NCBI GenBank assembly: GCA_965219505.1
Contig: OZ244775.1
Span: forward strand, 1,101,929-1,165,928
Direction: 5' to 3'
Origin: Chloroflexota bacterium
GTDB lineage: Bacteria; Chloroflexota; UBA11872; VXOZ01
Length of the DNA: 64,000 bases
Within the stretch, counting starts at the first letter, position 1. Each line of letters begins with the position of its first letter. This document shows, piece by piece, positions 1-64,000 of the stretch. The notes beneath the pieces are model-generated. The model searched no databases, had not been told where the DNA came from, and was given only the letters and a program-made list of their open reading frames with translations. Position numbers and translations under genes: made by a program.

Positions 1-182
1 TCTGCGGCAACCTCGTCAAGGTGTGCAGAACTCTCGAGCATTCCGACAACTGCTTCCACAGTACTTTGCTGTTTTCGTTTTGCCTTCTTCGTATTCCCCT
101 TTTGGTTCCGGCGCCGTTCTGCCCGGTTCATTCGTTCTCCTTTTCTCTGTGATCGTCTAGTCTCCTCGATGATAGGCGATGG

Positions 183-1490
183 CTAGGTAGGTGAAGCCAT
201 GAGCGCTGTTGGTTCCAGATCCCCCACCCGTATCTCACCTGTCATCAGCTTGTGCAAAAGCGCCTTGAATAGCTCCTCCAGCACGGCGCGCTTGCGGCGG
301 TGCAGGTCTATCTTGCGGTCGATGGTGTTGAGGATGGTGACGATTTCATCCTGTTGGTCATCGCCAGGAAACCAGACGGGAATTGTTGCTGAGAGGCTTG
401 CGTTATAGACAGAGTTAACCGACGATACATTTCTCTGTGAAGTGAAGAAACCACTTAGTCGCAAATGCGTTAACCACCGAAACAGATATCGATTGGAGAC
501 TAATCGATGGGTCCTGAACCTCAGGATAAAGGATGAGTACGTGCATTCATCATCCAACTCGAAAATGACTGTTTTCCCAACATGGCCAGAGCTTCCACTT
601 CTCCAATTGAAGAGCACATCCCCCCTAGAAAGGATCAACCTTTCGCGCTGTTCTTCTGGAACCTTGTAGTACCTACGCTTTTCTAGATTGATGCGGCCTT
701 CAAGGTCCAAGTTGATGTTGGTAAGTATTAGAGTGCCAATTGTGGGGTCTGTGGCATTGGCAACCGCAGCTTGCGCTCCATAGGTAATTTCAGCTAAATC
801 GCCAAGTTGTCTGACATCCCAACTCTCCGGCACTGGCCCAATCTCCGTCTCCTTCTGCGCCTCGCCTCCCAGCCCGCGAGTGAACAGCGTCTGCATCGCG
901 GCGCGTTTGAGAGTTTGCGTTGTCTCAATCGATTGTGTCTCAACAGCCATTAACTGTTGAATCATCTCTAGGGTGTCTGAGACTGTCGTTTGTTCTTCGG
1001 GATCAAACTTTGGGAACGGCAGATCAAGGAGTACAGCGGCGGGTATGCGCTGTCGCCCGGTCGCGCCTTCCATGCGCTCGGCGACATGATGGCGGACATC
1101 GGGATGCAGCAAGTAGAAGAACAACAACCGCCTGTCTTGCCCTTCCTTGCACGGTCGAAGCGGGATAACCTCGGTAGTGGCAATGCCGAAGGGTGTCGGT
1201 AGCCCGGTCGCGAGAGCTTGCTTGCCGTTTTCAAACGACGGCGTAATCTTGGCAATCAGAGCGTCGCCGCGCTCAAAGTAGGTTCCACTCCTGATTTCAC
1301 CCGGGGGCCTCATCATGTAGTCGGGTGTATATGCACCGCCTTGAGGGATGGCGTCCATAGGCACGAACGGGACCGCAGGCAACGAAGCCATATCAAGTCC
1401 ACGAGGCTTCTTCGTGACTTCGTAAGCGTCACCCAACCGCAGCCACCGGCGACCTTCGGCAAGTTCAGTATCAAGCAGAGTCATCAGCAA
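183..1490 (-). CDS. hsdS: Type I restriction-modification specificity subunit HsdS
   Basis: 435-aa ORF with two target-recognition halves separated by conserved helical spacer repeats typical of HsdS; start overlaps the hsdM stop by 20 nt (translational coupling). Confidence 0.8.
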
Positions 1491-3345
1491 CTCCAGCCAG
1501 GAGTTTATGCAGCGACGCCGAAAGCTGGTGGGCTTCCTCGTCGAGCGTGATAAGCTCCGCTAGCAGTTCACGAACGGAACCAACCTCTAATGAGCTTGCC
1601 TGCCCCACCCACCGGCTTGGGCTGAGGTTGTAGTCGGCCTCAGCCGCCTGATCGCGTGTAATGACGGCGACCTCGCCTTCTACCGGCTCACCTTTCACGA
1701 ACATCGCCGCCACCGGCTGGATGTCGTCCTGGGGAATAAAATTCTTGGGGCGTCCCTTACCAACGCGACGGCTTGCGTTGACCAGGACAATCTTGTCCTT
1801 GCGGGCCTCCGGCTTGCGCTTGGACAGCACGACGATGATGCCGGCGGCGCTGGTGTTGTAGAAGAGGTTGTCCGGCAGCAGGATCACGCCGTCGATCAGG
1901 TCCCGCTCCACGAACCACTTGCGGATGTTGCGCTCCCGGTCCTCGTGCCTGGCGCCGGAGCCGCGGGTCACCGCGCCGGTGTCCAGCACCACCGCAGCCC
2001 GCCCGCGCTCGTTCAGGCAGGCCAGGGTGTGCTGGAGCCAGGCCCAGTCGCCCTTGCCGGTGGTGACGCCGCCGGCGGTGCGGAAGCGGTCGAAGAGGTC
2101 GTTCTCAAAGATGTCCTGGCTTAAGCCCTGATTCCACATAGGATTGGCGACCACGATGTCGTGGCCCGTAATACGGCCCACGGTGTCCTTAAACTTGGGG
2201 TTGATCATGGTGTCGCCGCGCTCTATCTGGACCTCCATGTCGTGGATGATCGCGTTCATGCGAGCGACGGCGTAACTGTCGGCTTGCAGTTCCTGACCAA
2301 AGAGTTTGAGGGGAACGCGGCTGATGGGATCGGTCTCGCGGGCGACGAGCTGAAGCTTGATAAGTAGGCCCGCCGATCCGCAGGCGTAGTCGTGACACGT
2401 CTGCCCGGGCCGGGGACGCAGGATGTGGGCCATGAGGAAGCCGACCTCGGTGGGGGTGAAGAACTCGCCCGCGCTCTGACCGGAACCTTCGGCGAACTTG
2501 CGGAGCAGGTACTCATAGGCGCGGCCCAGGAAATCGGGCTGCACGTCGGCGAGGCCGAGCCGGTAGCGGGGGTCGGAAAAGGTCTCGACGACGGCGGCGA
2601 GCCGGGCCGGGTTGATGTCCCGCTCTCCGTTGCGCTCCGACGCAAAGTCCACGAGGTCTATGACGCCGGACAGAGTGGGGTTGTAGCGCACGACGGCGCG
2701 CACGGCACTAGTCAGGTGCTCACCAATGTCGCCGGGGCGGGTGCTACGGCCCTGGGCATCGAGCGGCCAGTCGTGTGCCTCGCGACCGCTGACCACGCTC
2801 CAGCGGGCCTCCGGCGGCAGGTAGAATCGGAGCAAGCCGTGGTCACTCTCCGCGATCTCCTGCGCGATTGTCCGGTCCCCAAATTCTTCGGCCAACCGGT
2901 CGATCTCGTCGTCGAACACGTCGGAGAGGCGTTTGAGGAAGAGGAGTGGCAGGAGGTAATCCTTGAACTTGGCCGCGTCCTTCTCACCGCGAATCGAGCA
3001 GGCGGCGTCCCAAAGCATCTGCTCCATTGGCTTGGTGGTGGGAACATTTGCTTTGCGCCGCTGGGATCTCCGCCGAGTCACCCTGGCGGCGGACTCCGCC
3101 CTATCCACGACTGTTTCAGTAGAATCGATGCCCGCCTCGACCGCAAGCGCGGCAATCGCCGTCCGAGCCGCCTTCTGGGGCATAGTCACGCCGCCCTCCC
3201 ACCGGTTCACCGTCGCGAACGACACGCCAAGCCGGTCGGCAAGTTGCTCCTGCGTCAGATCCAACCTGGCGCGAATGGCTTGCAAAGTTGGACTAACCGA
3301 TTGCCTATCTGTTATATTTGCCATGTTTGCATTATAATTGCTCAC
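1471..3345 (-). CDS. hsdM: Type I R-M N6-adenine DNA methyltransferase HsdM with N-terminal XRE-type HTH domain
   Basis: HsdM N-terminal domain ([38 protein letters not shown]); AdoMet motif [11 protein letters not shown]; motif IV variant VVANPMWNQ; preceded by a classic HTH ([23 protein letters not shown]). Confidence 0.85.
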
Positions 3346-3403
3346 CCATTTGGGGTCAAAACTACCCGATCAATCCTTATCGGGACGTTGCTAGAGAAGA
3401 AAC

Positions 3404-4238
3404 ATGGCGATTCCTGAATCCCAACTTAGTACGTGGTCCCACCACGGTGCCCAGGACTCGTCTAAACGCACCCATGAGGCTATCCGGCGGGCATTGGATG
3501 CATACCGGTGGCCTTCTGGAATGACCCGCGACTTCTACTTACAGGGGTCATACCGGAACGATACGAACATCCGGGGAGACAGCGACGTCGATGTCGTGCT
3601 AGAAATGACCTCGACGTTCAAATACGACACGAGCTCACTCTCCCAATACGAACAGGGGTTGGTTTCCGCATCTTTCCAGGCGGCCAGATACGATTGGAAC
3701 GACTTCCGACGCGAGGCGCTCAAGGCCCTAGAGGGCGAGTTCGGCAGTTGGATGGTGGGGCAGGGCAACAAGTCGATCAAACTGAAGTCGGACCCACCGA
3801 GACTGGCGGCCGATGTTGTTGTCTGCATGCAGCATCGGCAGTACATCAGCTATTCCTCATACATGGAAGGCATTACTTTCTGGGCTCTAGGTGACAGACG
3901 CTGGATAGTCAATTATCCGAAAGAGCACTACAAGAACGGTGAGGAGGTTCAAGAATGCCCGGAATCACTTGGAGTCCGCTGGCAGCATCAGCGCTGACCT
4001 TGCTCCGTCCTACTTCGTCGAGTGCCTTATCTACAATGCGCCAGACTCGGCTTTTCAGCCCGGCTTTCAGGAGACCTACTGCTCCATCGTCAACTGGGTG
4101 GTCGAATCTGCTCTCGACAGGCTCGTCTGCCAGAATGGCCAGCAGTGGCTTTTTGGTTCGTCTCCCGAGCAATGGTCGGTAGAGGATGCAAAGACCTTCG
4201 CGAATCAGCTGGTCTCTCTGTGGAACGACTGGAGGTGA
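3404..4238 (+). pseudogene. SMODS / cGAS-DncV-like nucleotidyltransferase (CD-NTase), split by a frameshift near 3935-3960
   Basis: ORF 3404-3997 has the NTase core QGSYRNDTNIRGDSDVDVV (GS...[DE]h[DE]h) and a downstream acidic residue (RLAADVVV) plus WIVNYPKEH. ORF 3939-4238 in another frame continues with SMODS C-terminal-like sequence (RNHLESAGSISADLAPSYFVECLIYNAPDS). The two halves together give ~280 aa. Confidence 0.6.
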
Positions 4239-4247
4239 CCAACTCGG

Positions 4248-4826
4248 ATGCACTCCTACGAAGTAAAAGGACAAGGAAGAGTTGCGGTAGCACTCGCTGT
4301 CGCCAGCATCTTGATGATCTGGCTCCTCCATGTCGGACTGGACTCTGTTGACTTCGAGCCTCAGTGGTGGTTGAGCGTACCTTCGTTCGCGGGCTGCTAT
4401 TCAGTACTCCATTGGTTGTTCGACCGCTATGTGTGGAAACTTGGGTGGCTGCGGAATCTCAAGCTAATCCAGCTACCCGATCTCAATGGAAAGTGGGTTG
4501 GTGAGGTCGGGTCTTCCTATAGCCGTGACTGTCGCGCCCACTCAGTGTCCGTAGTTATCTTGCAGAGATGGTCGAAAATACTGGTGAGGCTGGAGACTGA
4601 ACATTCTCGCTCCCGGAGCATTACGGCCAGTCTGAGAACCATTGATCTACTCAATCCTGAATTGTCCTACCAGTATGTAAACGAGCCCAAGTCCAATGCT
4701 CCAGGCACCATGGCCATGCACAGAGGAACAGCAGTTCTTGAATTCATTGGCTCTAACCTTGAAGGCGACTACTTTACTGGGCGAGGAAGGGGAGAGGTGG
4801 GGACAATCAAGCTCAGTAAGTCTTGA
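4248..4826 (+). CDS. 2-TM CBASS-type effector (Cap15/SLATT-like): two N-terminal TM helices plus ~120-aa C-terminal beta-rich domain
   Basis: 192 aa. TM1 RVAVALAVASILMIWLLHVGL, TM2 WWLSVPSFAGCYSVLHWLF. Starts 10 nt after the NTase fragment. The architecture matches known SMODS + 2TM effector pairs. Confidence 0.5.
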   Translation: MHSYEVKGQGRVAVALAVASILMIWLLHVGLDSVDFEPQWWLSVPSFAGCYSVLHWLFDRYVWKLGWLRNLKLIQLPDLNGKWVGEVGSSYSRDCRAHSVSVVILQRWSKILVRLETEHSRSRSITASLRTIDLLNPELSYQYVNEPKSNAPGTMAMHRGTAVLEFIGSNLEGDYFTGRGRGEVGTIKLSKS

Positions 4827-5367
4827 CACCACCGTTATGTGGTCGACGGTGGAAGGGACCCGCAGCCTGATGTGTCAGTGGCAGCCCCACTCTACACCCC
4901 TAGCTTGAACCTGAGCGCGATAGTTCTCGATTCTTTCAATGCTGGTGGGCAGTGTAAGACTGTATTGCGAACTTTTCGGTGGAAGATCCTCATATAAAGT
5001 AAGGGGGTCAACTCCCAAAGGCCTCCGTCTCTGATGAGCGGGGGTCTCGTTCAACGCCGTTGCAGGTGCCCCAGCCACTCCGCACCACTAGACTTGGGGC
5101 GCCTACAAGCCCCATTATCGGGGCTCCGCCTCGGCAATCGAACTGGGAATCCTGCCGAAGCCGAGGATGGAACCGGAACCGCGCATGGTCGATGAGAACG
5201 GCAAGGTGGTCCAGGAAGCGCTGGAACTAGCCTTTCAAACAGCTTCCTCGATTGTGCCGATTACCACTGGTTCCTCAAGTGTGCCGTCGTGGTCCTCGGT
5301 GACGGTAAAGTCGCCGTTGAGAAAGACAACGCCAACGACGCGGGCACCATCCACCACCACGTTGCCT

Positions 5368-5720
5368 CTATAAGGTACAGTTCGGACCCACCAAGGTCTT
5401 GCCGAAAAGACGAGCGTTGTCGTCTATAACGGTACTGCCAGCGAGAATGATGTCGCCGCCCACTACGGCATTACCGCAAACGCCTGCCACATCTCGCAGA
5501 AACGCATTGTCGGTCACGCGGCTGTTGTGCAGGGCATAAGCGCGCTCAGATATCCAGCAGTCGCCTTCCTGGTCGAGGTTGGCCTGTCTCTCAATGAGGC
5601 CAGCCTTGTTGCCCGCCGGCCTCCCCATGAGCCTTCCCGTAAGGCGACGATGCGGTACATGCGTTTGCCTTCAGAGTACAACCCGTCTTTGTCATAGACC
5701 ATGCGGTATATTTTCTTCAC
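5368..5720 (-). pseudogene. Degenerate, frameshifted paralog of the beta-helix repeat gene at 8243-8686
   Basis: ORFs 5514-5861 and 5368-5628 together recapitulate the 8243-8686 protein. KKIYRMVYDKDGLYSEGKRMYRIVALREGSWG matches KKYRMVYEKGAWHPEGKLLYRIYALREGDWG. ...ANLDQEGDCWISERAYALHNSRVTDNAFLRDVAGV... matches ...ANLDQEGECWLTDDAFAIQNSRVTGNAHLRDVAGA.... The copy is split by a frameshift. Confidence 0.7.
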
Positions 5721-6253
5721 GATTTGACACTCTCTTATAAAAGTCTTGCCTGCATGAAAGGTACCACCTTGCGAGACGCTGAAAGGTTTCACTTGTGAAA
5801 ATGCAATCTCCCTACGGTGAGCCGCAAGGAGCCACGCGAGGAAAACCACGGCGTGTCTCAATCAGAGACTCACGGATAGGATTTGGTTTAAACTGTCGGA
5901 GGAAACATGCTATCAATACGTTAACTGGAATTCCAGCAAAACCACGCTAAACCCGCACAAAACCAGCAAAGCATAGTGCACTATGCCCCAAAATGCACCC
6001 AAAACCACCACGCTTGCAATTCTAATCATTGGCAATAGACTGCATTAAAGTGTGGTATGCTATAGGTGCAATAGGTAAAAGAGATGTGAAGGAGAACTAC
6101 GAGTTCTCCTTCACGATAGCCACAGCCATATTGGCTGGCGTCGGTCTGCTTAGGAGGTTCGAGACCCGTATCTTTGCTCTTTCAGATCGGGTGTCGCGCA
6201 TAGAAGTCTTACTTGAAGGCTACTTCATGCATGATAGCAAGCAGGAGGATTAG

Positions 6254-7300
6254 CGATGAGCAAGAGTGCCCTATCGTTTGGGGAGATGGTCAAGGCATTT
6301 CTCGCTATCCGGCCAAAAGAGGTCGAGGATTCACCAGATCCCGATACGTCAGACGACTCCCTACCATCCGAGGCACAGCCTCAGCCAGACACTCCAGAGT
6401 GCTCAGACTGATAGTGTTAATGCGCTCGGCGAATTCGTTGACGTAGCGGTGCAGATGCTTGGCGCTCATGCTATGGTAGATGCCTTTATGCCCGCGTTTG
6501 AGCAGCGCCCAGAAGCTCTCGATACCGTTCGTGTGCGTATCGCCCTGCACGTACTCTTTCCGGCTATGCCGTACCCAGGCATGCCAATAGTCCTCCAGGC
6601 CCCGGTAAGCTTTCCAGTCATCGGAGTAAATCGTGGATTCTTTGGCGACGTTCGCATAGATGGCACCATGCAGCGTTTCCCGGCTGGCATCGGGAATTGG
6701 GAACGCTATTACTTTGCCAGTTCGCTCGCGCATGCCGAACACTGTCGTCTTGCCAGACCCGGGGCCTTGCCGGTACTTCTTGTTGGCATGCCGAATGCGG
6801 TCGGAACCACCAACGTAAGTTTCGTCAACTTCCACAACGCCAGCGAGGGGGTCGCCGCCAACGCCCATGAACTCTCTCAGACGATGCATCAAGAACCAGG
6901 CCGTCTTTTGGGTAGTACCAAGCATTTTGGCGAGCTGGATGCTGGAAACGCCCTTGCGGGCGGTGTAGAGGAAGTAGAGAGCGAACAGCCACTTGCGGAG
7001 AGGAAGCTTGCTGCTTTCCATGACGGTGCCGGTACGAACCGAAAAGTGCCTTCGACAGTCCCGGCAACGATAGGGCATAGGTTTGGTGCAATAGGAGATC
7101 GAGGCAGAACCACAATGCGGGCAGATCGGAGTATTGTCCCAGCGATATCGCTCAAAGTAGGCAATAGCAGCTTGCTCGTCGGGGATCATTTCCGTGAATT
7201 CGTAAAGGCTTAAGGATTTCATGGCAAACCTTCAATACTGACTTACCTTACATATAAAGTATTGCCGATCATATACGTTCGTGATTAGAGCCCCGTGGCG
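6254..7300. mobile_element. IS1595-family insertion sequence (ends approximate)
   Basis: Carries an intact IS1595/ISXO2-like transposase gene. AT-richer flanks. Precise terminal inverted repeats not resolved by eye. Confidence 0.6.
6305..7222 (-). CDS. IS1595-family transposase (N-terminal zinc ribbon + DDE domain)
   Basis: 305 aa. Zn-ribbon CPHCGS...CRDCRRHF, then a conserved ISXO2-like DDE core (VVEVDETYVGG ... YSDDWKAY ... NGIESFWALLKR). Confidence 0.85.
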   Translation of the reverse strand: MKSLSLYEFTEMIPDEQAAIAYFERYRWDNTPICPHCGSASISYCTKPMPYRCRDCRRHFSVRTGTVMESSKLPLRKWLFALYFLYTARKGVSSIQLAKMLGTTQKTAWFLMHRLREFMGVGGDPLAGVVEVDETYVGGSDRIRHANKKYRQGPGSGKTTVFGMRERTGKVIAFPIPDASRETLHGAIYANVAKESTIYSDDWKAYRGLEDYWHAWVRHSRKEYVQGDTHTNGIESFWALLKRGHKGIYHSMSAKHLHRYVNEFAERINTISLSTLECLAEAVPRMVGSRLTYRDLVNPRPLLAG

Positions 7301-7359
7301 CGCGGTTACGATTGTTCTATAATTAGAGTATAGGTTGGCCGCAACGAAAAAGCAAGGGA

Positions 7360-7821
7360 ATGGCAAAGAAAGCTCCGAGCAAGCACTTCCGCAAGGGCAT
7401 GACCCTCATAGAATTACTGGACATGTTCCCCGACGACCCGACCGCCGAGCAATGGTTCGTGAGCGTACGCTGGTCCGATGGCATCCAGTGCGCCTATTGC
7501 AACAGCAAGAACATCACCGTACGTGGCAGTCACCCGAATCAGCCCTACCGCTGCCGCGACTGCCGCAAATTCTTCTCGGTCAAGACCAATTCCATGATGC
7601 ATGCCAGCAACATTGGATACCGCAAGTGGGCACTGGCAATTTACCTAATGACCACAGGTCTCAAAGGCACATCAAGTATGAAACTGCACCGAGACATCGG
7701 CGTGACCCAAAAGACAGCTTGGCACATGGCTCACCGAATCCGAGAAACCTGGGCCCATTCGTATACTGGCGTGTCAGGAGCCAAGAGTGCTAAGGGTCAA
7801 TTCGTGTCCGGAACAGTTTGA
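7360..7821 (+). pseudogene. Truncated second IS1595-family transposase (N-terminal zinc-ribbon/HTH half only, no DDE domain)
   Basis: 153 aa homologous to the N-terminal half of the 6305-7222 protein (CAYCNSK...YRCRDCRKFFSVKTNSMMHASNIGYRKWALAIYLMTTGLKGTSSMKLHRDIGVTQKTAWHMAHRIRE). Ends before the catalytic domain. Divergent from the first copy. Confidence 0.7.
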
Positions 7822-8242
7822 TGTTTAGTCTGTGGAGACATCACACACTTCTGTGAGTATTGAGAGCTATCGTATCTGCTTTGGAGTAAAATGTGTCTGA
7901 CAAGCCCAAGCACAATCCCGACAAGAATCGGAAGCGAGGCCGGCCTGTCATCAAGACCATGCCGCCGAAGATTCCCGATACCCCTGAGAACGTCGCTCGG
8001 GCACTCCTCACTACTCCCCCTAAACCCCGCAAGGCGTCTTAGCCTCTTCGAAAGCCCCTCTGGTTACGATTGTACATAATCCATCTGTATTACAATCTCC
8101 GAACGGAGAAGGGTTGATACGGAGCGCCATGAAAGGCACTACCATGAGAATGTATGATAAAACCTGCTTGGATGTCGGGGACAAGATGAGCCAAAACATG
8201 AACTAGCTTCCTGAGCCCGACCCCAAGAAGGACGTTAAATTC

Positions 8243-8686
8243 GTGGCGAAGAAATACCGCATGGTTTACGAGAAGGGTGCCTGGCACCCCGAAGGCAAAC
8301 TATTGTACCGGATTTACGCTTTGCGTGAAGGCGACTGGGGGCCGGCAGGCACCAAGGGTGGTCTCGTAGAGAAAGCCGCCAACCTGGACCAGGAAGGCGA
8401 GTGCTGGTTGACCGATGATGCCTTCGCCATACAGAACAGCCGCGTAACCGGCAATGCGCATCTGCGTGATGTGGCCGGTGCGTACGATAATGCCAAAGTG
8501 GGCGGCAACTCCGCTTGCGCCGGCACTGCACGGATCATGGGTAACGCCAGTCTCCTGGGCTATACCATCGTGGGGCCGAACTGCACCATCAAAGGCGACG
8601 CGGTCGTAGAGAGTGCCATCATATTCGGGTTCGTTTACATCAACGGCCCATTCACGATCACCGAGGATATCCGTGGAACAATCTAA
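8243..8686 (+). CDS. Hypothetical beta-helix (hexapeptide-like repeat) protein
   Basis: 147 aa with repeated x-N-A-x-[LV] turns (GNAHLRD / DNAKVGG / GNASLLG / PNCTIKG). Intact copy of the gene degenerated at 5368-5720. Confidence 0.5.
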   Translation: MAKKYRMVYEKGAWHPEGKLLYRIYALREGDWGPAGTKGGLVEKAANLDQEGECWLTDDAFAIQNSRVTGNAHLRDVAGAYDNAKVGGNSACAGTARIMGNASLLGYTIVGPNCTIKGDAVVESAIIFGFVYINGPFTITEDIRGTI

Positions 8687-8724
8687 GACGGCCCCGTGCT
8701 ATTGGGTGAAGTCGACGAACCCAG

Positions 8725-9150
8725 CTAAAAGGCGAGTTCCGCCGCTTCCTGTATCAGCTTGCCGCTTTCGTCAACCATACGCGGTTCCGCTTCCACCCTG
8801 GGCAGCGGTAACACCCCAAGTTCGATTGCCACATCGTAGAACCCCCTGTCAGCCAGTCGCATGGCAAGTCGGCGTGTCTGCATGATGCGCTCTGTGCGAG
8901 CGGTTTGGCTTTCATCCTCGGGTTCAGGATAGAGACCCACCGCGATGGCGAGGATATCGTTGTTATTCTCCGTGACATGAAACAACGCCATGCCACGCGC
9001 ATTCAGCCTACGCCGATGTGCAGGTGTGTGCTTCGGGAAGATTTCGCCCACAATGAGGCTGCCGCTCTCATCGTAAATCTCACCCACCGGGGGCGCGCCG
9101 AAACGGCTGCCTCGCTCCAAGCCTTCTCTATTGGGTGTCCTGCTCGCCAT
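8725..9150 (-). CDS. Hypothetical protein (convergent with the 8243 gene)
   Basis: 141-aa ORF. Its C-terminal ~40 aa (AIELGVLPLPRVEAEPRMVDESGKLIQEAAELAF) has a degenerate paralog on the + strand at ~5100-5232 that is interrupted by a stop. Confidence 0.4.
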   Translation of the reverse strand: MASRTPNREGLERGSRFGAPPVGEIYDESGSLIVGEIFPKHTPAHRRRLNARGMALFHVTENNNDILAIAVGLYPEPEDESQTARTERIMQTRRLAMRLADRGFYDVAIELGVLPLPRVEAEPRMVDESGKLIQEAAELAF

Positions 9151-9658
9151 GGCTACTCCTATTCTGACCAGTGCTCAAAGAACGGGTACTCCCTCAGCAG
9201 GCTAACGCGTTGCCGGCGTGCCAGTTCACGTACCAGTTCGATTATTCTTCAACGAAACGATGCCTGCGAACCCATTAATACCGCCAATAATGCATTTTCT
9301 CCTCACAATGTCTTTGAGGTTTCCAACAACGCCTTGTTGGTGCGAATGCATTCATCTGATCCCGCTACCATAGCTCTCGCACTTGGAACTTCCGCCAGCT
9401 CAGCAAGACCCATTTTAGGCATCGTGCTCAAATTGAATGGCACCAGTCAAGAATATAACAGTCAGGAATTTGGTCTCGGTTCTCGGGGCCGGAGGTGCGC
9501 TAGTGAGCGACGCCAATGGCCGGTTTTCAGACCATCGCAACACTGCAGCAGAAGTGTCAGACTTTATGCAAAGAGACATCGCTCCAGAAACGCAAATTGA
9601 GTATCAAGCTACCAAAGCAGACCTCGGAATACCAAGACTTGGGTGGGCATAACCATAG

Positions 9659-10369
9659 TTAGCGCAATAGCATCGGTTCTATTTTCCGGTCAAAATGCAG
9701 AAGACTCGATTGTTCATGCCTTCGCGGGCACTCATTCGCCCCGGCTAGGATTGTATATAGTTCCCTGCGCTTAGTATCGCCGCGCAGGAAGTTCTGCTGC
9801 AGCTCCACGTACACCGCGTAAGGGCTGTCTTCGACAAGGTCGCCGTACCACGCCACGTACTCTTTCAGCAGCGTCATCGCCGCTTGGTGGCGGTCTGCCT
9901 CTATCAGTCTCGCAAGAGGCCCGTCACGGCCGCCGGTGAGCAGAATCAGACCTGCAGCATGCTTCGGCAGATGTGCCGGGTCCAGCCGCGGCTCCCTGCG
10001 GTCGACGGCGTTCGCCAGCGTGAACAGCCGCGAAAGGTTGGCATAGCCCTCCCGCGTCCTGGCCAGCAGAACAAGGCGCGAACCATCCAGCAGGGTGAGC
10101 TCGCCGCCGGTGATGGGCCGGACCTCCAGGCTGTTGGCGAGGCGTGCGAAGTCCAGCGCCCCGCAGAGGTTGGTGTCGGTCAGGGCAAGGGCAGGGTAAC
10201 CGAATGCCTTGGCCTGGGCGAGCAACTCGTGCGTGTGGGAGGCTCCCGTCCCGAAGGAGTAGAAGCTCTTAGCGTGCAGCTCAACGTATCCGGCGGACGG
10301 CGACTGCGTCGAAGACATGGGGCTGTCCCTATGCGGCCTGCTGGTACCAGCGTCCGCCTCTCCGGTCAT
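9659..10369 (-). pseudogene. dnaE2: Error-prone DNA polymerase DnaE2 (ImuC), N-terminal PHP-domain fragment only (236 of ~1000+ aa)
   Basis: YVELHAKSFYSFGTGASHTHELLAQAKAFGYPALALTDTNLCGALDF... is the canonical PHP N-terminus of DnaE2/PolIIIalpha. The ORF stops after 236 aa and no continuation exists in any frame. It lies immediately downstream of imuB. Confidence 0.75.
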
Positions 10370-11804
10370 GGAACAGGGTGAGCGGAATCCCGTCTGCCCG
10401 CCGTACCCGGTAGTAGGTACGCGTAAGCGGCGCAGCCAGCCACCAGAGATCGAAGCACCATTGGTCGTCGATGCAGGCTACCTGATGCCACCGGTTCTTC
10501 AAGCGTACGGCTACGGGCTGGTTATCCTCGCCTGCCCGCACTTCCGTTGCCGTGGGCGTCGCCAGGGGTCTCATGCTGTCCTTCACCGCCGGATCGATGG
10601 GTACCTGCAGCGCGCGCAACTCCGGCGCGGGATGCCAGGGCGCAATATCCACCACCCGGAACAGCGCGCGCTTGCCCTGCATACGGGCTTGGAGCTGTCT
10701 GTCCGCCTCTACTAAACGGTCGGTCCTATCCTTGCGGACGTCGCGGAGCAGCCCCATCTGCATAGCGGACTCGCCCGTCAGATTCGCCAGGGTGAGCGTC
10801 ACCTCCTCGACAGGCGCGGGAGGATAGTCGGATTCCAGACGGCTTCTGATGATGCGCGCGGCCCGCTCGCAACCAACGCCGTGCTTGAAGTGGACGATTC
10901 TTTCCCACGGCGACGAGCGGAAAAGGCTGCACTGTATGGTGGCCTGCTCGGCATACCGCCCCCGCATCTGCGGCCGCGCGTACGCGCTCTTCAGCAGACC
11001 GTCCAGTGTCACCAGGAAGAGTTCCAGGGAGGTAGAGACAAACGGCAGCGTGACGTGTGCGGCAACGGACTCCTCGTGTTTTAGCGGGACAAAGGCCTCG
11101 TCGTCTATACCGTGGCAGAGCTGCCAGGCCCGGGTGCCGTCAGCGCCGAACTGGTCGCTGAGTTGGTCTACGCGCATGGCCGCCACGTCGCCCAAGGTGC
11201 GCAAGCCGAAGCGTTGCAGGCGCGCCAGCACTGCGGGAGCGAGCGGCAGCAGCGTAACGGGATGCGGCGCTAAGAACGCAGCCGCATACTCAGGCACTCG
11301 CGTTACCTCACCTGCCCGGCTGGCTTGGGCTGCGACCAGAGCAGGAAACTTGGCGTCCGCTACGCCTACGCGCGGCGCGAGGTCTTGGGGCACGGCGTTC
11401 AGCAAGGCGGCGGCAAGCCGCTCTTCACCTCCGTAGAGGGCCTCCAGTCCGTCGAGGCGCACGTACGCGACACCCAGCGCCGCATGCTCCACCCGATCGC
11501 TGACCTCCTGGAGAGAAGTAAGCACCTGCCGGAATACCTGCCGGTACGCCGGTTCGTTGGCTTCGATGACGACGGTGTTGGCATTATGGGAGAGCGCCTC
11601 CTCCAGCGACATGCCCACCGCTACCCCGGTGGTGGCCGGAAAGACGTCAATGACCTGAGGGCTGCTCGCCGAGCGGTCGACTATCACGGCTGGCGCTTGC
11701 GCCAGCTTGGGCTGCCGCCGCAACTCGCACTTGGCCCGCAAGTGGGTAATGAGCACACAGGCAACTTTCATGATGCCGCACCTCTTGTCTCCATTCCTTG
11801 CCAT
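10329..11804 (-). CDS. imuB: ImuB (catalytically inactive Y-family polymerase-like mutasome subunit)
   Basis: Y-family/ImuB-like N-terminus (MKVACVLITHLRAK; likely true start near 11771). It lacks the DMDxFF catalytic acidic motif of DinB. It overlaps and precedes dnaE2. Confidence 0.7.
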   Translation of the reverse strand: MARNGDKRCGIMKVACVLITHLRAKCELRRQPKLAQAPAVIVDRSASSPQVIDVFPATTGVAVGMSLEEALSHNANTVVIEANEPAYRQVFRQVLTSLQEVSDRVEHAALGVAYVRLDGLEALYGGEERLAAALLNAVPQDLAPRVGVADAKFPALVAAQASRAGEVTRVPEYAAAFLAPHPVTLLPLAPAVLARLQRFGLRTLGDVAAMRVDQLSDQFGADGTRAWQLCHGIDDEAFVPLKHEESVAAHVTLPFVSTSLELFLVTLDGLLKSAYARPQMRGRYAEQATIQCSLFRSSPWERIVHFKHGVGCERAARIIRSRLESDYPPAPVEEVTLTLANLTGESAMQMGLLRDVRKDRTDRLVEADRQLQARMQGKRALFRVVDIAPWHPAPELRALQVPIDPAVKDSMRPLATPTATEVRAGEDNQPVAVRLKNRWHQVACIDDQWCFDLWWLAAPLTRTYYRVRRADGIPLTLFHDRRGGRWYQQAA

Positions 11805-11989
11805 TATAGAACTTCCTTTTTACGCAGAAACCGCAATGGAGGGATATAATGATTCACGATGGTATGTCGAAAGGGAGCCAGCACTGTGTGCCACAGCTAA
11901 AACGGTTAAATGCCTAGCTAAGAGGGCCGGCAAACCACCCGCAACCTACAATGGTTCAAGCTACGTCTACCAATTTCAACCCCGCTTCC

Positions 11990-12019
11990 TTGACACCGTG
12001 GCGCGTTGTTTGGTACATT
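11990..12019 (+). promoter_or_regulatory. Candidate sigma70-type promoter for the 23S-5S rRNA transcript
   Basis: TTGACA (11990-11995), 18-nt spacer, TACATT (12014-12019), ~80 nt upstream of the 23S 5' end. A GCCCTAgaaaTAGGGC hairpin follows at 12028-12043. Confidence 0.4.
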
Positions 12020-12100
12020 AGTGGATGCGCCCTAGAAATAGGGCGGTACATTAACAAGTGAATATGCGCAAGCAGAACTTCAATTTTGCCGATTAAAAGC

Positions 12101-15192
<3,092 letters not shown>

Positions 15193-15431
15193 GCTTCTAA
15201 TCGGCAAATTTGGAGTTCTGCAATCTGTGAATTATTCTCCAAGCGCGAGAATTCTATCACCTAGGTCGGGAAAGTCATGGCGGGTTTGTACGCCAGGCGT
15301 TCCCAATAAAGAACTGCGCATCGTTCACTATTGCACTTTGACATAACGCGTCGTCTCTTGATGTGCGCCTGCTACCCGTCGTTGGGCGGCCTCGCACGTA
15401 CGGCACGTTTCTAATATCCCAGTCAAGAATT

Positions 15432-15550
15432 CCTTGGGTGACAAGGCGAGGGGGGTACACCCGTTCCCATCCCGAACACGGTAGTTAAGCCCCTTAGCAC
15501 TGACGATACTGCACGGGCGACTGTGTGGGAAAATAGGCCGTTGCCCAAGG
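15432..15550 (+). rRNA. rrf: 5S ribosomal RNA
   Basis: CCTTGGGTGACAAGGCGAGGGGGGTACACCCGTTCCCATCCCGAACACGGTAGTTAAGCCCC...GGCCGTTGCCCAAGG with complementary ends; ~240-nt spacer after the 23S. Confidence 0.9.
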
Positions 15551-15562
15551 ATTTTTGAATCT
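15551..15562 (+). terminator. T-rich tract after the 5S terminal helix (putative rrn terminator)
   Basis: The 5S terminal stem is followed by ATTTTTGAATCTC. Confidence 0.35.
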
Positions 15563-15616
15563 CTGGATAGGTGGCATGGGCGCAACCCACATTCTCAAGT
15601 GAATACATGAACTCCA

Positions 15617-16108
15617 ATGACTATCCATGACGTTCGGTCTGCTCATGAATTGGATCTTCACGAACAAACCTGGCAGGAAGCCCTGCAAAACTTCATCGAA
15701 TTCTATAACGAATGGCTCCAAGGCGCCGGAGGCGGCGCAGCCGCAGCTATGGACGTCATCCACGGCTACGGTTCGGCCGGAACCGGCGGCGTGCTGCGGA
15801 AGCGGTTGCAAAGCTTCTTGGCAGAACAGGCGGGCCAGGGGCGCTTGGAATTCACCCCGGGCGAGCATGTAGACTCCAATCTCGGCCACACGGTGGTGCG
15901 GCCGATCGCACCGCTCCCGGTCATGCACGAGTTGCTCGCGGAAGAGGTGTTGGTCTACTGTGAGCGCCCCCGCTCCCTCAGTAAAATCTGCGGCAAGTTT
16001 CGCCGCCACGGCGAACCGGCCGTGAAAGCAGCTATTGACTCTCTGGTCAAACAGCGGCGCCTGCGTTCGAATGGTAAGGGCAACCGCAAAGCGTACGAAG
16101 CAATCTAG
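15617..16108 (+). CDS. Smr (small MutS-related) domain protein
   Basis: HELDLHEQTW...AMDVIHGYGSAGTGGVLRKRLQSFL matches the Smr LDLHG...IHGkG...Lr..v signature. Confidence 0.5.
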   Translation: MTIHDVRSAHELDLHEQTWQEALQNFIEFYNEWLQGAGGGAAAAMDVIHGYGSAGTGGVLRKRLQSFLAEQAGQGRLEFTPGEHVDSNLGHTVVRPIAPLPVMHELLAEEVLVYCERPRSLSKICGKFRRHGEPAVKAAIDSLVKQRRLRSNGKGNRKAYEAI

Positions 16109-16183
16109 TGTCTTGTCATCTCCAAGGAGAACTAACTGCACTGCTGACGTGGCGGCTGGGACAACGGGCAGATAGGATAAACG

Positions 16184-16398
16184 ATGAAGTACGCAGTAGT
16201 GATTGAAAAGACACCGCTAACTACGCGGCTTACCTGCCGGACCTACCGGGATGCGTGGCTACGGACGATACGTGGGAGGCAGTTGTGCAGCTCATGCAGG
16301 AGGCGATAGCTCTTCACCTCGAATGCATGCGGGAGGACGGCGTCCCAATTCCGGAGCCGCAAGCGTCTGCTGTGGTGGTGGGGTATAGGTGCAAGTGA
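16184..16398 (+). pseudogene. HicB-like antitoxin (UPF0150), split by a frameshift near 16213-16220
   Basis: MKYAVVIEKT (frame 1), then in the -1 frame NYAAYLPDLPGCVATDDTWEAVVQLMQEAIALHLECMREDGVPIPEP. Together they match the HicB family pattern MKYxVVIEK..GYxAxxPDLPGC..G.T.EEA......AI..HLE...EDGxPIPEP. No hicA is seen adjacent. Confidence 0.55.
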
Positions 16399-16547
16399 AA
16401 GAAGTGATGCATGTTGCACGTGAGTCTAGTTCATCTGCTTCTACGCTAGGCATGTCATTCGCGAAACACTTGCCTCCACGGAATTTGGCTTCAGCAGGTA
16501 ATCTCGGTGCCGCAATGCGCTTTTTCCGTCAAAGGACACTGGATTAG

Positions 16548-17354
16548 ATGTGGCAAGTACACGAAACTTCGCGTGGCGACCATTTAGTGCGCCGCGTGGT
16601 CTATCCGCTTAGGTATCAGCATGGTAGGCACCTGCTGCAGCAGGTGTTGGCGGTGGATGCGGCGCGGGTGGCGCGGACGGCAGGTGCTCGCAGGCCGCGT
16701 TCGTATCGTCGTGGCGATACCGAGCCTCCTGAGGATGGAGGAGCGAAGGGTCAAAGGGCGACTGGCGAGACGGGAGACAAAGTCCCGCCGGACGTGCGGC
16801 GCATGCTCTTTCTGGATACGGAGACGACCGGTTTGGGTGGGCCGGGGACGTACGTCTTTCTGGTGGGAATGGGGTACTTAGAGGATGATGCGTTTGTTGT
16901 AGAGCAGCACTTCATTCGTAGCCCGGATGAAGAAGCTGCCATGTTGCAGGTAGTTGCAGAGATACTGCCCAAGTGGCCGGTCATGACCACTTTCAACGGC
17001 GTTAGCTTCGATCTGCCGTTGCTGCGCGCACGCATGAAAGCCCACGACATCCAGGTCGACCTTCGGAAGATTCTGCATTGCGATTTGATTTACGGCGCGC
17101 GGCGCCTCTGGCAACGGCAGCTTCCCAATTGCCGCCTCCAGACGCTCGAAAGATATATCCTCGACGTAAAGCGACAGGGCGACGTGCCCTCAAGCAAAGT
17201 GCCGGGCCTCTATTTTGACTATCTGGAGTCCGGAGAGATCGCGTCCCTCGAGGCTGTGTTTCACCATAATTTGCTCGACATAATCTCCCTCGCCGGTCTC
17301 ATGATCGCCATGCACGAGCATGTGGCGGAATCCTCGCGGGAAGGTGGCGACTAG
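16548..17354 (+). CDS. Predicted RNase H-like DEDD exonuclease (COG3359/YprB-like); probable true start ~16803
   Basis: MLFLDTETTGL...VFLVGMG...MTTFNGVSFDLPLLRAR matches the COG3359 FLDTETTGL...NG..FD.P.L signature; the upstream 85 codons are probably a spurious extension. Confidence 0.55.
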   Translation: MWQVHETSRGDHLVRRVVYPLRYQHGRHLLQQVLAVDAARVARTAGARRPRSYRRGDTEPPEDGGAKGQRATGETGDKVPPDVRRMLFLDTETTGLGGPGTYVFLVGMGYLEDDAFVVEQHFIRSPDEEAAMLQVVAEILPKWPVMTTFNGVSFDLPLLRARMKAHDIQVDLRKILHCDLIYGARRLWQRQLPNCRLQTLERYILDVKRQGDVPSSKVPGLYFDYLESGEIASLEAVFHHNLLDIISLAGLMIAMHEHVAESSREGGD

Positions 17355-17449
17355 TGCGATTTTAATCGCGCTTCCGGACCCACTTGCGGCAGGTTATATG
17401 CATTGCCTCCAACTTCAGTGTTATGGGCAAGGCACTCCTCTCTGCAAAA

Positions 17450-18590
17450 ACGTGAAGACTTCAGTATCTGGATTCGCTAGACTCACAAACGAAGTGCAAC
17501 ACCATGCTAAGGTGTTGCCATGGGAAAACAGTACACGCATTTTACCATTGAAGAGCGGTGTGAACTGGCCCGACTTCACGCCGCGGGGCACTCGCACCGG
17601 GAAATCGCTGCAGCTCTGGATCGCGCGCCATCGACCATTGCGCGGGAGGTGAAACGAAATGGCACACAGCGTGATGGCTATCAAGCGCGGTATGCCCAGG
17701 AACAGGCGCTGGCGCGGCGGTGGGGCGGCGGCAAGCTGGAGCGGGATGCTGCGTTGCGCAAGACCGTGCTGGAATACTTGCAATACGGCTGGTCGCCGGA
17801 GCAGGTGGCGGGATACCTGGCGCGGGACGCCGGTGCGCCGGTCATCTCGCACGAGACCATCTACCGTTTCAGGGAACCGTAGGTTCAAATCATTTACGCG
17901 CAAATGGCACGCACCAAGAACGGGAACTGGCGGCATTACCTGCCGCGTGCCAAGTCCAAGCGCGGCTGGCGTGGGCGCAGAGGCGGCAGTCCGGCCTCCT
18001 TCATTGCCCAGCGCCGTCCACTGGCGGAACGGCCCAGGCGGCGGCAGACCGCCAAACCCCCGGCCACTGGGAGGCTGATCTGATGCTTTTTGGGAGAAGC
18101 GGCCACGCGGTGCTCACCCTGCATGAGCGCCACTCGCGCTTGCTCATCGCTGCGCGCCAACCCGGCAAGGCGGCAGAGCCTATTGCCAGCGCCATGTGCG
18201 ACCTGCTGGCGGGATTGCCGCAAGACTGGCGCCAGACCGTCACCTTTGACAATGGCACCGAGTTCGCGCGTCACTACCGCCTCCACGACTTGGGCATCCA
18301 GACCTTCTTCTGCGATACCCACGCGCCCTGGCAGAAAGGCGGCATCGAGAACGCTATTGGACGCATGCGGCGCGGGCTGCCGCGCAAGACCGACCTGGCG
18401 ATGGTCAGCGAAGAACGCTTTGCGCAACTGGTGCAGGCGTACAATCACACCCCGCGCAAGTGCCTCGGCTACCAAACGCCAGCAGAAATATTCATCAACC
18501 AACTGTTGCACTTGAAATGTGAATCCACCTTCCGGCTTTCGCCGGAATGACGGGCTGCGGAGTTGTCATCTTGGTGGAGGGATGTTCCCA
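17450..18590. mobile_element. Degenerate IS30-family element (ends approximate)
   Basis: Carries an IS30-type DDE transposase reading frame (HTH, then GHWEADLM, TFDNGTEF, QKGGIENAIG) that is disrupted twice. Confidence 0.7.
17520..18550 (+). pseudogene. IS30-family transposase with an in-frame TAG (17880-17882) and a -1 frameshift at a C5 homopolymer (18057-18061)
   Basis: Frame A reads ...ISHETIYRFREP*VQIIYAQMARTKNGNWRHYLPRAKSKRGWRG...RRQTAKPP. The reading then switches at CCCCC to ...PGHWEADLM...TFDNGTEF...QKGGIENAIGRMRR. A sixth C would restore KPPGHWEADLM. Confidence 0.75.
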
Positions 18591-18599
18591 TTCTCATTG

Positions 18600-18709
18600 G
18601 CGCTTCGACAGGCTCAGCGCGAACGGTAGTAGACAATAGCGCTTCGATAGGCTCAGCGTGAACGGCCGGAGCAGTAGAGGGGATTGCTTTAACAGGCTCA
18701 GGACAGACG
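18600..18709. repeat. Imperfect tandem repeats (~40-nt period, 2.5 copies) GCGCTTCGAYAGGCTCAGCGYGAACGG
   Basis: Copies at 18600-18626 and 18639-18665, partial third copy GCTTTAACAGGCTCAGGACAGACG at 18686-18709. Directly right of the IS30 remnant. Confidence 0.5.
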
Positions 18710-18981
18710 ATTTTGCAGGCCAGGCAAGAGTGCCTTTACACGCTTCGTTCGAATAGAGCGGCAATCGCGCCGCGAGTGGCGGCAAGGGTTACGGCGAGCA
18801 AGCGAACTGAGACTCTCCTTACGTTTGATAATTCAATTCATGCGCAGCTACTATTGCGCGTCCTGTGTGCTACACACTCAAAACTTGACGAATCAGAATT
18901 TGAACAGTACAGTAAGGAGCACTAGGGCTACTATTGTGGCTCCGGGTAGGTTATTGGTAAACATCTGTTTTCAAGGAGGCA

Positions 18982-20415
18982 GTGGCAATGCAGACTGAGC
19001 AGGAAGAAAGAGTACTTACTGGCGTGACGCGTCGGCGACTGCTGGCGAGTGCTGGCATTGGCGGGTTGGGTGTCACAGTCTTAGCGGCCTGTGGCACGGC
19101 CACGGGCACGGCGGCTACCGAGCCCGAGGCCAAAGAGGAGATGAAGGAGGAAAAGCAGGCGGAAGCGGCCCCCGTGACTGAGGAGGTTACGCTGCGTTAC
19201 TACTCCTGGTTCTCGGAACGAGACCAGGGGAACGTGGAAAGCGTGATGTTCGAGCCGTTTGCCGAGGCCAATCCGGGCGCTACCGTGGAGCTTCTGGTCG
19301 CTCCGGGTGGTCTGGTCTCGCAGGGCCTTGAACTTACAACGATGTTGGCCGGAGGTGTCTTGGCTGACGTTTTCATGACCCTTGCGCCGCCGTTGTACGT
19401 GCGCAACGGCCTCGTTACGCCGCTTGATGATCTTATCAAGCGCGATAACTACGACATGACGCAGTTTGCTAAGAACGGACGCACGACGTTTTCCTCATTC
19501 GAGGGCAATGTCTACGGCCTGACCACGTACCATCACGGCGAGGCGATCGCGCTGCTCTATAACCGCACGCTGTTTACCGATGCGGGTGTCGACGAACCGT
19601 CGGAGGACTGGGAAGACTCGTGGACGTGGGACGAATTCCGCGACACGATGCAGCAAATTACCAAGGAGTCCGGCGGCAAGTACACCCAGTACGGACTGGA
19701 CCGTGTGGGCATCAATTACTACCCCAATACCCCCATGCTCTGGGAGGGCGCCTGGATTTCGGATGACTTCCAGTCAATCACCTGCGATTCGCCGGAAGTG
19801 ATCGAAGCGTACGAGTCCTATATTGCGCTGCAACTGCAGGATAGGTCTTGGCCCTCGCGAGATCAGGCCAACGAGAATCTTGGCGAGCCGCAGCGTGGCT
19901 TCACCCACTTCACGCTCGGTCTGACCGGCGTGATCAAGATGGGGTCATGGCAGCTTGGCAGGTACCGCGACACAACCGATATCGACTGGGCGTTTACGCC
20001 TTTCCCAAGGGCCGCGGTCTCCGTGCCTGAGTTCAAGATTTGGGGTTATGGGGTTGGCACCCAGTCGAAGGCGCCCGATCTGGCCTGGGAGTTTGTCAAG
20101 TTCCACATTCCGGAGGACCGCTGGGCGTTGCTTACGAGTAACATCCCAGCACGGCTCGCGGGCGCGGAGAAGTTCCTGCGCGACCTGTATCAGGAACGGC
20201 CTGGCGTGCGTGTTGATGCCTTCGTCAACTCGCTCCCGCTCGGCGGCGACGGCGGTGATCCCGCGCTTGTCACCTCGGCGTGGCCGCGCATGATGGAGGA
20301 AGCGGTCAGACCGCTGTGGGGCGAGATGATTGCCGGTAAAGTGGCGCCGGCCGACGGCTTGAAGAACGTTAAGCCGATATTGGAGGGCATCTTGGCGGAA
20401 GAATCAGCGAAGTAA
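18982..20415 (+). CDS. Extracellular solute-binding lipoprotein of an ABC transporter (family 1, sugar-type); orphan, no permease or ATPase genes adjacent
   Basis: 477 aa. Tat-like RRRLL signal plus lipobox LAAC. Gly/Thr/Glu-rich linker, then an SBP family 1 fold pattern. RBS AGGAGG upstream. Confidence 0.75.
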   Translation: MAMQTEQEERVLTGVTRRRLLASAGIGGLGVTVLAACGTATGTAATEPEAKEEMKEEKQAEAAPVTEEVTLRYYSWFSERDQGNVESVMFEPFAEANPGATVELLVAPGGLVSQGLELTTMLAGGVLADVFMTLAPPLYVRNGLVTPLDDLIKRDNYDMTQFAKNGRTTFSSFEGNVYGLTTYHHGEAIALLYNRTLFTDAGVDEPSEDWEDSWTWDEFRDTMQQITKESGGKYTQYGLDRVGINYYPNTPMLWEGAWISDDFQSITCDSPEVIEAYESYIALQLQDRSWPSRDQANENLGEPQRGFTHFTLGLTGVIKMGSWQLGRYRDTTDIDWAFTPFPRAAVSVPEFKIWGYGVGTQSKAPDLAWEFVKFHIPEDRWALLTSNIPARLAGAEKFLRDLYQERPGVRVDAFVNSLPLGGDGGDPALVTSAWPRMMEEAVRPLWGEMIAGKVAPADGLKNVKPILEGILAEESAK

Positions 20416-20466
20416 GCACCGGCTTTCTCCAGCCGCCCACTGTCTCTGCAAGAGTACAAGAGAGAA

Positions 20467-20495
20467 GGAGCCGTCCTCATTGTGAGGACGGCTCC
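20467..20495. terminator. Bidirectional rho-independent terminator between convergent genes
   Basis: Perfect 13-bp stem GGAGCCGTCCTCA / TGAGGACGGCTCC with loop ttg, followed by TCTTGTTGTCC. It lies between the SBP (+) stop and the hydrolase (-) stop. Confidence 0.7.
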
Positions 20496-20569
20496 TCTTG
20501 TTGTCCTGGAGCTCGGGGCCAACGGCTACGGCAAGAGCTTCTTAAGTGTCGTCCTTCAGAGGACTGGCG

Positions 20570-21619
20570 TCACAGGTATTCCGCAAACCAAGCCAACGTC
20601 CGCTGCCAGGCGTCCTGGGCAGCTTCGGCACTATAGCGCGAACTCGTGTCATTGTGAAACGCGTGATTGGCGTTGGGGTAGATAATCTTCTCGAACGTCT
20701 TGTCACTCTCCTGCATCGCAGACTCGATTGCCGAGATGCCCGCGTTGATCCGCCGGTCTTGCTCGGCATAGATGGCAAGCACTGCCGCCTGTATCTTGGG
20801 GACGTCTTCCAGCGGTGGGTTTGGCCCGTAGAAGGGCACGGCTGCCTTTAGCTCCGGAATCTGCGTGGCGCAGCGCCAGGTTACGCCGCCGCCGAAGCAG
20901 AAACCCGTCATACCGATGCGGTCCGGCGCCACAAAAGCCTGGGACTGCAGAAAGTGCAGCCCGGCCTTGAAGTCATCCACGAACTGCTGCGGGGGAATGT
21001 TACTGAGCAGACCCGGGGCACTGGAGGCGCCGCCTGCAGCATCGGTGCCGCCTTGGCGCGACAGCATGTCGATGGCGAGCCCCACATACCCAGCCTTAGC
21101 AAAGCGGCGTGCCACGTCCCTGATGTGCTCATTCAGGCCGCGATTCTCGTGGCACACCAACACGGCAGGGTACGACACGTCTCCGCTTGGCCTTGCTAGA
21201 TAGCCCATCAGCGCCACGCCGTCTCCGGGCACTTCGACTTCGTTCGCGTCGATGCCAGGATCATCTGGTGACACGGTCATCCCCGGCGTGGATTCAGCGG
21301 CAGACTGCACCTCGGCAGTAGGCGAAGCCGGTTGAGCGGAGGATTCGCTGGCGGTCTCCTGCGAGGCTGCTTGCTCGTCTGGCGTTCCGCAAGCGGCCAA
21401 GATGGCATTGGCAATAGCAACGCTGCCCGTGATCGCGGCGATGCGCTGGAGAGCTTCCCGCCGATTGATCTCACCCTCTTGATAGTCTTCTATGTACTCC
21501 TCGAGAATGTAATCACGCAAGCTGGTATCCTGACCGGCGCCATTCTTCCCTGCATTTGCTAATTCACGTACGTTCATTGCCAACCTCCGGGCATGAGAAG
21601 ACCGTTTATTGCTAGACAC
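20570..21619 (-). CDS. Dienelactone hydrolase family protein with N-terminal membrane anchor/lipobox
   Basis: C-terminal DLH fold pattern (PAVLVCHENRGLNEHIRDVARRFAKAGYVGLAIDM ... GMTGFCFGGG ... HAFHND). N-terminal hydrophobic segment AAITGSVAIANAILAACG. Confidence 0.7.
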   Translation of the reverse strand: MSSNKRSSHARRLAMNVRELANAGKNGAGQDTSLRDYILEEYIEDYQEGEINRREALQRIAAITGSVAIANAILAACGTPDEQAASQETASESSAQPASPTAEVQSAAESTPGMTVSPDDPGIDANEVEVPGDGVALMGYLARPSGDVSYPAVLVCHENRGLNEHIRDVARRFAKAGYVGLAIDMLSRQGGTDAAGGASSAPGLLSNIPPQQFVDDFKAGLHFLQSQAFVAPDRIGMTGFCFGGGVTWRCATQIPELKAAVPFYGPNPPLEDVPKIQAAVLAIYAEQDRRINAGISAIESAMQESDKTFEKIIYPNANHAFHNDTSSRYSAEAAQDAWQRTLAWFAEYL

Positions 21620-21694
21620 CCTACCGCGTTTACCTAAGATTAGCCTGTGTGCATGAGCCTAACTTGACAGTCGTCGCTCGTGCACGCGGGCAGA

Positions 21695-22645
21695 CTAGCC
21701 CACGGGATCTGCACGATGACGCACGGCATCTGCCAAAGCACGATTCACAAGGTGGGTATAGATTTGGGTTGTGGAAAGACTGGAGTGGCCGAGAAGTTCC
21801 TGTATGACGCGTAAGTTCACGTCATTGCGCAGCAAATCGACGGCGAAGCCGTGTCGTAACGCGTGGGGCGCCAGGTGTCCCACACCGGATCTCCGTGCAT
21901 GTTGCGTGATGATCTTGCGCACCATGCGCGGTGAGAGCCTCTTTTCCTTATCTTGGGCGTCATCTTCCGCCGTCATGCCGGGACGGTAGCGGATGAAAAG
22001 CGGTGGAAACTGATCCTCGCGGGTCTCCAAGTACTCGCGTACAGCTAGTTGTGCTCCCTGCTGAAGAAAGACCGGCCGGTCTTTGTCACCTTTGCCTCTG
22101 ATGATGATTTGCAGGAGTTGATCTGTGCCCAATCGCTCCACTGGGAGGTCAGTGCGATCGAGTGCGCACAGTTCCGCCAAGCGCAGCCCCGTTGAGAAGA
22201 AGAGCATGACGAGCGCTCGATCTCGCCTACCCTGGGGGGAATCCTGCGGAATGGAACGGAAGAGGTGCACGATGTCTTCAGCGGTGGGGACGTTGCGCGG
22301 CGCGTGGCGTTGCAGCTTAGGGAGTTGTATCTTGTCGTAGACAAGTACGGCACGGTCCTCGTGCAAGCTGAAGTATCGAAGCATACTGCGCAGGCACGAG
22401 GCGTATTTTGCCAAGGTCGATGCACCTGTATGCGTGCGCTTCCAGGCCAGGAAAGCCGTGATTGTGGGCAACGTGAGATCTTCAACGCGCGTCACCGGAC
22501 GGTTCGTCTTGCTGCAGTACGCGACCAGATCGGAAAGCATCTGCTTGTATGTCCGAACCGTCTGCGGCGAACGGTTTAGGTACCCACAATAGTCAAGAAA
22601 CTGACTGCAATCTTGCCAGAGCGGTGACGACTCTTGTGGATTCAT
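21695..22645 (-). CDS. Tyrosine site-specific recombinase, XerC/XerD-like (phage integrase family)
   Basis: IIRGKGDKDRPVFL ... HALRHGFAVDLL ... LLGHSSLSTTQIYTHL (R-K-H-R-H-Y catalytic set). No IntI-specific insertion, so it is not an integron integrase. Confidence 0.85.
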   Translation of the reverse strand: MNPQESSPLWQDCSQFLDYCGYLNRSPQTVRTYKQMLSDLVAYCSKTNRPVTRVEDLTLPTITAFLAWKRTHTGASTLAKYASCLRSMLRYFSLHEDRAVLVYDKIQLPKLQRHAPRNVPTAEDIVHLFRSIPQDSPQGRRDRALVMLFFSTGLRLAELCALDRTDLPVERLGTDQLLQIIIRGKGDKDRPVFLQQGAQLAVREYLETREDQFPPLFIRYRPGMTAEDDAQDKEKRLSPRMVRKIITQHARRSGVGHLAPHALRHGFAVDLLRNDVNLRVIQELLGHSSLSTTQIYTHLVNRALADAVRHRADPVG

Positions 22646-22950
22646 GCCGTATTCCTAGGGGAGTCTCTTAGAGCAAAGCGCAGAGAATTTATCACGATCT
22701 TTGTACGCCACAGTGGAGCAGGATGGGAAAAAGATCACCCTTGAATTGCAGGACGGTGAGGCGACACGCGCAGCAGAACATCCAGCGATTCAACGGCTAA
22801 TTGGCTACAACCCCTCAGGAATACCGTGCCGGGCCGGTAGCGCTGACTGGAGAAAACTCGTCGGTACGAGCATCAAGACGTCTCGCATGCAAAAGGTTTT
22901 GCCACTCCCGGCCACCGATGCGTGATGGCCTGAAGGACAATATCCAAAGC

Positions 22951-22992
22951 TCATGCCGGCACGGAACAGCCGTGGTTCGCGCGTGCCGGCAT
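22951..22992. repeat. 12-bp perfect inverted repeat CATGCCGGCACG-N18-CGTGCCGGCATG
   Basis: Read directly. It sits 14 nt beyond the stop of the M16 peptidase gene (- strand) and ~300 nt upstream of the recombinase start. Candidate terminator or recombinase site. Confidence 0.4.
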
Positions 22993-23005
22993 GGACGCTT
23001 GAGAT

Positions 23006-26000
23006 CTATTCTCCTGCAGGGTGGAGCACGACCCGTATATAGCGGTCGAACGTAAGGTATCGTTCGGCTGCCGCGACAATCTGGTCAAGGGTTACCGTAT
23101 CTAAGTGGTCTTCATACGTGTTTACCAGGTCAAAGGACTCACCTAGCTGGACAATAGCGCCAATTTGGCTCAGCCAGAACGAATTCTCGCGTAGCCGCTC
23201 CTCTCTGGATGAGCGCAGAAGCTCTTTGGCGGTGTCGAGGTACTTCTGTTCACCCCCGTTGACCAACCACTCCATCTCCTCCAGGACTACCCCAAAGAGT
23301 TCTTCGACGCGGTCGGGATCGCTATAGAACAGCGCATAAACCTGGTACTCAGTGTCAGGGGAAGAGGAACTCGAGGCGTTGACGCCGATACTGTAGGTAC
23401 CTCCTTCTTCCTCTCGCACTGCTTCTCGCAAACGGATTTGGAGGATGTCACCCATTAGGGCCAGGGCCAGTGCTTCCCCGCGACTCCACTCAAAATCGCC
23501 GGCAAATACCAAGACCTGCGTGCTACGGGGCTCGATGCCGTGGCGGACTGTGTGTTCTACCAGACCTGACGGCGGATCGATCTCGGGATCGCGCCACTCC
23601 TCAATGCGCCCAGAGTTCGGCAAACTGGCGAGGTAAGTAGCAGTGAACGAACGGAGAGCGTCCCAATCGAACGCACCCACGATCACAAATGTCGAGTCGG
23701 CAATGTCCGCAAACCGGTCGCTGTATACGGCCAAGGCGCGCTCCATATTGATCTCTTCCACGAGTTCGAGGGTGAGCGGCCGTCGTCGGAAGTGCCCTTG
23801 GCTGAGGACATCGCGCACTTTGTCAAAGAACACTTCGTCCGGATCTGTGAGGCGCGTCTCGGCGACATCGCGCATCCTCGCCGTGTAGGTTTCAAAGTAA
23901 ACCGGGTCTATGCGCGGATCGGTGGCATACAGGGTGACCAACTGGAACAAGGTTTCAAGATCCTGGGGGGATGCCCTGCCGGAGAAGCCTTCGTACAGAG
24001 TGCCGATATACGGTGATACCGAGACCCGCTTGCCTGCGAGCAGCTTGTCCAAGGTCACTAGGTCATGCTCGCCCGCACCGCTCCCAGCAACCAGGGCGGC
24101 GGCGTGCACGGCAGAAATGTAGTCCTCATCCGACACCAGGGAGTTGCCTCCCGGGCTGAATGACCGGAACAGAATCTGATCGTTGTTGAAGTCGGTCTGC
24201 TTGGCGAAAACGGTAATGCCGTTGGAAAGCGTCCATCTCACGGCATCAATAGACTCGATCTGCTGCTCCTCTGTGATGGATCCGGCGGCTGGAATACTCT
24301 CCAAGAGGGTTTTGTCGCCGGCTTCATCTTCGTAGCCTGCCACTTCCAGCGTGTGCGCGGCTACAAGCTGCTGCGTTACGGCCGCTGCTAGCTCGTCCTT
24401 TGTACCCGGCCCAATGTCTTCGGGTCCGGTCACGAGCAGGACTGTGTTGCCAGGCTCGGTCCAAGAGTCCGCCATTGCGTCGACCTCATCCAGGGTGATC
24501 TGCGGTAAGAGGGCCTGGACTAACTCCCACTCCATCTCGACGCCAGGTGCGACCGTGCCGTTCAAGAAGTGCTCGATATACTCCTCGGCGAGCGATCTGG
24601 AATTCAGTTGGCCGCGCCTTTCGTAGTAGCTTTCCATGGAGCTGAGCAAATTGACTTTCTCACGGTCCAGTTCGGAAGTGGTAAAGCCATGCTGTCGTAC
24701 ACGTTGGAGTTCCTCAAGCATGCTGCTAAGCCCGACTTCGACACCGTCCTTTTCAATTGCGAGCGAGAAGACGAGAATATCCGCGGGATCCGCAAGTCCC
24801 CCGCGTCCCGCACTCGCCCCAAGGTACGGTGGGTTAGGCGTGCGGCTAAGCTCGAACAGCCGCCCATTGAACATCATGAAAGACAGGCGTTCCACCAGAA
24901 TCTCGCGATAGGCTGCCAGCGTTTCGCCGTAACCGGAAGGAATCGTGCGCACTAAGAACGCACTTGTGCCCGTAGCCTCGGGATCGGTAAACACAGTTAC
25001 CCGCGGCTCTGCGTGGCTCGGCACGTCATAGCGGGGCCGTTCCGTAGGAGGTTGTACTGCGGCGCGTTCCTGCATCGCCTCCCCTTCAGGAGGCGGCGCA
25101 AAGTGGCGGATAATCGCAGCTTCCATTGCGGCTACGTCGACGTCGCCCACTACGACCACGGCCATCAGGTTGGGTCGATACCAGCGCTCGTAGAATGCGC
25201 GCAGGTCTTCAGCTTGAGCAGTTTCAAGGACCTCAAGGAGACCGATAGGCAGGCGTTCGGTATAGCGCGAGGAGCCGAATACTAAGGGAACCCAATGGTT
25301 AAGGAAGCGATCGCCGTACCCGAGCCTTGCGCGCCACTCCTCAATAACCACCAGGCGTTCCTTATCCACTTCTTCCGGATCGAAGGAGATGCCATAGGTC
25401 CAATCACTAAGAATCTGGAACGCGGTTTCCAAGATTTCGGGATCATCGGTGGGTACCTCAAGCTCGTACGTTGTGGTGTCAAACCCGGTTGAAGCGTTGA
25501 GGTCCGGGCCGAATTGGGTGCCGATTGATTCAAGGTATTCGACGATTTGCTGCTTCTCAAAACGATCGGTGCCATTGAAAGCCATATGCTCGGCGAAGTG
25601 GGCCAGCCCGCGCTCCGATTCCTCCTCAAGCACCGAACCGGCGCGCACTACCATCATCAGTTGCACCCGGTTCTTGGGTTCTTCGTTGTGCCGTATGTAG
25701 TAGGTGAGACCGTTGCTCAGCGTACCTTGCGTTACAACAGGATCAAGCGGCAATACCGAATCAGGTGTAAGCTCCGCAACCGGTATGGGTGTCGGTGCAA
25801 CTGGCTCCGGAGGCGGTGTGGGTGCGGGGACTTCTGTGGCAACCGGCGGGGTAGTTGGCGCAGGTGGGGGCTCCGCTACTGGCTGTACGCTACAGGCGAC
25901 GAGCAGCACCGATAGGAGCACGATAAAGACACTGACTACTGTTGATTTCAAGATTCTGCTCATTGCCTCTCCCATTTGAGTTTCAGGCCGACGCCTTAAT

Positions 26001-26032
26001 TGTAGCATCTGCACAGAGACTGCGTAAATCAA
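23006..26032 (-). CDS. Tandem-domain M16 (pitrilysin/insulinase-like) zinc peptidase, secreted lipoprotein
   Basis: 1008 aa. Signal plus lipobox LLVACS. Inverted zinc motif HFAEHMAFNGT (HxxEH). Two M16 active/inactive domain pairs. Pro/Thr-rich linker after the signal. Confidence 0.85.
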   Translation of the reverse strand: MIYAVSVQMLQLRRRPETQMGEAMSRILKSTVVSVFIVLLSVLLVACSVQPVAEPPPAPTTPPVATEVPAPTPPPEPVAPTPIPVAELTPDSVLPLDPVVTQGTLSNGLTYYIRHNEEPKNRVQLMMVVRAGSVLEEESERGLAHFAEHMAFNGTDRFEKQQIVEYLESIGTQFGPDLNASTGFDTTTYELEVPTDDPEILETAFQILSDWTYGISFDPEEVDKERLVVIEEWRARLGYGDRFLNHWVPLVFGSSRYTERLPIGLLEVLETAQAEDLRAFYERWYRPNLMAVVVVGDVDVAAMEAAIIRHFAPPPEGEAMQERAAVQPPTERPRYDVPSHAEPRVTVFTDPEATGTSAFLVRTIPSGYGETLAAYREILVERLSFMMFNGRLFELSRTPNPPYLGASAGRGGLADPADILVFSLAIEKDGVEVGLSSMLEELQRVRQHGFTTSELDREKVNLLSSMESYYERRGQLNSRSLAEEYIEHFLNGTVAPGVEMEWELVQALLPQITLDEVDAMADSWTEPGNTVLLVTGPEDIGPGTKDELAAAVTQQLVAAHTLEVAGYEDEAGDKTLLESIPAAGSITEEQQIESIDAVRWTLSNGITVFAKQTDFNNDQILFRSFSPGGNSLVSDEDYISAVHAAALVAGSGAGEHDLVTLDKLLAGKRVSVSPYIGTLYEGFSGRASPQDLETLFQLVTLYATDPRIDPVYFETYTARMRDVAETRLTDPDEVFFDKVRDVLSQGHFRRRPLTLELVEEINMERALAVYSDRFADIADSTFVIVGAFDWDALRSFTATYLASLPNSGRIEEWRDPEIDPPSGLVEHTVRHGIEPRSTQVLVFAGDFEWSRGEALALALMGDILQIRLREAVREEEGGTYSIGVNASSSSSPDTEYQVYALFYSDPDRVEELFGVVLEEMEWLVNGGEQKYLDTAKELLRSSREERLRENSFWLSQIGAIVQLGESFDLVNTYEDHLDTVTLDQIVAAAERYLTFDRYIRVVLHPAGE

Positions 26033-26432
26033 CTTAAGACAATAGACAGGTAAGCCAAGAGAGGGAAAATCGATTTTCCAACTACGTGTTTATAGTCTGG
26101 TGCCTCTAAGAGTGGTAGTCCGGCAAGAGGGAGTATGAGACCCAGCACTCTTTGCCCAATCGTAGTAATAATATGCTGCTCAATCCAGAGCGGCATGCAT
26201 TTCAGCGAACCAGATCCTTAGGCTTCTTCGTGGAATTCATCACTCTCACTCATACTTTGATGCATTATTCGCCTGCAGTTACTTTGAGTCTAATTTGTCG
26301 TTGTCTTTCCGGCTTTCTTCTCCCTTTGACATCCCACATACGAGAGCAGCAATATTGTCGTGGTGTTTTGGTTGCACGCGTACGTGTCGCGATTACGTAG
26401 TCGACCCTTACACCCGCGCTGATCCTTAGCAA

Positions 26433-27335
26433 TTAGGGAGCGTGGTCTGCCCGAATCCAAGAAAGAGCACTTTCAGCAGCATCCAATGCGCGCCTTGCTT
26501 CACACGGCCCCAATTCCTTAGCCTCGTGAACCACCGCATTTCGCAAATTATATAGGTCATTCTTCCACCGACTATGTACTTCAGTACCAACGAAACATCT
26601 CCCCTTAGCTTTAGGAAGATGTTCCTTCAGTAAATTCATTAAACCTGCCTCCAATATCCTATTGATCATTTCTTGGGAGGACGCCGGTGAAGTTGCTACC
26701 CTTGTATGGGCCTTCTCTGATAAATAATAAGCTCTAAGTAAGTTGTCGATAGCTAATTCAAATGCCGTCTCCGCCTCCACAACTGCAATTCGAAAGTCTT
26801 CAAATAGCAATGAGCGTTTAGCATTCAGCATCAAAAGGTCCACAAGGGGAAGAGGCCTCTCGTACGCCAGGTCCGACTTAGCTTGGTCATCAATGTCGCC
26901 AATCCGAGCCAAAGTAAGTCCAAGTCCCATGTCCAGTTGGAAGGAGTGAATCTCCGTTAAACTTCCATCATCGGCCTCCGTATACACGCCGTGGGAAGTG
27001 TCTGTAGCTCCCAATTCATGCAATGGAATGTGTCCAATATGAAATTCCTTAGTCGAGACCCTATAGACATCCAGCAACCTATTGATGGCCTTATGCGCAA
27101 TTGTCCTCAAGTTCTCGCCGTCGACACTGGCAGTTTCATGTGGGAAGCGAACATATACTCTTGTAAATGACACACGACCGACCCTATCGTACATCAACTC
27201 TACATTGTTGCCGGAGCGCCAGCATCGTTCGAATGCTATCTCATAGTCCTTTCCTTCAAGACGAATTGGAAACCAACCCCCTTTCCCCCAGATCAAAGGG
27301 TACGGAATCTCGAATTTGACCACTGTATACGGCAT
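26433..27335 (-). CDS. Hypothetical protein with C-terminal HEPN-like Rx4H motif; candidate Abi/RNase-type defence protein on a low-GC islet
   Basis: 300 aa. C-terminal helical region contains LYNLRNAVVHEAKE (R-x4-H, with N after R as in many HEPN RNases). The gene and its flanks (26040-27370) are ~47% GC against ~60% locally. Confidence 0.4.
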   Translation of the reverse strand: MPYTVVKFEIPYPLIWGKGGWFPIRLEGKDYEIAFERCWRSGNNVELMYDRVGRVSFTRVYVRFPHETASVDGENLRTIAHKAINRLLDVYRVSTKEFHIGHIPLHELGATDTSHGVYTEADDGSLTEIHSFQLDMGLGLTLARIGDIDDQAKSDLAYERPLPLVDLLMLNAKRSLLFEDFRIAVVEAETAFELAIDNLLRAYYLSEKAHTRVATSPASSQEMINRILEAGLMNLLKEHLPKAKGRCFVGTEVHSRWKNDLYNLRNAVVHEAKELGPCEARRALDAAESALSWIRADHAP

Positions 27336-27398
27336 AGGAATCCATCTCCAATTGAATTCGTATATCCAGCAATGATTCTATTGAAAGAATACTTCCCC

Positions 27399-28502
27399 TT
27401 ATCTGACCCCCAAACGCAGGTTGCGGTCCTGCAGGGGCAGGTCCATGCGTTGGCCGCTTCGATAGGACTCGCGAATGGCGATGCCGATTTCCAGGGCTTC
27501 GCGGCCGAATTCCCCCGGGCAGGTTGTCTCCACGCCTGCTTCGATAGAACGGGCGACGCCTTCGATGGCGTCAACCATCGAGCTGCGCGAATGCCATGGA
27601 AATGGGAACTGCCGCTGGAACTCACCGTCCAACTCTTCTTCGCCGCGACCCCATAGCTCGAACCAGGCGTGGTGGTTGCGGGTCAGGACGCGGCCCCGTT
27701 CACAAAGAAACTCCATAGTCCAACTCCGCGAGGCCGCGTGGGAGTTCAAGAACCCCAGGACGCCATTTGCATAGCCGATCATGCCGGAGCCGCCCTGGTC
27801 TTCATTGGTTTGCGCCATGGTTTCGTCGTCCATGTGCCCGTGGACCCAGCGCGCCGGGGAGCCGGCAAACAATGAAAAGAGGCACAGCGTGTGGCTGTGG
27901 ATATTGGAGAGCGGCAGCGGGCTATGACACACCATCGAGCGCAACGCGCCAATCTCGCCGCTGTCGATGAGGGCTTTGGCATTGGTGTACGGCGCGTACC
28001 AATTGAGATGGGCGGCAATGGCGAGGATGGTACCGGTGCGACGGCAGGTTTCTATCATTGAGTCGGCCTCGGCCAAAGTACGGGACATGGGCTTGGTGGC
28101 GTAGATTGCCTTGACACCGGATTCCGCTAATGCTTCGACAACCTCAGCGCGCTCTGCGGGCCTGGTGGTGACGCACACGATATCGGGTCGCTCTTTGGCC
28201 ACCATCTCTCGCAGGTCGGCGTAAAGGGCTTGCACTCCCCACCGTTCGCCAAAATACGCGAGCCGCTTGGGATCGACGTCCACACCGGCCACGAGCTCCA
28301 CATTGCGCGCCTCGATGATTCCCGGAGCATGGGCCCACGGCCACGGATAGTGCGGCTTGCCAACGTGCTCGTCGTCGATGGTACTGCCCATGCGGCCACA
28401 CCCTACCACGGCAGCGCGGTAATTGCCCTTCGGCGCCGTAGCGGCCACAACCTCGTGCGCACGGGGGCCTTGCCACTCCGGTTCACTCGAGCGAATTCTC
28501 AT
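27399..28502 (-). CDS. Gfo/Idh/MocA family NAD(P)-dependent oxidoreductase
   Basis: Rossmann N-terminus AAVVGCGRMGSTIDDEH...PDIVCVTTRPAERAEVVEALAESGVKAIYATKP, then a Gfo/Idh/MocA C-terminal alpha/beta domain. Confidence 0.8.
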   Translation of the reverse strand: MRIRSSEPEWQGPRAHEVVAATAPKGNYRAAVVGCGRMGSTIDDEHVGKPHYPWPWAHAPGIIEARNVELVAGVDVDPKRLAYFGERWGVQALYADLREMVAKERPDIVCVTTRPAERAEVVEALAESGVKAIYATKPMSRTLAEADSMIETCRRTGTILAIAAHLNWYAPYTNAKALIDSGEIGALRSMVCHSPLPLSNIHSHTLCLFSLFAGSPARWVHGHMDDETMAQTNEDQGGSGMIGYANGVLGFLNSHAASRSWTMEFLCERGRVLTRNHHAWFELWGRGEEELDGEFQRQFPFPWHSRSSMVDAIEGVARSIEAGVETTCPGEFGREALEIGIAIRESYRSGQRMDLPLQDRNLRLGVR

Positions 28503-28814
28503 GATGTGACTCCAAGCTATGAATTAGGCTCGCAGAATCTCTTACCTATTCCCAATCTTGAGCAAAAGCACTAGTGCGGTTTTTTATCTAGCCCAGACCG
28601 GTCGACTTTTGGCGAAACCACTTGTCTTGCTACGTTTCCTGTTCGTCAGATCGATGCCAGCTCATGCGTGGCGGGCCGAGTTAGGGAAGATCGAAGTTCG
28701 GCAACAGTCTAGGTTGGAAGGCTGTCAATCATGGCTTATTCGGCGACCAAGCGCCGGGTCCAAATGGTTTGTGACAGGCCGAGCGTGGAAGATGCTGGAA
28801 GTACGACCTGGTGC

Positions 28815-29495
28815 CTATCGACGCCCTGTTCTTGCATAAGCCACGAATCCGCCCAATCCTACAAACAAAATTGCTGCGGCAAGCACCAGGGCAAAAACCC
28901 ACCCAACAACTATAGGGCTCTCCGAGTCCACAGGCGCTGGGCCTCTCGTGCCAGCTTGAGGAGACTGACCCTCTCCCAGGGCGTCAATGTCAGCTTGAGC
29001 TTCCGCAAGGAGCGCAGTTCGACTGCAAATGCTCGCCGTGTAGCTGTCGTCACCATAGTGGCTGTCGGACGCGTACACGACGTACTCCTCTCCTTCGACG
29101 AATGTGAACCCGCAACTCCCGCCCGTTGGTGGTGTGGTGATGTACATTACCTCATGTACGGTTCCCTTCCAAACGGTGCTGACATTCATGCCGATCGTCG
29201 AGCGGTCTTCAGGGGAGGCAGACTTTGCTTCTGGGTCATAGGAATGGACAACCGAAAAGACTCTCCCTGCAAATACCGCTACAGATTTGTCAAGTTCTTC
29301 TGTAGGAGTTCCAGGTATAACACACTTACACGCGTAAACGTGCCCAACGGTTATAAGAAACCAAAGGAACGCCAACACGAGCGCGAGACTCGCTACCGCT
29401 ATAATTGCAGTCGAGAACCCAACTCTTCTATGTTCTGCAGTCTTTATCGTCACAACGTACTCCTTTGCTACCGCCACTTGCTGGACAAACTGCAA
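28815..29495 (-). CDS. Hypothetical bitopic membrane protein with Cys-rich (CxC...SCGF) ectodomain, TIMP/NTR-like (weak)
   Basis: N-terminal TM (AIIAVASLALVLAFLWFLITV), then CKC immediately after the TM, and a C-terminal TM (IVVGWVFALVLAAAILFVGLGG). Confidence 0.35.
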   Translation of the reverse strand: MQFVQQVAVAKEYVVTIKTAEHRRVGFSTAIIAVASLALVLAFLWFLITVGHVYACKCVIPGTPTEELDKSVAVFAGRVFSVVHSYDPEAKSASPEDRSTIGMNVSTVWKGTVHEVMYITTPPTGGSCGFTFVEGEEYVVYASDSHYGDDSYTASICSRTALLAEAQADIDALGEGQSPQAGTRGPAPVDSESPIVVGWVFALVLAAAILFVGLGGFVAYARTGRR

Positions 29496-29557
29496 GAGAT
29501 TCAGTAGTAATTCTCACTATATTGTCCCGTATGCTGTAACGCAAGAGTGCCCATTTA

Positions 29558-30214
29558 TCAGTCGGGATCCGCTGATTCACCGGTGTAGAACGCGGTTGTG
29601 CGCATTGCCGCAGCACCTGCGACTTCGGGGTCCGTGCCGGCTGCGACGGCAGCGTGCGCCCAGCCCTGGCTGCTGCCCGTGATGAACGACTTGCCATCCG
29701 GTGAGGTGGCAAACGCCATCTCGTCCGGCTTTGGCTCATGCGGCCGCGCGACGTGGAAGGCGAGGCCAAGGAAACCCATCTCCCAACCGACGCCGACCGC
29801 GCCCGGCCCGTATGCGTCCCAGTGTGGCGATAGGAGCGTAGTGTGCGTGAGCGCGAGCCGTATGCCGGCAGTTCCATCATCCGAGAGACGTACCTCCACC
29901 CAACTGACGTCTCCAGCGAACTCCCATGTAAGCTCGTAGTGCGATAGTGCCTCACACGCCGTGATCACCCCGCCTGCATTGCCTTCCAACTGATAGCGCC
30001 CCCCGAGTGTAAGCTCGCCGCTGATGCCCGTGAACCAACGCGGAATGCGCTCAATATTCGTTACGGCGTCCCACAGGTTCTCAACCGCCGTTGGGTGGCT
30101 GCGGGAAAGTGTGACGGCGCTAGCGGGTCGTCCGTCGCGCTCCAGTAGCGAGACGGAGCGGTCCATGGCATTGAGATGGCTATCGGCATCAAAGTTCATG
30201 GCACTTTCTTCCAC
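29558..30214 (-). CDS. SRPBCC-superfamily protein (AHSA1/polyketide cyclase-like)
   Basis: Pattern ...TAVENLWDAVTNIERIPRWFTGISGELTLGGRYQLEGNAGG... is typical of the Aha1-like SRPBCC fold. Confidence 0.5.
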   Translation of the reverse strand: MEESAMNFDADSHLNAMDRSVSLLERDGRPASAVTLSRSHPTAVENLWDAVTNIERIPRWFTGISGELTLGGRYQLEGNAGGVITACEALSHYELTWEFAGDVSWVEVRLSDDGTAGIRLALTHTTLLSPHWDAYGPGAVGVGWEMGFLGLAFHVARPHEPKPDEMAFATSPDGKSFITGSSQGWAHAAVAAGTDPEVAGAAAMRTTAFYTGESADPD

Positions 30215-30354
30215 TGATCATCGTACCGCCGAACGTGCAGCATAGCGATGGGAGCGTTAGGATAATCACTGCAATTTGTATCGCGGTCAAAGTTTAAATT
30301 GCCTAAGGGTGATTGCACGATATTCCAGTCTAGAGTTTACCGGTCCTGAGTTGG

Positions 30355-31995
30355 CTAGTCGAAGCGCGACCTGCGGCCTTCCATGTTGGTGTGAATGTCC
30401 AGCAACACGGTGGCGCCGTCCGCGTTTAGTTGCCGCGCCTTCATGAGAGCGGGAGCTACTTCAGAGGGGTCCGTGACGGTTATGCCCACGGCACCCAGCC
30501 CCTCGGCTATCTTGGCATAGTCACCGGACATCTCGGTGAGGGCGAACCTTTCCCGCGCCGTTGGATACCCGCCCGGATAGGTAGCCATGTCGCCGTTATT
30601 CAAGACAACTGTCGTGATTGGGGCATTGGCCCGCACAGAGGTCTCGATGTCGAGGCCCGACATGCCGAAAGCACCGTCCCCCATAAAGTTAATGCAGAAT
30701 TTGTCAGGATTCGCGAGTTTGGCGCCAATCATCAACGGGATGCCGAAACCGAGGTGGGTAGTCTTGCCCCAGCCGATGTAGCTGTGGGGGACGGTTGCGG
30801 TGTAAAAGGGCAAAATCGAGTCCCGGGGAGCGCCGGCATCATGAGTAACGATGCTGTTTTCCCGGTCAAGGGTCCTGTCCATCTCAGCGATTACTCTGTA
30901 GGTGTTGATGGGCACCTCGTCGGATTCCAGCAGCGGCTTCCACTCATTGAGCCACGCCGCTTTGAGCTCACCTATAGCTCCAGAAACCTCATTCTGCCCC
31001 TTCCGTCCGGTCTCGCCAATCTGCCCCTTTACCTCGTCGATCATCAACTGCAGGGTGAGCTTCGCGTCCCCTGGAAGCCCAACGGCAACCGAGTAGTCCT
31101 TGTTGATGTCTTCAATGCCTTCGACGTTATGGATGATGGTCTTGCCTTCGGGAATGGGCTGTCCATAATGCGACCTGGTCAAACTTGAACCGACGGCAAA
31201 GAGAACGTCGGATTCATCCAGCCAGCGCCGGGCAGGCAATGTAGTTGTTGCACCGCCCGAGCCGAGAGATAGGGGATGGCGCTCGTCAAAGGAGGACTTT
31301 CCAGGCATAGTGCTAAAGACCGGAATCTGGGTAAGCTCTGCCAGCTCTTTCAGTTCTCCGGTTGCATCCGAAAACAGTACTCCCTTACCCGACCAAATCA
31401 CCGGCTTTGTGGAGTTCAAAAGCAGTTTGACAGCATCCTTGACATCGTTGATTGACGGACGTTGCGGGGACCTGCGGGGCGGTTGATAGTTCGCCGTCTC
31501 CTCCGGGACCTCCTGACCGTCCATATCAATGGGGACCTCGACTATCACCGGGCCGGGAGTTCCGTTACGAAGGGCATGAAACGCCCGGCGCATTGCGCTG
31601 GCAACCTGACTGGGTTGAGCAATGACTTCGCCGCGTTTGGAGACGCTCTGATAGGTGCGGACCGGCGAGAATTCCGGTCGCACGGCGTAGCGGTCCAGGG
31701 CTGGGCCCGCGGTAAGGTACAGGATGGGAATGCTATCGGCAAAAGCCTGAGCGATGCCGCCCATGGAGTTCTCACCGCCGGGTCCTCCCTGGGTGATGGC
31801 AACACCAAATCTCTTCCGGTTATTGACACGGCTGAATCCGTCGGCGGCCATGATGGCGCCGCGTTCCTGCCTGAACATGATCGTGCGGATGCCTTCACCG
31901 GCAACGGCCTCGATGAGCTCGTTGGAGGGAAAACATGAAACCCACTCCACACCTTCCAACTTTAGGATTCTAGCGATGGTCTCCAACACATTCAT
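30355..31995 (-). CDS. Thiamine-pyrophosphate-dependent enzyme (acetolactate synthase / sulfoacetaldehyde acetyltransferase-like)
   Basis: 546 aa with N-terminal Pyr domain, central domain and C-terminal PP domain (GDGAFGMSGLDIETSVRANAPITTVVLNNG is a TPP-binding GDG...NN motif). Confidence 0.8.
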   Translation of the reverse strand: MNVLETIARILKLEGVEWVSCFPSNELIEAVAGEGIRTIMFRQERGAIMAADGFSRVNNRKRFGVAITQGGPGGENSMGGIAQAFADSIPILYLTAGPALDRYAVRPEFSPVRTYQSVSKRGEVIAQPSQVASAMRRAFHALRNGTPGPVIVEVPIDMDGQEVPEETANYQPPRRSPQRPSINDVKDAVKLLLNSTKPVIWSGKGVLFSDATGELKELAELTQIPVFSTMPGKSSFDERHPLSLGSGGATTTLPARRWLDESDVLFAVGSSLTRSHYGQPIPEGKTIIHNVEGIEDINKDYSVAVGLPGDAKLTLQLMIDEVKGQIGETGRKGQNEVSGAIGELKAAWLNEWKPLLESDEVPINTYRVIAEMDRTLDRENSIVTHDAGAPRDSILPFYTATVPHSYIGWGKTTHLGFGIPLMIGAKLANPDKFCINFMGDGAFGMSGLDIETSVRANAPITTVVLNNGDMATYPGGYPTARERFALTEMSGDYAKIAEGLGAVGITVTDPSEVAPALMKARQLNADGATVLLDIHTNMEGRRSRFD

Positions 31996-32087
31996 GAATT
32001 TTCTCCTTCAGGGCCTAGAAGGCCTTTCTGTGGGGGCAAGTTCCAGACGGGCATTGCTAATCGGCTGTATACGGGGCCGGTCTACGG

Positions 32088-33098
32088 CTAAGTCTGCCAC
32101 TTCAGAAGGCCGGAGTTGCTTAGTACCGACGGATTAACACAGGACATTGGCCAGCGGCCGCCAAGCACCAGTGCGATCTCCATACCCACGCGACGTCTGC
32201 TCACTTCCAAGACCCTGGATGATGCAGAGGCCACGTGGGGCGTCAGTGTGACGTTTTCCATGGCGAACAGAGAATTAGTGGGATCAGGCGGCTCCTTTTC
32301 CAGCACGTCCAGCGCAGCGTGAGCTATCCAGCCTTCGTTCAGTGCCCGGACCATAGCGGCCTCATCCACGGTCGTGCCCCTGCCGGTGTTCACGAATACT
32401 GCATCGGGTTTCATCAGCTTGAACTGCTCTTCCCCAATCATCTTGGTCGTGCCGGCGGATCCGGGCAGATGGTTCGAGACGATATCCGACCGCTGCAAGA
32501 GCTCTTCCAAGCCGACCGGCTCCACCCCGTGCTGAATCATTGTGGTCTCCATGACAAAGGGATCATGGGCGAGAAGGCGGAGGCCGAACGGCTTCATCAA
32601 TGGCGCAACGGCCTTTGGGATATTTCCAAAGGAGATAAACCCAAGGGTTTGACCGTGCAATCGGGGCAACTGACGTAAAGGCGGATGTCCTTCCCACCAG
32701 CCCCCCTCCCGGACAATCTTGTCCATAAGCAGCAGTCGGCGGTGAGCGGCCAGGATGAGCGCCGCCGTGTGCTCAGCAACCTCCTGGATGTTGATATCGG
32801 GACAGTTGGTTACCGGGATGCCCTTGGCCGTAGCTGCCGAGACAGCGACGTGATTGGTGCCTACGCCGTCCAATGCGATGATTTTGCACTGCTTGAGTCC
32901 ATTAATCACCTTCTCCGAAAGCGACTGACCCCTCGCGACGATGGCGTCGGCGTCCCGCGCTCCATCCAGAAACTCATCGTCAGACTCTGTAGTAACTTCC
33001 ACAAATTCGGCATCGACGCCCTGCAAGGAATCCATCTCGAATGTGTAGTCGCCAGGGACTTTGGGACGCCCCCAGGCCGCGATCTTATACTGCGCCAC
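32088..33098 (-). CDS. D-isomer-specific 2-hydroxyacid dehydrogenase family, NAD-binding
   Basis: LGFISFGNIPKAVAPLMKPFGLRLLAHDP (GxGxxG-type Rossmann) and catalytic R/E/H spacing (GRGTTVDE...HVAS). Confidence 0.8.
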   Translation of the reverse strand: MAQYKIAAWGRPKVPGDYTFEMDSLQGVDAEFVEVTTESDDEFLDGARDADAIVARGQSLSEKVINGLKQCKIIALDGVGTNHVAVSAATAKGIPVTNCPDINIQEVAEHTAALILAAHRRLLLMDKIVREGGWWEGHPPLRQLPRLHGQTLGFISFGNIPKAVAPLMKPFGLRLLAHDPFVMETTMIQHGVEPVGLEELLQRSDIVSNHLPGSAGTTKMIGEEQFKLMKPDAVFVNTGRGTTVDEAAMVRALNEGWIAHAALDVLEKEPPDPTNSLFAMENVTLTPHVASASSRVLEVSRRRVGMEIALVLGGRWPMSCVNPSVLSNSGLLKWQT

Positions 33099-33199
33099 TT
33101 TGCCCTCCGGAGAATCGTCTTTTGATTGCTATCCTCGGCCTGTGACTTGGTGCTGGACTTAGCTTATGGCAAGGCTCCGAGCATGTCCAGAGAACCGCA

Positions 33200-34300
33200 A
33201 CCACTACCTAAGAACTCTCTGAACAAGTCCCTGGCATAGTATCATAGCAAGAAAGCAGCCTATGGTGAGGAGCTGGGTAATGGAGCAGCCGACGTTTGCC
33301 GACCTGGAGTACGCGCAGAAGAAGCGCAAGACGCGGCGGGAGAAGTTCTTGGAGCGGATGGACGCGCTGCTCCCGTGGGCGGAGTTGGAGGCGCGCATTG
33401 CGCCGTACTATCCCAAGGCGGGACGCGGACGGCGGCCGTATCCTTTGTCGGTAATGCTGCGGATCCACTGTGTGCAGGCTTTCTACAATCTGAGTGATCC
33501 TGGGATGGAGGACATGCTGTACGAGGTGGAACCGGTGCGGCGGTTCGTGGGGCTGCGGCTGTCAGAGGCGCTGCCGGACGAGACGACGATCCTGCACTTT
33601 CGGCATTTGCTGGAGAAGCATCGGTTGGGAGAGGGGTTGTTGGCGGAGATCAACGCGCATCTGGCGAGGCGGGGCTTGCGGCTGCGAGCGGGGACGGTAG
33701 TGGACGCGACCATCATCGCGGCGCCGACATCGACGAAGAACCGATCAGGATAGCGAGACCCGGAGATGCGGCAGGTGAAGAAGGGGAACCAGTATTACTT
33801 TGGGATGAAGCTGCACATCGGCGTCGACGCGCAGACGGGGCTCGTGCACAGCTTCACCACCACATCGGCCAACGTGCACGACGTAACGCAAGCGGCGGCG
33901 TTGCTGCACGGCGCAGAGCAGCAGGTGTGGGGAGACGCCGGGTACGTGGGGGTGCAGAAGCGGCCGGAGCATCAGGGACGCGCCGTGACCTGGAAGGTGG
34001 CGCTGAAGCCGGGGCAGCGACGGCAGTTGGCGTCAGAGAGCGCGGCGGCGCTGGCCGAGCAGCGCAAAGCGTCGGTCAGGGCCAAGGTAGAGCATCCGTT
34101 CCTGTGGGTGAAGCGGCGCTTTGGCTACGCCACGGTGCGCTATCGGGGCTTGCACAAGAACACGCAACGGCTGGCGTTGCTGCTGGGACTGACCAACCTG
34201 GTGACGGCCGCACGCCAGTTGGCAACATGACACGGGAGCAGTGCGCCCAAAACACGGCTGGGAGCGGAAACACTCCCCACAGCGCCAAAACATGGGCAAA
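33200..34300. mobile_element. IS5-family element (ends approximate)
   Basis: Encodes an IS5-type transposase; a low-complexity CA-rich tail follows at 34300-34380. Confidence 0.6.
33262..34230 (+). pseudogene. IS5-family DDE transposase interrupted by one in-frame TAG (33751-33753)
   Basis: ORFs 33262-33753 and 33766-34230 are in the same frame. ...[42 protein letters not shown]... follows the E. coli IS5 pattern ...[40 protein letters not shown]... The TAG occupies a codon position, apparently a Q (CAG) equivalent. Confidence 0.8.
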
Positions 34301-34561
34301 ACAACCCCACCTAAATGCCAAACACACACCCCAAACCACCTCGCAATCCCGCACACACCAATAACCCTAGCTCACGCCGAGTTGTTCAGACCTTTCCTAA
34401 CTCCATCCTTCTACGATGTACATTCGTTACTCTGGCAACGGATAGGTCCACTACCCGTCGGTCACAGGGTACCCTGGCGTAGAAGGCCAACGATGTGATG
34501 GTTGCGAATGCTTCCTCAACTAGACACTAAGGTCTGCAAAGCCTTCCCCTCCGCATGGCCA

Positions 34562-35201
34562 CTAAGTTCGCTGCCGATGCGGAGTCAGGGCGGCTGCCAG
34601 ACCGGCAAAGACCGAGCCGGTCAGTCCCAATGTCATGTCTCCCAGCGTGTCGACGTAGGCCGTATCAAGCGAGGAGAGGGGGGCGTAGGCCGTCTCAAGT
34701 TCCGAGGAGAAGCGAATGAATGCGAAGTATGCTGAGAGCTCCCACAGGATTGCGGTTACCGCGCCGAATCCCACAACGTACGCCAGGGTCTGCCAAGGGC
34801 GGACCTTGCTTCTCCACGCCAACGCGCCGACAGCTCCGGAGAGCAGCGCCCAGTTTACGAAGTGGTTCACGTCATCCCACCATACGATTGTGTCGTAGAA
34901 CTCCAGGGCATTGCCTGGCAGTGTCGATGAGGAAAGGCAGCGTGAGCAGGATGTCCGCGGCGTACGGGTACACTGTATCTCGCGCGCGAATTGCCCAAAT
35001 CACAGGGACCACAAAGGCGGCAATTGGATAGGTGGCCAGGCGCCAAATGAAAGCCTTGCCTTCGAATTGCTGCAGTCCTGAGAAGGCGCCGAACGCCAGG
35101 AGGCAGATCAATAGGGTCTTTATGGCTAAACTTACCCAGAAAGCCGTCGGTTGGCCTTGCAGGCCTGAGACTAGCCGGAATCCCATAGCTGGCATTTCCA
35201 A
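34562..35201 (-). pseudogene. Polytopic membrane protein split by a frameshift at ~34870
   Basis: Two abutting - strand ORFs (34872-35201 and 34562-34870) in different frames. Both are hydrophobic, TM-rich and Trp-rich, consistent with one gene. Confidence 0.4.
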
Positions 35202-35252
35202 TGTTTCAGTGAAGTTCGTACTACAAGCCTCCGGGTCTGAGGTGCGAGTGGG

Positions 35253-35325
35253 TGGAGATGAGGAGACTCGAACTCCTGCCCCCCTCCTTGCAAAGGAGGT
35301 GCTCTCCCAACTGAGCTATGTCCCC
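35253..35325 (-). tRNA. tRNA-Ala(TGC)-like second copy, probably a pseudo-tRNA
   Basis: 73 nt identical to the 44795-44870 tRNA-Ala over the D-arm, anticodon arm and T-arm. The 5' acceptor strand is GGGGACA against 3' CATCTCC, so the two basal pairs are mismatched (C6-A67, A7-C66). The genomic 3' end is CCC rather than CCA. Confidence 0.5.
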
Positions 35326-35603
35326 GTGCGGCGGCTAGAATAACAGGGCAATGGTTACTGAATGCCGGCGCTGCTTTTGGTGGTGGGCCACTGGGAAATT
35401 GGGTCGGCGATGCATGAAACAATGCAATACCAGAAAGGGAAGAATAGAAGGCGGGGTATACCGAACGAGTATATGTCATTGCTCCGCTCCGATAGGTAGT
35501 TCAAGGAACTATGGGTCACGGTGTGGGTGGTCGTTACCAAGGCCGCTATAGGGCACCGAGGAAGGGACCCTCTGTGAGTCGATGGCAAACATGACGGGAA
35601 AGT

Positions 35604-36715
35604 TTACGCCCAAACGTTGCGGGCGGTCTCGGCGACGATGCGGAGTTTTGCGTATTGCTGCTCGACCGAGAGAGGATTGCCGACGATGGATGAGCCGAAC
35701 CCGCACTGAGGACTGATGGCGAGTTGCTCGAGAGGGAAGTGGCGGGCAGCCTCGGCGATCCTAGACTCAAGCTCGGATGGGGTCTCCGCGCGAGGTGACT
35801 TGGTCGTGACCAGCCCAAGCGCCACTTGCTTGTCGTCCGGCACGCCGCGCAGAGGCTCGAACGAGCCTGAGCGTGGGTCGTCGTACTCCAGCATCAACCG
35901 CTGCGCGTTCACGCGCTCGAGAACCGGCCCAACAATCCGGTCGTAACTGCCTTCGACCAGCCAACGGCCGCCTTGGTTCCCACGTCAGAGGTGGAATGCG
36001 AACACTACTTCCGAGAAACCGTCCATCACGGCGTTATCCAGCTCGACGCCCTGGGCGATCCAGTCCTCCGCAGACCAACCCTGGGCCTCGTAGAAGGCCG
36101 CCCACACCGGATCCAGCACGAGTGGGTAGTGCGGAGCGTCGAGTTGGATGTAGGTCGCCCCAAGCCTTATCAGCTCTTCGATCTCCCCACGGACTATCCG
36201 CGCGACATCGGCCAAGAACGCATCCAGCGTGGGGTAGGCTGCGGCGGACTTCACCGGTGACCAGAAGTTGGCGAACAGGCTGGGGCTCGGCAGTGTCACC
36301 TTTGCTATGCGGGTGGTGCGGCCGCGCAGGTAGGTGAACTCCTCCGCCGACAGGTGGCGCTTCCGCTGGAGGGGACCGACGACACCCAGAGTCGCAGGAC
36401 GTTCCTTGCGCAAGTCTCCTACCCGTTCGCCGCCCTGCCAATCGCCCCAGAGGAACGCGTCGATATCGAACTCGCCAAAGCCTGCGACTGCCTCGGGCAT
36501 CTGACTCTGGAACGAGAGCCTGCGCATTTCGCCATCGGTGAGGATTTCAAGTCCGGCCTCCTCCTGGGCAGCTACGGCACTATCGACAGCGGCGTCCTCG
36601 GCGCGCTTGAATTCCGAGGGCAAGATTCGCCCGGCCGCAAATTGCTCGCGCGCGGCGAGTAGCTCCGGTGGTCTAATTAGGCTCCCAACGACATCGGCAT
36701 GAGGTAGATTCAGCA
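35604..36715 (-). pseudogene. Cobalamin-independent methionine synthase (MetE) C-terminal-domain-like protein with an in-frame TGA (35985-35987) at the conserved H-x-C zinc-ligand position
   Basis: ORFs 35985-36869 and 35604-35912 are in the same frame. Read-through gives ...VVFAFHL[TGA]RGNQGGRWLVEGSYDRIVGPVLERVNAQRLMLEYDDPRSGSFEP...SPQCGFGS. MetE-family proteins have H-x-C-x-G-N here. Likely true start is MLNLPHADVVGSLIRP (~36715). Confidence 0.55.
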
Positions 36716-37015
36716 TGGCGAATAGCCCCGCATATCTTGGCGGTTTGGGACAGACAAGCCGGGCCTGCCGAGTCGGTGGATTTCCAAGACGATCTGGGCA
36801 GCGACAACGCGGCGCTCCATCCAACTCTGGGGCTCGCCTGCGGCAAGACCAACAGCAGCAACCGGGCAAGCGCTGCCACGCGAGCGTGCAATGACTGACT
36901 CCATGCGGCTCATAGCAGCCAAGGGCTTGACTTCAAGGGTGTGACGGCAACTCCGGATGCAGAATCCTGCGTCTGCCGACATGTATGAACCCCGCCGAAC
37001 CATTATTGTATCAGG

Positions 37016-37453
37016 ATGGTGGACCAGAGGAAGGCCGATAGCAGGCAGGCATCCACCCGGCCACACACAGGCGCAGACGGCAAGGTGATCGCAAGTACCG
37101 TGTTCACGTATGAGGCAAAGAGGAGTGCATTCCATGCTCTGGACGCCTCCACCGGGGATGAGCTGTGGAGCCTCGGATCTGACTGGGGCCTGTCGTCGAT
37201 CATGGTGGTTGACGGAGTGGTGTACGCCCATTCCCTGTCTGGCTATCTCCACACGCTGGAGGCCCGAACCGGGGAGCCGATCTGGAGCCTCGACATCGGC
37301 TATCAGTGGCGGCGACGACCCTTCGCCGTTTCTGAGGGTGTGGTCTACGTGGGTTTACCGGCCAGCAACCTGGACCGAGGGCCAGGGCAGGCCATCCAGC
37401 GGCGTTTACGCCTTTGCCGCCCCTGGCCGCAAGTAATTGATGTCAGGGAATAG
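37016..37453 (+). CDS. PQQ-repeat beta-propeller fragment (~3 blades), probable gene remnant
   Basis: Repeats AFHALDASTGDELWS and YLHTLEARTGEPIWS plus VVYAHS / VVYVGL strands. Too short for a full propeller. Confidence 0.35.
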   Translation: MVDQRKADSRQASTRPHTGADGKVIASTVFTYEAKRSAFHALDASTGDELWSLGSDWGLSSIMVVDGVVYAHSLSGYLHTLEARTGEPIWSLDIGYQWRRRPFAVSEGVVYVGLPASNLDRGPGQAIQRRLRLCRPWPQVIDVRE

Positions 37454-37683
37454 GAAATGAAGACCGCAATGTGTAGATAGGGCCTTGAGTTCTTCGTCTT
37501 CCAATCAACACAAAGAGTACGGTTCTCAAGGGCAATAGATTTGGATGCAACTAGGGTCCAAGCTACTTGGAAGAGTTGTCCCCCAGGATATAGTCCGCTT
37601 AACGGTTGGCAGTGGCCGGCAGGAGTGTCAATTGCAAGGATAATCCGGCAGTGTTAGAATCGATGCTCGGAAGGTAGAGCCTT

Positions 37684-38130
37684 ATGAACGCGTCTCTCAA
37701 TGGGTTCCGCATCATGGTCGTGGTCGGCGTTCTCGTGAACGCCGCATTCTGGGGGCCTGCATTGATTGCGCCTCAGATGATCAATGATACTCTCGGATTC
37801 GACCCCGGTTACCACACCGTTTGGCTGCGGAACGTTGGGATGCTACTGCTGATTGTGTCCATCACCAATGTCGCCGCCGCGCTTGACCCATATCGCTACC
37901 GATTGTTCGCGTGGCTTGTGGTCGTAGGGCGACTCATCGCGGCGTCGTTCTTCCTGGAGATTTGGCTGTTCGATGCTCTCGAATCGTCCGATAGGCCCAA
38001 TGCGTTCAAGTGGTTCTTCCTAACCGACGTTTCGCTTGGCGCCATCAAGGGGATCTTGCTCTATGCTGGACTGAAGCTGCGCGATGCCGAGAGTAGCCCT
38101 GATATCTCACAGAAGAACCGGATGGTGTAG
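37684..38130 (+). CDS. Small polytopic membrane protein (4 predicted TM)
   Basis: 148 aa with four hydrophobic stretches; the stop abuts the start of the OYE gene. Confidence 0.45.
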   Translation: MNASLNGFRIMVVVGVLVNAAFWGPALIAPQMINDTLGFDPGYHTVWLRNVGMLLLIVSITNVAAALDPYRYRLFAWLVVVGRLIAASFFLEIWLFDALESSDRPNAFKWFFLTDVSLGAIKGILLYAGLKLRDAESSPDISQKNRMV

Positions 38131-38134
38131 CGAA

Positions 38135-39442
38135 ATGGACGTGATCTTCGAGCCGCTCGAATTCCGAAATCTTACAGTGAAGAACCGCATCTTCCGGTCG
38201 AACATCGCGGGACGTTTTGACAATTACGATGGCTCCGGCAACCAGGCTCGCATCAATTGGGAGCTGAAGTTTGCCAAGGGCGGCGTAGGCGCAATTATCT
38301 CTTCCTTTGTTCCGGTGACGATACAGGGGCGCATAGTACCCAACTACGCGACCATTCACCGCGATGAGCACATTGCGTTCTGGCGAGAACTCGGAGAGCG
38401 GGTTCACGAGCATGACTGCAAGTTCATCTTGCAGCTTAGTCACTCCGGGCGGCAACGTGACATCCGTGGTGTCGAGTATGGCAATGGCATCAGCTCCACG
38501 GGCAAGGCTGAGCCGCTGCACGGCTTCCAGTGTGAGAGCATGACGTTGCGGGACGTTCGCGAGACCGTGGACGCCTTCGCTCAGGGGGCGAGACGCGCGC
38601 GAGAAGCCGGCCTAGACGGAGTTGAGCTTCACGGAGCCAACGGATATCTAATTACGCAGTTCCTCAGCTCGGCGATAAACGACCGCAAGGATGACTACGG
38701 CGGCTCGTTGGAGAACCGCGCGAGGTTCGTGCGAGAGATCGTTCGAGCCATCCGGTCGGAGGTAGGGGCGGATTTCCATCTTCAAATGAAGATCAGCGCG
38801 ACGGACTACAACAACGATGTGTTTCCCTGGGAACACAGGGGGACCACCATCGGCGAGTCGGTTCAGGTCTGCAAGTGGCTGGAAGAGGACGGTGTGGACG
38901 CCATTCACGTATCGGCCGGCAGCATGTTTCCCCATCCCCGCAACCCTGCTGGGGATCTGCCTATGGGTGAACTGGCGCAGAATTACGGCGTGATGTTATC
39001 CAGCGGCGTACACACTCACCGCAATCACTGGATCTTCCGCAAGTGGCCCTTCCGCAATCTCTTCCACTGGCGTTGGACACGAGCGCATCAGGGACGGATT
39101 GAGGGGATTAATCTGCCGGACTCGGCAGCCATCAAGAATGCCGTCAACCTTCCGGTCATCTGCACCGGCGGGTTTCAGACGGCATCGGTCATCCGAGAAG
39201 CCATTATGAGCGGCCAGTGCGACGCAGTAAGCATCGCCCGCCCCCTGGTGGCCAACAATGATCTGGCCAAACTGTTCGCGGCCGGCCACGATCGTGCGCT
39301 GAGGCCATGCACCTACTGTAACAAATGCCTCGTGAACACGGCAAACAATCCGCTGGGGTGTTATGAGGAGGCTCGGTTCGACTCTCGGGAGGAGATGATC
39401 CGCGAGATCATGTCGGTGTTCGAGCCTCGTCCGTTCGAGTAG
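38135..39442 (+). CDS. Old-Yellow-Enzyme family FMN ene-reductase with C-terminal 4Fe-4S motif (2,4-dienoyl-CoA reductase N-terminal-like), lacking the FAD/NAD(P) reductase domains
   Basis: TIM-barrel OYE signatures (FLQLSHSGRQ, HGANGYLITQFLS, DYGGSLENR) and CTYCNKCLVNTANNPLGC (C-x2-C-x2-C-x11-C) at the C-terminus. Start taken at ATG 38135 (MDVIFEPLEF). Confidence 0.8.
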   Translation: MDVIFEPLEFRNLTVKNRIFRSNIAGRFDNYDGSGNQARINWELKFAKGGVGAIISSFVPVTIQGRIVPNYATIHRDEHIAFWRELGERVHEHDCKFILQLSHSGRQRDIRGVEYGNGISSTGKAEPLHGFQCESMTLRDVRETVDAFAQGARRAREAGLDGVELHGANGYLITQFLSSAINDRKDDYGGSLENRARFVREIVRAIRSEVGADFHLQMKISATDYNNDVFPWEHRGTTIGESVQVCKWLEEDGVDAIHVSAGSMFPHPRNPAGDLPMGELAQNYGVMLSSGVHTHRNHWIFRKWPFRNLFHWRWTRAHQGRIEGINLPDSAAIKNAVNLPVICTGGFQTASVIREAIMSGQCDAVSIARPLVANNDLAKLFAAGHDRALRPCTYCNKCLVNTANNPLGCYEEARFDSREEMIREIMSVFEPRPFE

Positions 39443-39498
39443 CCGCTGGCAGGTGCGGTGCGAGTGCAGCCTGAGATCGACATCTTGAGGGGGCAGCT

Positions 39499-40941
39499 AT
39501 GACGAGGGGCAAGAGGATAGCACTGGCGGCAGGCATAGCCGTGGTTCTCGTCGTGCTGGGGATTGGCATTCCCACACTGGTCTGGTTTCAAAGGAGTGTG
39601 CCTGAGGTGCATGATGACCCGAGTGCTCATTTCAAGTATGGCTCTATTGGCTCGGAGGGCAGGGACGGTATTCCCTACTGGGTCTGGCTGGTCTTGCCGG
39701 AAGTGTTTCCGGAGCATCTGCCCGACGGCCCGGGAGAGGGTTATAGCAGATTTGGCTTCATCTTCGAGGCTGAGTCGCCTATGGGCCGTCCAATCGGCAC
39801 ATCCTATCGGGAAGAGCCGATACCTATGGTCGGTCTCAACTGCGCCGTGTGCCATACGGGTACCATCCGCGAGTCAGCGGAAGCCGCAGAGGAGGTCGTC
39901 TTGGGAATGCCGGCCCACCAATTCGACCTGCAGCAGTATTTGAACTTCCTCTTCGCGGTTGCCAATGACAGCCGGTTCGACGCGGATACCCTCATCCCGG
40001 CCATCGAGAGGGTGCACCCCGCTTTCTCCTGGATCGACAGCTTGTTTTACAGGCACATAGTCATTCCACGCACTAGGGATGAAATATTGAAGGCAGCCGA
40101 CCAGTTTGCCTGGATGAATGCGTTCCCTGCCGCCGGTCCGGGACGAGTGGATACGTTCAACCCGTACAAATTCAATGTACTGGGGTTGGAGGAGGAGGAC
40201 CCTCATGTCGGCACCGCCGACCTGCCGTCGCTGTGGAATCAAGCGCCGCGGGAAGGAATGTGGCTGCACTGGGACGGCAACAACGACTCGGTGGAGGAGC
40301 GGAACAGAAGCGCGGCCATCGGCGCGGGCGCATCGCCGGAATCGCTGGACGCGCCCGCCATGGAGCGGATAGCGGAGTATATAGCTGCGCTTCAGCCTCC
40401 CGCCTTTCCCGACGATAGGATAGACCGTGCCAAGGCACGGGCAGGCGAGGAAGTTTACGAACAACGCTGTGCAGTCTGCCATTCTTTCGATGGCGCAAGG
40501 GTTGGGCAAGTGGTACCTATTGAGGAAATCGGCACCGATCCGGAACGCTTGGATTCCTTCACCCCTGAGCTTGCAGATGAGATGAACACGCTGGGAGAGG
40601 GCCATCCCTGGAAATTCTCGAATTTCCAGAAAACCAGTGGATACTCAAACATGCCTCTGGATGGCATTTGGCTTCGCGCTCCCTATCTTCATAACGGATC
40701 GGTTCCCACTCTACGAGACTTGCTTGCACCACCTGAACAGCGTCCGACCGTGTTCTACCGGGGGTACGCTGTCTATGACTATGAGAACCTCGGCTTTGTG
40801 TCGAGCGGCGCGGAGGCGGAGAAGGCAGGCTTCAGGTTCGACACCGCCGAGCGTGGGAATAGCAACCAGGGGCATCTCTACGGCACGGACCTGAACGCTA
40901 GTCAAATCGAAGCCCTGCTGGAGTATCTGAAGACGCAGTAA
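39499..40941 (+). CDS. Membrane-anchored di-haem cytochrome c, peroxidase-like (CCP/MauG or DHOR family)
   Basis: N-terminal TM. Two CxxCH motifs (CAVCHTG, CAVCHSF) ~210 aa apart. C-terminal WLRAPYLHNGSVPTLRDLL resembles the CCP-family APYxHxG...TL segment. Confidence 0.6.
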   Translation: MTRGKRIALAAGIAVVLVVLGIGIPTLVWFQRSVPEVHDDPSAHFKYGSIGSEGRDGIPYWVWLVLPEVFPEHLPDGPGEGYSRFGFIFEAESPMGRPIGTSYREEPIPMVGLNCAVCHTGTIRESAEAAEEVVLGMPAHQFDLQQYLNFLFAVANDSRFDADTLIPAIERVHPAFSWIDSLFYRHIVIPRTRDEILKAADQFAWMNAFPAAGPGRVDTFNPYKFNVLGLEEEDPHVGTADLPSLWNQAPREGMWLHWDGNNDSVEERNRSAAIGAGASPESLDAPAMERIAEYIAALQPPAFPDDRIDRAKARAGEEVYEQRCAVCHSFDGARVGQVVPIEEIGTDPERLDSFTPELADEMNTLGEGHPWKFSNFQKTSGYSNMPLDGIWLRAPYLHNGSVPTLRDLLAPPEQRPTVFYRGYAVYDYENLGFVSSGAEAEKAGFRFDTAERGNSNQGHLYGTDLNASQIEALLEYLKTQ

Positions 40942-40995
40942 AGTAACGGCAGCGCGTGGGATTTCGATAACAGGACAGAAGCCGGAGGCGCACAT

Positions 40996-42312
40996 TTGAA
41001 GCAGGCTATCAAAGGCTTTCCCTCGACCGGATTCGTTGACCTTCTGCGGCTACTAGGCCAATGTGCGGGAAGCTTCGCCAAAGGGCCTCGTTCCTTCAAC
41101 TTCGATTTGACTTTCCAAGACTGGCTTGGAAGACAGGCCCGCCGTACTCGAAGCGAGAACGTTGTCCTAAACCTATACTTCAAGAAATTCCTCGTAGTCA
41201 CGGGACGCGAGTTGTCGGCGCGCATTCTGGCTCAGCCTCCCTACGTCCACGGCTACGTGGAAGGAAGGACGAAAGCCCGGGCGATGTCGTTTCTCGCTCC
41301 GCGGGCTCTGACGATAACGCATGGTGAGCAGTGGCGGCGTCTTAGGCGGTTCAACGAAGCTGCGCTCCGAGTAAGCGGGGCAGATGCGCGAACGCAGTTC
41401 ATCGTGGACGGGGTGAACAAGGCATTTCAAGCGCCGGTGTCTGACATCGATGACATCAGGGATTGCATGGCCCAAACTATGCTCATGGTGGTCTTCGGGT
41501 CTGACAGTGCCCCTGCCCACCTGGTGGAGGATGTCCAGGTTCTGTTTGAGCACGTGCAGAATCCCGGTAGAAGAATACTGTTCGGGTGGAGACAGGCAAA
41601 ACGCCGGAGGCGGTTCTATGAGGCGCTCCGCCGACTCTGGAGAGAGAGCACGGAGTCGGGCGAGCCCAGCCTGCTCTCCACGGCTAGAGGCGCGTCTTAC
41701 AATGGCAGCTTTACCGAAGAGGAACTCATACAGCAGATCCCGCACTGGATGTTTACATTCACCGGCTCCGGTACCGACCTGCTGGCGCGAACCATTGGGA
41801 TAGTGGCGTCCAGAAACGAGGTCTATGACAGGGTTCATGCCGAAGCGACGGGGCGGAATTCAACGAGTCTTGCGTCGGCAGCCATGCGAATAGAGTACCT
41901 GGAGGCCTGTCTGCTGGAAGTCTGCCGTCTGTATCCCCCGGTGACGCGCACCTTTCACGCAGCCCCTCAAGGGGACACCTTCGACGGCTTCCGAATACCG
42001 GCAGGGTTGGAGATTCTGCACTGCTTCACGGCGAACCAACGGGATGTCTCCCGCGACCCAACGGCCAACGACTTCCGGCCCGAGAGATGGATGGAACCTG
42101 GAAGCAACGCAGAGGCCATGTATCCCAGCCTCTTTCTCGGAGGCGCGAGGAACTGCCCCGGCAAGGGTCTCATTCTTCTGGTGTGTAAGGCCGCCATACT
42201 GAATTTGATTCAGTACGGTCGAATACGCTCTGAATGTCCAGCCCTATCGCAAGACCCGCTACCACGCTCGTATCCAGAGAACGGCCTCAGGTACCACGTA
42301 CAACCCTATTGA
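40996..42312 (+). CDS. Cytochrome P450 monooxygenase
   Basis: ExxR motif EVCRLYPP and haem-thiolate loop FLGGARNCPGKGL. Standard-length Cys loop, so not CYP74-type. Confidence 0.85.
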   Translation: MKQAIKGFPSTGFVDLLRLLGQCAGSFAKGPRSFNFDLTFQDWLGRQARRTRSENVVLNLYFKKFLVVTGRELSARILAQPPYVHGYVEGRTKARAMSFLAPRALTITHGEQWRRLRRFNEAALRVSGADARTQFIVDGVNKAFQAPVSDIDDIRDCMAQTMLMVVFGSDSAPAHLVEDVQVLFEHVQNPGRRILFGWRQAKRRRRFYEALRRLWRESTESGEPSLLSTARGASYNGSFTEEELIQQIPHWMFTFTGSGTDLLARTIGIVASRNEVYDRVHAEATGRNSTSLASAAMRIEYLEACLLEVCRLYPPVTRTFHAAPQGDTFDGFRIPAGLEILHCFTANQRDVSRDPTANDFRPERWMEPGSNAEAMYPSLFLGGARNCPGKGLILLVCKAAILNLIQYGRIRSECPALSQDPLPRSYPENGLRYHVQPY

Positions 42313-42365
42313 GCCTCCGAATCTGTGCCCACGGGCGCATTGGTTCACCACATAGGAGGAGGACA

Positions 42366-44726
42366 ATGAGCAACTCGAATGAAGATGCGATGCGGTTGAT
42401 CGGGGAACGCAGGTTCCGCGACGCTCTCGGACTGCTGAGAGCGCATCTGGATGCAGACTCCAATGGCGAAACTCATGCACTCGCCGGGGCCGCGCACTAC
42501 GGCCTACAGGAGTACGCCGAGGCTGCCGAAAACTACGAGCGAGCGCTGCAGCTTGATCCGAATAGGCGGACGACGTGGCAGGACATGTTGATGCAGTCCC
42601 GCGCGAACGCGGTCGCTGAAGTGAATGTGCATGTCCCGGACATATCTTACTTCGATCGCGACACGCTGCTCGCTAGGCCGGTCGTACAGGATGGTTCTCT
42701 GCCCGCCACTCCGATGGATCCGCCGGGTCGCGGACTCTTCGGATGGGTTCGATGCATAGTGGGGAACGCGGGAGGAGCGATCGTTTCGTTAGCGATGAGC
42801 GGAGTGACTCAGGCCCTTGGTCGGTTGGCCGGATACCGCGACGAGGTGTGGACAAACTGGTACCATAGGCCATATTTCATCGGAATCCTCACCCTGGCAT
42901 ACATGCGCGAGCAACTCAACAGGAATAACCTCAAGAGCACCTATCCTCCGGGAGCCTTGATAGGCTTTCAGCCGGAGGGACAGTCTCCACCTCCGGGGGT
43001 GAGACACTTTCGCACCGCCGACGGAAGCTGGAACAACCTGGCCGACCCCAAAGAGGGCGCCGCAGGTACTCGCTTCCCCCGCAACGTGAACAACGACGTG
43101 ATTCGCCCGGAGACGGGTGATGGTCTGATGACGCCGAATCCGAGAGAGCTAAGCCGCATCTTCTTGGCAAGGGGAGAGCAGATGAAGGAAGTGCCATTCC
43201 TTAATCTGCTGGCCGCGTCATGGATCAACTTCCAAAACCATGATTGGGTGCATCACGGAGAGCCTCTCATAAATGAGGTGCATGAGATACCGCTGGCCGA
43301 AGACGATCCGGCTCGGAAGAAGCACTGGCAGACCAGGATGTTCGTCGGCAAGACCCAATCCGATCCTACCCGTATGTCCGACCGAGAACGTACCCCCATA
43401 ACGTTCATCAATGAGGTCACCCACTGGTGGGACGGCTCACAGATATATGGGAGCGATCAGGAGACGTTGGACAAACTCCGAACCGGAGTAGGCGGCAAGC
43501 TGAGGCTCGATGACGCCGGCAATCTGCCGCTCGACGACAAAGGGATCGAGCAGACCGGCTTCACAAGGAATTGGTGGATTGGTCTCGCCATGCTTCACAC
43601 TCTCTTCACCAGGGAGCACAACGCCATCTGCGACCGGCTGAAGGAAGCCTATCCCGATTGGGACGACGCGCGGCTGTTCAATGTGGCGCGCCTTATCAAT
43701 GCGGCCGTGATGGCCAAGATCCACACCGTCGAATGGACCCCGGCCATTCTTCCGAATCGCGGGCTCGACTCCGGTCTGAACGCCAACTGGTACGGCCTGT
43801 TCACCACCTACAGGGCGCCTGAGAACAGGAAGACGGTCGCGGACATCAACGTGCGGAACCCAGAGATGGGAGGTGTTGTAGGCAATCCGATCAACAAGCA
43901 CGGGCAGCCCTACGGCCTCACCGAGGAGTTTGTGGAAGTCTATCGCCTGCACTCGCTATTGCCCGAGACAATCCGAATCAGAAGCCTTGGCAATGACAGC
44001 GTGGCCGAGGACGTGCCGTTCGTCGAGACTCGCCAGGCAGGTTCCGGCCAGCTTACCTCGAAGTCTTCAATGGCCGATCTCTTCTACTCGTTCGGCGTCC
44101 AGCATCCGGGTCAGTTGGTGCTGAACAACTACCCCGATTTCATGCGAGAGCTCAGCGTTCCTGGCAACCCGCTCTTCGATATGGGTGCAGTGGACATTCT
44201 TAGGGCGCGCGAAAGGGGGGTGCCCAGATACAACGAGTTCAGGCGTCAGTTGGGACTCAACCCCATTCGCACATTCGACGACCTTACCGACGATGGAGAC
44301 AAGGTGCGGAAGCTCAAGGATGTGTATGGGGACCAACCGGATGATGTGGAGAAGCTCGACTTACTGATCGGCACTCTTGCTGAAGGGCATCGCCCCACTG
44401 GGTTCGGTTTCGGCGAAACGCTATTCCAGATATTCATTCTGAACGCGACTCGAAGACTTCAGGCGGACCGCTTCTACACCGACAGCTACAACGAACGGAC
44501 GTACACGAAGGAAGGCCTTGCATGGATCGATGGTTCCGATCTCAAGACCGTCATACTCCGCCACTTTCCTGAACTCTCTCAAACGGGACTGGGGAACATC
44601 AAGAACGCCTTTGAGCCATGGGATACCGGAGAGAGACTCGACCCGGAACGCCATCCGCTCCGCGAGTTCGACAGGGACCTGGGACCGGACCCATTGCTGG
44701 GTGATGCTTGGACGAGTCGACGCTAG
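42366..44726 (+). CDS. Haem dioxygenase/peroxidase of the animal peroxidase-cyclooxygenase superfamily (alpha-dioxygenase / COX-like fatty-acid oxygenase)
   Basis: Distal-His region LLAASWINFQNHDWVHH (cf. alpha-DOX AAWIQFMIHDWIDH). Proximal-His region HTLFTREHNAICDRLKEAYPDWDDARLFNVARLINAAVMAKIHTVEWT (cf. COX TIWLREHNRVCD). Start ATG at 42366 with GGAGGAGG RBS. N-terminal TPR-like segment. Confidence 0.8.
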   Translation: MSNSNEDAMRLIGERRFRDALGLLRAHLDADSNGETHALAGAAHYGLQEYAEAAENYERALQLDPNRRTTWQDMLMQSRANAVAEVNVHVPDISYFDRDTLLARPVVQDGSLPATPMDPPGRGLFGWVRCIVGNAGGAIVSLAMSGVTQALGRLAGYRDEVWTNWYHRPYFIGILTLAYMREQLNRNNLKSTYPPGALIGFQPEGQSPPPGVRHFRTADGSWNNLADPKEGAAGTRFPRNVNNDVIRPETGDGLMTPNPRELSRIFLARGEQMKEVPFLNLLAASWINFQNHDWVHHGEPLINEVHEIPLAEDDPARKKHWQTRMFVGKTQSDPTRMSDRERTPITFINEVTHWWDGSQIYGSDQETLDKLRTGVGGKLRLDDAGNLPLDDKGIEQTGFTRNWWIGLAMLHTLFTREHNAICDRLKEAYPDWDDARLFNVARLINAAVMAKIHTVEWTPAILPNRGLDSGLNANWYGLFTTYRAPENRKTVADINVRNPEMGGVVGNPINKHGQPYGLTEEFVEVYRLHSLLPETIRIRSLGNDSVAEDVPFVETRQAGSGQLTSKSSMADLFYSFGVQHPGQLVLNNYPDFMRELSVPGNPLFDMGAVDILRARERGVPRYNEFRRQLGLNPIRTFDDLTDDGDKVRKLKDVYGDQPDDVEKLDLLIGTLAEGHRPTGFGFGETLFQIFILNATRRLQADRFYTDSYNERTYTKEGLAWIDGSDLKTVILRHFPELSQTGLGNIKNAFEPWDTGERLDPERHPLREFDRDLGPDPLLGDAWTSRR

Positions 44727-44794
44727 ATAGAGGCGACTGACACTCACAGCACCAACTGGAACCTCAACTCGAAGGTTCTTGATTTCGTCAAGTC

Positions 44795-44870
44795 TGGTGG
44801 AGATGAGGAGACTCGAACTCCTGACCCCCTCCTTGCAAAGGAGGTGCTCTCCCAACTGAGCTACATCCCC
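44795..44870 (-). tRNA. tRNA-Ala(TGC), CCA encoded, G3:U70 present
   Basis: GGGGATGTAGCTCAGTTGGGAGAGCACCTCCTTTGCAAGGAGGGGGTCAGGAGTTCGAGTCTCCTCATCTCCACCA. Perfect cloverleaf, anticodon TGC. Confidence 0.9.
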
Positions 44871-45088
44871 GTGACTGGCAGCCGCGCAGAGCGCTAAAGG
44901 CGCATCGAAACCCCTCAACAAGCCCCAGCACGCCCCGGGCCGCGATGGAGGCATCGGTTCGTGTCTGCCGGAATTCTCAAATGCTTTGCAGGCGAAAGTT
45001 GAAAGGGTTGCGCAGTGAAAACTATCCCTACAATGCTCGTTCCGGCCTGTGCCGCATTTATAAAGAGGCTGCGGTTTCGCTGCCGTCG

Positions 45089-45166
45089 TGGTGGGCCACT
45101 GTGGATTTGAACCACAGACCTCGCCCTTATCAGGGGCGCGCTCTAACCAAGCTGAGCTAGTGGCCC
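45089..45166 (-). tRNA. tRNA-Ile(GAT), CCA encoded
   Basis: GGGCCACTAGCTCAGCTTGGTTAGAGCGCGCCCCTGATAAGGGCGAGGTCTGTGGTTCAAATCCACAGTGGCCCACCA. Anticodon GAT. Confidence 0.9.
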
Positions 45167-45676
45167 GCAGAATACGCTGTAAAGCCAGTCTCTTGTTTAT
45201 TGTACCACCCTTGGCTTGGCCTGCACGTCGCCAATTCAGTGGCAGGCAAATCGCATTTCTCACAGGGGGAATATAGCGCAGCAAACGCCGGTATGCAACT
45301 TTGCCAAGCGGCTGTATGGTGGACAAATCGACGCCATGAGTCCGGCCGTGTATCGGTGAGTCAGCTATCGAATTTCGCGCACAGAGTGGTCAGGCAAGTG
45401 GGACCAAGTCTGCGGGCAGGTGCAGATTGTCACTCGGCTGAGACATGACTAGACGCACATTCGGCACTTCGACCGGTAGGTTTGGAGGGAGGGTAAAGGA
45501 GTGGAGTGAGGTACAGAAAGATCCCTCAGTGGGGAGAGGGATCGTTGTTTTAGGGGATATAGAGCGATGGAAAAGGAGGCTGGCTTAGCAGGTGGAGGGT
45601 GATGAAGGGGGTGTTGGGAAGGAGAGAAAGGGGAAATAAGAAAAGGGATAGGTGGTAGGTGGGTAAAAGAACCCTA

Positions 45677-47207
<1,531 letters not shown>

Positions 47208-47647
47208 AAAGCGATAACAAAACATAATGTACCGCCTCATCCCGAAACGTCAGAGCCTAACTCTCCTACGATAAACACCTTTACCTTCATCACTCTTCAC
47301 CTGTTAAGGAGCCGCCTGCATAAAAACAGGCAAAGATCATAGTAGCATTCCCAGGCTTTTAATGTCAAGTTCCGTTCAACATCTTCTGTGCCACAGAAGA
47401 AGGCTGCTGCTCCCAAAGGGCAGGAATTAGCGCGGAGGCCCGTTCGCACTTCTAGCGTAATATGGTGATCGGCCGATGACCAACAAGGTATCCAAACGGT
47501 CGGTACGGCGTTCTCAACGCGGAAACCGAAAACATCCTACCTATGGATAGCAACCTACCAATGCGGTCTTTGAAGTTACGTACGAGCGGTTAAAGCGCGT
47601 GTTACAATGAGCGCGCATTGTGGGTAGCTAAAGAGGTAGGGAATTCT

Positions 47648-48583
47648 GTGAGGATTCTGGTCGCAGGTGGGGCGGGATTTGTCGGTTCGCATCTCTGTGA
47701 TTACTTGATCGCACAAGGACACTCTGTCACGGCCGTCGATAGCGGCATAACCGGTCGTGCCAAGAATGTTGCTCATCTTGCGGATAGCGACCGCTTCTCT
47801 CTGCTCGACCTCGACGTCACCGAGCCAATCGCATGGCAGGGGGAGGCCGTATTTCACCTGGCGAGCCCCGCCAGTCCTGAGGGCTACCTGCAGTACCCCC
47901 TTGCGACACTGCGTGTCAATTCTATAGGCACGGAGAATCTGCTTACTTTGGCGCGGGAGAATGGGGCCAAGTTTCTCTTTGCCTCCACATCGGAAGTCTA
48001 CGGCGATCCTCTCGTTCATCCGCAGCCCGAAACATACTGGGGAAATGTCAATCCGGTTGGACCCCGGGCATGCTATGACGAGGGGAAGCGCTTTGGCGAA
48101 GCCTTGACAATGGAATACGTGCGTCAGTACGCGGTAGATGCCCGTATTATTCGCATTTTCAACACCTATGGGCCGCGTAATGACCCACGCGATGGTCGGG
48201 TCGTGCCGAACTTCATTGCTCAGGCGCTGACAGGATCGCCGATTTCGATATATGGCGACGGCACTCAGACACGCTCATTCTGTTTCGTGGGCGATCTGGT
48301 GCGCGGCATTGCCGCGGCAATGTTCACTGCCAAGACTCAGGGAGAAGTGTTCAACCTTGGCAACCCAGATGAGCGCAGCATCCGTGAATTTGCCGACATG
48401 ATCGTACGCTTGACCGGCGCCAATGTGCCCATCGTGCATAAACCCTTGCCGGCGGATGATCCCAGGAGGCGGCGTCCCGACATTTCCAAGGCTCGGACGT
48501 GGTTGGGCTGGACTCCGGAAATCTCATTGGAGGAGGGCTTGGCAGAGACTATTGCCTACTTTCGTCAGGAACTCGCGACATAA
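47648..48583 (+). CDS. NAD-dependent epimerase/dehydratase, UDP-glucuronate decarboxylase (UDP-xylose synthase)-like
   Basis: VRILVAGGAGFVGSHLCDYL (GxxGxxG), catalytic S/Y/K pattern (ASTSEVYGDP ... YDEGKR). GTG start with RBS AAAGAGGTAGGG. Confidence 0.8.
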   Translation: MRILVAGGAGFVGSHLCDYLIAQGHSVTAVDSGITGRAKNVAHLADSDRFSLLDLDVTEPIAWQGEAVFHLASPASPEGYLQYPLATLRVNSIGTENLLTLARENGAKFLFASTSEVYGDPLVHPQPETYWGNVNPVGPRACYDEGKRFGEALTMEYVRQYAVDARIIRIFNTYGPRNDPRDGRVVPNFIAQALTGSPISIYGDGTQTRSFCFVGDLVRGIAAAMFTAKTQGEVFNLGNPDERSIREFADMIVRLTGANVPIVHKPLPADDPRRRRPDISKARTWLGWTPEISLEEGLAETIAYFRQELAT

Positions 48584-48798
48584 CCGTTGCAGTGAAGACG
48601 ATCATTCCTTGCCGACTCATCGGCACCTTCTGTCGGAGCCGCCACTCTCTGTAACATTCTCCACTGACGTTTGTTACGCGCACTGCTATCTACCAATCCT
48701 CTTCATTGGCAAGGCCGCCCCGCATGGGGCGCTTTGCATCTGCCGGCGATAAACACTATCCTTGTTGGGGGATAGACGCATCTAAAGGAGTGTAGCAG

Positions 48799-49560
48799 GT
48801 GAAATTCGTTCGTTATCAAGACGGTTCCCGCCCGGCGTGGGGAATTGTTGAGGGAGATACTGTTACGCCAGTGCTGGGTGATCCATTCACAGGTTGGTCC
48901 CGGAGCAATCGGTCCGTCGTTCCGTGGGACTTGCACGTCTTGCCACCGGCATCACCGACGAAAGTGATTTGTGTGGGTTTGAACTATAAGCTCCATGCCG
49001 AAGAGAGTGGGATGGAGATTCCTGCGGAACCGATGTTGTTCTTGAAACCGCCGACGGCCGTGATCGGCCATGAAGAAGGAGTGATCTATTCGCACCTCAC
49101 TGAGCGGCTGGACTATGAGTGTGAGCTAGCGATAGTAATTGGCAAGACGGCGCATCGCGTCTCGGTTGACGATGCACCGGGCGTTGTGGCCGGATACACC
49201 TGCGCCAATGACGTCAGCGCGCGCGATCTGCAACGCAGTGACGGGCAGTGGGCGCGCGCTAAAGGAATGGACACCTTTTGCCCATTGGGGCCGGTGCTCG
49301 TAAACGATATCAATCCGGTTGGGTTGCGTATCCAGACAAAACTCAACGGTGAGACCAAGCAAGACAGCAATACGGCCGACATGGTGTTCAAGCCGGACTT
49401 TATCATTCACTATGTGTCACAGGCATTCACGCTGCTGCCGGGCGACGTTATTATAACGGGTACGCCAAGCGGAATTGGGCCAATGGAGGTTGGCGACCGC
49501 GTGGAAGTTCTTATTGATAATATTGGCACGCTCGCTAATCCAATTGTGGCGCCGGAATAG
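48799..49560 (+). CDS. Fumarylacetoacetate hydrolase (FAH) family protein
   Basis: VICVGLNYKLHAEESGMEIPAEPMLFLKPPTAVIGHEE...YECELAIVIGK...GTPSGIG. FAH-family fold signature. Confidence 0.85.
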   Translation: MKFVRYQDGSRPAWGIVEGDTVTPVLGDPFTGWSRSNRSVVPWDLHVLPPASPTKVICVGLNYKLHAEESGMEIPAEPMLFLKPPTAVIGHEEGVIYSHLTERLDYECELAIVIGKTAHRVSVDDAPGVVAGYTCANDVSARDLQRSDGQWARAKGMDTFCPLGPVLVNDINPVGLRIQTKLNGETKQDSNTADMVFKPDFIIHYVSQAFTLLPGDVIITGTPSGIGPMEVGDRVEVLIDNIGTLANPIVAPE

Positions 49561-49823
49561 GCTTTTTCTAGCTCATCGGGCGACTGTAGAATCTCTCGAG
49601 CCGCGATTGCGGTCGAATCGGATGTTTCATTGCACTACGGCACTCCAAGAGTGCAGGAATGAGTCATCCGGTTCGGCTGCTGTGTTTAAGGTGAGATGCC
49701 AAGAGTTCTATTCTGCCGGTGCAAGACTTGCGGCATTTCGAGCAGAATCGTCGCGCTGACCTAGGAGTCTTGCACTGACTCGCCATCTTTCTCTTGATCG
49801 ACGTCAACGGCGCGTTGGCAAGC

Positions 49824-50522
49824 CTAGTCCACGATCACAGGAATTCGCTGGTTTATCGCTGCAAAAGCTGAAGTAACCACACAATTGTAGGCGATGAGTT
49901 CTACGCCGCAGCGAAGGGCGACCTGTAGGGCTTTGGAAAACTTGGGATCAGTGCGGTGGTTGGCGGCGACGCTGTGCGCATCGTCGCGCTGCACGACGAA
50001 GAAGACTACTGCTCGCGCGCCGGACTGACGGAGCTTCGTGAGCTCAGCGACGTGCCTGCATCCGCGTGCTGTAGGTGCATCGGGGAACAGACCAAGGCCG
50101 TCTTTCACAAGCGTGACAGACTTTACCTCCATCCAGCAGGCTTCGTTGGAATTCTCCAGAAAGAAATCAAGTCGGCTGCTGCCAACGCGGCATTCCCGTT
50201 TCCATGCGGGGTACTTGCTGAAATCTGATAGGCAGCCCTGAACTAGGGATTCCTGGACGAGATGATTCGGTAGCTGCGTATTCAGCGAGACGAGTGTACG
50301 GTCCTTCTCGACTAGCCACATTTGGAACTGTGTTTTTCGCTGGGTCCCGGCTTTCGGTTCCAGCCACACGCGAGCGCCAGGTTGCAGCAGTTCACGGAGC
50401 CGACCGGGATCGGGCAGATGCGCGGCTACGGGGTCACTTTGGCGTGGAAGTTGCACGAGGCACGTAAACCGATTTGGTCGCGAAACGAACCGTGCTTCTT
50501 GCAGAGGGGCAGGAAACTTCAA
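49824..50522 (-). CDS. sfsA: Sugar fermentation stimulation protein SfsA
   Basis: N-terminal OB fold FVSRPNRFTCLVQL and C-terminal nuclease-like domain CHVAELTKL...AVVFFVVQRDD. Confidence 0.8.
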   Translation of the reverse strand: MKFPAPLQEARFVSRPNRFTCLVQLPRQSDPVAAHLPDPGRLRELLQPGARVWLEPKAGTQRKTQFQMWLVEKDRTLVSLNTQLPNHLVQESLVQGCLSDFSKYPAWKRECRVGSSRLDFFLENSNEACWMEVKSVTLVKDGLGLFPDAPTARGCRHVAELTKLRQSGARAVVFFVVQRDDAHSVAANHRTDPKFSKALQVALRCGVELIAYNCVVTSAFAAINQRIPVIVD

Positions 50523-51427
50523 GTGGACTCGCTAACAAAGCTGCAGAGACGATCAGCCAGGTCGACGAACGCATCTACGTCTTCGAGACGTTGCCACCAG
50601 CGATCCGGCAGGTGAGAGAGCCCGTGCGAAGCCCCCGCCAGCGCACCGCAAACTGCACCCGTGGCTTGGCTTGCGCCGCCCAAGTTTATGGCTTCGACCA
50701 GCGCGGACTCGGCGGTCTCGGTGCGCAACAGGCATACAATGGCGGCTTCCAAAGCATCGAAGGCCATCGTTGATGGGTGAATGTACGAGGTTGCTTCCAA
50801 TTGCGATAGACGCTCCAGGACCGGTACAGGCACGTCGTAGTCTTCCATGTGGTCCACGATGAGCTTGAGGGAGTCCTTGATGGTGTTGCCAGCAATGAGC
50901 CCGGAGATTATGAGGTTGAGAGTGACGGCTGCCCAGCTCCACATGCGATCATAGTGCGTGAGCCGGGCGCTGCTGTACGTGGCGGCAATATTCTGCTCCG
51001 GATGCTGCGCATAGATCAGAGCCAATGGCGCGCAACGGCCTACTACGTGAATGCCTGTTGTCTTCCCGCCGGACTCCCAATACGTGAGTGATGAAGCGTG
51101 CTCCCACATCATCCCAGTGGCAACTTTGGCAAGCGCGCGGTTGGTTATGTCCTGGGACAGGACGCCCTGCGAACTGAACGACCATGCAACCAGACGTTGC
51201 AGGGCGTCTTCCGGATCGTACTCGCCGCACGCGACGAGACTCTCCGCAAGGCAGCGGGCTTGATTGCCAATCTCACCGGCACAGGCAGTAGCAGGCCCTC
51301 GTAGGTCGCGCAAGAGACCGAAGCGAGCACGAATCTCTCGCTGTGACATGCCCTCGGTGGTCGCGCCGAGACACTCTCCTATCGCAAGTCCAACGAGTGT
51401 ACCGCGAAAGCGGTCGAGTTGGTTCAT
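50519..51427 (-). CDS. ADP-ribosylglycohydrolase family protein (DraG-like)
   Basis: DRFRGTLVGLAIGECLGATTEG ... conserved Asp/Thr metal ligands; 4-nt overlap with sfsA. Confidence 0.8.
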   Translation of the reverse strand: MNQLDRFRGTLVGLAIGECLGATTEGMSQREIRARFGLLRDLRGPATACAGEIGNQARCLAESLVACGEYDPEDALQRLVAWSFSSQGVLSQDITNRALAKVATGMMWEHASSLTYWESGGKTTGIHVVGRCAPLALIYAQHPEQNIAATYSSARLTHYDRMWSWAAVTLNLIISGLIAGNTIKDSLKLIVDHMEDYDVPVPVLERLSQLEATSYIHPSTMAFDALEAAIVCLLRTETAESALVEAINLGGASQATGAVCGALAGASHGLSHLPDRWWQRLEDVDAFVDLADRLCSFVSEST

Positions 51428-51488
51428 TATTCCAGTGGTGCTTTGTTTGTCATGTCTCCTAAGGCTCTGTACAGGCTATGCAAGCCGT

Positions 51489-52226
51489 CTAATTGGGAGA
51501 AAAGTGCAAGGTAAACACAATTCCGCGCATGACTTCTTGACACAATTCACACAGAAACGGACTGTCGTCTTCTCTTGCCGTTGCAACCGTCATCAACTCA
51601 TCAATTGACTGTGCTTCGTACATGATACAAGGCACCGCGCACGTGCGTCCCGGTGTCTTGGCGTCTACAACTGATTCTTTTGACTGGTGCTGTTTCGTAA
51701 ATTGCAGGCCAATGGGAAGCCCGACGAGGTGACCAAAGTTGTGCATGACTAGACTTCTCAGACACTTGAGACGCAAGTCGCAGTCCGCAATCTGCGAAAG
51801 GTGGCGAACAGAGATCACCGTGACCAAGTCAGGCTCGGTGCATGCGAAGACTGAAGGAAAGTCACCATCCGTCTCAGTCATGTCGTTACGTAACTCTGTG
51901 TGCAGGAGAGCAAGGTCAAGGTGAGGGTCGACGTGCTGCCACGGTTCAAAGCGCACGATCTCTATGAAAGTCGCGGCGGAAACCTGTCCTGTGTGTTGGT
52001 CGAGGCTTGATTCCCAGTACCAACGAAATGAGTGGTATGCTTCCTTGCCCGCGGTACCCTTGAGTATCCAGTTGCCGTAAGGGCGCAGGACTATCGGCGC
52101 AAGGCCAATGTCCTGTTCATGGGCGACGCCTTGCAGATAGCGCAGAAAGTCGCGCATGGCGCCAATGGACTCTTTGGCTTCTGCTTCGCTGACACCATCG
52201 GACCAAAGGACGGTGATCGGTTTCAT
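51489..52226 (-). CDS. Hypothetical metal-binding protein with archaemetzincin-like motifs in which the catalytic Glu is replaced (HNFGH)
   Basis: SLVMHNFGHLVGL ... TCAVPCIMYE ... FLCELC resembles the archaemetzincin HExxHxxG...CxxxCxM...CxxC pattern, with E replaced by N and a ~20-aa insertion. Confidence 0.3.
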   Translation of the reverse strand: MKPITVLWSDGVSEAEAKESIGAMRDFLRYLQGVAHEQDIGLAPIVLRPYGNWILKGTAGKEAYHSFRWYWESSLDQHTGQVSAATFIEIVRFEPWQHVDPHLDLALLHTELRNDMTETDGDFPSVFACTEPDLVTVISVRHLSQIADCDLRLKCLRSLVMHNFGHLVGLPIGLQFTKQHQSKESVVDAKTPGRTCAVPCIMYEAQSIDELMTVATAREDDSPFLCELCQEVMRGIVFTLHFSPN

Positions 52227-53296
52227 GATCGCATGGCCTGTTCGAAAGATCGGATTGCTTGATGGCCGTCCAGCACGCCAAGTTCTAGGTTGAACTCTTG
52301 CACCTCGCCTGGATCCAAGTGGCGCAGCCTGCCCTCGCGCCGCTCGACAGCACGCCCGAGCGGCAGGCAGTTACCCGGTTCCAAGCCGACGACGTACTCA
52401 TCGCTGTTCATCATCTTCCACTCGGTAAAGCACGGGAGCTCACGGGGGTCGTAGCGAACGTACACGCCGATGCCGTCTCGCAGGCCGGGATTCACGATTG
52501 CAGCTTGCGCGTTACCCGCGGAGTTCGGTTGCATGGCATGGAAATAAACGCGCTCAGCATAGTCGGGGGATGGGTCCTCGAAACGATCGAACTGTTCACG
52601 CCCCACTTGGGCGGCTTCGTCGCGTGGTTCAACGTGTTCCGTAGGCAGGAGAAGCCGAGATTTGCGGTGTACTAACGGAAAACCGATGTTGACGTGATAG
52701 AGCAGCATAAACGGGCTAGGCTCTCGTCCTCTGTTCTCCACGCTATCGTGCACAAAGAAGCGCCGCTCGCCTAAGCGCGCAGTGATGCACCGCGTGAGCA
52801 CCAAAGTGTTGCCAAAAACCGTGCTCTCCGTTAGCCGCCCTTGCACGCGCATCACGTAGTCGTCGCCGTCCCAATCGTTATCTACGAGGACGTTACGGGC
52901 GGCGGTATAGGAAATTCGGCCATGGATGCCAAGATCTTCTTCGCGATCCAGGCCCGGCGCACCCAAGTAGGTGAGCCCGCACGTGGTGATGAGTCCACCA
53001 AAGAAACCGCGCAGCCACCCGAACCCAGGGGGTTCGAAATAGGCGCTGTGGACGTCGCCCGTGCGAGACCGCCATGCCAGCGGGATGCCGTTATACTCGG
53101 CGTGGGTAACATCCAGTCCGCGAGTTGGCGAGACCCATAGGTTCAAGCCCGATCCCGTGCGCATCTCGGCGGCAAGCATAGCGTCTTCCGGCCCCTCTTC
53201 CCAGCGAAGGCGCCGCGCACCGCCAAGCTGGTCCATGCTGCCGACGCGGGAGAGAAGCTCTTCACGTGTGTATGATGAATTCCATAGCGATGGCAT
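52223..53296 (-). CDS. DUF4432 / aldose-1-epimerase-like (galactose mutarotase fold) protein
   Basis: Start taken at MPSLWNSSYTREELLSRVGSMDQLGG. Mutarotase-like beta-sandwich pattern. 4-nt overlap with the upstream gene. Confidence 0.5.
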   Translation of the reverse strand: MPSLWNSSYTREELLSRVGSMDQLGGARRLRWEEGPEDAMLAAEMRTGSGLNLWVSPTRGLDVTHAEYNGIPLAWRSRTGDVHSAYFEPPGFGWLRGFFGGLITTCGLTYLGAPGLDREEDLGIHGRISYTAARNVLVDNDWDGDDYVMRVQGRLTESTVFGNTLVLTRCITARLGERRFFVHDSVENRGREPSPFMLLYHVNIGFPLVHRKSRLLLPTEHVEPRDEAAQVGREQFDRFEDPSPDYAERVYFHAMQPNSAGNAQAAIVNPGLRDGIGVYVRYDPRELPCFTEWKMMNSDEYVVGLEPGNCLPLGRAVERREGRLRHLDPGEVQEFNLELGVLDGHQAIRSFEQAMRS

Positions 53297-53301
53297 GCGC
53301 T

Positions 53302-53691
53302 CTAATTTGCCTCCACTGCACTGCGTATGAGCGTTATTTGGGGTGAAGACCTTGGGCTGCCGAAAACAGCTACCACGTCGATACGCCATTGCCCGTCGAT
53401 TTGTTCTGTGTCCAGCAGATAGTGCTGGGCCGCCGCGATGATGTGCGCAGCTTTGGCCGCAGTCACGGCCGCTTGGGGAGGCCCGAAACTGGTCGTACGC
53501 CGGGTCTTTACCTCAACAAACACGATGGCGTCGCCATCACGCGCAACAATGTCCAATTCCCCCGCAGGCGTGCGATAGTTGCGGGTGAGAATTGTGTAGC
53601 CCTGTACGGCTAGGTAGCGGGCCGCCTCTTCCTCTCCCCACCGTCCGATGGCCTGGCGCAGCTTGCTCGCTCTCATTGTTCGGCTTTCCAC
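53302..53691 (-). CDS. yraN: YraN-family (UPF0102) endonuclease
   Basis: GEEEAARYLAVQGYTILTRNYRTPAGELDIVARDGDAIVFVEVKTRRT. Confidence 0.85.
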   Translation of the reverse strand: MESRTMRASKLRQAIGRWGEEEAARYLAVQGYTILTRNYRTPAGELDIVARDGDAIVFVEVKTRRTTSFGPPQAAVTAAKAAHIIAAAQHYLLDTEQIDGQWRIDVVAVFGSPRSSPQITLIRSAVEAN

Positions 53692-54455
53692 TGCGGGGTC
53701 TGCCTTTCGGGAGCGGTTCCTGCCACCGCTGCAATGATTTCACGGTTGGGGTCATGAAGCTTGCGCGTTTCTTCTGCGTCCAGAGTGGAGTTTTGGGCCG
53801 CGTGTGTTGGGTGAAGAAGCTGGGATGCGGCGCGCATGACGGGGCGAAAGGAGGTTCGATGAATGGCGCAGGGGCCAACGTGGGACAATGCCAGTTGATG
53901 CCTGCGCGTGCCATATCCCTTGTGGTTGGCAAAGTCATAGCAGGGATAGACGTGATCGAAGCGGCGCATCAGCCGGTCGCGATGCACTTTGGCCAGAATT
54001 GAGGCCATGGCGACAGAGAGACAGCGCTGGTCGGCCTTGGGGTGGGATTCTACACGCACCGGTGGGTTGCGCAGCGTCACGGCGTCAGTGAGGAGGATAT
54101 CCGGAGCGCGCTGGAGCTTGGAAATGAGGTCTGCGTAGGCACGCCGGATGGCAAGACGTACGGCGGCGCCTAAGCCGGCACCCGCAATCTCGCGAGATGT
54201 CGCGGCACCTAAGCCCCATGCGGCGACGTGCGCCATGACACTGGGTGCGAGCGCCGTGCGCTGCTTCGGACTAAGAAGCTTGGAATCGTCAATGCCATGC
54301 AATTCGACTGGCAGCGATTGGTAAAGCTTTGGGGGAACGGCAACCATACCAGCCACAACGGGACCGGCCCAAGCGCCACGACCGACTTCATCCGTACCGG
54401 CAATCAACGTAGCACCGCGGTCCAACCAAGACCATTCTATTGCTAGGTTATTCAT
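53673..54455 (-). CDS. rnhB: Ribonuclease HII
   Basis: LIAGTDEVGRGAWAGPVVAGMVAV ... DDSKLLSPKQR ... start taken at MNNLAIEW. Confidence 0.85.
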   Translation of the reverse strand: MNNLAIEWSWLDRGATLIAGTDEVGRGAWAGPVVAGMVAVPPKLYQSLPVELHGIDDSKLLSPKQRTALAPSVMAHVAAWGLGAATSREIAGAGLGAAVRLAIRRAYADLISKLQRAPDILLTDAVTLRNPPVRVESHPKADQRCLSVAMASILAKVHRDRLMRRFDHVYPCYDFANHKGYGTRRHQLALSHVGPCAIHRTSFRPVMRAASQLLHPTHAAQNSTLDAEETRKLHDPNREIIAAVAGTAPERQTPQWKAEQ

Positions 54456-54532
54456 GCGAACGGATGTACGCATTACACAACAATGCCCGCTGGTATTCAC
54501 GCTAGCGGGCATTCCTTCCTGTAGGGTGTGTA

Positions 54533-54877
54533 CTATCTGCGTTCCTTGATACGTGCGGCTTTGCCGACACGATCACGGAGATAGTACAGCTTCGCACGTC
54601 GTACCCTTCCTCGGCGCACGACACTAACACTCTCGATGCGAGGAGAATGGAGCAAGAATGTCCGTTCTACGCCGATGCCGTGTGTGGTGCGACGTACAGT
54701 GAAACTCTCATTTATGCCTGAGGCGCGACGTGAGAGTACCATTCCTTCAAAGGCCTGAGTGCGCTCGCGACCGCTCTCTACAACCTTTACGTTTACGCGC
54801 ACCGTATCTCCGGGGGAAAACTCAGGCAGGTCGGATTTTAGCTGCGATTCTACAATTTCGTCTATAATTGTTGTCAT
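54533..54877 (-). CDS. rplS: 50S ribosomal protein L19
   Basis: Full-length match to L19 ([32 protein letters not shown]...). Confidence 0.95.
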
Positions 54878-54926
54878 CTTTGTTTCTCATAGCTTTTCCT
54901 ACATACACTCTTGCTACAGTAGCACA

Positions 54927-55685
54927 TTAGTCGGTGGATTCGCAATTTGCGGCCGATTCGCGATTTGCCTCCGAGGCTACGAGGCTCCTGTCTGCTTCGC
55001 TCAAATCGGCGCTCGCAAGCAGTTCGGGCCGACGCTCGCCCGTGCGCAAGAGCGACTGTTGACGGCGCCACTTCTCGATTACTTGGTGATTGCCTGAGAG
55101 CAAGACCTCAGGCACGTGCATCCCTTGATAAGAGGCGGGTCGCGTGTAGTGTGGATACTCCAAGAGTCCCGTGGCGTACGACTCCTCACGGACGGCGGCA
55201 AGCCCGCCGCCAAGCACGTCGGGCAGGTGCCGGGCGGTTGCGTCGAGCACCACGAGTGCGGGTAACTCGCCACCGCTTACAACGTAGTTTCCAATGGAGA
55301 TTTCGTCATCTGCCAGATGGGTCGCTACCCGCTCGTCCACACCCTCATAGCGCCCACAGAGCAAGATGAGGTGCCGAGGGGCCGCCAAGTCTGTGGCGAT
55401 TTGTTGGGTAAGAAGGCGACCGGAAGGGCTAAGCAGAATGACACGTGAATCCGACGTCTTGAGGTCCGCGACCGCACGGAAGAACGGTTCCGGCTTCATG
55501 ACCATGCCGGTGCCGCCGCCAAAAGTGTAATCGTCCGTGACCCTGTGCTTGCCCACGGCCCAGTTGCGTAGATTGTGTACGACAACGGTGAGGTGCCCGC
55601 CCTGCACGGCGCGGCTGAGCGTGCCATATTCGAGCGGCCCGCGAAAGTAGCCTGGGAAGAGGGTGAGGATGTCTACACGCTGCAT
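54927..55685 (-). CDS. trmD: tRNA (guanine37-N1)-methyltransferase
   Basis: MQRVDILTLFPGYF...DDYTFGGGTGMVMKPEP... SPOUT knot signature. Confidence 0.9.
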   Translation of the reverse strand: MQRVDILTLFPGYFRGPLEYGTLSRAVQGGHLTVVVHNLRNWAVGKHRVTDDYTFGGGTGMVMKPEPFFRAVADLKTSDSRVILLSPSGRLLTQQIATDLAAPRHLILLCGRYEGVDERVATHLADDEISIGNYVVSGGELPALVVLDATARHLPDVLGGGLAAVREESYATGLLEYPHYTRPASYQGMHVPEVLLSGNHQVIEKWRRQQSLLRTGERRPELLASADLSEADRSLVASEANRESAANCESTD

Positions 55686-55936
55686 GTGCCTTGTTAGCAG
55701 TCTTCTTGGGTTGCTGCTGGGTTTCACATTTGGGCCGGTAGCGTTGTGAGTAAACTCATGCAGCCGCCTTGCCCGTTTACTCTAGCGACCGGCCGAAAAG
55801 TGACCAGTTATCCTCTTATGCGAACCGACTGGTTCCCATGGTTCATTGTCACCCGGGAGGTAAGTATGGAGCAATGAGAGGGAAGGTTACTCTTGTCTAA
55901 TTTGGCGCAAGCCAGAAGGGCGCGTCCGGTCGAAAT

Positions 55937-56524
55937 TCAATCGGGCACTAAACCGGGTATGAGGTGAACGACTATGCGTTGCGTTTCCAAATCAATGGTG
56001 TGTACTACCTCGGCGATAGCGGGCAGAAGCATTTCTTCAGTCTGATCGCCGCGCACAATATAGACGTCGTTGCTGCCGGTAGTAATGATCTCAGCGACGG
56101 TGCCGAGATAGCAGTCATCAACGGTGTAGACTCCCAGTCCCTTTATCTGGTGGTGATGGAAGCTGCCGGCAGGGAGGGGCGGCATATCAGCTTCGGGGAG
56201 CGCGATGTACGAGCGGGCAAGCAAGCTAGCAGTGTCACGGAAGTCAATGCCAACGAGCTTCAGCAGCGCGCCTTTTGGTGTAAAGCGCACTCTCTCTACC
56301 TCATGCGGGGCATGCGTGTCCCCGATGTACAGACGCCTGAGATTCTGAAAGCGCTCGGGGAAGTCGGTAAGAATATCTACACGAATTTCGCCCCGCACAC
56401 CGTGGGGGGCCGTCACCCGCCCGATGATGATCCAGCCATCGTACGCGTCGCTCCGCTCTACCGCAGTTGCTACTTTAGCGGCGAACCGTCCATCATTCAG
56501 GTTAGATGATGTCAAGGGCGACAC
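55937..56524 (-). CDS. rimM: 16S rRNA processing protein RimM
   Basis: IIIGRVTAPHGVRGEIRVDILTDFPERF ... PRC-barrel C-terminus; conserved position between the KH gene and trmD. Confidence 0.85.
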   Translation of the reverse strand: MSPLTSSNLNDGRFAAKVATAVERSDAYDGWIIIGRVTAPHGVRGEIRVDILTDFPERFQNLRRLYIGDTHAPHEVERVRFTPKGALLKLVGIDFRDTASLLARSYIALPEADMPPLPAGSFHHHQIKGLGVYTVDDCYLGTVAEIITTGSNDVYIVRGDQTEEMLLPAIAEVVHTIDLETQRIVVHLIPGLVPD

Positions 56525-56837
56525 GTCGGCTCGATTCTCCAGCCGCCGCGCGCATTACCGTGCGTAACGCCTGCGCAATACGACCGTCTTTGCCAATAAC
56601 TCGTCCTTTGTCTTCCTCAGCGACGCGTAGTTCGTACACCACAGCCTGGGACCGTACGAGTTCTCGCACCTGAACGGCGTCGACGTTGCGGACCAAGCCG
56701 TAGGCGACGAACTCGATGAGGCCAGTCAAGGCCGGGACCGTGCCGCTGTCCCCGCGATAGTCGCGGCCACCGCCGCCCCACTGCCGCGGGCCCCGACGCC
56801 CACCGTCACGAGGTCTGCCGGACTGCCTTTGATACAT
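56502..56837 (-). CDS. KH-domain RNA-binding protein (YlqC/UPF0109-like) with RGG-rich N-terminus
   Basis: LIEFVAYGLVRNVDAVQVREL...ELRVAEEDKGRVIGKDGRIAQALRTVMRAAA. Start taken at ATG 56837, directly after the rpsP stop. Confidence 0.75.
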   Translation of the reverse strand: MYQRQSGRPRDGGRRGPRQWGGGGRDYRGDSGTVPALTGLIEFVAYGLVRNVDAVQVRELVRSQAVVYELRVAEEDKGRVIGKDGRIAQALRTVMRAAAGESSRRVALDII

Positions 56838-56839
56838 CC

Positions 56840-57082
56840 TCAAGTCTCCAATCCGGCAATCTTGAGCAGCTTCCGCACGCGGTCTGAGGGCTGTGCGCCT
56901 TGCTGCAACCACTTTTGCGCCCGCTCCGTATCGATCTCGACGGTAGAAGGCTCGGTCTGAGGGTTGTAATGCCCCAGCAATTCTACGTGACGCCCATTGC
57001 GCGCCACCCTGGCGTCAGCTACGACAACCCGATAATGGGGCTGCTTTTTCTTACCAATTCGAACAAGACGGATCCTAAGCAA
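56840..57082 (-). CDS. rpsP: 30S ribosomal protein S16
   Basis: MLRIRLVRIGKKKQPHYRVVVADARVARNGRHVELLGHYNP. Confidence 0.95.
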   Translation of the reverse strand: MLRIRLVRIGKKKQPHYRVVVADARVARNGRHVELLGHYNPQTEPSTVEIDTERAQKWLQQGAQPSDRVRKLLKIAGLET

Positions 57083-57264
57083 AGCGCTTTTCCTCCTTCA
57101 CCGAATGTTTTGTCACGTTGGTTCCTCAATTGCACGCCCTTGCATGCTCTAGTTGCCAATTCTGTTGGACCTGGCCATCAATCCTCAGATGCCCGCAGCT
57201 CTACCGCCCGCCACAATCTGTCTACGGACAGATAGCCATAGCCAAAGGCACGTGGGAATACTGT

Positions 57265-57693
57265 CTAGCTATCCTTATAATCTTCACGTGGCGGCGAAAA
57301 GATGTCCAGGACAACGGTAGGCTCGTCAGCAGTGGCGGCATGCGGCGTATTGCCGGGTATCACATACGTCTCTCCCGGCTTGAGTATCAACAACTCCTCG
57401 CCAATGGTCAGCTTCAGGGTGCCTTCCAGCACATACCCGGTCTGTTCATTTGGGTGATTGTGCAAGGGTACGTCGCCGCCGGGAGCAAAGATGATCTGGC
57501 AAATCATGGCCTTATCGCCATATGCCAGTGTCTTGCGGTGAACACCCGCAAACATTTCTACCGGATCTACATAGGCTGCATTTGCACGCATTGACTCGCT
57601 TGCTCCAGCAATCAACACATTCAGGACATACAAAACTTGCGCCCCATAATTGGCGGTCTGCTTAATCCTATCAAAAGCGCTTTCTAACGACAA
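57265..57693 (-). CDS. Cupin-domain protein
   Basis: [46 protein letters not shown] (two-His cupin motifs). Confidence 0.7.
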
Positions 57694-58431
57694 GTGACGT
57701 TGTCATTTCATAGGCTCAGTGCTACGATGAGAGTGTCTATTCGTCCGCTATTCAGCCTGTCCGACGCGAGGTCAGATTTGCTTGCCCAGCTAGGAAACCC
57801 GGCGGTATTTCTCGGTCTGCTCCTTGCGCTCGTGGTTGGTATCTCCGTGCATGAGTTTAGTCATGCTTGGATGGCTAACCGGCTTGGCGATCCTACTGCT
57901 AGTTCTCAGGGAAGGCTGACGCTGAATCCTCTCTCCCATCTAGACCTGATGGGAACCATTATGATCCTCCTTATCGGCTTTGGCTGGGGAAAGCCAGTGC
58001 CCTACAATCCGGCCAACCTACGCAACGGCCCTATTTCAGGAGGAGCCATGGTGGCTGCCGCAGGCCCGGCGGCCAACCTCGTTGTCGCGGCCGCGATTGG
58101 CTTCCTCATCCGGAACCTGATCTCCTCACTCGATGCCACTACTGGCAGCACCACAGTGGCAATAATAACGATGCTGGCCATCGTCGTGCAGATCAATGTC
58201 GCTCTGGCCGTATTCAACATTATCCCGATCCCGCCCTTAGATGGATACCGCATACTTCTGCGCTTCTTGCCACGGCACGTAGTACCTTCCATTTCGAGGT
58301 TTGAGCTGCAAGGTCCCTTTATCTTGCTCATTATCGTCCTCTTGGACCAATGGTTCCTGCGGATTGGGATTTTTCAAGCAATCCTCGGCCCTCCGGTCAC
58401 TTTCTTTATGCGCCTCTTCTTGGGTTCATGA
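57694..58431 (+). CDS. Site-2 protease family (M50) membrane zinc metalloprotease
   Basis: HExxH in a TM helix ([17 protein letters not shown]) and multiple TM segments; possible start at 57727. Confidence 0.75.
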
Positions 58432-58432
58432 T

Positions 58433-59221
58433 ATGGGGTCCCCATTACCCTCCGTTCGCCTGGCCATCTTTGAAGGGCCCCTGGACGTTTTGTTACGGCT
58501 CATCCAGGAACAGAAACTGGACATAACGGAACTGTCTCTCGTAATGGTTACGAAGCAGTTCCTCGAGTACGTGCACAGCATGAAGGATCAGGACGGGCCG
58601 CTGCTCGCGGCGTTCCTTCGCGTGGCAGCCCAACTCATGCTAGGAAAGTCCCAGGCCCTGTTACACGAGCCTCAGGACACACTGGAAGAGACAGAGGAGT
58701 CCCTAGAGGACCAATTGCGCGGTTATGAGCGGTTCAAGCGGTTGATGAAGACGGTTGCCGCCTGGCAGGAGGAGTGCGACGTCGCATACCAGCGCACTGC
58801 GGCTGCACCGCTGCCGCTGCCGCTACTGCAGTCAGAGCTTGTACATTATGCGACTGATGACCTCGTGAGTGCGCTTGCCGCAATGCTGGAGGAGAAGGAA
58901 GACGAGCTACCGGCTGTGGCGCGGCGTACGGTGCACATCGAGACGTACGTTAATCGTATCGGGACTCTCCTTGTGCTTCACGGCCAAACCGGATTCCGCG
59001 AGCTCATTGAACCCGCGGAGTCTTTGGAGGAAATCGTGGTGGCGTTCTTGGCTGTGCTGGAGTTTCTGCAATTGCGCAGGGCTACGGTACGACAGACCGA
59101 ACTCTACGCGGATATCCTTATCCTGCCGATAGACGCTGGGCAGGCAGATGGTCTTGTGGGGGGCCCGATCGCTCGGCCGACTCGCGACACTGCCGACGGT
59201 GTTCCCAATCTGGGAAGGTAA
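58433..59221 (+). CDS. scpA: Segregation and condensation protein A
   Basis: VRLAIFEGPLDVLLRLIQEQKLDITELSLVMVTKQFLEYV. ATG at 58433, directly after the M50 stop. Confidence 0.85.
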   Translation: MGSPLPSVRLAIFEGPLDVLLRLIQEQKLDITELSLVMVTKQFLEYVHSMKDQDGPLLAAFLRVAAQLMLGKSQALLHEPQDTLEETEESLEDQLRGYERFKRLMKTVAAWQEECDVAYQRTAAAPLPLPLLQSELVHYATDDLVSALAAMLEEKEDELPAVARRTVHIETYVNRIGTLLVLHGQTGFRELIEPAESLEEIVVAFLAVLEFLQLRRATVRQTELYADILILPIDAGQADGLVGGPIARPTRDTADGVPNLGR

Positions 59222-59225
59222 ACAT

Positions 59226-59792
59226 ATGCCGTTGCCACTTGCCGCTCTGCTTGAGGGGCTCTTGTTTGCCGCTGAGCGGCCGCTGACCGTCCAGGAGTTA
59301 GCGCGGATTGCGGGTGAACCTACGCGGACCGTGGCAGCGGCACTAAGAGAACTCAAGATTGCCTGGCATGACCGGGGGATTCTGTTGCAGGAGCAGAACG
59401 ACGCTTTCTTACTCGTCTCGCATCCAGACGTGGCGCCGTATATTCGCACGCTGCTCGGTATGCACCGTAGGGAGCGGCTCTCTCGCGCAGCCCTGGAAAC
59501 CCTCGCCGTGATTGCCTACTATCAGCCGGTAACGCGTGCAGAAATTGAACGTATTCGAGGGGTAAACTCGGACCACACGTTGGCTGCGTTGCTCCGTCGC
59601 GAGTTGGTAGTTGCGGGCGAGAGACGCCCTACACCGGGCAGACCGATTGAGTACAGTACTACGTTCGAGTTCCTAAAGTACTTCGGTCTTCCCAGCTTGG
59701 AGGACTTACCGGAACGGGAGCGATTCCTACTTGAACTGGCAGAGCCAAGCGATGGAGAGGCCGCTCCGGCGTCGCGGTCAATGGAGTCCTAG
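59226..59792 (+). CDS. scpB: Segregation and condensation protein B
   Basis: LEGLLFAAERPLTVQELARIAGEPTRTVAAALRELKIAWHDRGILLQE ... YYQPVTRAEIERIRGVNSDHTLAALLRRELV (two winged-helix repeats). Confidence 0.85.
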   Translation: MPLPLAALLEGLLFAAERPLTVQELARIAGEPTRTVAAALRELKIAWHDRGILLQEQNDAFLLVSHPDVAPYIRTLLGMHRRERLSRAALETLAVIAYYQPVTRAEIERIRGVNSDHTLAALLRRELVVAGERRPTPGRPIEYSTTFEFLKYFGLPSLEDLPERERFLLELAEPSDGEAAPASRSMES

Positions 59793-60193
59793 CGCTTCGT
59801 GTACTGAGGCGCCTTGCGTGCGCGTTTAAGACCGTACTTCTTGCGCTCCTTGACACGGGCGTCGCGCGTGAGCATCCCGGACTTGCGCAACGAGAGGCGA
59901 TACTGGTCATTCGCGTTGACTAGCGCTCGCGCCACTCCGTGTCGAATCGCTTCGGCCTGTCCGCTGATGCCGCCGCCGATCACTTTTACCGACACACGAA
60001 AGCTGGCGCCAACCAGGTCAAGTGGTTCCTGCACGACGTTTTGGTGCAAGATGCGCGGAAAATAGTCCTCGAACGGCCGGCCGTTTACTACGATACCGCG
60101 TTCGCCGCCATAGAGACGGATACGAGCCACGGCCTCCTTGCGCCGCCCCACTCCTACGTAGTACGGGGCGTTACCATCACTACTCATCGGCAT
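59789..60193 (-). CDS. rpsI: 30S ribosomal protein S9
   Basis: [17 protein letters not shown]...[10 protein letters not shown]. Confidence 0.95.
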
Positions 60194-60644
60194 TTGCTCC
60201 TGTCATGCTCACGAGAAATGGCTCAGGCTGTTGGGCATCGTGCGGATGGTCGGGCCCGCCATAGACTTTCAGCTTCCTAAACATAGCACGCCCCAAGCGG
60301 TTGTGGGGGAGCATTCCCCGCACAGCATGCTCAATGACTCGATGTGGGCGCCGCTCCAACTGGTCTTCCAAGAGGATCGCAGTGAGGCCGCCGGGATAAC
60401 CGGTATGACGGTAGTACGTCTTCTGCTCGCGTTTGCGGCCGGTGACAGCGACTTTGGCAGCGTTGACCACAATTACGTAGTCTCCGGTGTCAATATTTGG
60501 AGCGTACTGGGGCTTGTGCTTGCCCCGCAGCACGTGCGCAATGCGTGTCGCGAGTCTGCCGAGGGTTTTTCCCGTGGCATCAACCACATACCAACGATGC
60601 TCTATGTCATCGGGTCGTGTCACGGGGGTTACCGAGGTCTTCAT
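60180..60644 (-). CDS. rplM: 50S ribosomal protein L13
   Basis: [45 protein letters not shown]. Confidence 0.95.
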
Positions 60645-61399
60645 GTCTGTTGGTCCTCTTTTGTCCTCTTTGGGGCGAACGTATCCGGGTAAGTTACCCG
60701 GATCAAGAAAAGCCCTTTGGCGGGAGTTGTGGGCCCTGCCAGTGCCTTGTTTCCAGCGGCCAGTACTTGTTCCATGTGTTCAGTCGGCTTTCGCCCTTCT
60801 CCGATTTCCAACGCAGTCCCAACAATTCGCCGCATCATGTGGCGTATGAACGCATTTGCTTCCACCTTGATACGCACCGTATCTCCACTTCGGCGGCACG
60901 TAGCATACGTTACGTTTCGTACGGTGCTAGCGCCTGGTTCTTCTCCCCCGGCAAAGGCCCGAAAATCATGCGTTCCGACCAGACTTTGCATAGCCGCATG
61001 CATCGCTTCGGTGTCCAGCAGTCTACTTCGATGAAGGGCGAAGCGATGCCGGATTGGAGACCGGGTTGGATTGTTCAAGATGTCGTATCGGTAACACCTG
61101 CTTGTTGCGCTGTACCGGGCATGAAATCCCGGTTCTGCATGTTCCAACTCGGCCACGGCAATTGTATCCGGCAAGACCGCGTTCAGTGCTCGTTCAAGGG
61201 CAGCGGGCGGATTTTGCCAACCCGATAGAAAATGTATGACCTGCCCGGTGGCGTGTACGCCTGCATCCGTTCGACCTGCAGCCACCACACGAGTTGGCTG
61301 CTGCGTAATGCGCTCGATTGCCTTCTCCAGCTCCTCCTGTACAGTTGGCTTGCCAACCTGCACCTGAAACCCATTGTATGGTGTGCCGTCGTACGCCAC
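60641..61399 (-). CDS. truA: tRNA pseudouridine(38-40) synthase TruA
   Basis: [14 protein letters not shown]...[18 protein letters not shown]. Confidence 0.9.
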
Positions 61400-61543
61400 A
61401 CGGCAGCGGAACGTATCGGTGTCACTTGCCGCTAAACGAGCGCCTATTCTGTTTTCCTTCTTGCATGCCCTTTCGTTCGCCGCTTGCCTATTCTACATGA
61501 TAAGAGTGCGCATGGGGCTTACTTTGGCCCTAATTTAGGAATG

Positions 61544-61897
61544 TTACTCTACCAATTTAACCATCATTATAGGCGCGCCATCGCCCCGTCGCGTGCCAAG
61601 CCGCAAGGTACGCGTATACCCGCCCGACCTGTCAGCATAGCGTGGCCCAAGTTCATCAAAGAGATGATGCACAGCCTTTTGATGCGGGAGACGCGAGAGC
61701 GCTAGTCGCCGGGCATGCAAATCGCCACGCTTAGCGAGCGTGATCAGCCGCTCCACGCGCGAGCGCACCTCTTTGGCGCGTGCCGTCGTAGTGTGCACCT
61801 CGCCGTTCAGGACAAGCGTGCTGAGCAAGTTTCGGCAAAGTGCTTCCCGCTTGCCCTTATCCCGGTTTAGCCTTCGAACGTAAACTCTCTTTCTCAC
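61544..61897 (-). CDS. rplQ: 50S ribosomal protein L17
   Basis: MRKRVYVRRLNRDKGKREALCRNLLSTLVLNGEVHTTTARAKE. Confidence 0.95.
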   Translation of the reverse strand: MRKRVYVRRLNRDKGKREALCRNLLSTLVLNGEVHTTTARAKEVRSRVERLITLAKRGDLHARRLALSRLPHQKAVHHLFDELGPRYADRSGGYTRTLRLGTRRGDGAPIMMVKLVE

Positions 61898-62859
61898 ACG
61901 GGCACCTCCTCTACTTCCTCGGCACCGCCTGTACCATTAGATTCCGTTAGAAAGAGGTCACTCTGTGCCAGTCTTTCTTTGACCTCGGACAGAGTTTTTG
62001 CGCCCAGCCCCTGAATTTTCAAGAGGTTATCTTCATCCATAGCGAGCAGTTGCTCTACGGTACTTATGCCGCCACGCCGCAGCGCGTTGTAGGCGCGGTT
62101 CTGCAATTGCAGGGATTCAAGTGGCGTCGACGTAATCGGATCCGGGCGGGCGATCCCTACTTCGATTCGTTGCGCGAGGGGATGGAAGTCGCGGATAAGC
62201 GAGAAATAGTCGCATAGTATCTGCCCGCTCTGGCCCAGCGCCGTTTCCGGAGTGAGCGTGCCATCAGTCCACACGCGGAGGATGAGTGCGTCCAGGTCAG
62301 TCACCTGACCGACGCGGGCGTGTTCCACGCGGTACTCTACGCGCCGGATTGGCGTGAAGATTGCGTCTACGGGCACTATACCGATTGGCGTATCTTCCTG
62401 TGTGTCGGAAAGCGTAAAGCCGATACCCTGTTCTACCGTCAAACTCATTTCCAGTTCGGCACTATCAGAATCAAGTGTCGCAATCAGCTGATCAGGATTG
62501 ACAATACTGACCTCAGGCGGACACTGGATATCCGAGGCAGTTACAATGCCTTCGCGGTTGACGGATATGTTGAGCTCGATCGGATTATCGGCCGAGGATG
62601 TCAATCGAATGCGCTTGATGTTTAATATGATCTGTGTGACATCTTCAGTCACACCGGGAATATCAGCGAACTCGTGGAGGACCCCCGTAATTCGGATGGA
62701 CGAGATAGCAGCGCCGGGAAGCGATGAAAGGAGCACCCGTCGCATAGCATTGCCTAACGTGTGGCCATACCCACGTTTTAGCGGCTCAATGCGGAAATGG
62801 CCGTAATTCTCTTCACTTTCAATGATTCTGACTTCAGGTTGAACTTCCTGCAGTTCCAA
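61894..62859 (-). CDS. rpoA: DNA-directed RNA polymerase alpha subunit
   Basis: N-terminal dimerisation domain plus C-terminal CTD (SLESLQLQNRAYNALRRGGISTVEQLL). Confidence 0.95.
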   Translation of the reverse strand: MELQEVQPEVRIIESEENYGHFRIEPLKRGYGHTLGNAMRRVLLSSLPGAAISSIRITGVLHEFADIPGVTEDVTQIILNIKRIRLTSSADNPIELNISVNREGIVTASDIQCPPEVSIVNPDQLIATLDSDSAELEMSLTVEQGIGFTLSDTQEDTPIGIVPVDAIFTPIRRVEYRVEHARVGQVTDLDALILRVWTDGTLTPETALGQSGQILCDYFSLIRDFHPLAQRIEVGIARPDPITSTPLESLQLQNRAYNALRRGGISTVEQLLAMDEDNLLKIQGLGAKTLSEVKERLAQSDLFLTESNGTGGAEEVEEVPV

Positions 62860-62947
62860 TGGGAATTACCTCCCAATACACAGATATGCTCGTGACTTTG
62901 CGTCGTGCGGCCCAAAGTGCCGGCGCCACTAGAATGGTGCGGTCAAC

Positions 62948-63577
62948 CTACCGCCGAGAGTAATACTCAACGATCAATTGCTCGTTGAGGTCAGCGTCGA
63001 TCTCTTGGCGTGTCGGCAAGGAAAGCACTTTACCTTCTAGCTTTTCGCGGTCAAGGGAGAGCCAATTCGGCACTGCTACCGAATTCAGCCGTTCCGCGGC
63101 GATTTTGAAGTATTCGTTGTTACGGCTATTTGAATTGACGCCGATCACGTCCCCTTCCCCAATGAGAGCCGAAGGAATATCGCACTTGCGGCCATTGAGT
63201 GCAAAGTGACCGTGGCGCACAATCTGTCGCGCAGCAGCGCGTGACGAAGCGAAACCAAGACGATAGACTACATTGTCAAGCCGACTCTCGAGCAGTTGGA
63301 GGAGGGTAGACCCCGTCACACCAGGGCGTGACGTGGCAAGCTCGAAATACTTGCGAAACTGGCGCTCGAATATGCCATACATGCGCCGTGCTTTTTGCTT
63401 TTCCCGCAAGCGCACGCCGTAGTCTGACAGCCGGCGTCGCATTGCACCGTGCATACCCGGGGGATTCCTTCGTTTCTCAACCGGGCACTTTGGTGTGAAG
63501 CATTTGTCGCCTTTTAGGAACAGCTTTTGCCCTTCCCGGCGGCACAGCCGACACACGGGGCCAACATATCGTGCCAT
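62948..63577 (-). CDS. rpsD: 30S ribosomal protein S4
   Basis: [32 protein letters not shown] (zinc-ribbon N-terminus) plus S4 domain. Confidence 0.95.
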
Positions 63578-63604
63578 ATCCTCTCCTCAGAACTCCTGTA
63601 GTTA

Positions 63605-63994
63605 CTACACGCGCCTGCGCCGGGGCGGACGTGGGCCGTTGTGCGGAATGGGTGTTACGTCGGTAATGCTCATTACCTGCAATCCACCCGCTTGGAGCGA
63701 TCGGATCGCAGACTCCCGTCCAGACCCCGGTCCCCTTAGGGAGACTTCCACTTGCCCCATGCCAAAGTCGGCCGCCTTGCGCGCTACGGTTTCCGCCGCA
63801 ACCTGGGCGGCATACGGTGTGCCTTTGCGGGACCCTTTGAAGCCCGCCGATCCTGAGCTTGCCCAGCAAAGGGTGTTCCCGTTCATATCGGTGATTGTAA
63901 TGAGCGTGTTGTTGAACGTTGATTGAATGAACGCCTTGCCGCGTGCTACGGTGCGTCTTTCGCGCCTGCGTGGACGTGAGCGTGTTTCCGGCAT
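63605..63994 (-). CDS. rpsK: 30S ribosomal protein S11
   Basis: [46 protein letters not shown]. Confidence 0.95.
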
Positions 63995-64000
63995 TACCTA

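Follow-up and report, generated by a model that had tools for sequence, protein, structure and literature searches.

Several described systems offer points of comparison for the locus reported here. In the fungal Ppo/linoleate diol synthase enzymes and in the animal COX-CYP5A1/CYP8A1 routes, a haem dioxygenase is coupled to a reductase-free P450 (PMC13049297). In Nostoc punctiforme, the bacterial haem dioxygenase 10S-DOX works with an adjacent catalase-related hydroperoxide lyase. The rubber oxygenase RoxA is a dioxygenase that cleaves polyisoprene, and the RoxA branch also includes the Pseudomonas aeruginosa fatty-acid 10S-dioxygenase and 7,10-diol synthase (PMC4496055).

We analysed a 64,000-nucleotide stretch of a Chloroflexota genome (the window) that contains five genes with likenesses to each of these systems. 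No publication on this five-gene cassette was found in the literature. On balance, we favour the reading that it is a mobile operon that oxygenates free fatty acids in an oxylipin-type manner and is built from two conserved gene pairs.

Organization of the gene cassette

The operon spans positions 37684-44726 of the window on the + strand, as defined by open reading frames and HMM matches:

37567..37660, + strand: two sigma-70-like promoter matches 5' of up148 (consensus scan only; weak)
37684..38130, + strand: up148, first cassette gene, 148 aa (ORF and hydropathy; public gene call identical)
38135..39442, + strand: stand-alone FMN/[4Fe-4S] old-yellow-enzyme ene-reductase (FeS-OYE), 435 aa (Oxidored_FMN, PF00724, 1.4e-63)
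39499..40941, + strand: membrane-anchored RoxA/FadCcp-type di-haem cytochrome c, 480 aa (PF21419, NF040606)
40996..42312, + strand: cytochrome P450 'type A' (P450-A), 438 aa, TTG start (p450, PF00067, 6.9e-22)
42366..44726, + strand: TPR-alpha-dioxygenase (DOX), 786 aa (An_peroxidase, PF03098, 9.9e-110; TPR_2)

A sequence-only reading of this DNA had described the last four genes as co-directional and closely spaced, and the HMM matches back the families that it named; its count of four was one short, as the conserved up148 gene precedes them. The genes are separated by 4, 56, 54, and 53 nt, each start is preceded by a Shine-Dalgarno-like sequence, and on its + strand the cassette contains no predicted terminator-like site. 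Homology across genomes starts at ∼37657-37697, and the two weak promoter matches from the consensus scan read TTGGAA-16-TATAGT and TTGCAA-17-TAGAAT. Public gene calls are identical to our models of up148, FeS-OYE, and cytochrome c, and one (P0264, 438 aa) matches P450-A at 100% identity over 100% of the query. The 830-aa length first given for DOX came from an over-extended ORF, its 786-aa model being identical to public gene call P0001, and the overlap reported between the P450 and DOX reading frames does not exist (P450 stop at 42312, DOX start at 42366). In comparisons with three relatives, divergence at codon position 3 was well above that at positions 1 and 2 in the FeS-OYE, cytochrome c, P450, and DOX genes, showing that all four are under purifying selection.

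The up148 product is a small membrane protein that has three to four hydrophobic helices, no Cys, and a single His, and it had no match in Pfam or NCBIfam searches. Its gene occupies the same position in seven cassette genomes (66-95% identity), sits between the DOX and cytochrome c genes in locus L015, and adjoins the cytochrome c gene in six metagenome loci.

The dioxygenase and its P450 partner

DOX consists of a ∼160-aa N-terminal TPR extension and an α-DOX-type tyrosyl-radical haem dioxygenase. Its match to rice α-DOX (4kvj; 1.7e-114, 387 bits, ∼590 residues) and to the Arabidopsis enzyme (4hhr; 1.2e-106) compares with 1e-27 (99 bits) for peroxinectin/LPO and 1e-13 (52 bits) for COX. DOX thus groups with the fatty-acid α-dioxygenases, in the same fold family as 4KVJ, 4HHR, and CalDOX/LepDOX, and not with peroxidasin- or LPO-like proteins. 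The distal His motif pointed out earlier was correctly placed (H292 in WINFQNHDW), whereas H529 in VYRLHS, and not the His of FTREHNAICDRL, serves as the proximal haem ligand; H529 adjoins the catalytic Y526, as in α-DOX and COX. When the residue roles listed in PMC8720084 are mapped onto the alignment, DOX has H292 (rice H157), H453 (H311), T458 (T316), Y526 (Y379), H529 (H382), and R696/R697 (R558/R559), along with the α-DOX-equivalent residues W457, F522, F687, F690, I691, and A694. The distal and proximal His, the catalytic Tyr, the carboxylate His/Arg, and the channel residues are identical to those of plant and cyanobacterial α-DOX, and every residue listed here is invariant in the 15 family members aligned. 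Because DOX keeps all the residues that hold the carboxylate near the catalytic Tyr, oxygenation at C-2 is predicted. DOX differs from characterised α-DOXs in its TPR extension, which they lack, and in being encoded in an operon with a P450, a di-haem cytochrome c, and an OYE.

P450-A contains an ExxR motif (nt 41917-41940) and a canonical Cys loop of normal length (FLGGARNCPGKGL, nt 42133-42171). Its I-helix (MFTFTGSGTDLL, nt 41749-41784) is the same in 10 of 12 aligned orthologues, with a single conservative change in each of L048 and L061, and is non-canonical in that the acid of the acid-alcohol pair is missing, with the register uncertain by 1-2 residues. A CYP74-like assignment was rejected, as P450-A has no CYP74-type Cys-loop insertion. 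The family is small (448 matches), and all of the contexts examined had an An_peroxidase gene next to it; the cassette provides it with neither a ferredoxin nor a reductase gene. The pair resembles the fungal DOX-CYP and COX-CYP5A1/CYP8A1 systems in that DOX is of the same superfamily and has a dedicated P450 family always adjacent to it. It differs from the Ppo/linoleate diol synthase fusions in that the two proteins are encoded separately, across a 53-nt spacer, that DOX is α-type rather than an 8-, 9-, or 10-DOX, and that the fungal CYP domains and P450-A are unrelated; any hydroperoxide isomerase activity of P450-A is putative.

The ene-reductase and cytochrome c pair

As the sequence-only reading had noted, FeS-OYE lacks FAD/NADPH domains and ends in a four-Cys motif (CTYCNKCLVNTANNPLGC, nt 39308-39361), although the spacing of that motif is C-x2-C-x2-C-x10-C and not x11 at its last interval. 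In NCBIfam it best matches FadH-, BaiCD-, and bilirubin-reductase-type models, over their N-terminal halves, and in the PDB it comes closest to YqjM-type OYEs and the N-terminal domain of FadH; on these PDB matches the protein is YqjM/FadH-like, and an OPR-like class was rejected. It shares the TIM-barrel FMN domain and C-terminal four-Cys motif with FadH, trimethylamine dehydrogenase, BaiCD, and long bilirubin reductase, but, unlike FadH-type Fe-S flavoenzymes, it is entirely without FAD and NAD(P)H domains. The substrate-binding/proton-donor triad, H166/N169/Y171 (nt 38627-38662), is like that of classical OYEs and typical of enal/enone reductases. The length of ∼435 aa is kept in at least 398 metagenome relatives.

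In the cytochrome c, residues 7-25 form an N-terminal transmembrane helix, and one CxxCH motif is found at residue 115 (nt 39841-39855) and another at residue 324 (nt 40468-40482), in agreement with its earlier description as a membrane-anchored di-haem protein. The further description as CCP-like gave way to a RoxA assignment: RoxA (4b2n) was the sole significant solved-structure relative (profile, 2.1e-15, collinear alignment), and neither classical CCP nor MauG was matched in that comparison. The protein also matches RoxA-like_Cyt-c (PF21419, 3.8e-17) and NF040606, 'di-heme cytochrome c peroxidase' (204 bits; cut-off 150). Like RoxA, the protein has a pair of CxxCH motifs, a Trp between the haems, and a distal His at the C-terminal haem (RoxA W302 and H641 align with W258 and H459), whereas RoxA F317 has no counterpart in the alignment. 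Extracytoplasmic chemistry of the fatty-acid dioxygenase and hydroperoxide isomerase kinds has a precedent in RoxA and the P. aeruginosa oleate-diol synthase pair PA2077/PA2078 (FadCcp; compared by description only). The cassette protein lies on the RoxA branch but is shorter than these proteins (480 aa versus 650-700 aa), has a transmembrane anchor in place of a cleaved signal peptide, and is paired with a cytoplasmic FeS-OYE. It is predicted to be an extracytoplasmic oxygenase.

Occurrence of the cassette and its parts in other genomes

The whole cassette is syntenic in seven species-level genomes from two phyla (Dehalococcoidia L002, L004, L005, L006, and L008; Acidimicrobiia L009 and L056), and L007 contains part of it; the co-occurrence survey recovered the genes together, in a single syntenic block, from several genomes. 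The cassette is two recurrent gene pairs joined together. DOX and P450-A are adjacent, with no OYE or cytochrome c, in L023, L024, L048, and L061, and P450-A is paired with a short, TPR-less DOX in cultured Tolypothrix sp. PCC 7910 and in L172-L174. Key residues of the Tolypothrix DOX lie 1-3 positions from those of the characterised CalDOX (H131, H291, H362, and R526). The second pair is FeS-OYE with the RoxA-like cytochrome c, which is on the same strand in 27 of the 43 metagenome FeS-OYE loci with at least 1.5 kb of downstream sequence; a P450 was present in 0 of 80 OYE metagenome loci. Some loci contain the cytochrome c alone.

In a sister cassette (L088-L090), the OYE and cytochrome c are 76% and 60% identical to those of the window, and a lipoxygenase (LOX; PF00305, 6e-12) and a CYP152-like P450 take the place of DOX and P450-A. 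LOX and haem DOX both make fatty-acid hydroperoxides, and nothing supports a fatty-acid-hydroperoxide pathway more strongly than this sister cassette. The two cassettes need not share downstream chemistry, since a C-2 hydroperoxide is unlike LOX products.

Among 56 TPR-DOX loci flanked by at least 3 kb on either side, 32 had another oxygenase or haem partner (20 a RoxA-like cytochrome c, 14 a LOX-like protein, 10 P450-A, 10 a catalase-related protein, and 6 a DyP-like protein), and the other 24 had none of these within 10 kb. Two proteins are fusions, DOX-catalase-related (P0015) and DOX-P450 (P0058), in assemblies of 5-7x coverage, one of them frameshifted. The catalase-related partners (10 of 56 loci and P0015) recall the Nostoc punctiforme system, although its 10S-DOX is COX-like, 542 aa long, and mid-chain specific, whereas the window DOX is α-type and has a P450 as its partner. 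In soil loci, the OYE/cytochrome c pair occurs with GMC oxidoreductases (cholesterol-oxidase-like and choline-dehydrogenase-like), an 821-aa RoxA-like protein, and short α-DOXs; with the GMC and larger RoxA-like neighbours, these loci look catabolic rather than signal-producing.

Proposed pathway and alternatives

Taken together, the data support a fatty-acid hydroperoxide/aldehyde ('oxylipin-type') pathway, and the cassette is, judged from its sequence, a good candidate for an uncharacterised bacterial fatty-acid oxidation pathway. From the enzyme families, active-site conservation, operon, synteny, two recurrent pairings, and replacement of DOX by LOX, all of which are observed, we infer the substrates, step order, and products that follow. 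In DOX, H453 and R697 would bind the carboxylate of a fatty acid, a haem-generated tyrosyl radical on Y526 would abstract hydrogen at C-2, and addition of O2 would give the 2-hydroperoxy fatty acid. P450-A, which has neither a reductase gene nor the I-helix acid, would form a defined product from this labile 2-hydroperoxide or from the Cn-1 aldehyde that it yields, possibly with its substrate as its own oxidant. The cytochrome c may oxygenate or cleave a lipid C=C bond on the outside of the membrane, probably with up148, and the OYE would reduce the resulting α,β-unsaturated aldehyde or ketone in the cytoplasm. Since prediction places the cytochrome c outside the membrane and the OYE, P450, and DOX in the cytoplasm, a shared pathway would need a metabolite to cross the membrane. 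The output could be a signal or a catabolic intermediate.

A minority reading that deserves some weight is that the cassette serves the catabolism or scavenging of lipids that are unsaturated, very-long-chain, or methyl-branched (isoprenoid). Here the RoxA-like enzyme would cleave C=C bonds extracellularly, the OYE would saturate the resulting enals, and α-DOX and P450 would trim one carbon to allow β-oxidation, as in phytanic-acid-type α-oxidation. The polyisoprene cleavage by RoxA, the neighbours of the soil OYE/cytochrome c loci, and the role of α-DOX as the entry enzyme of plant α-oxidation all agree with it, but genes for an aldehyde dehydrogenase, an acyl-CoA ligase, or β-oxidation are absent from the cassette, the F317 essential to RoxA is not kept, and the catalase-related, LOX-like, DyP-like, and P450 partners of TPR-DOX resemble oxylipin hydroperoxide-processing enzymes. 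We regard as improbable a plant- or fungus-like mediator route, in which a mid-chain hydroperoxide would be rearranged by the P450 (as an allene-oxide, epoxy-alcohol, or diol synthase) and the enone reduced by an OPR3-like OYE to a jasmonate- or prostaglandin-like signal. The parallel with LOX-AOS-OPR and Ppo drawn in the sequence-only reading holds at the level of enzyme classes, which match fungal DOX-CYP fusions and follow the order of plant LOX-AOS-AOC-OPR3 and LOX-HPL, and it gains from L088-L090, where a true LOX homologue, a P450, and an OYE do stand together; the absent P450 reductase and non-canonical I-helix also suit such a route. The parallel breaks down in that DOX H453, T458, and R697 place C-2 at the Tyr radical, and a 2-hydroperoxide, having no conjugated diene, would give no allene oxide or cyclopentenone. 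Further, the window dioxygenase is haem-/α-type, P450-A is not of the CYP74 type, no allene oxide cyclase is present, and the OYE is of another class, with an Fe-S cluster. Because of these differences (C-2 DOX, non-CYP74 P450, non-OPR OYE, and no cyclase), a step order of dioxygenase, P450, and then OYE is an analogy and not a finding.

The retention of the [4Fe-4S] motif in an OYE that has lost its FAD/NADPH domains suggests electron exchange with another protein, and no other reductase is encoded in the cassette. FeS-OYE might thus pass electrons from NAD(P)H through FMN and [4Fe-4S] to the haem of an O2-activating P450, which would hydroxylate the DOX product, rather than act as an ene-reductase; this is unlikely, as the conserved partner of the OYE is the cytochrome c, with no P450 in its 80 metagenome loci, and P450-A and DOX occur without OYE in L023, L024, L048, L061, and Tolypothrix. 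Lower still is the probability of a lipid-peroxidation defence, with DOX and the di-haem protein as peroxidases that detoxify hydroperoxides alongside removal of reactive enals. Members of the An_peroxidase and CCP superfamilies can reduce peroxides and enal detoxification is common among OYEs, but DOX retains every dioxygenase residue, those that bind the carboxylate included, the cytochrome c matches RoxA and not peroxidase-type CCPs, and the sporadic distribution of a mobile cassette is unlike that of housekeeping defence. That the genes are chance neighbours with no functional link is hardly credible, given five-gene synteny in two phyla despite unrelated flanks and pairings that recur in independent lineages.

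Probable mobility of the operon

The favoured reading, an oxygenating operon built from two pairs, also has the operon moving between genomes. The flanks of the cassette are unrelated from one genome to another, with homology ending exactly at the cassette edges, and differing tRNA genes abut the cassette or lie within ∼1.2 kb of it in the window and four relatives. The flanking features in the window are:

33262..34230, + strand: IS transposase, two ORFs (DUF772, DDE_Tnp_1), just outside the repeat
35251..35401, - strand: relic tRNA-Ala and 22-nt tRNA-Ile 3'-end fragment; left-hand repeat copy
44795..44870, - strand: tRNA-Ala(UGC), convergent with the DOX 3' end; right-hand direct-repeat copy

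No integrase was found at the window locus, and its GC content is not anomalous, two points that do not fit the earlier suggestion of an island; the unrelated flanks, tRNA genes, tRNA-Ala repeat, and nearby IS do, and the best explanation is that the five-gene operon is horizontally mobile between bacterial genomes. The 78-nt tRNA-Ala duplication brackets the cassette, with its copies 9.5 kb apart. The right-hand copy belongs to a 16S-tRNA-Ile-tRNA-Ala unit, and the relic is 96% identical to it over 78 nt, with two acceptor-stem mismatches and no CCA.

The cassette consists of five genes on one strand

The cassette (window positions 37684 to 44726) is made up of the following genes.

37684-38130, +: up148, small membrane protein, 148 aa
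38135-39442, +: OYE, 435 aa
39499-40941, +: di-haem cytochrome c, 480 aa
40996-42312, +: P450 (P450-A), 438 aa, TTG start
42366-44726, +: dioxygenase (DOX), 786 aa

Intergenic spacing is 4, 56, 54, and 53 nt, an SD-like sequence precedes all five starts, and no terminator-like site was predicted on the + strand within the cassette. A previous sequence-only reading of this DNA had named four gene families here (OYE, di-haem cytochrome c, P450, and dioxygenase), all of which were confirmed in HMM searches; the product of the remaining gene, up148, had no match in Pfam or NCBIfam. That reading had drawn the dioxygenase as an 830-aa ORF overlapping the P450 gene. Public gene calls are identical to our models of all five genes, including the 786-aa dioxygenase; therefore, the 830-aa ORF is an over-extension and was rejected as the DOX gene. 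When OYE, cyt c, P450, and DOX were compared with three relatives, divergence at the third codon position was 2-5 times that at positions 1 and 2, a pattern that shows the four to be working genes.

The dioxygenase groups with fatty acid α-dioxygenases

In the HMM search, DOX matched An_peroxidase (PF03098) at 1e-109. When all PDB sequences were searched, the best matches were rice α-DOX (1.7e-114) and Arabidopsis α-DOX (1.2e-106), over ~590 residues, compared with 1e-27 for peroxinectin and lactoperoxidase (LPO) and 1e-13 for cyclooxygenases (COX), the last confined to a 50-residue stretch. With bit scores of 387 for rice α-DOX, 99 for peroxinectin/LPO, and 52 for COX, the protein groups with the fatty acid α-DOXs rather than with other peroxidases, as had been proposed, and a peroxidasin- or LPO-like identity was rejected on the same PDB similarity. 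The residues that define α-DOX chemistry have been listed in rice numbering (PMC8720084), and each of them is identical in the window protein.

Residues of rice α-DOX (PMC8720084) and the residues aligned with them in the window DOX
H157, distal His: H292
H382, proximal His: H529
Y379, catalytic Tyr: Y526
H311 and R559, carboxylate binding: H453 and R697
T316, C-2 positioning: T458
W315, F375, F549, F552, I553, and A556, channel: W457, F522, F687, F690, I691, and A694

All of these residues are invariant across the 15 members of the DOX family alignment (A1), which are 65-84% identical to the window DOX. Such an active site predicts that the enzyme would oxygenate its substrate at C-2; 2(R)-hydroperoxy fatty acids and Cn-1 aldehydes are the products typical of α-DOXs. 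The proximal His lies three residues past the catalytic Tyr in both proteins (Y379/H382 in rice, Y526/H529 in the window DOX), and the motif that the sequence-only reading had taken for the proximal His, FTREHNAICDRL, occupies the peroxidase-type position rather than that of the α-DOX/COX ligand, H529. Bacterial α-DOX homologues have been noted before in a phylogeny (PMC8720084).

At 786 aa, the window DOX departs from the single-domain α-DOX architecture of ~560-650 aa. Its N-terminal ~160 aa match TPR_2/TPR_1, an extension that is absent from characterised α-DOXs. In an AlphaFold2 model built from A1, a shallow alignment of sequences too similar to one another (mean pLDDT 44), this extension was the sole part modelled confidently, as helical repeats. 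A search of DOX for a strongly hydrophobic transmembrane helix found none.

P450-A lacks two usual features of an O2-activating P450

P450-A matched PF00067 at 6.9e-22 and has a canonical ExxR motif (EVCR) and Cys loop (FLGGARNCPG). Its best PDB match was CYP120 (1.5e-10), and there was no CYP74 among its PDB matches; whereas CYP74 enzymes (AOS/HPL) carry an insertion in the Cys loop, that of P450-A is of canonical length. The I-helix sequence, MFTFTGSGTDLL, is the same in 10 of the 12 aligned orthologues (41-79% identical overall), with a single conservative change in each of the other two (L048 and L061). It aligns with LFAGHETLTS of CYP120, and when FTFTGSGTD of P450-A is set against FAGHET of CYP120, there is no acidic residue in either register; therefore, P450-A lacks the acidic member of the acid-alcohol pair. 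Unlike O2-activating P450s, which have an (A/G)Gx(D/E)T pair in the I-helix and a redox-partner gene, P450-A has neither, as the cassette contains no ferredoxin or reductase gene.

The P450-A family is small (448 matches), and in all contexts examined its gene adjoins an An_peroxidase gene. In the cyanobacterium Tolypothrix sp. PCC 7910 and at loci L172-L174, that neighbour is a short, TPR-less DOX; in Tolypothrix, the key residues of this DOX are 1-3 positions off those published for the characterised CalDOX. No fusion proteins were found among the best 120 of the 448 P450-A homologues.

The ene-reductase and the di-haem cytochrome are shorter than their FadH- and RoxA-type relatives

The OYE matched Oxidored_FMN (PF00724, a TIM barrel) at 1.4e-63 and has the classical active site, with the His/Asn pair (H166 and N169) and the Tyr proton donor (Y171) in LHGANGYL. 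Past the barrel lies a four-Cys motif, C392-x2-C-x2-C-x10-C409, that is invariant in the FeS-OYE family alignment (A2) and that, from its sequence, is predicted to bind a [4Fe-4S] cluster. Only 26 residues follow the last Cys. In NCBIfam, the FadH, BaiCD, and bilirubin reductase models (640 positions) match the protein only through model positions 1 to ~255. Because these matches are limited to the N-terminal halves of the models, the FAD/NADPH domains are absent, as had been claimed earlier. In contrast, FadH-type Fe-S flavoenzymes contain FAD and NAD(P)H domains and total ~640-670 aa, compared with 435 aa here.

The cytochrome is anchored in the membrane by its N terminus, and its two CxxCH motifs lie at residues 115 and 324. 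It matched the RoxA-like domain PF21419 at 3.8e-17, and its sole significant structural relative was the rubber oxygenase RoxA (4b2n; 5.9e-10 with a single sequence, 2.1e-15 with a profile), with which it aligns in five collinear segments. The inter-haem Trp of RoxA, W302, corresponds to W258 in HWDG, and H641, the axial His ligand of its C-terminal haem, to H459 in NQGH; both are invariant in the cytochrome family alignment (A4). The protein differs from RoxA in having a gap at the essential distal Phe317 and from RoxA/FadCcp in size (480 aa compared with ~650-700 aa), and its scores against the NCBIfam RoxA, RoxB, and RoxC models were 48-82 bits, with cut-offs of 900-1000 bits. A classical CCP or MauG was rejected as its identity, since neither was matched in the PDB profile search and RoxA was. 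The RoxA branch includes the Pseudomonas aeruginosa fatty acid 10S-dioxygenase PA2077 and 7,10-diol synthase PA2078 (PMC4496055). An AlphaFold2 model built from A4, likewise shallow and composed of sequences too similar to one another, had a mean pLDDT of 54; the quality of this model and of that of DOX was too low for fold searches.

The cassette recurs in other phyla and joins two gene pairs

With one genome scanned per species, relatives of the TPR-containing DOX (TPR-DOX) were encoded in 361 species, and the 80 best loci, from many phyla and sharing 61% identity or more with the window DOX, were kept for analysis. In tblastn searches with the five window proteins, seven genomes were found to have the complete cassette with its gene order unchanged: the Dehalococcoidia MAGs L002, L004, L005, L006, and L008 and, among Actinomycetota, Candidatus Poriferisodalis (L009) and the Acidimicrobiales MAG L056. 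The four genes proposed earlier as a cluster therefore do co-occur in related genomes. L007 has a partial cassette (tblastn), and in L003, L012, and L056 the cassette is eroded, its P450 gene being truncated or reduced to remnants.

Neighbours were counted wherever a TPR-DOX locus extended 3 kb or more in both directions (56 loci), and 32 of these loci encode a further oxygenase or haem enzyme.

Partners of TPR-DOX at the 56 loci
RoxA-like cytochrome: 20
LOX-like protein, ~510 aa: 14
P450-A: 10
Catalase-related protein: 10
DyP-like protein: 6

Two proteins carry such partners in fused form. P0015 (1106 aa; L083 8001-11321) joins a TPR-DOX to a C-terminal catalase-related domain, on a contig with a coverage of only 5x. 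In P0058, a DOX is joined in frame, with a clean junction, to a P450 of type B, which is not the type found in the window; with its P450 part frameshifted and a coverage of 6.9x, this fusion lends weak support to a coupling of DOX and P450. P0015 is surrounded by PIN, SMODS, RES, and DprA-like genes, a setting suggestive of a defence or mobile island.

When metagenomes were scanned with the FeS-OYE alignment as the query, at least 398 relatives were found. Of the 43 loci whose sequence continues 1.5 kb or more downstream of FeS-OYE, 27 have a RoxA-like cytochrome gene on the same strand. Where the sequence reaches 4 kb or more beyond FeS-OYE in both directions (24 loci), the neighbours were the cytochrome (14), an 821-aa RoxA-like protein (9), two types of GMC oxidoreductase (7 each), a short α-DOX (7), and up148 (6); none of these 24 had a P450. 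The 821-aa protein, also di-haem, and the two GMC oxidoreductases, one cholesterol-oxidase-like and the other choline-dehydrogenase-like, often flank FeS-OYE at L136, L151, and other soil metagenome loci; these loci may represent a catabolic form of the module.

In a sister cassette (L088-L090, 880-7533), the OYE shares 76% identity and the Cys motif with that of the window, and the RoxA-like cytochrome shares 60% identity with its window counterpart; these genes are accompanied by a CYP152-like P450 and, on the opposite strand, a 628-aa lipoxygenase (PF00305, 6e-12). From the recurrent pairings and this lipoxygenase, we conclude that the cassette joins two pairs (DOX/P450 and OYE/cytochrome) and that LOX can replace DOX. 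Genes for an MFS transporter and CoA-transferases, as well as IS elements, border the sister cassette.

Other arrangements were also seen. In Burkholderiales (Rhodoferax and relatives; L037, L043, L044, L057, L062, L063, L065, L073, L080, and L081), the order is TPR-DOX, the ~510-aa LOX-like protein, and the RoxA-like cytochrome, often with a 1250-aa regulator containing adenylate cyclase, AAA, and TPR domains upstream. This LOX-like protein is sub-threshold for PF00305, is 26% identical to the L088 lipoxygenase, and ends in ...NINA. L172-L174 (123-10370) contain, within 10 kb, a DyP-like protein, a catalase-related protein that shares 70% identity with the family found beside TPR-DOX, an OYE remnant (the 189-aa C terminus of an FeS-OYE), P450-A, and the short DOX; this is a re-assortment of the same gene families in yet another lineage.

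Possible pathways

The evidence is best fitted by a fatty acid oxygenation pathway that proceeds via hydroperoxide and aldehyde intermediates, for which we infer the substrates, products, order of steps, and purpose. DOX would work together with P450, and the di-haem oxygenase outside the cytoplasm with the ene-reductase inside it, as two functional couples. The strongest argument for this pathway is comparative, in that two unrelated hydroperoxide-forming dioxygenases fill the same slot; in addition, the recurring neighbours belong to enzyme classes that process fatty acid hydroperoxides in other kingdoms. The sequence-only reading had likened the genes to the plant LOX-AOS-OPR route, and lipoxygenase, P450, and OYE genes do occur together in L088-L090. 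A literal plant-type pathway is nevertheless a weaker explanation, as the DOX active site predicts oxygenation at C-2, P450-A is not CYP74-like, and an allene oxide cyclase is absent. A catabolic role, in which lipids or isoprenoids would be cleaved and degraded by α-oxidation, remains a serious rival to fatty acid oxygenation because GMC oxidoreductases and large RoxA-like proteins surround the OYE at soil loci.

Fatty acid oxygenation can be extended to a modular, widely exchanged, and so far unrecognised bacterial oxylipin system. Here, swappable dioxygenases of the α-DOX or LOX type would pass fatty acid hydroperoxides to dedicated, reductase-independent P450s and then to the conserved pair of FeS ene-reductase and extracytoplasmic di-haem c oxygenase, yielding diffusible lipid mediators; the window version would have been passed between phyla by marine-sponge symbionts (Dehalococcoidia and Acidimicrobiia), perhaps for host-microbe or microbe-microbe signalling. 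Taken as a whole, we consider this extended account improbable.

Each enzyme family in the cassette is already known. Our literature search found no description of the cassette, the TPR-DOX subfamily, the P450-A companion family, the FeS-OYE/mini-RoxA pair, or a bacterial α-DOX/P450 gene pair. Oxylipin pathways are well mapped for animals, plants, and fungi; to our knowledge, those of bacteria are represented by only a few isolated enzymes. The cassette and its network of gene pairs provide a concrete, testable candidate for a bacterial pathway. They define a P450 family dedicated to haem dioxygenases and a minimal di-haem enzyme of the RoxA type that is linked to an unusual Fe-S OYE, and L088-L090 provide a natural swap of LOX for DOX. 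Since Tolypothrix sp. PCC 7910, which carries a DOX/P450 pair, is a cultured cyanobacterium, genetics and biochemistry are feasible. The enzymes would be of interest for biocatalysis (fatty aldehydes, 2-oxygenated acids, and ene-reduction), and should the products prove to be signals, they would be relevant to the biology of sponge symbionts.

The cassette lies between tRNA-derived repeats

Nucleotide homology between the window and all cassette relatives extends from ~37657-37697 to ~44707, and the flanks are unrelated. A convergent tRNA-Ala gene, part of a minus-strand 16S-tRNA-Ile-tRNA-Ala unit, lies 68 nt from the DOX stop. A relic tRNA-Ala (35251-35401), 9.5 kb to the left (repeat spacing 9545 nt), is 96% identical to it over 78 nt, has two acceptor-stem mismatches, has lost its CCA, and adjoins a 22-nt fragment of a tRNA-Ile 3' end. 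Differing tRNA genes occur within ~1.2 kb of the cassette in L002 (tRNA-Val), L003, L005 (tRNA-Ile), and L008 (tRNA-Ala), with direct abutment only in L002, where a genuine tRNA-Val (12433-12509) lies 72 nt past DOX; that of L003 (13543-13621) is a mutated tRNA-Ala copy with an altered anticodon loop, called as tRNA-Tyr(GTA).

When an integrase, transporter, or regulator was sought between the tRNA-Ala repeats, only gene fragments were present. Those between the relic tRNA and the cassette (35985-37453), a Meth_synt_2-like ORF (-) and a 145-aa PQQ β-propeller fragment, suggest a recombination scar. The earlier suggestion that the genes are island-borne thus stands as regards the tRNA-derived direct repeat and the variable insertion sites, but there is no integrase between the repeats and the GC content of the cassette (0.582, compared with 0.573 for the window) is unremarkable. 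Outside the repeats is an IS transposase (33262-34230, +) in two ORFs, DUF772 then DDE_Tnp_1, a split that may be explained by a programmed frameshift or by decay of the element. Homology between the window and L003 reaches 33110, breaks at this transposase, and restarts at 35235.

Compared with the L002 cassette (5338-12361), third-position differences in the window cassette are 0.03 for up148, 0.15 for DOX, and 0.28-0.36 for OYE, cyt c, and P450, a mosaic that suggests recombination between cassette copies. The rRNA genes of the window are unlinked, as is common in Dehalococcoidia, with 16S-tRNA-Ile-tRNA-Ala at 44795-47207 (-) and 23S-5S at 12102-15549 (+), ~30 kb away. The cassette sits where the 23S gene would come after 16S-tRNA-Ile-tRNA-Ala and, given how common such unlinked genes are in this group, need not be the cause of the split.
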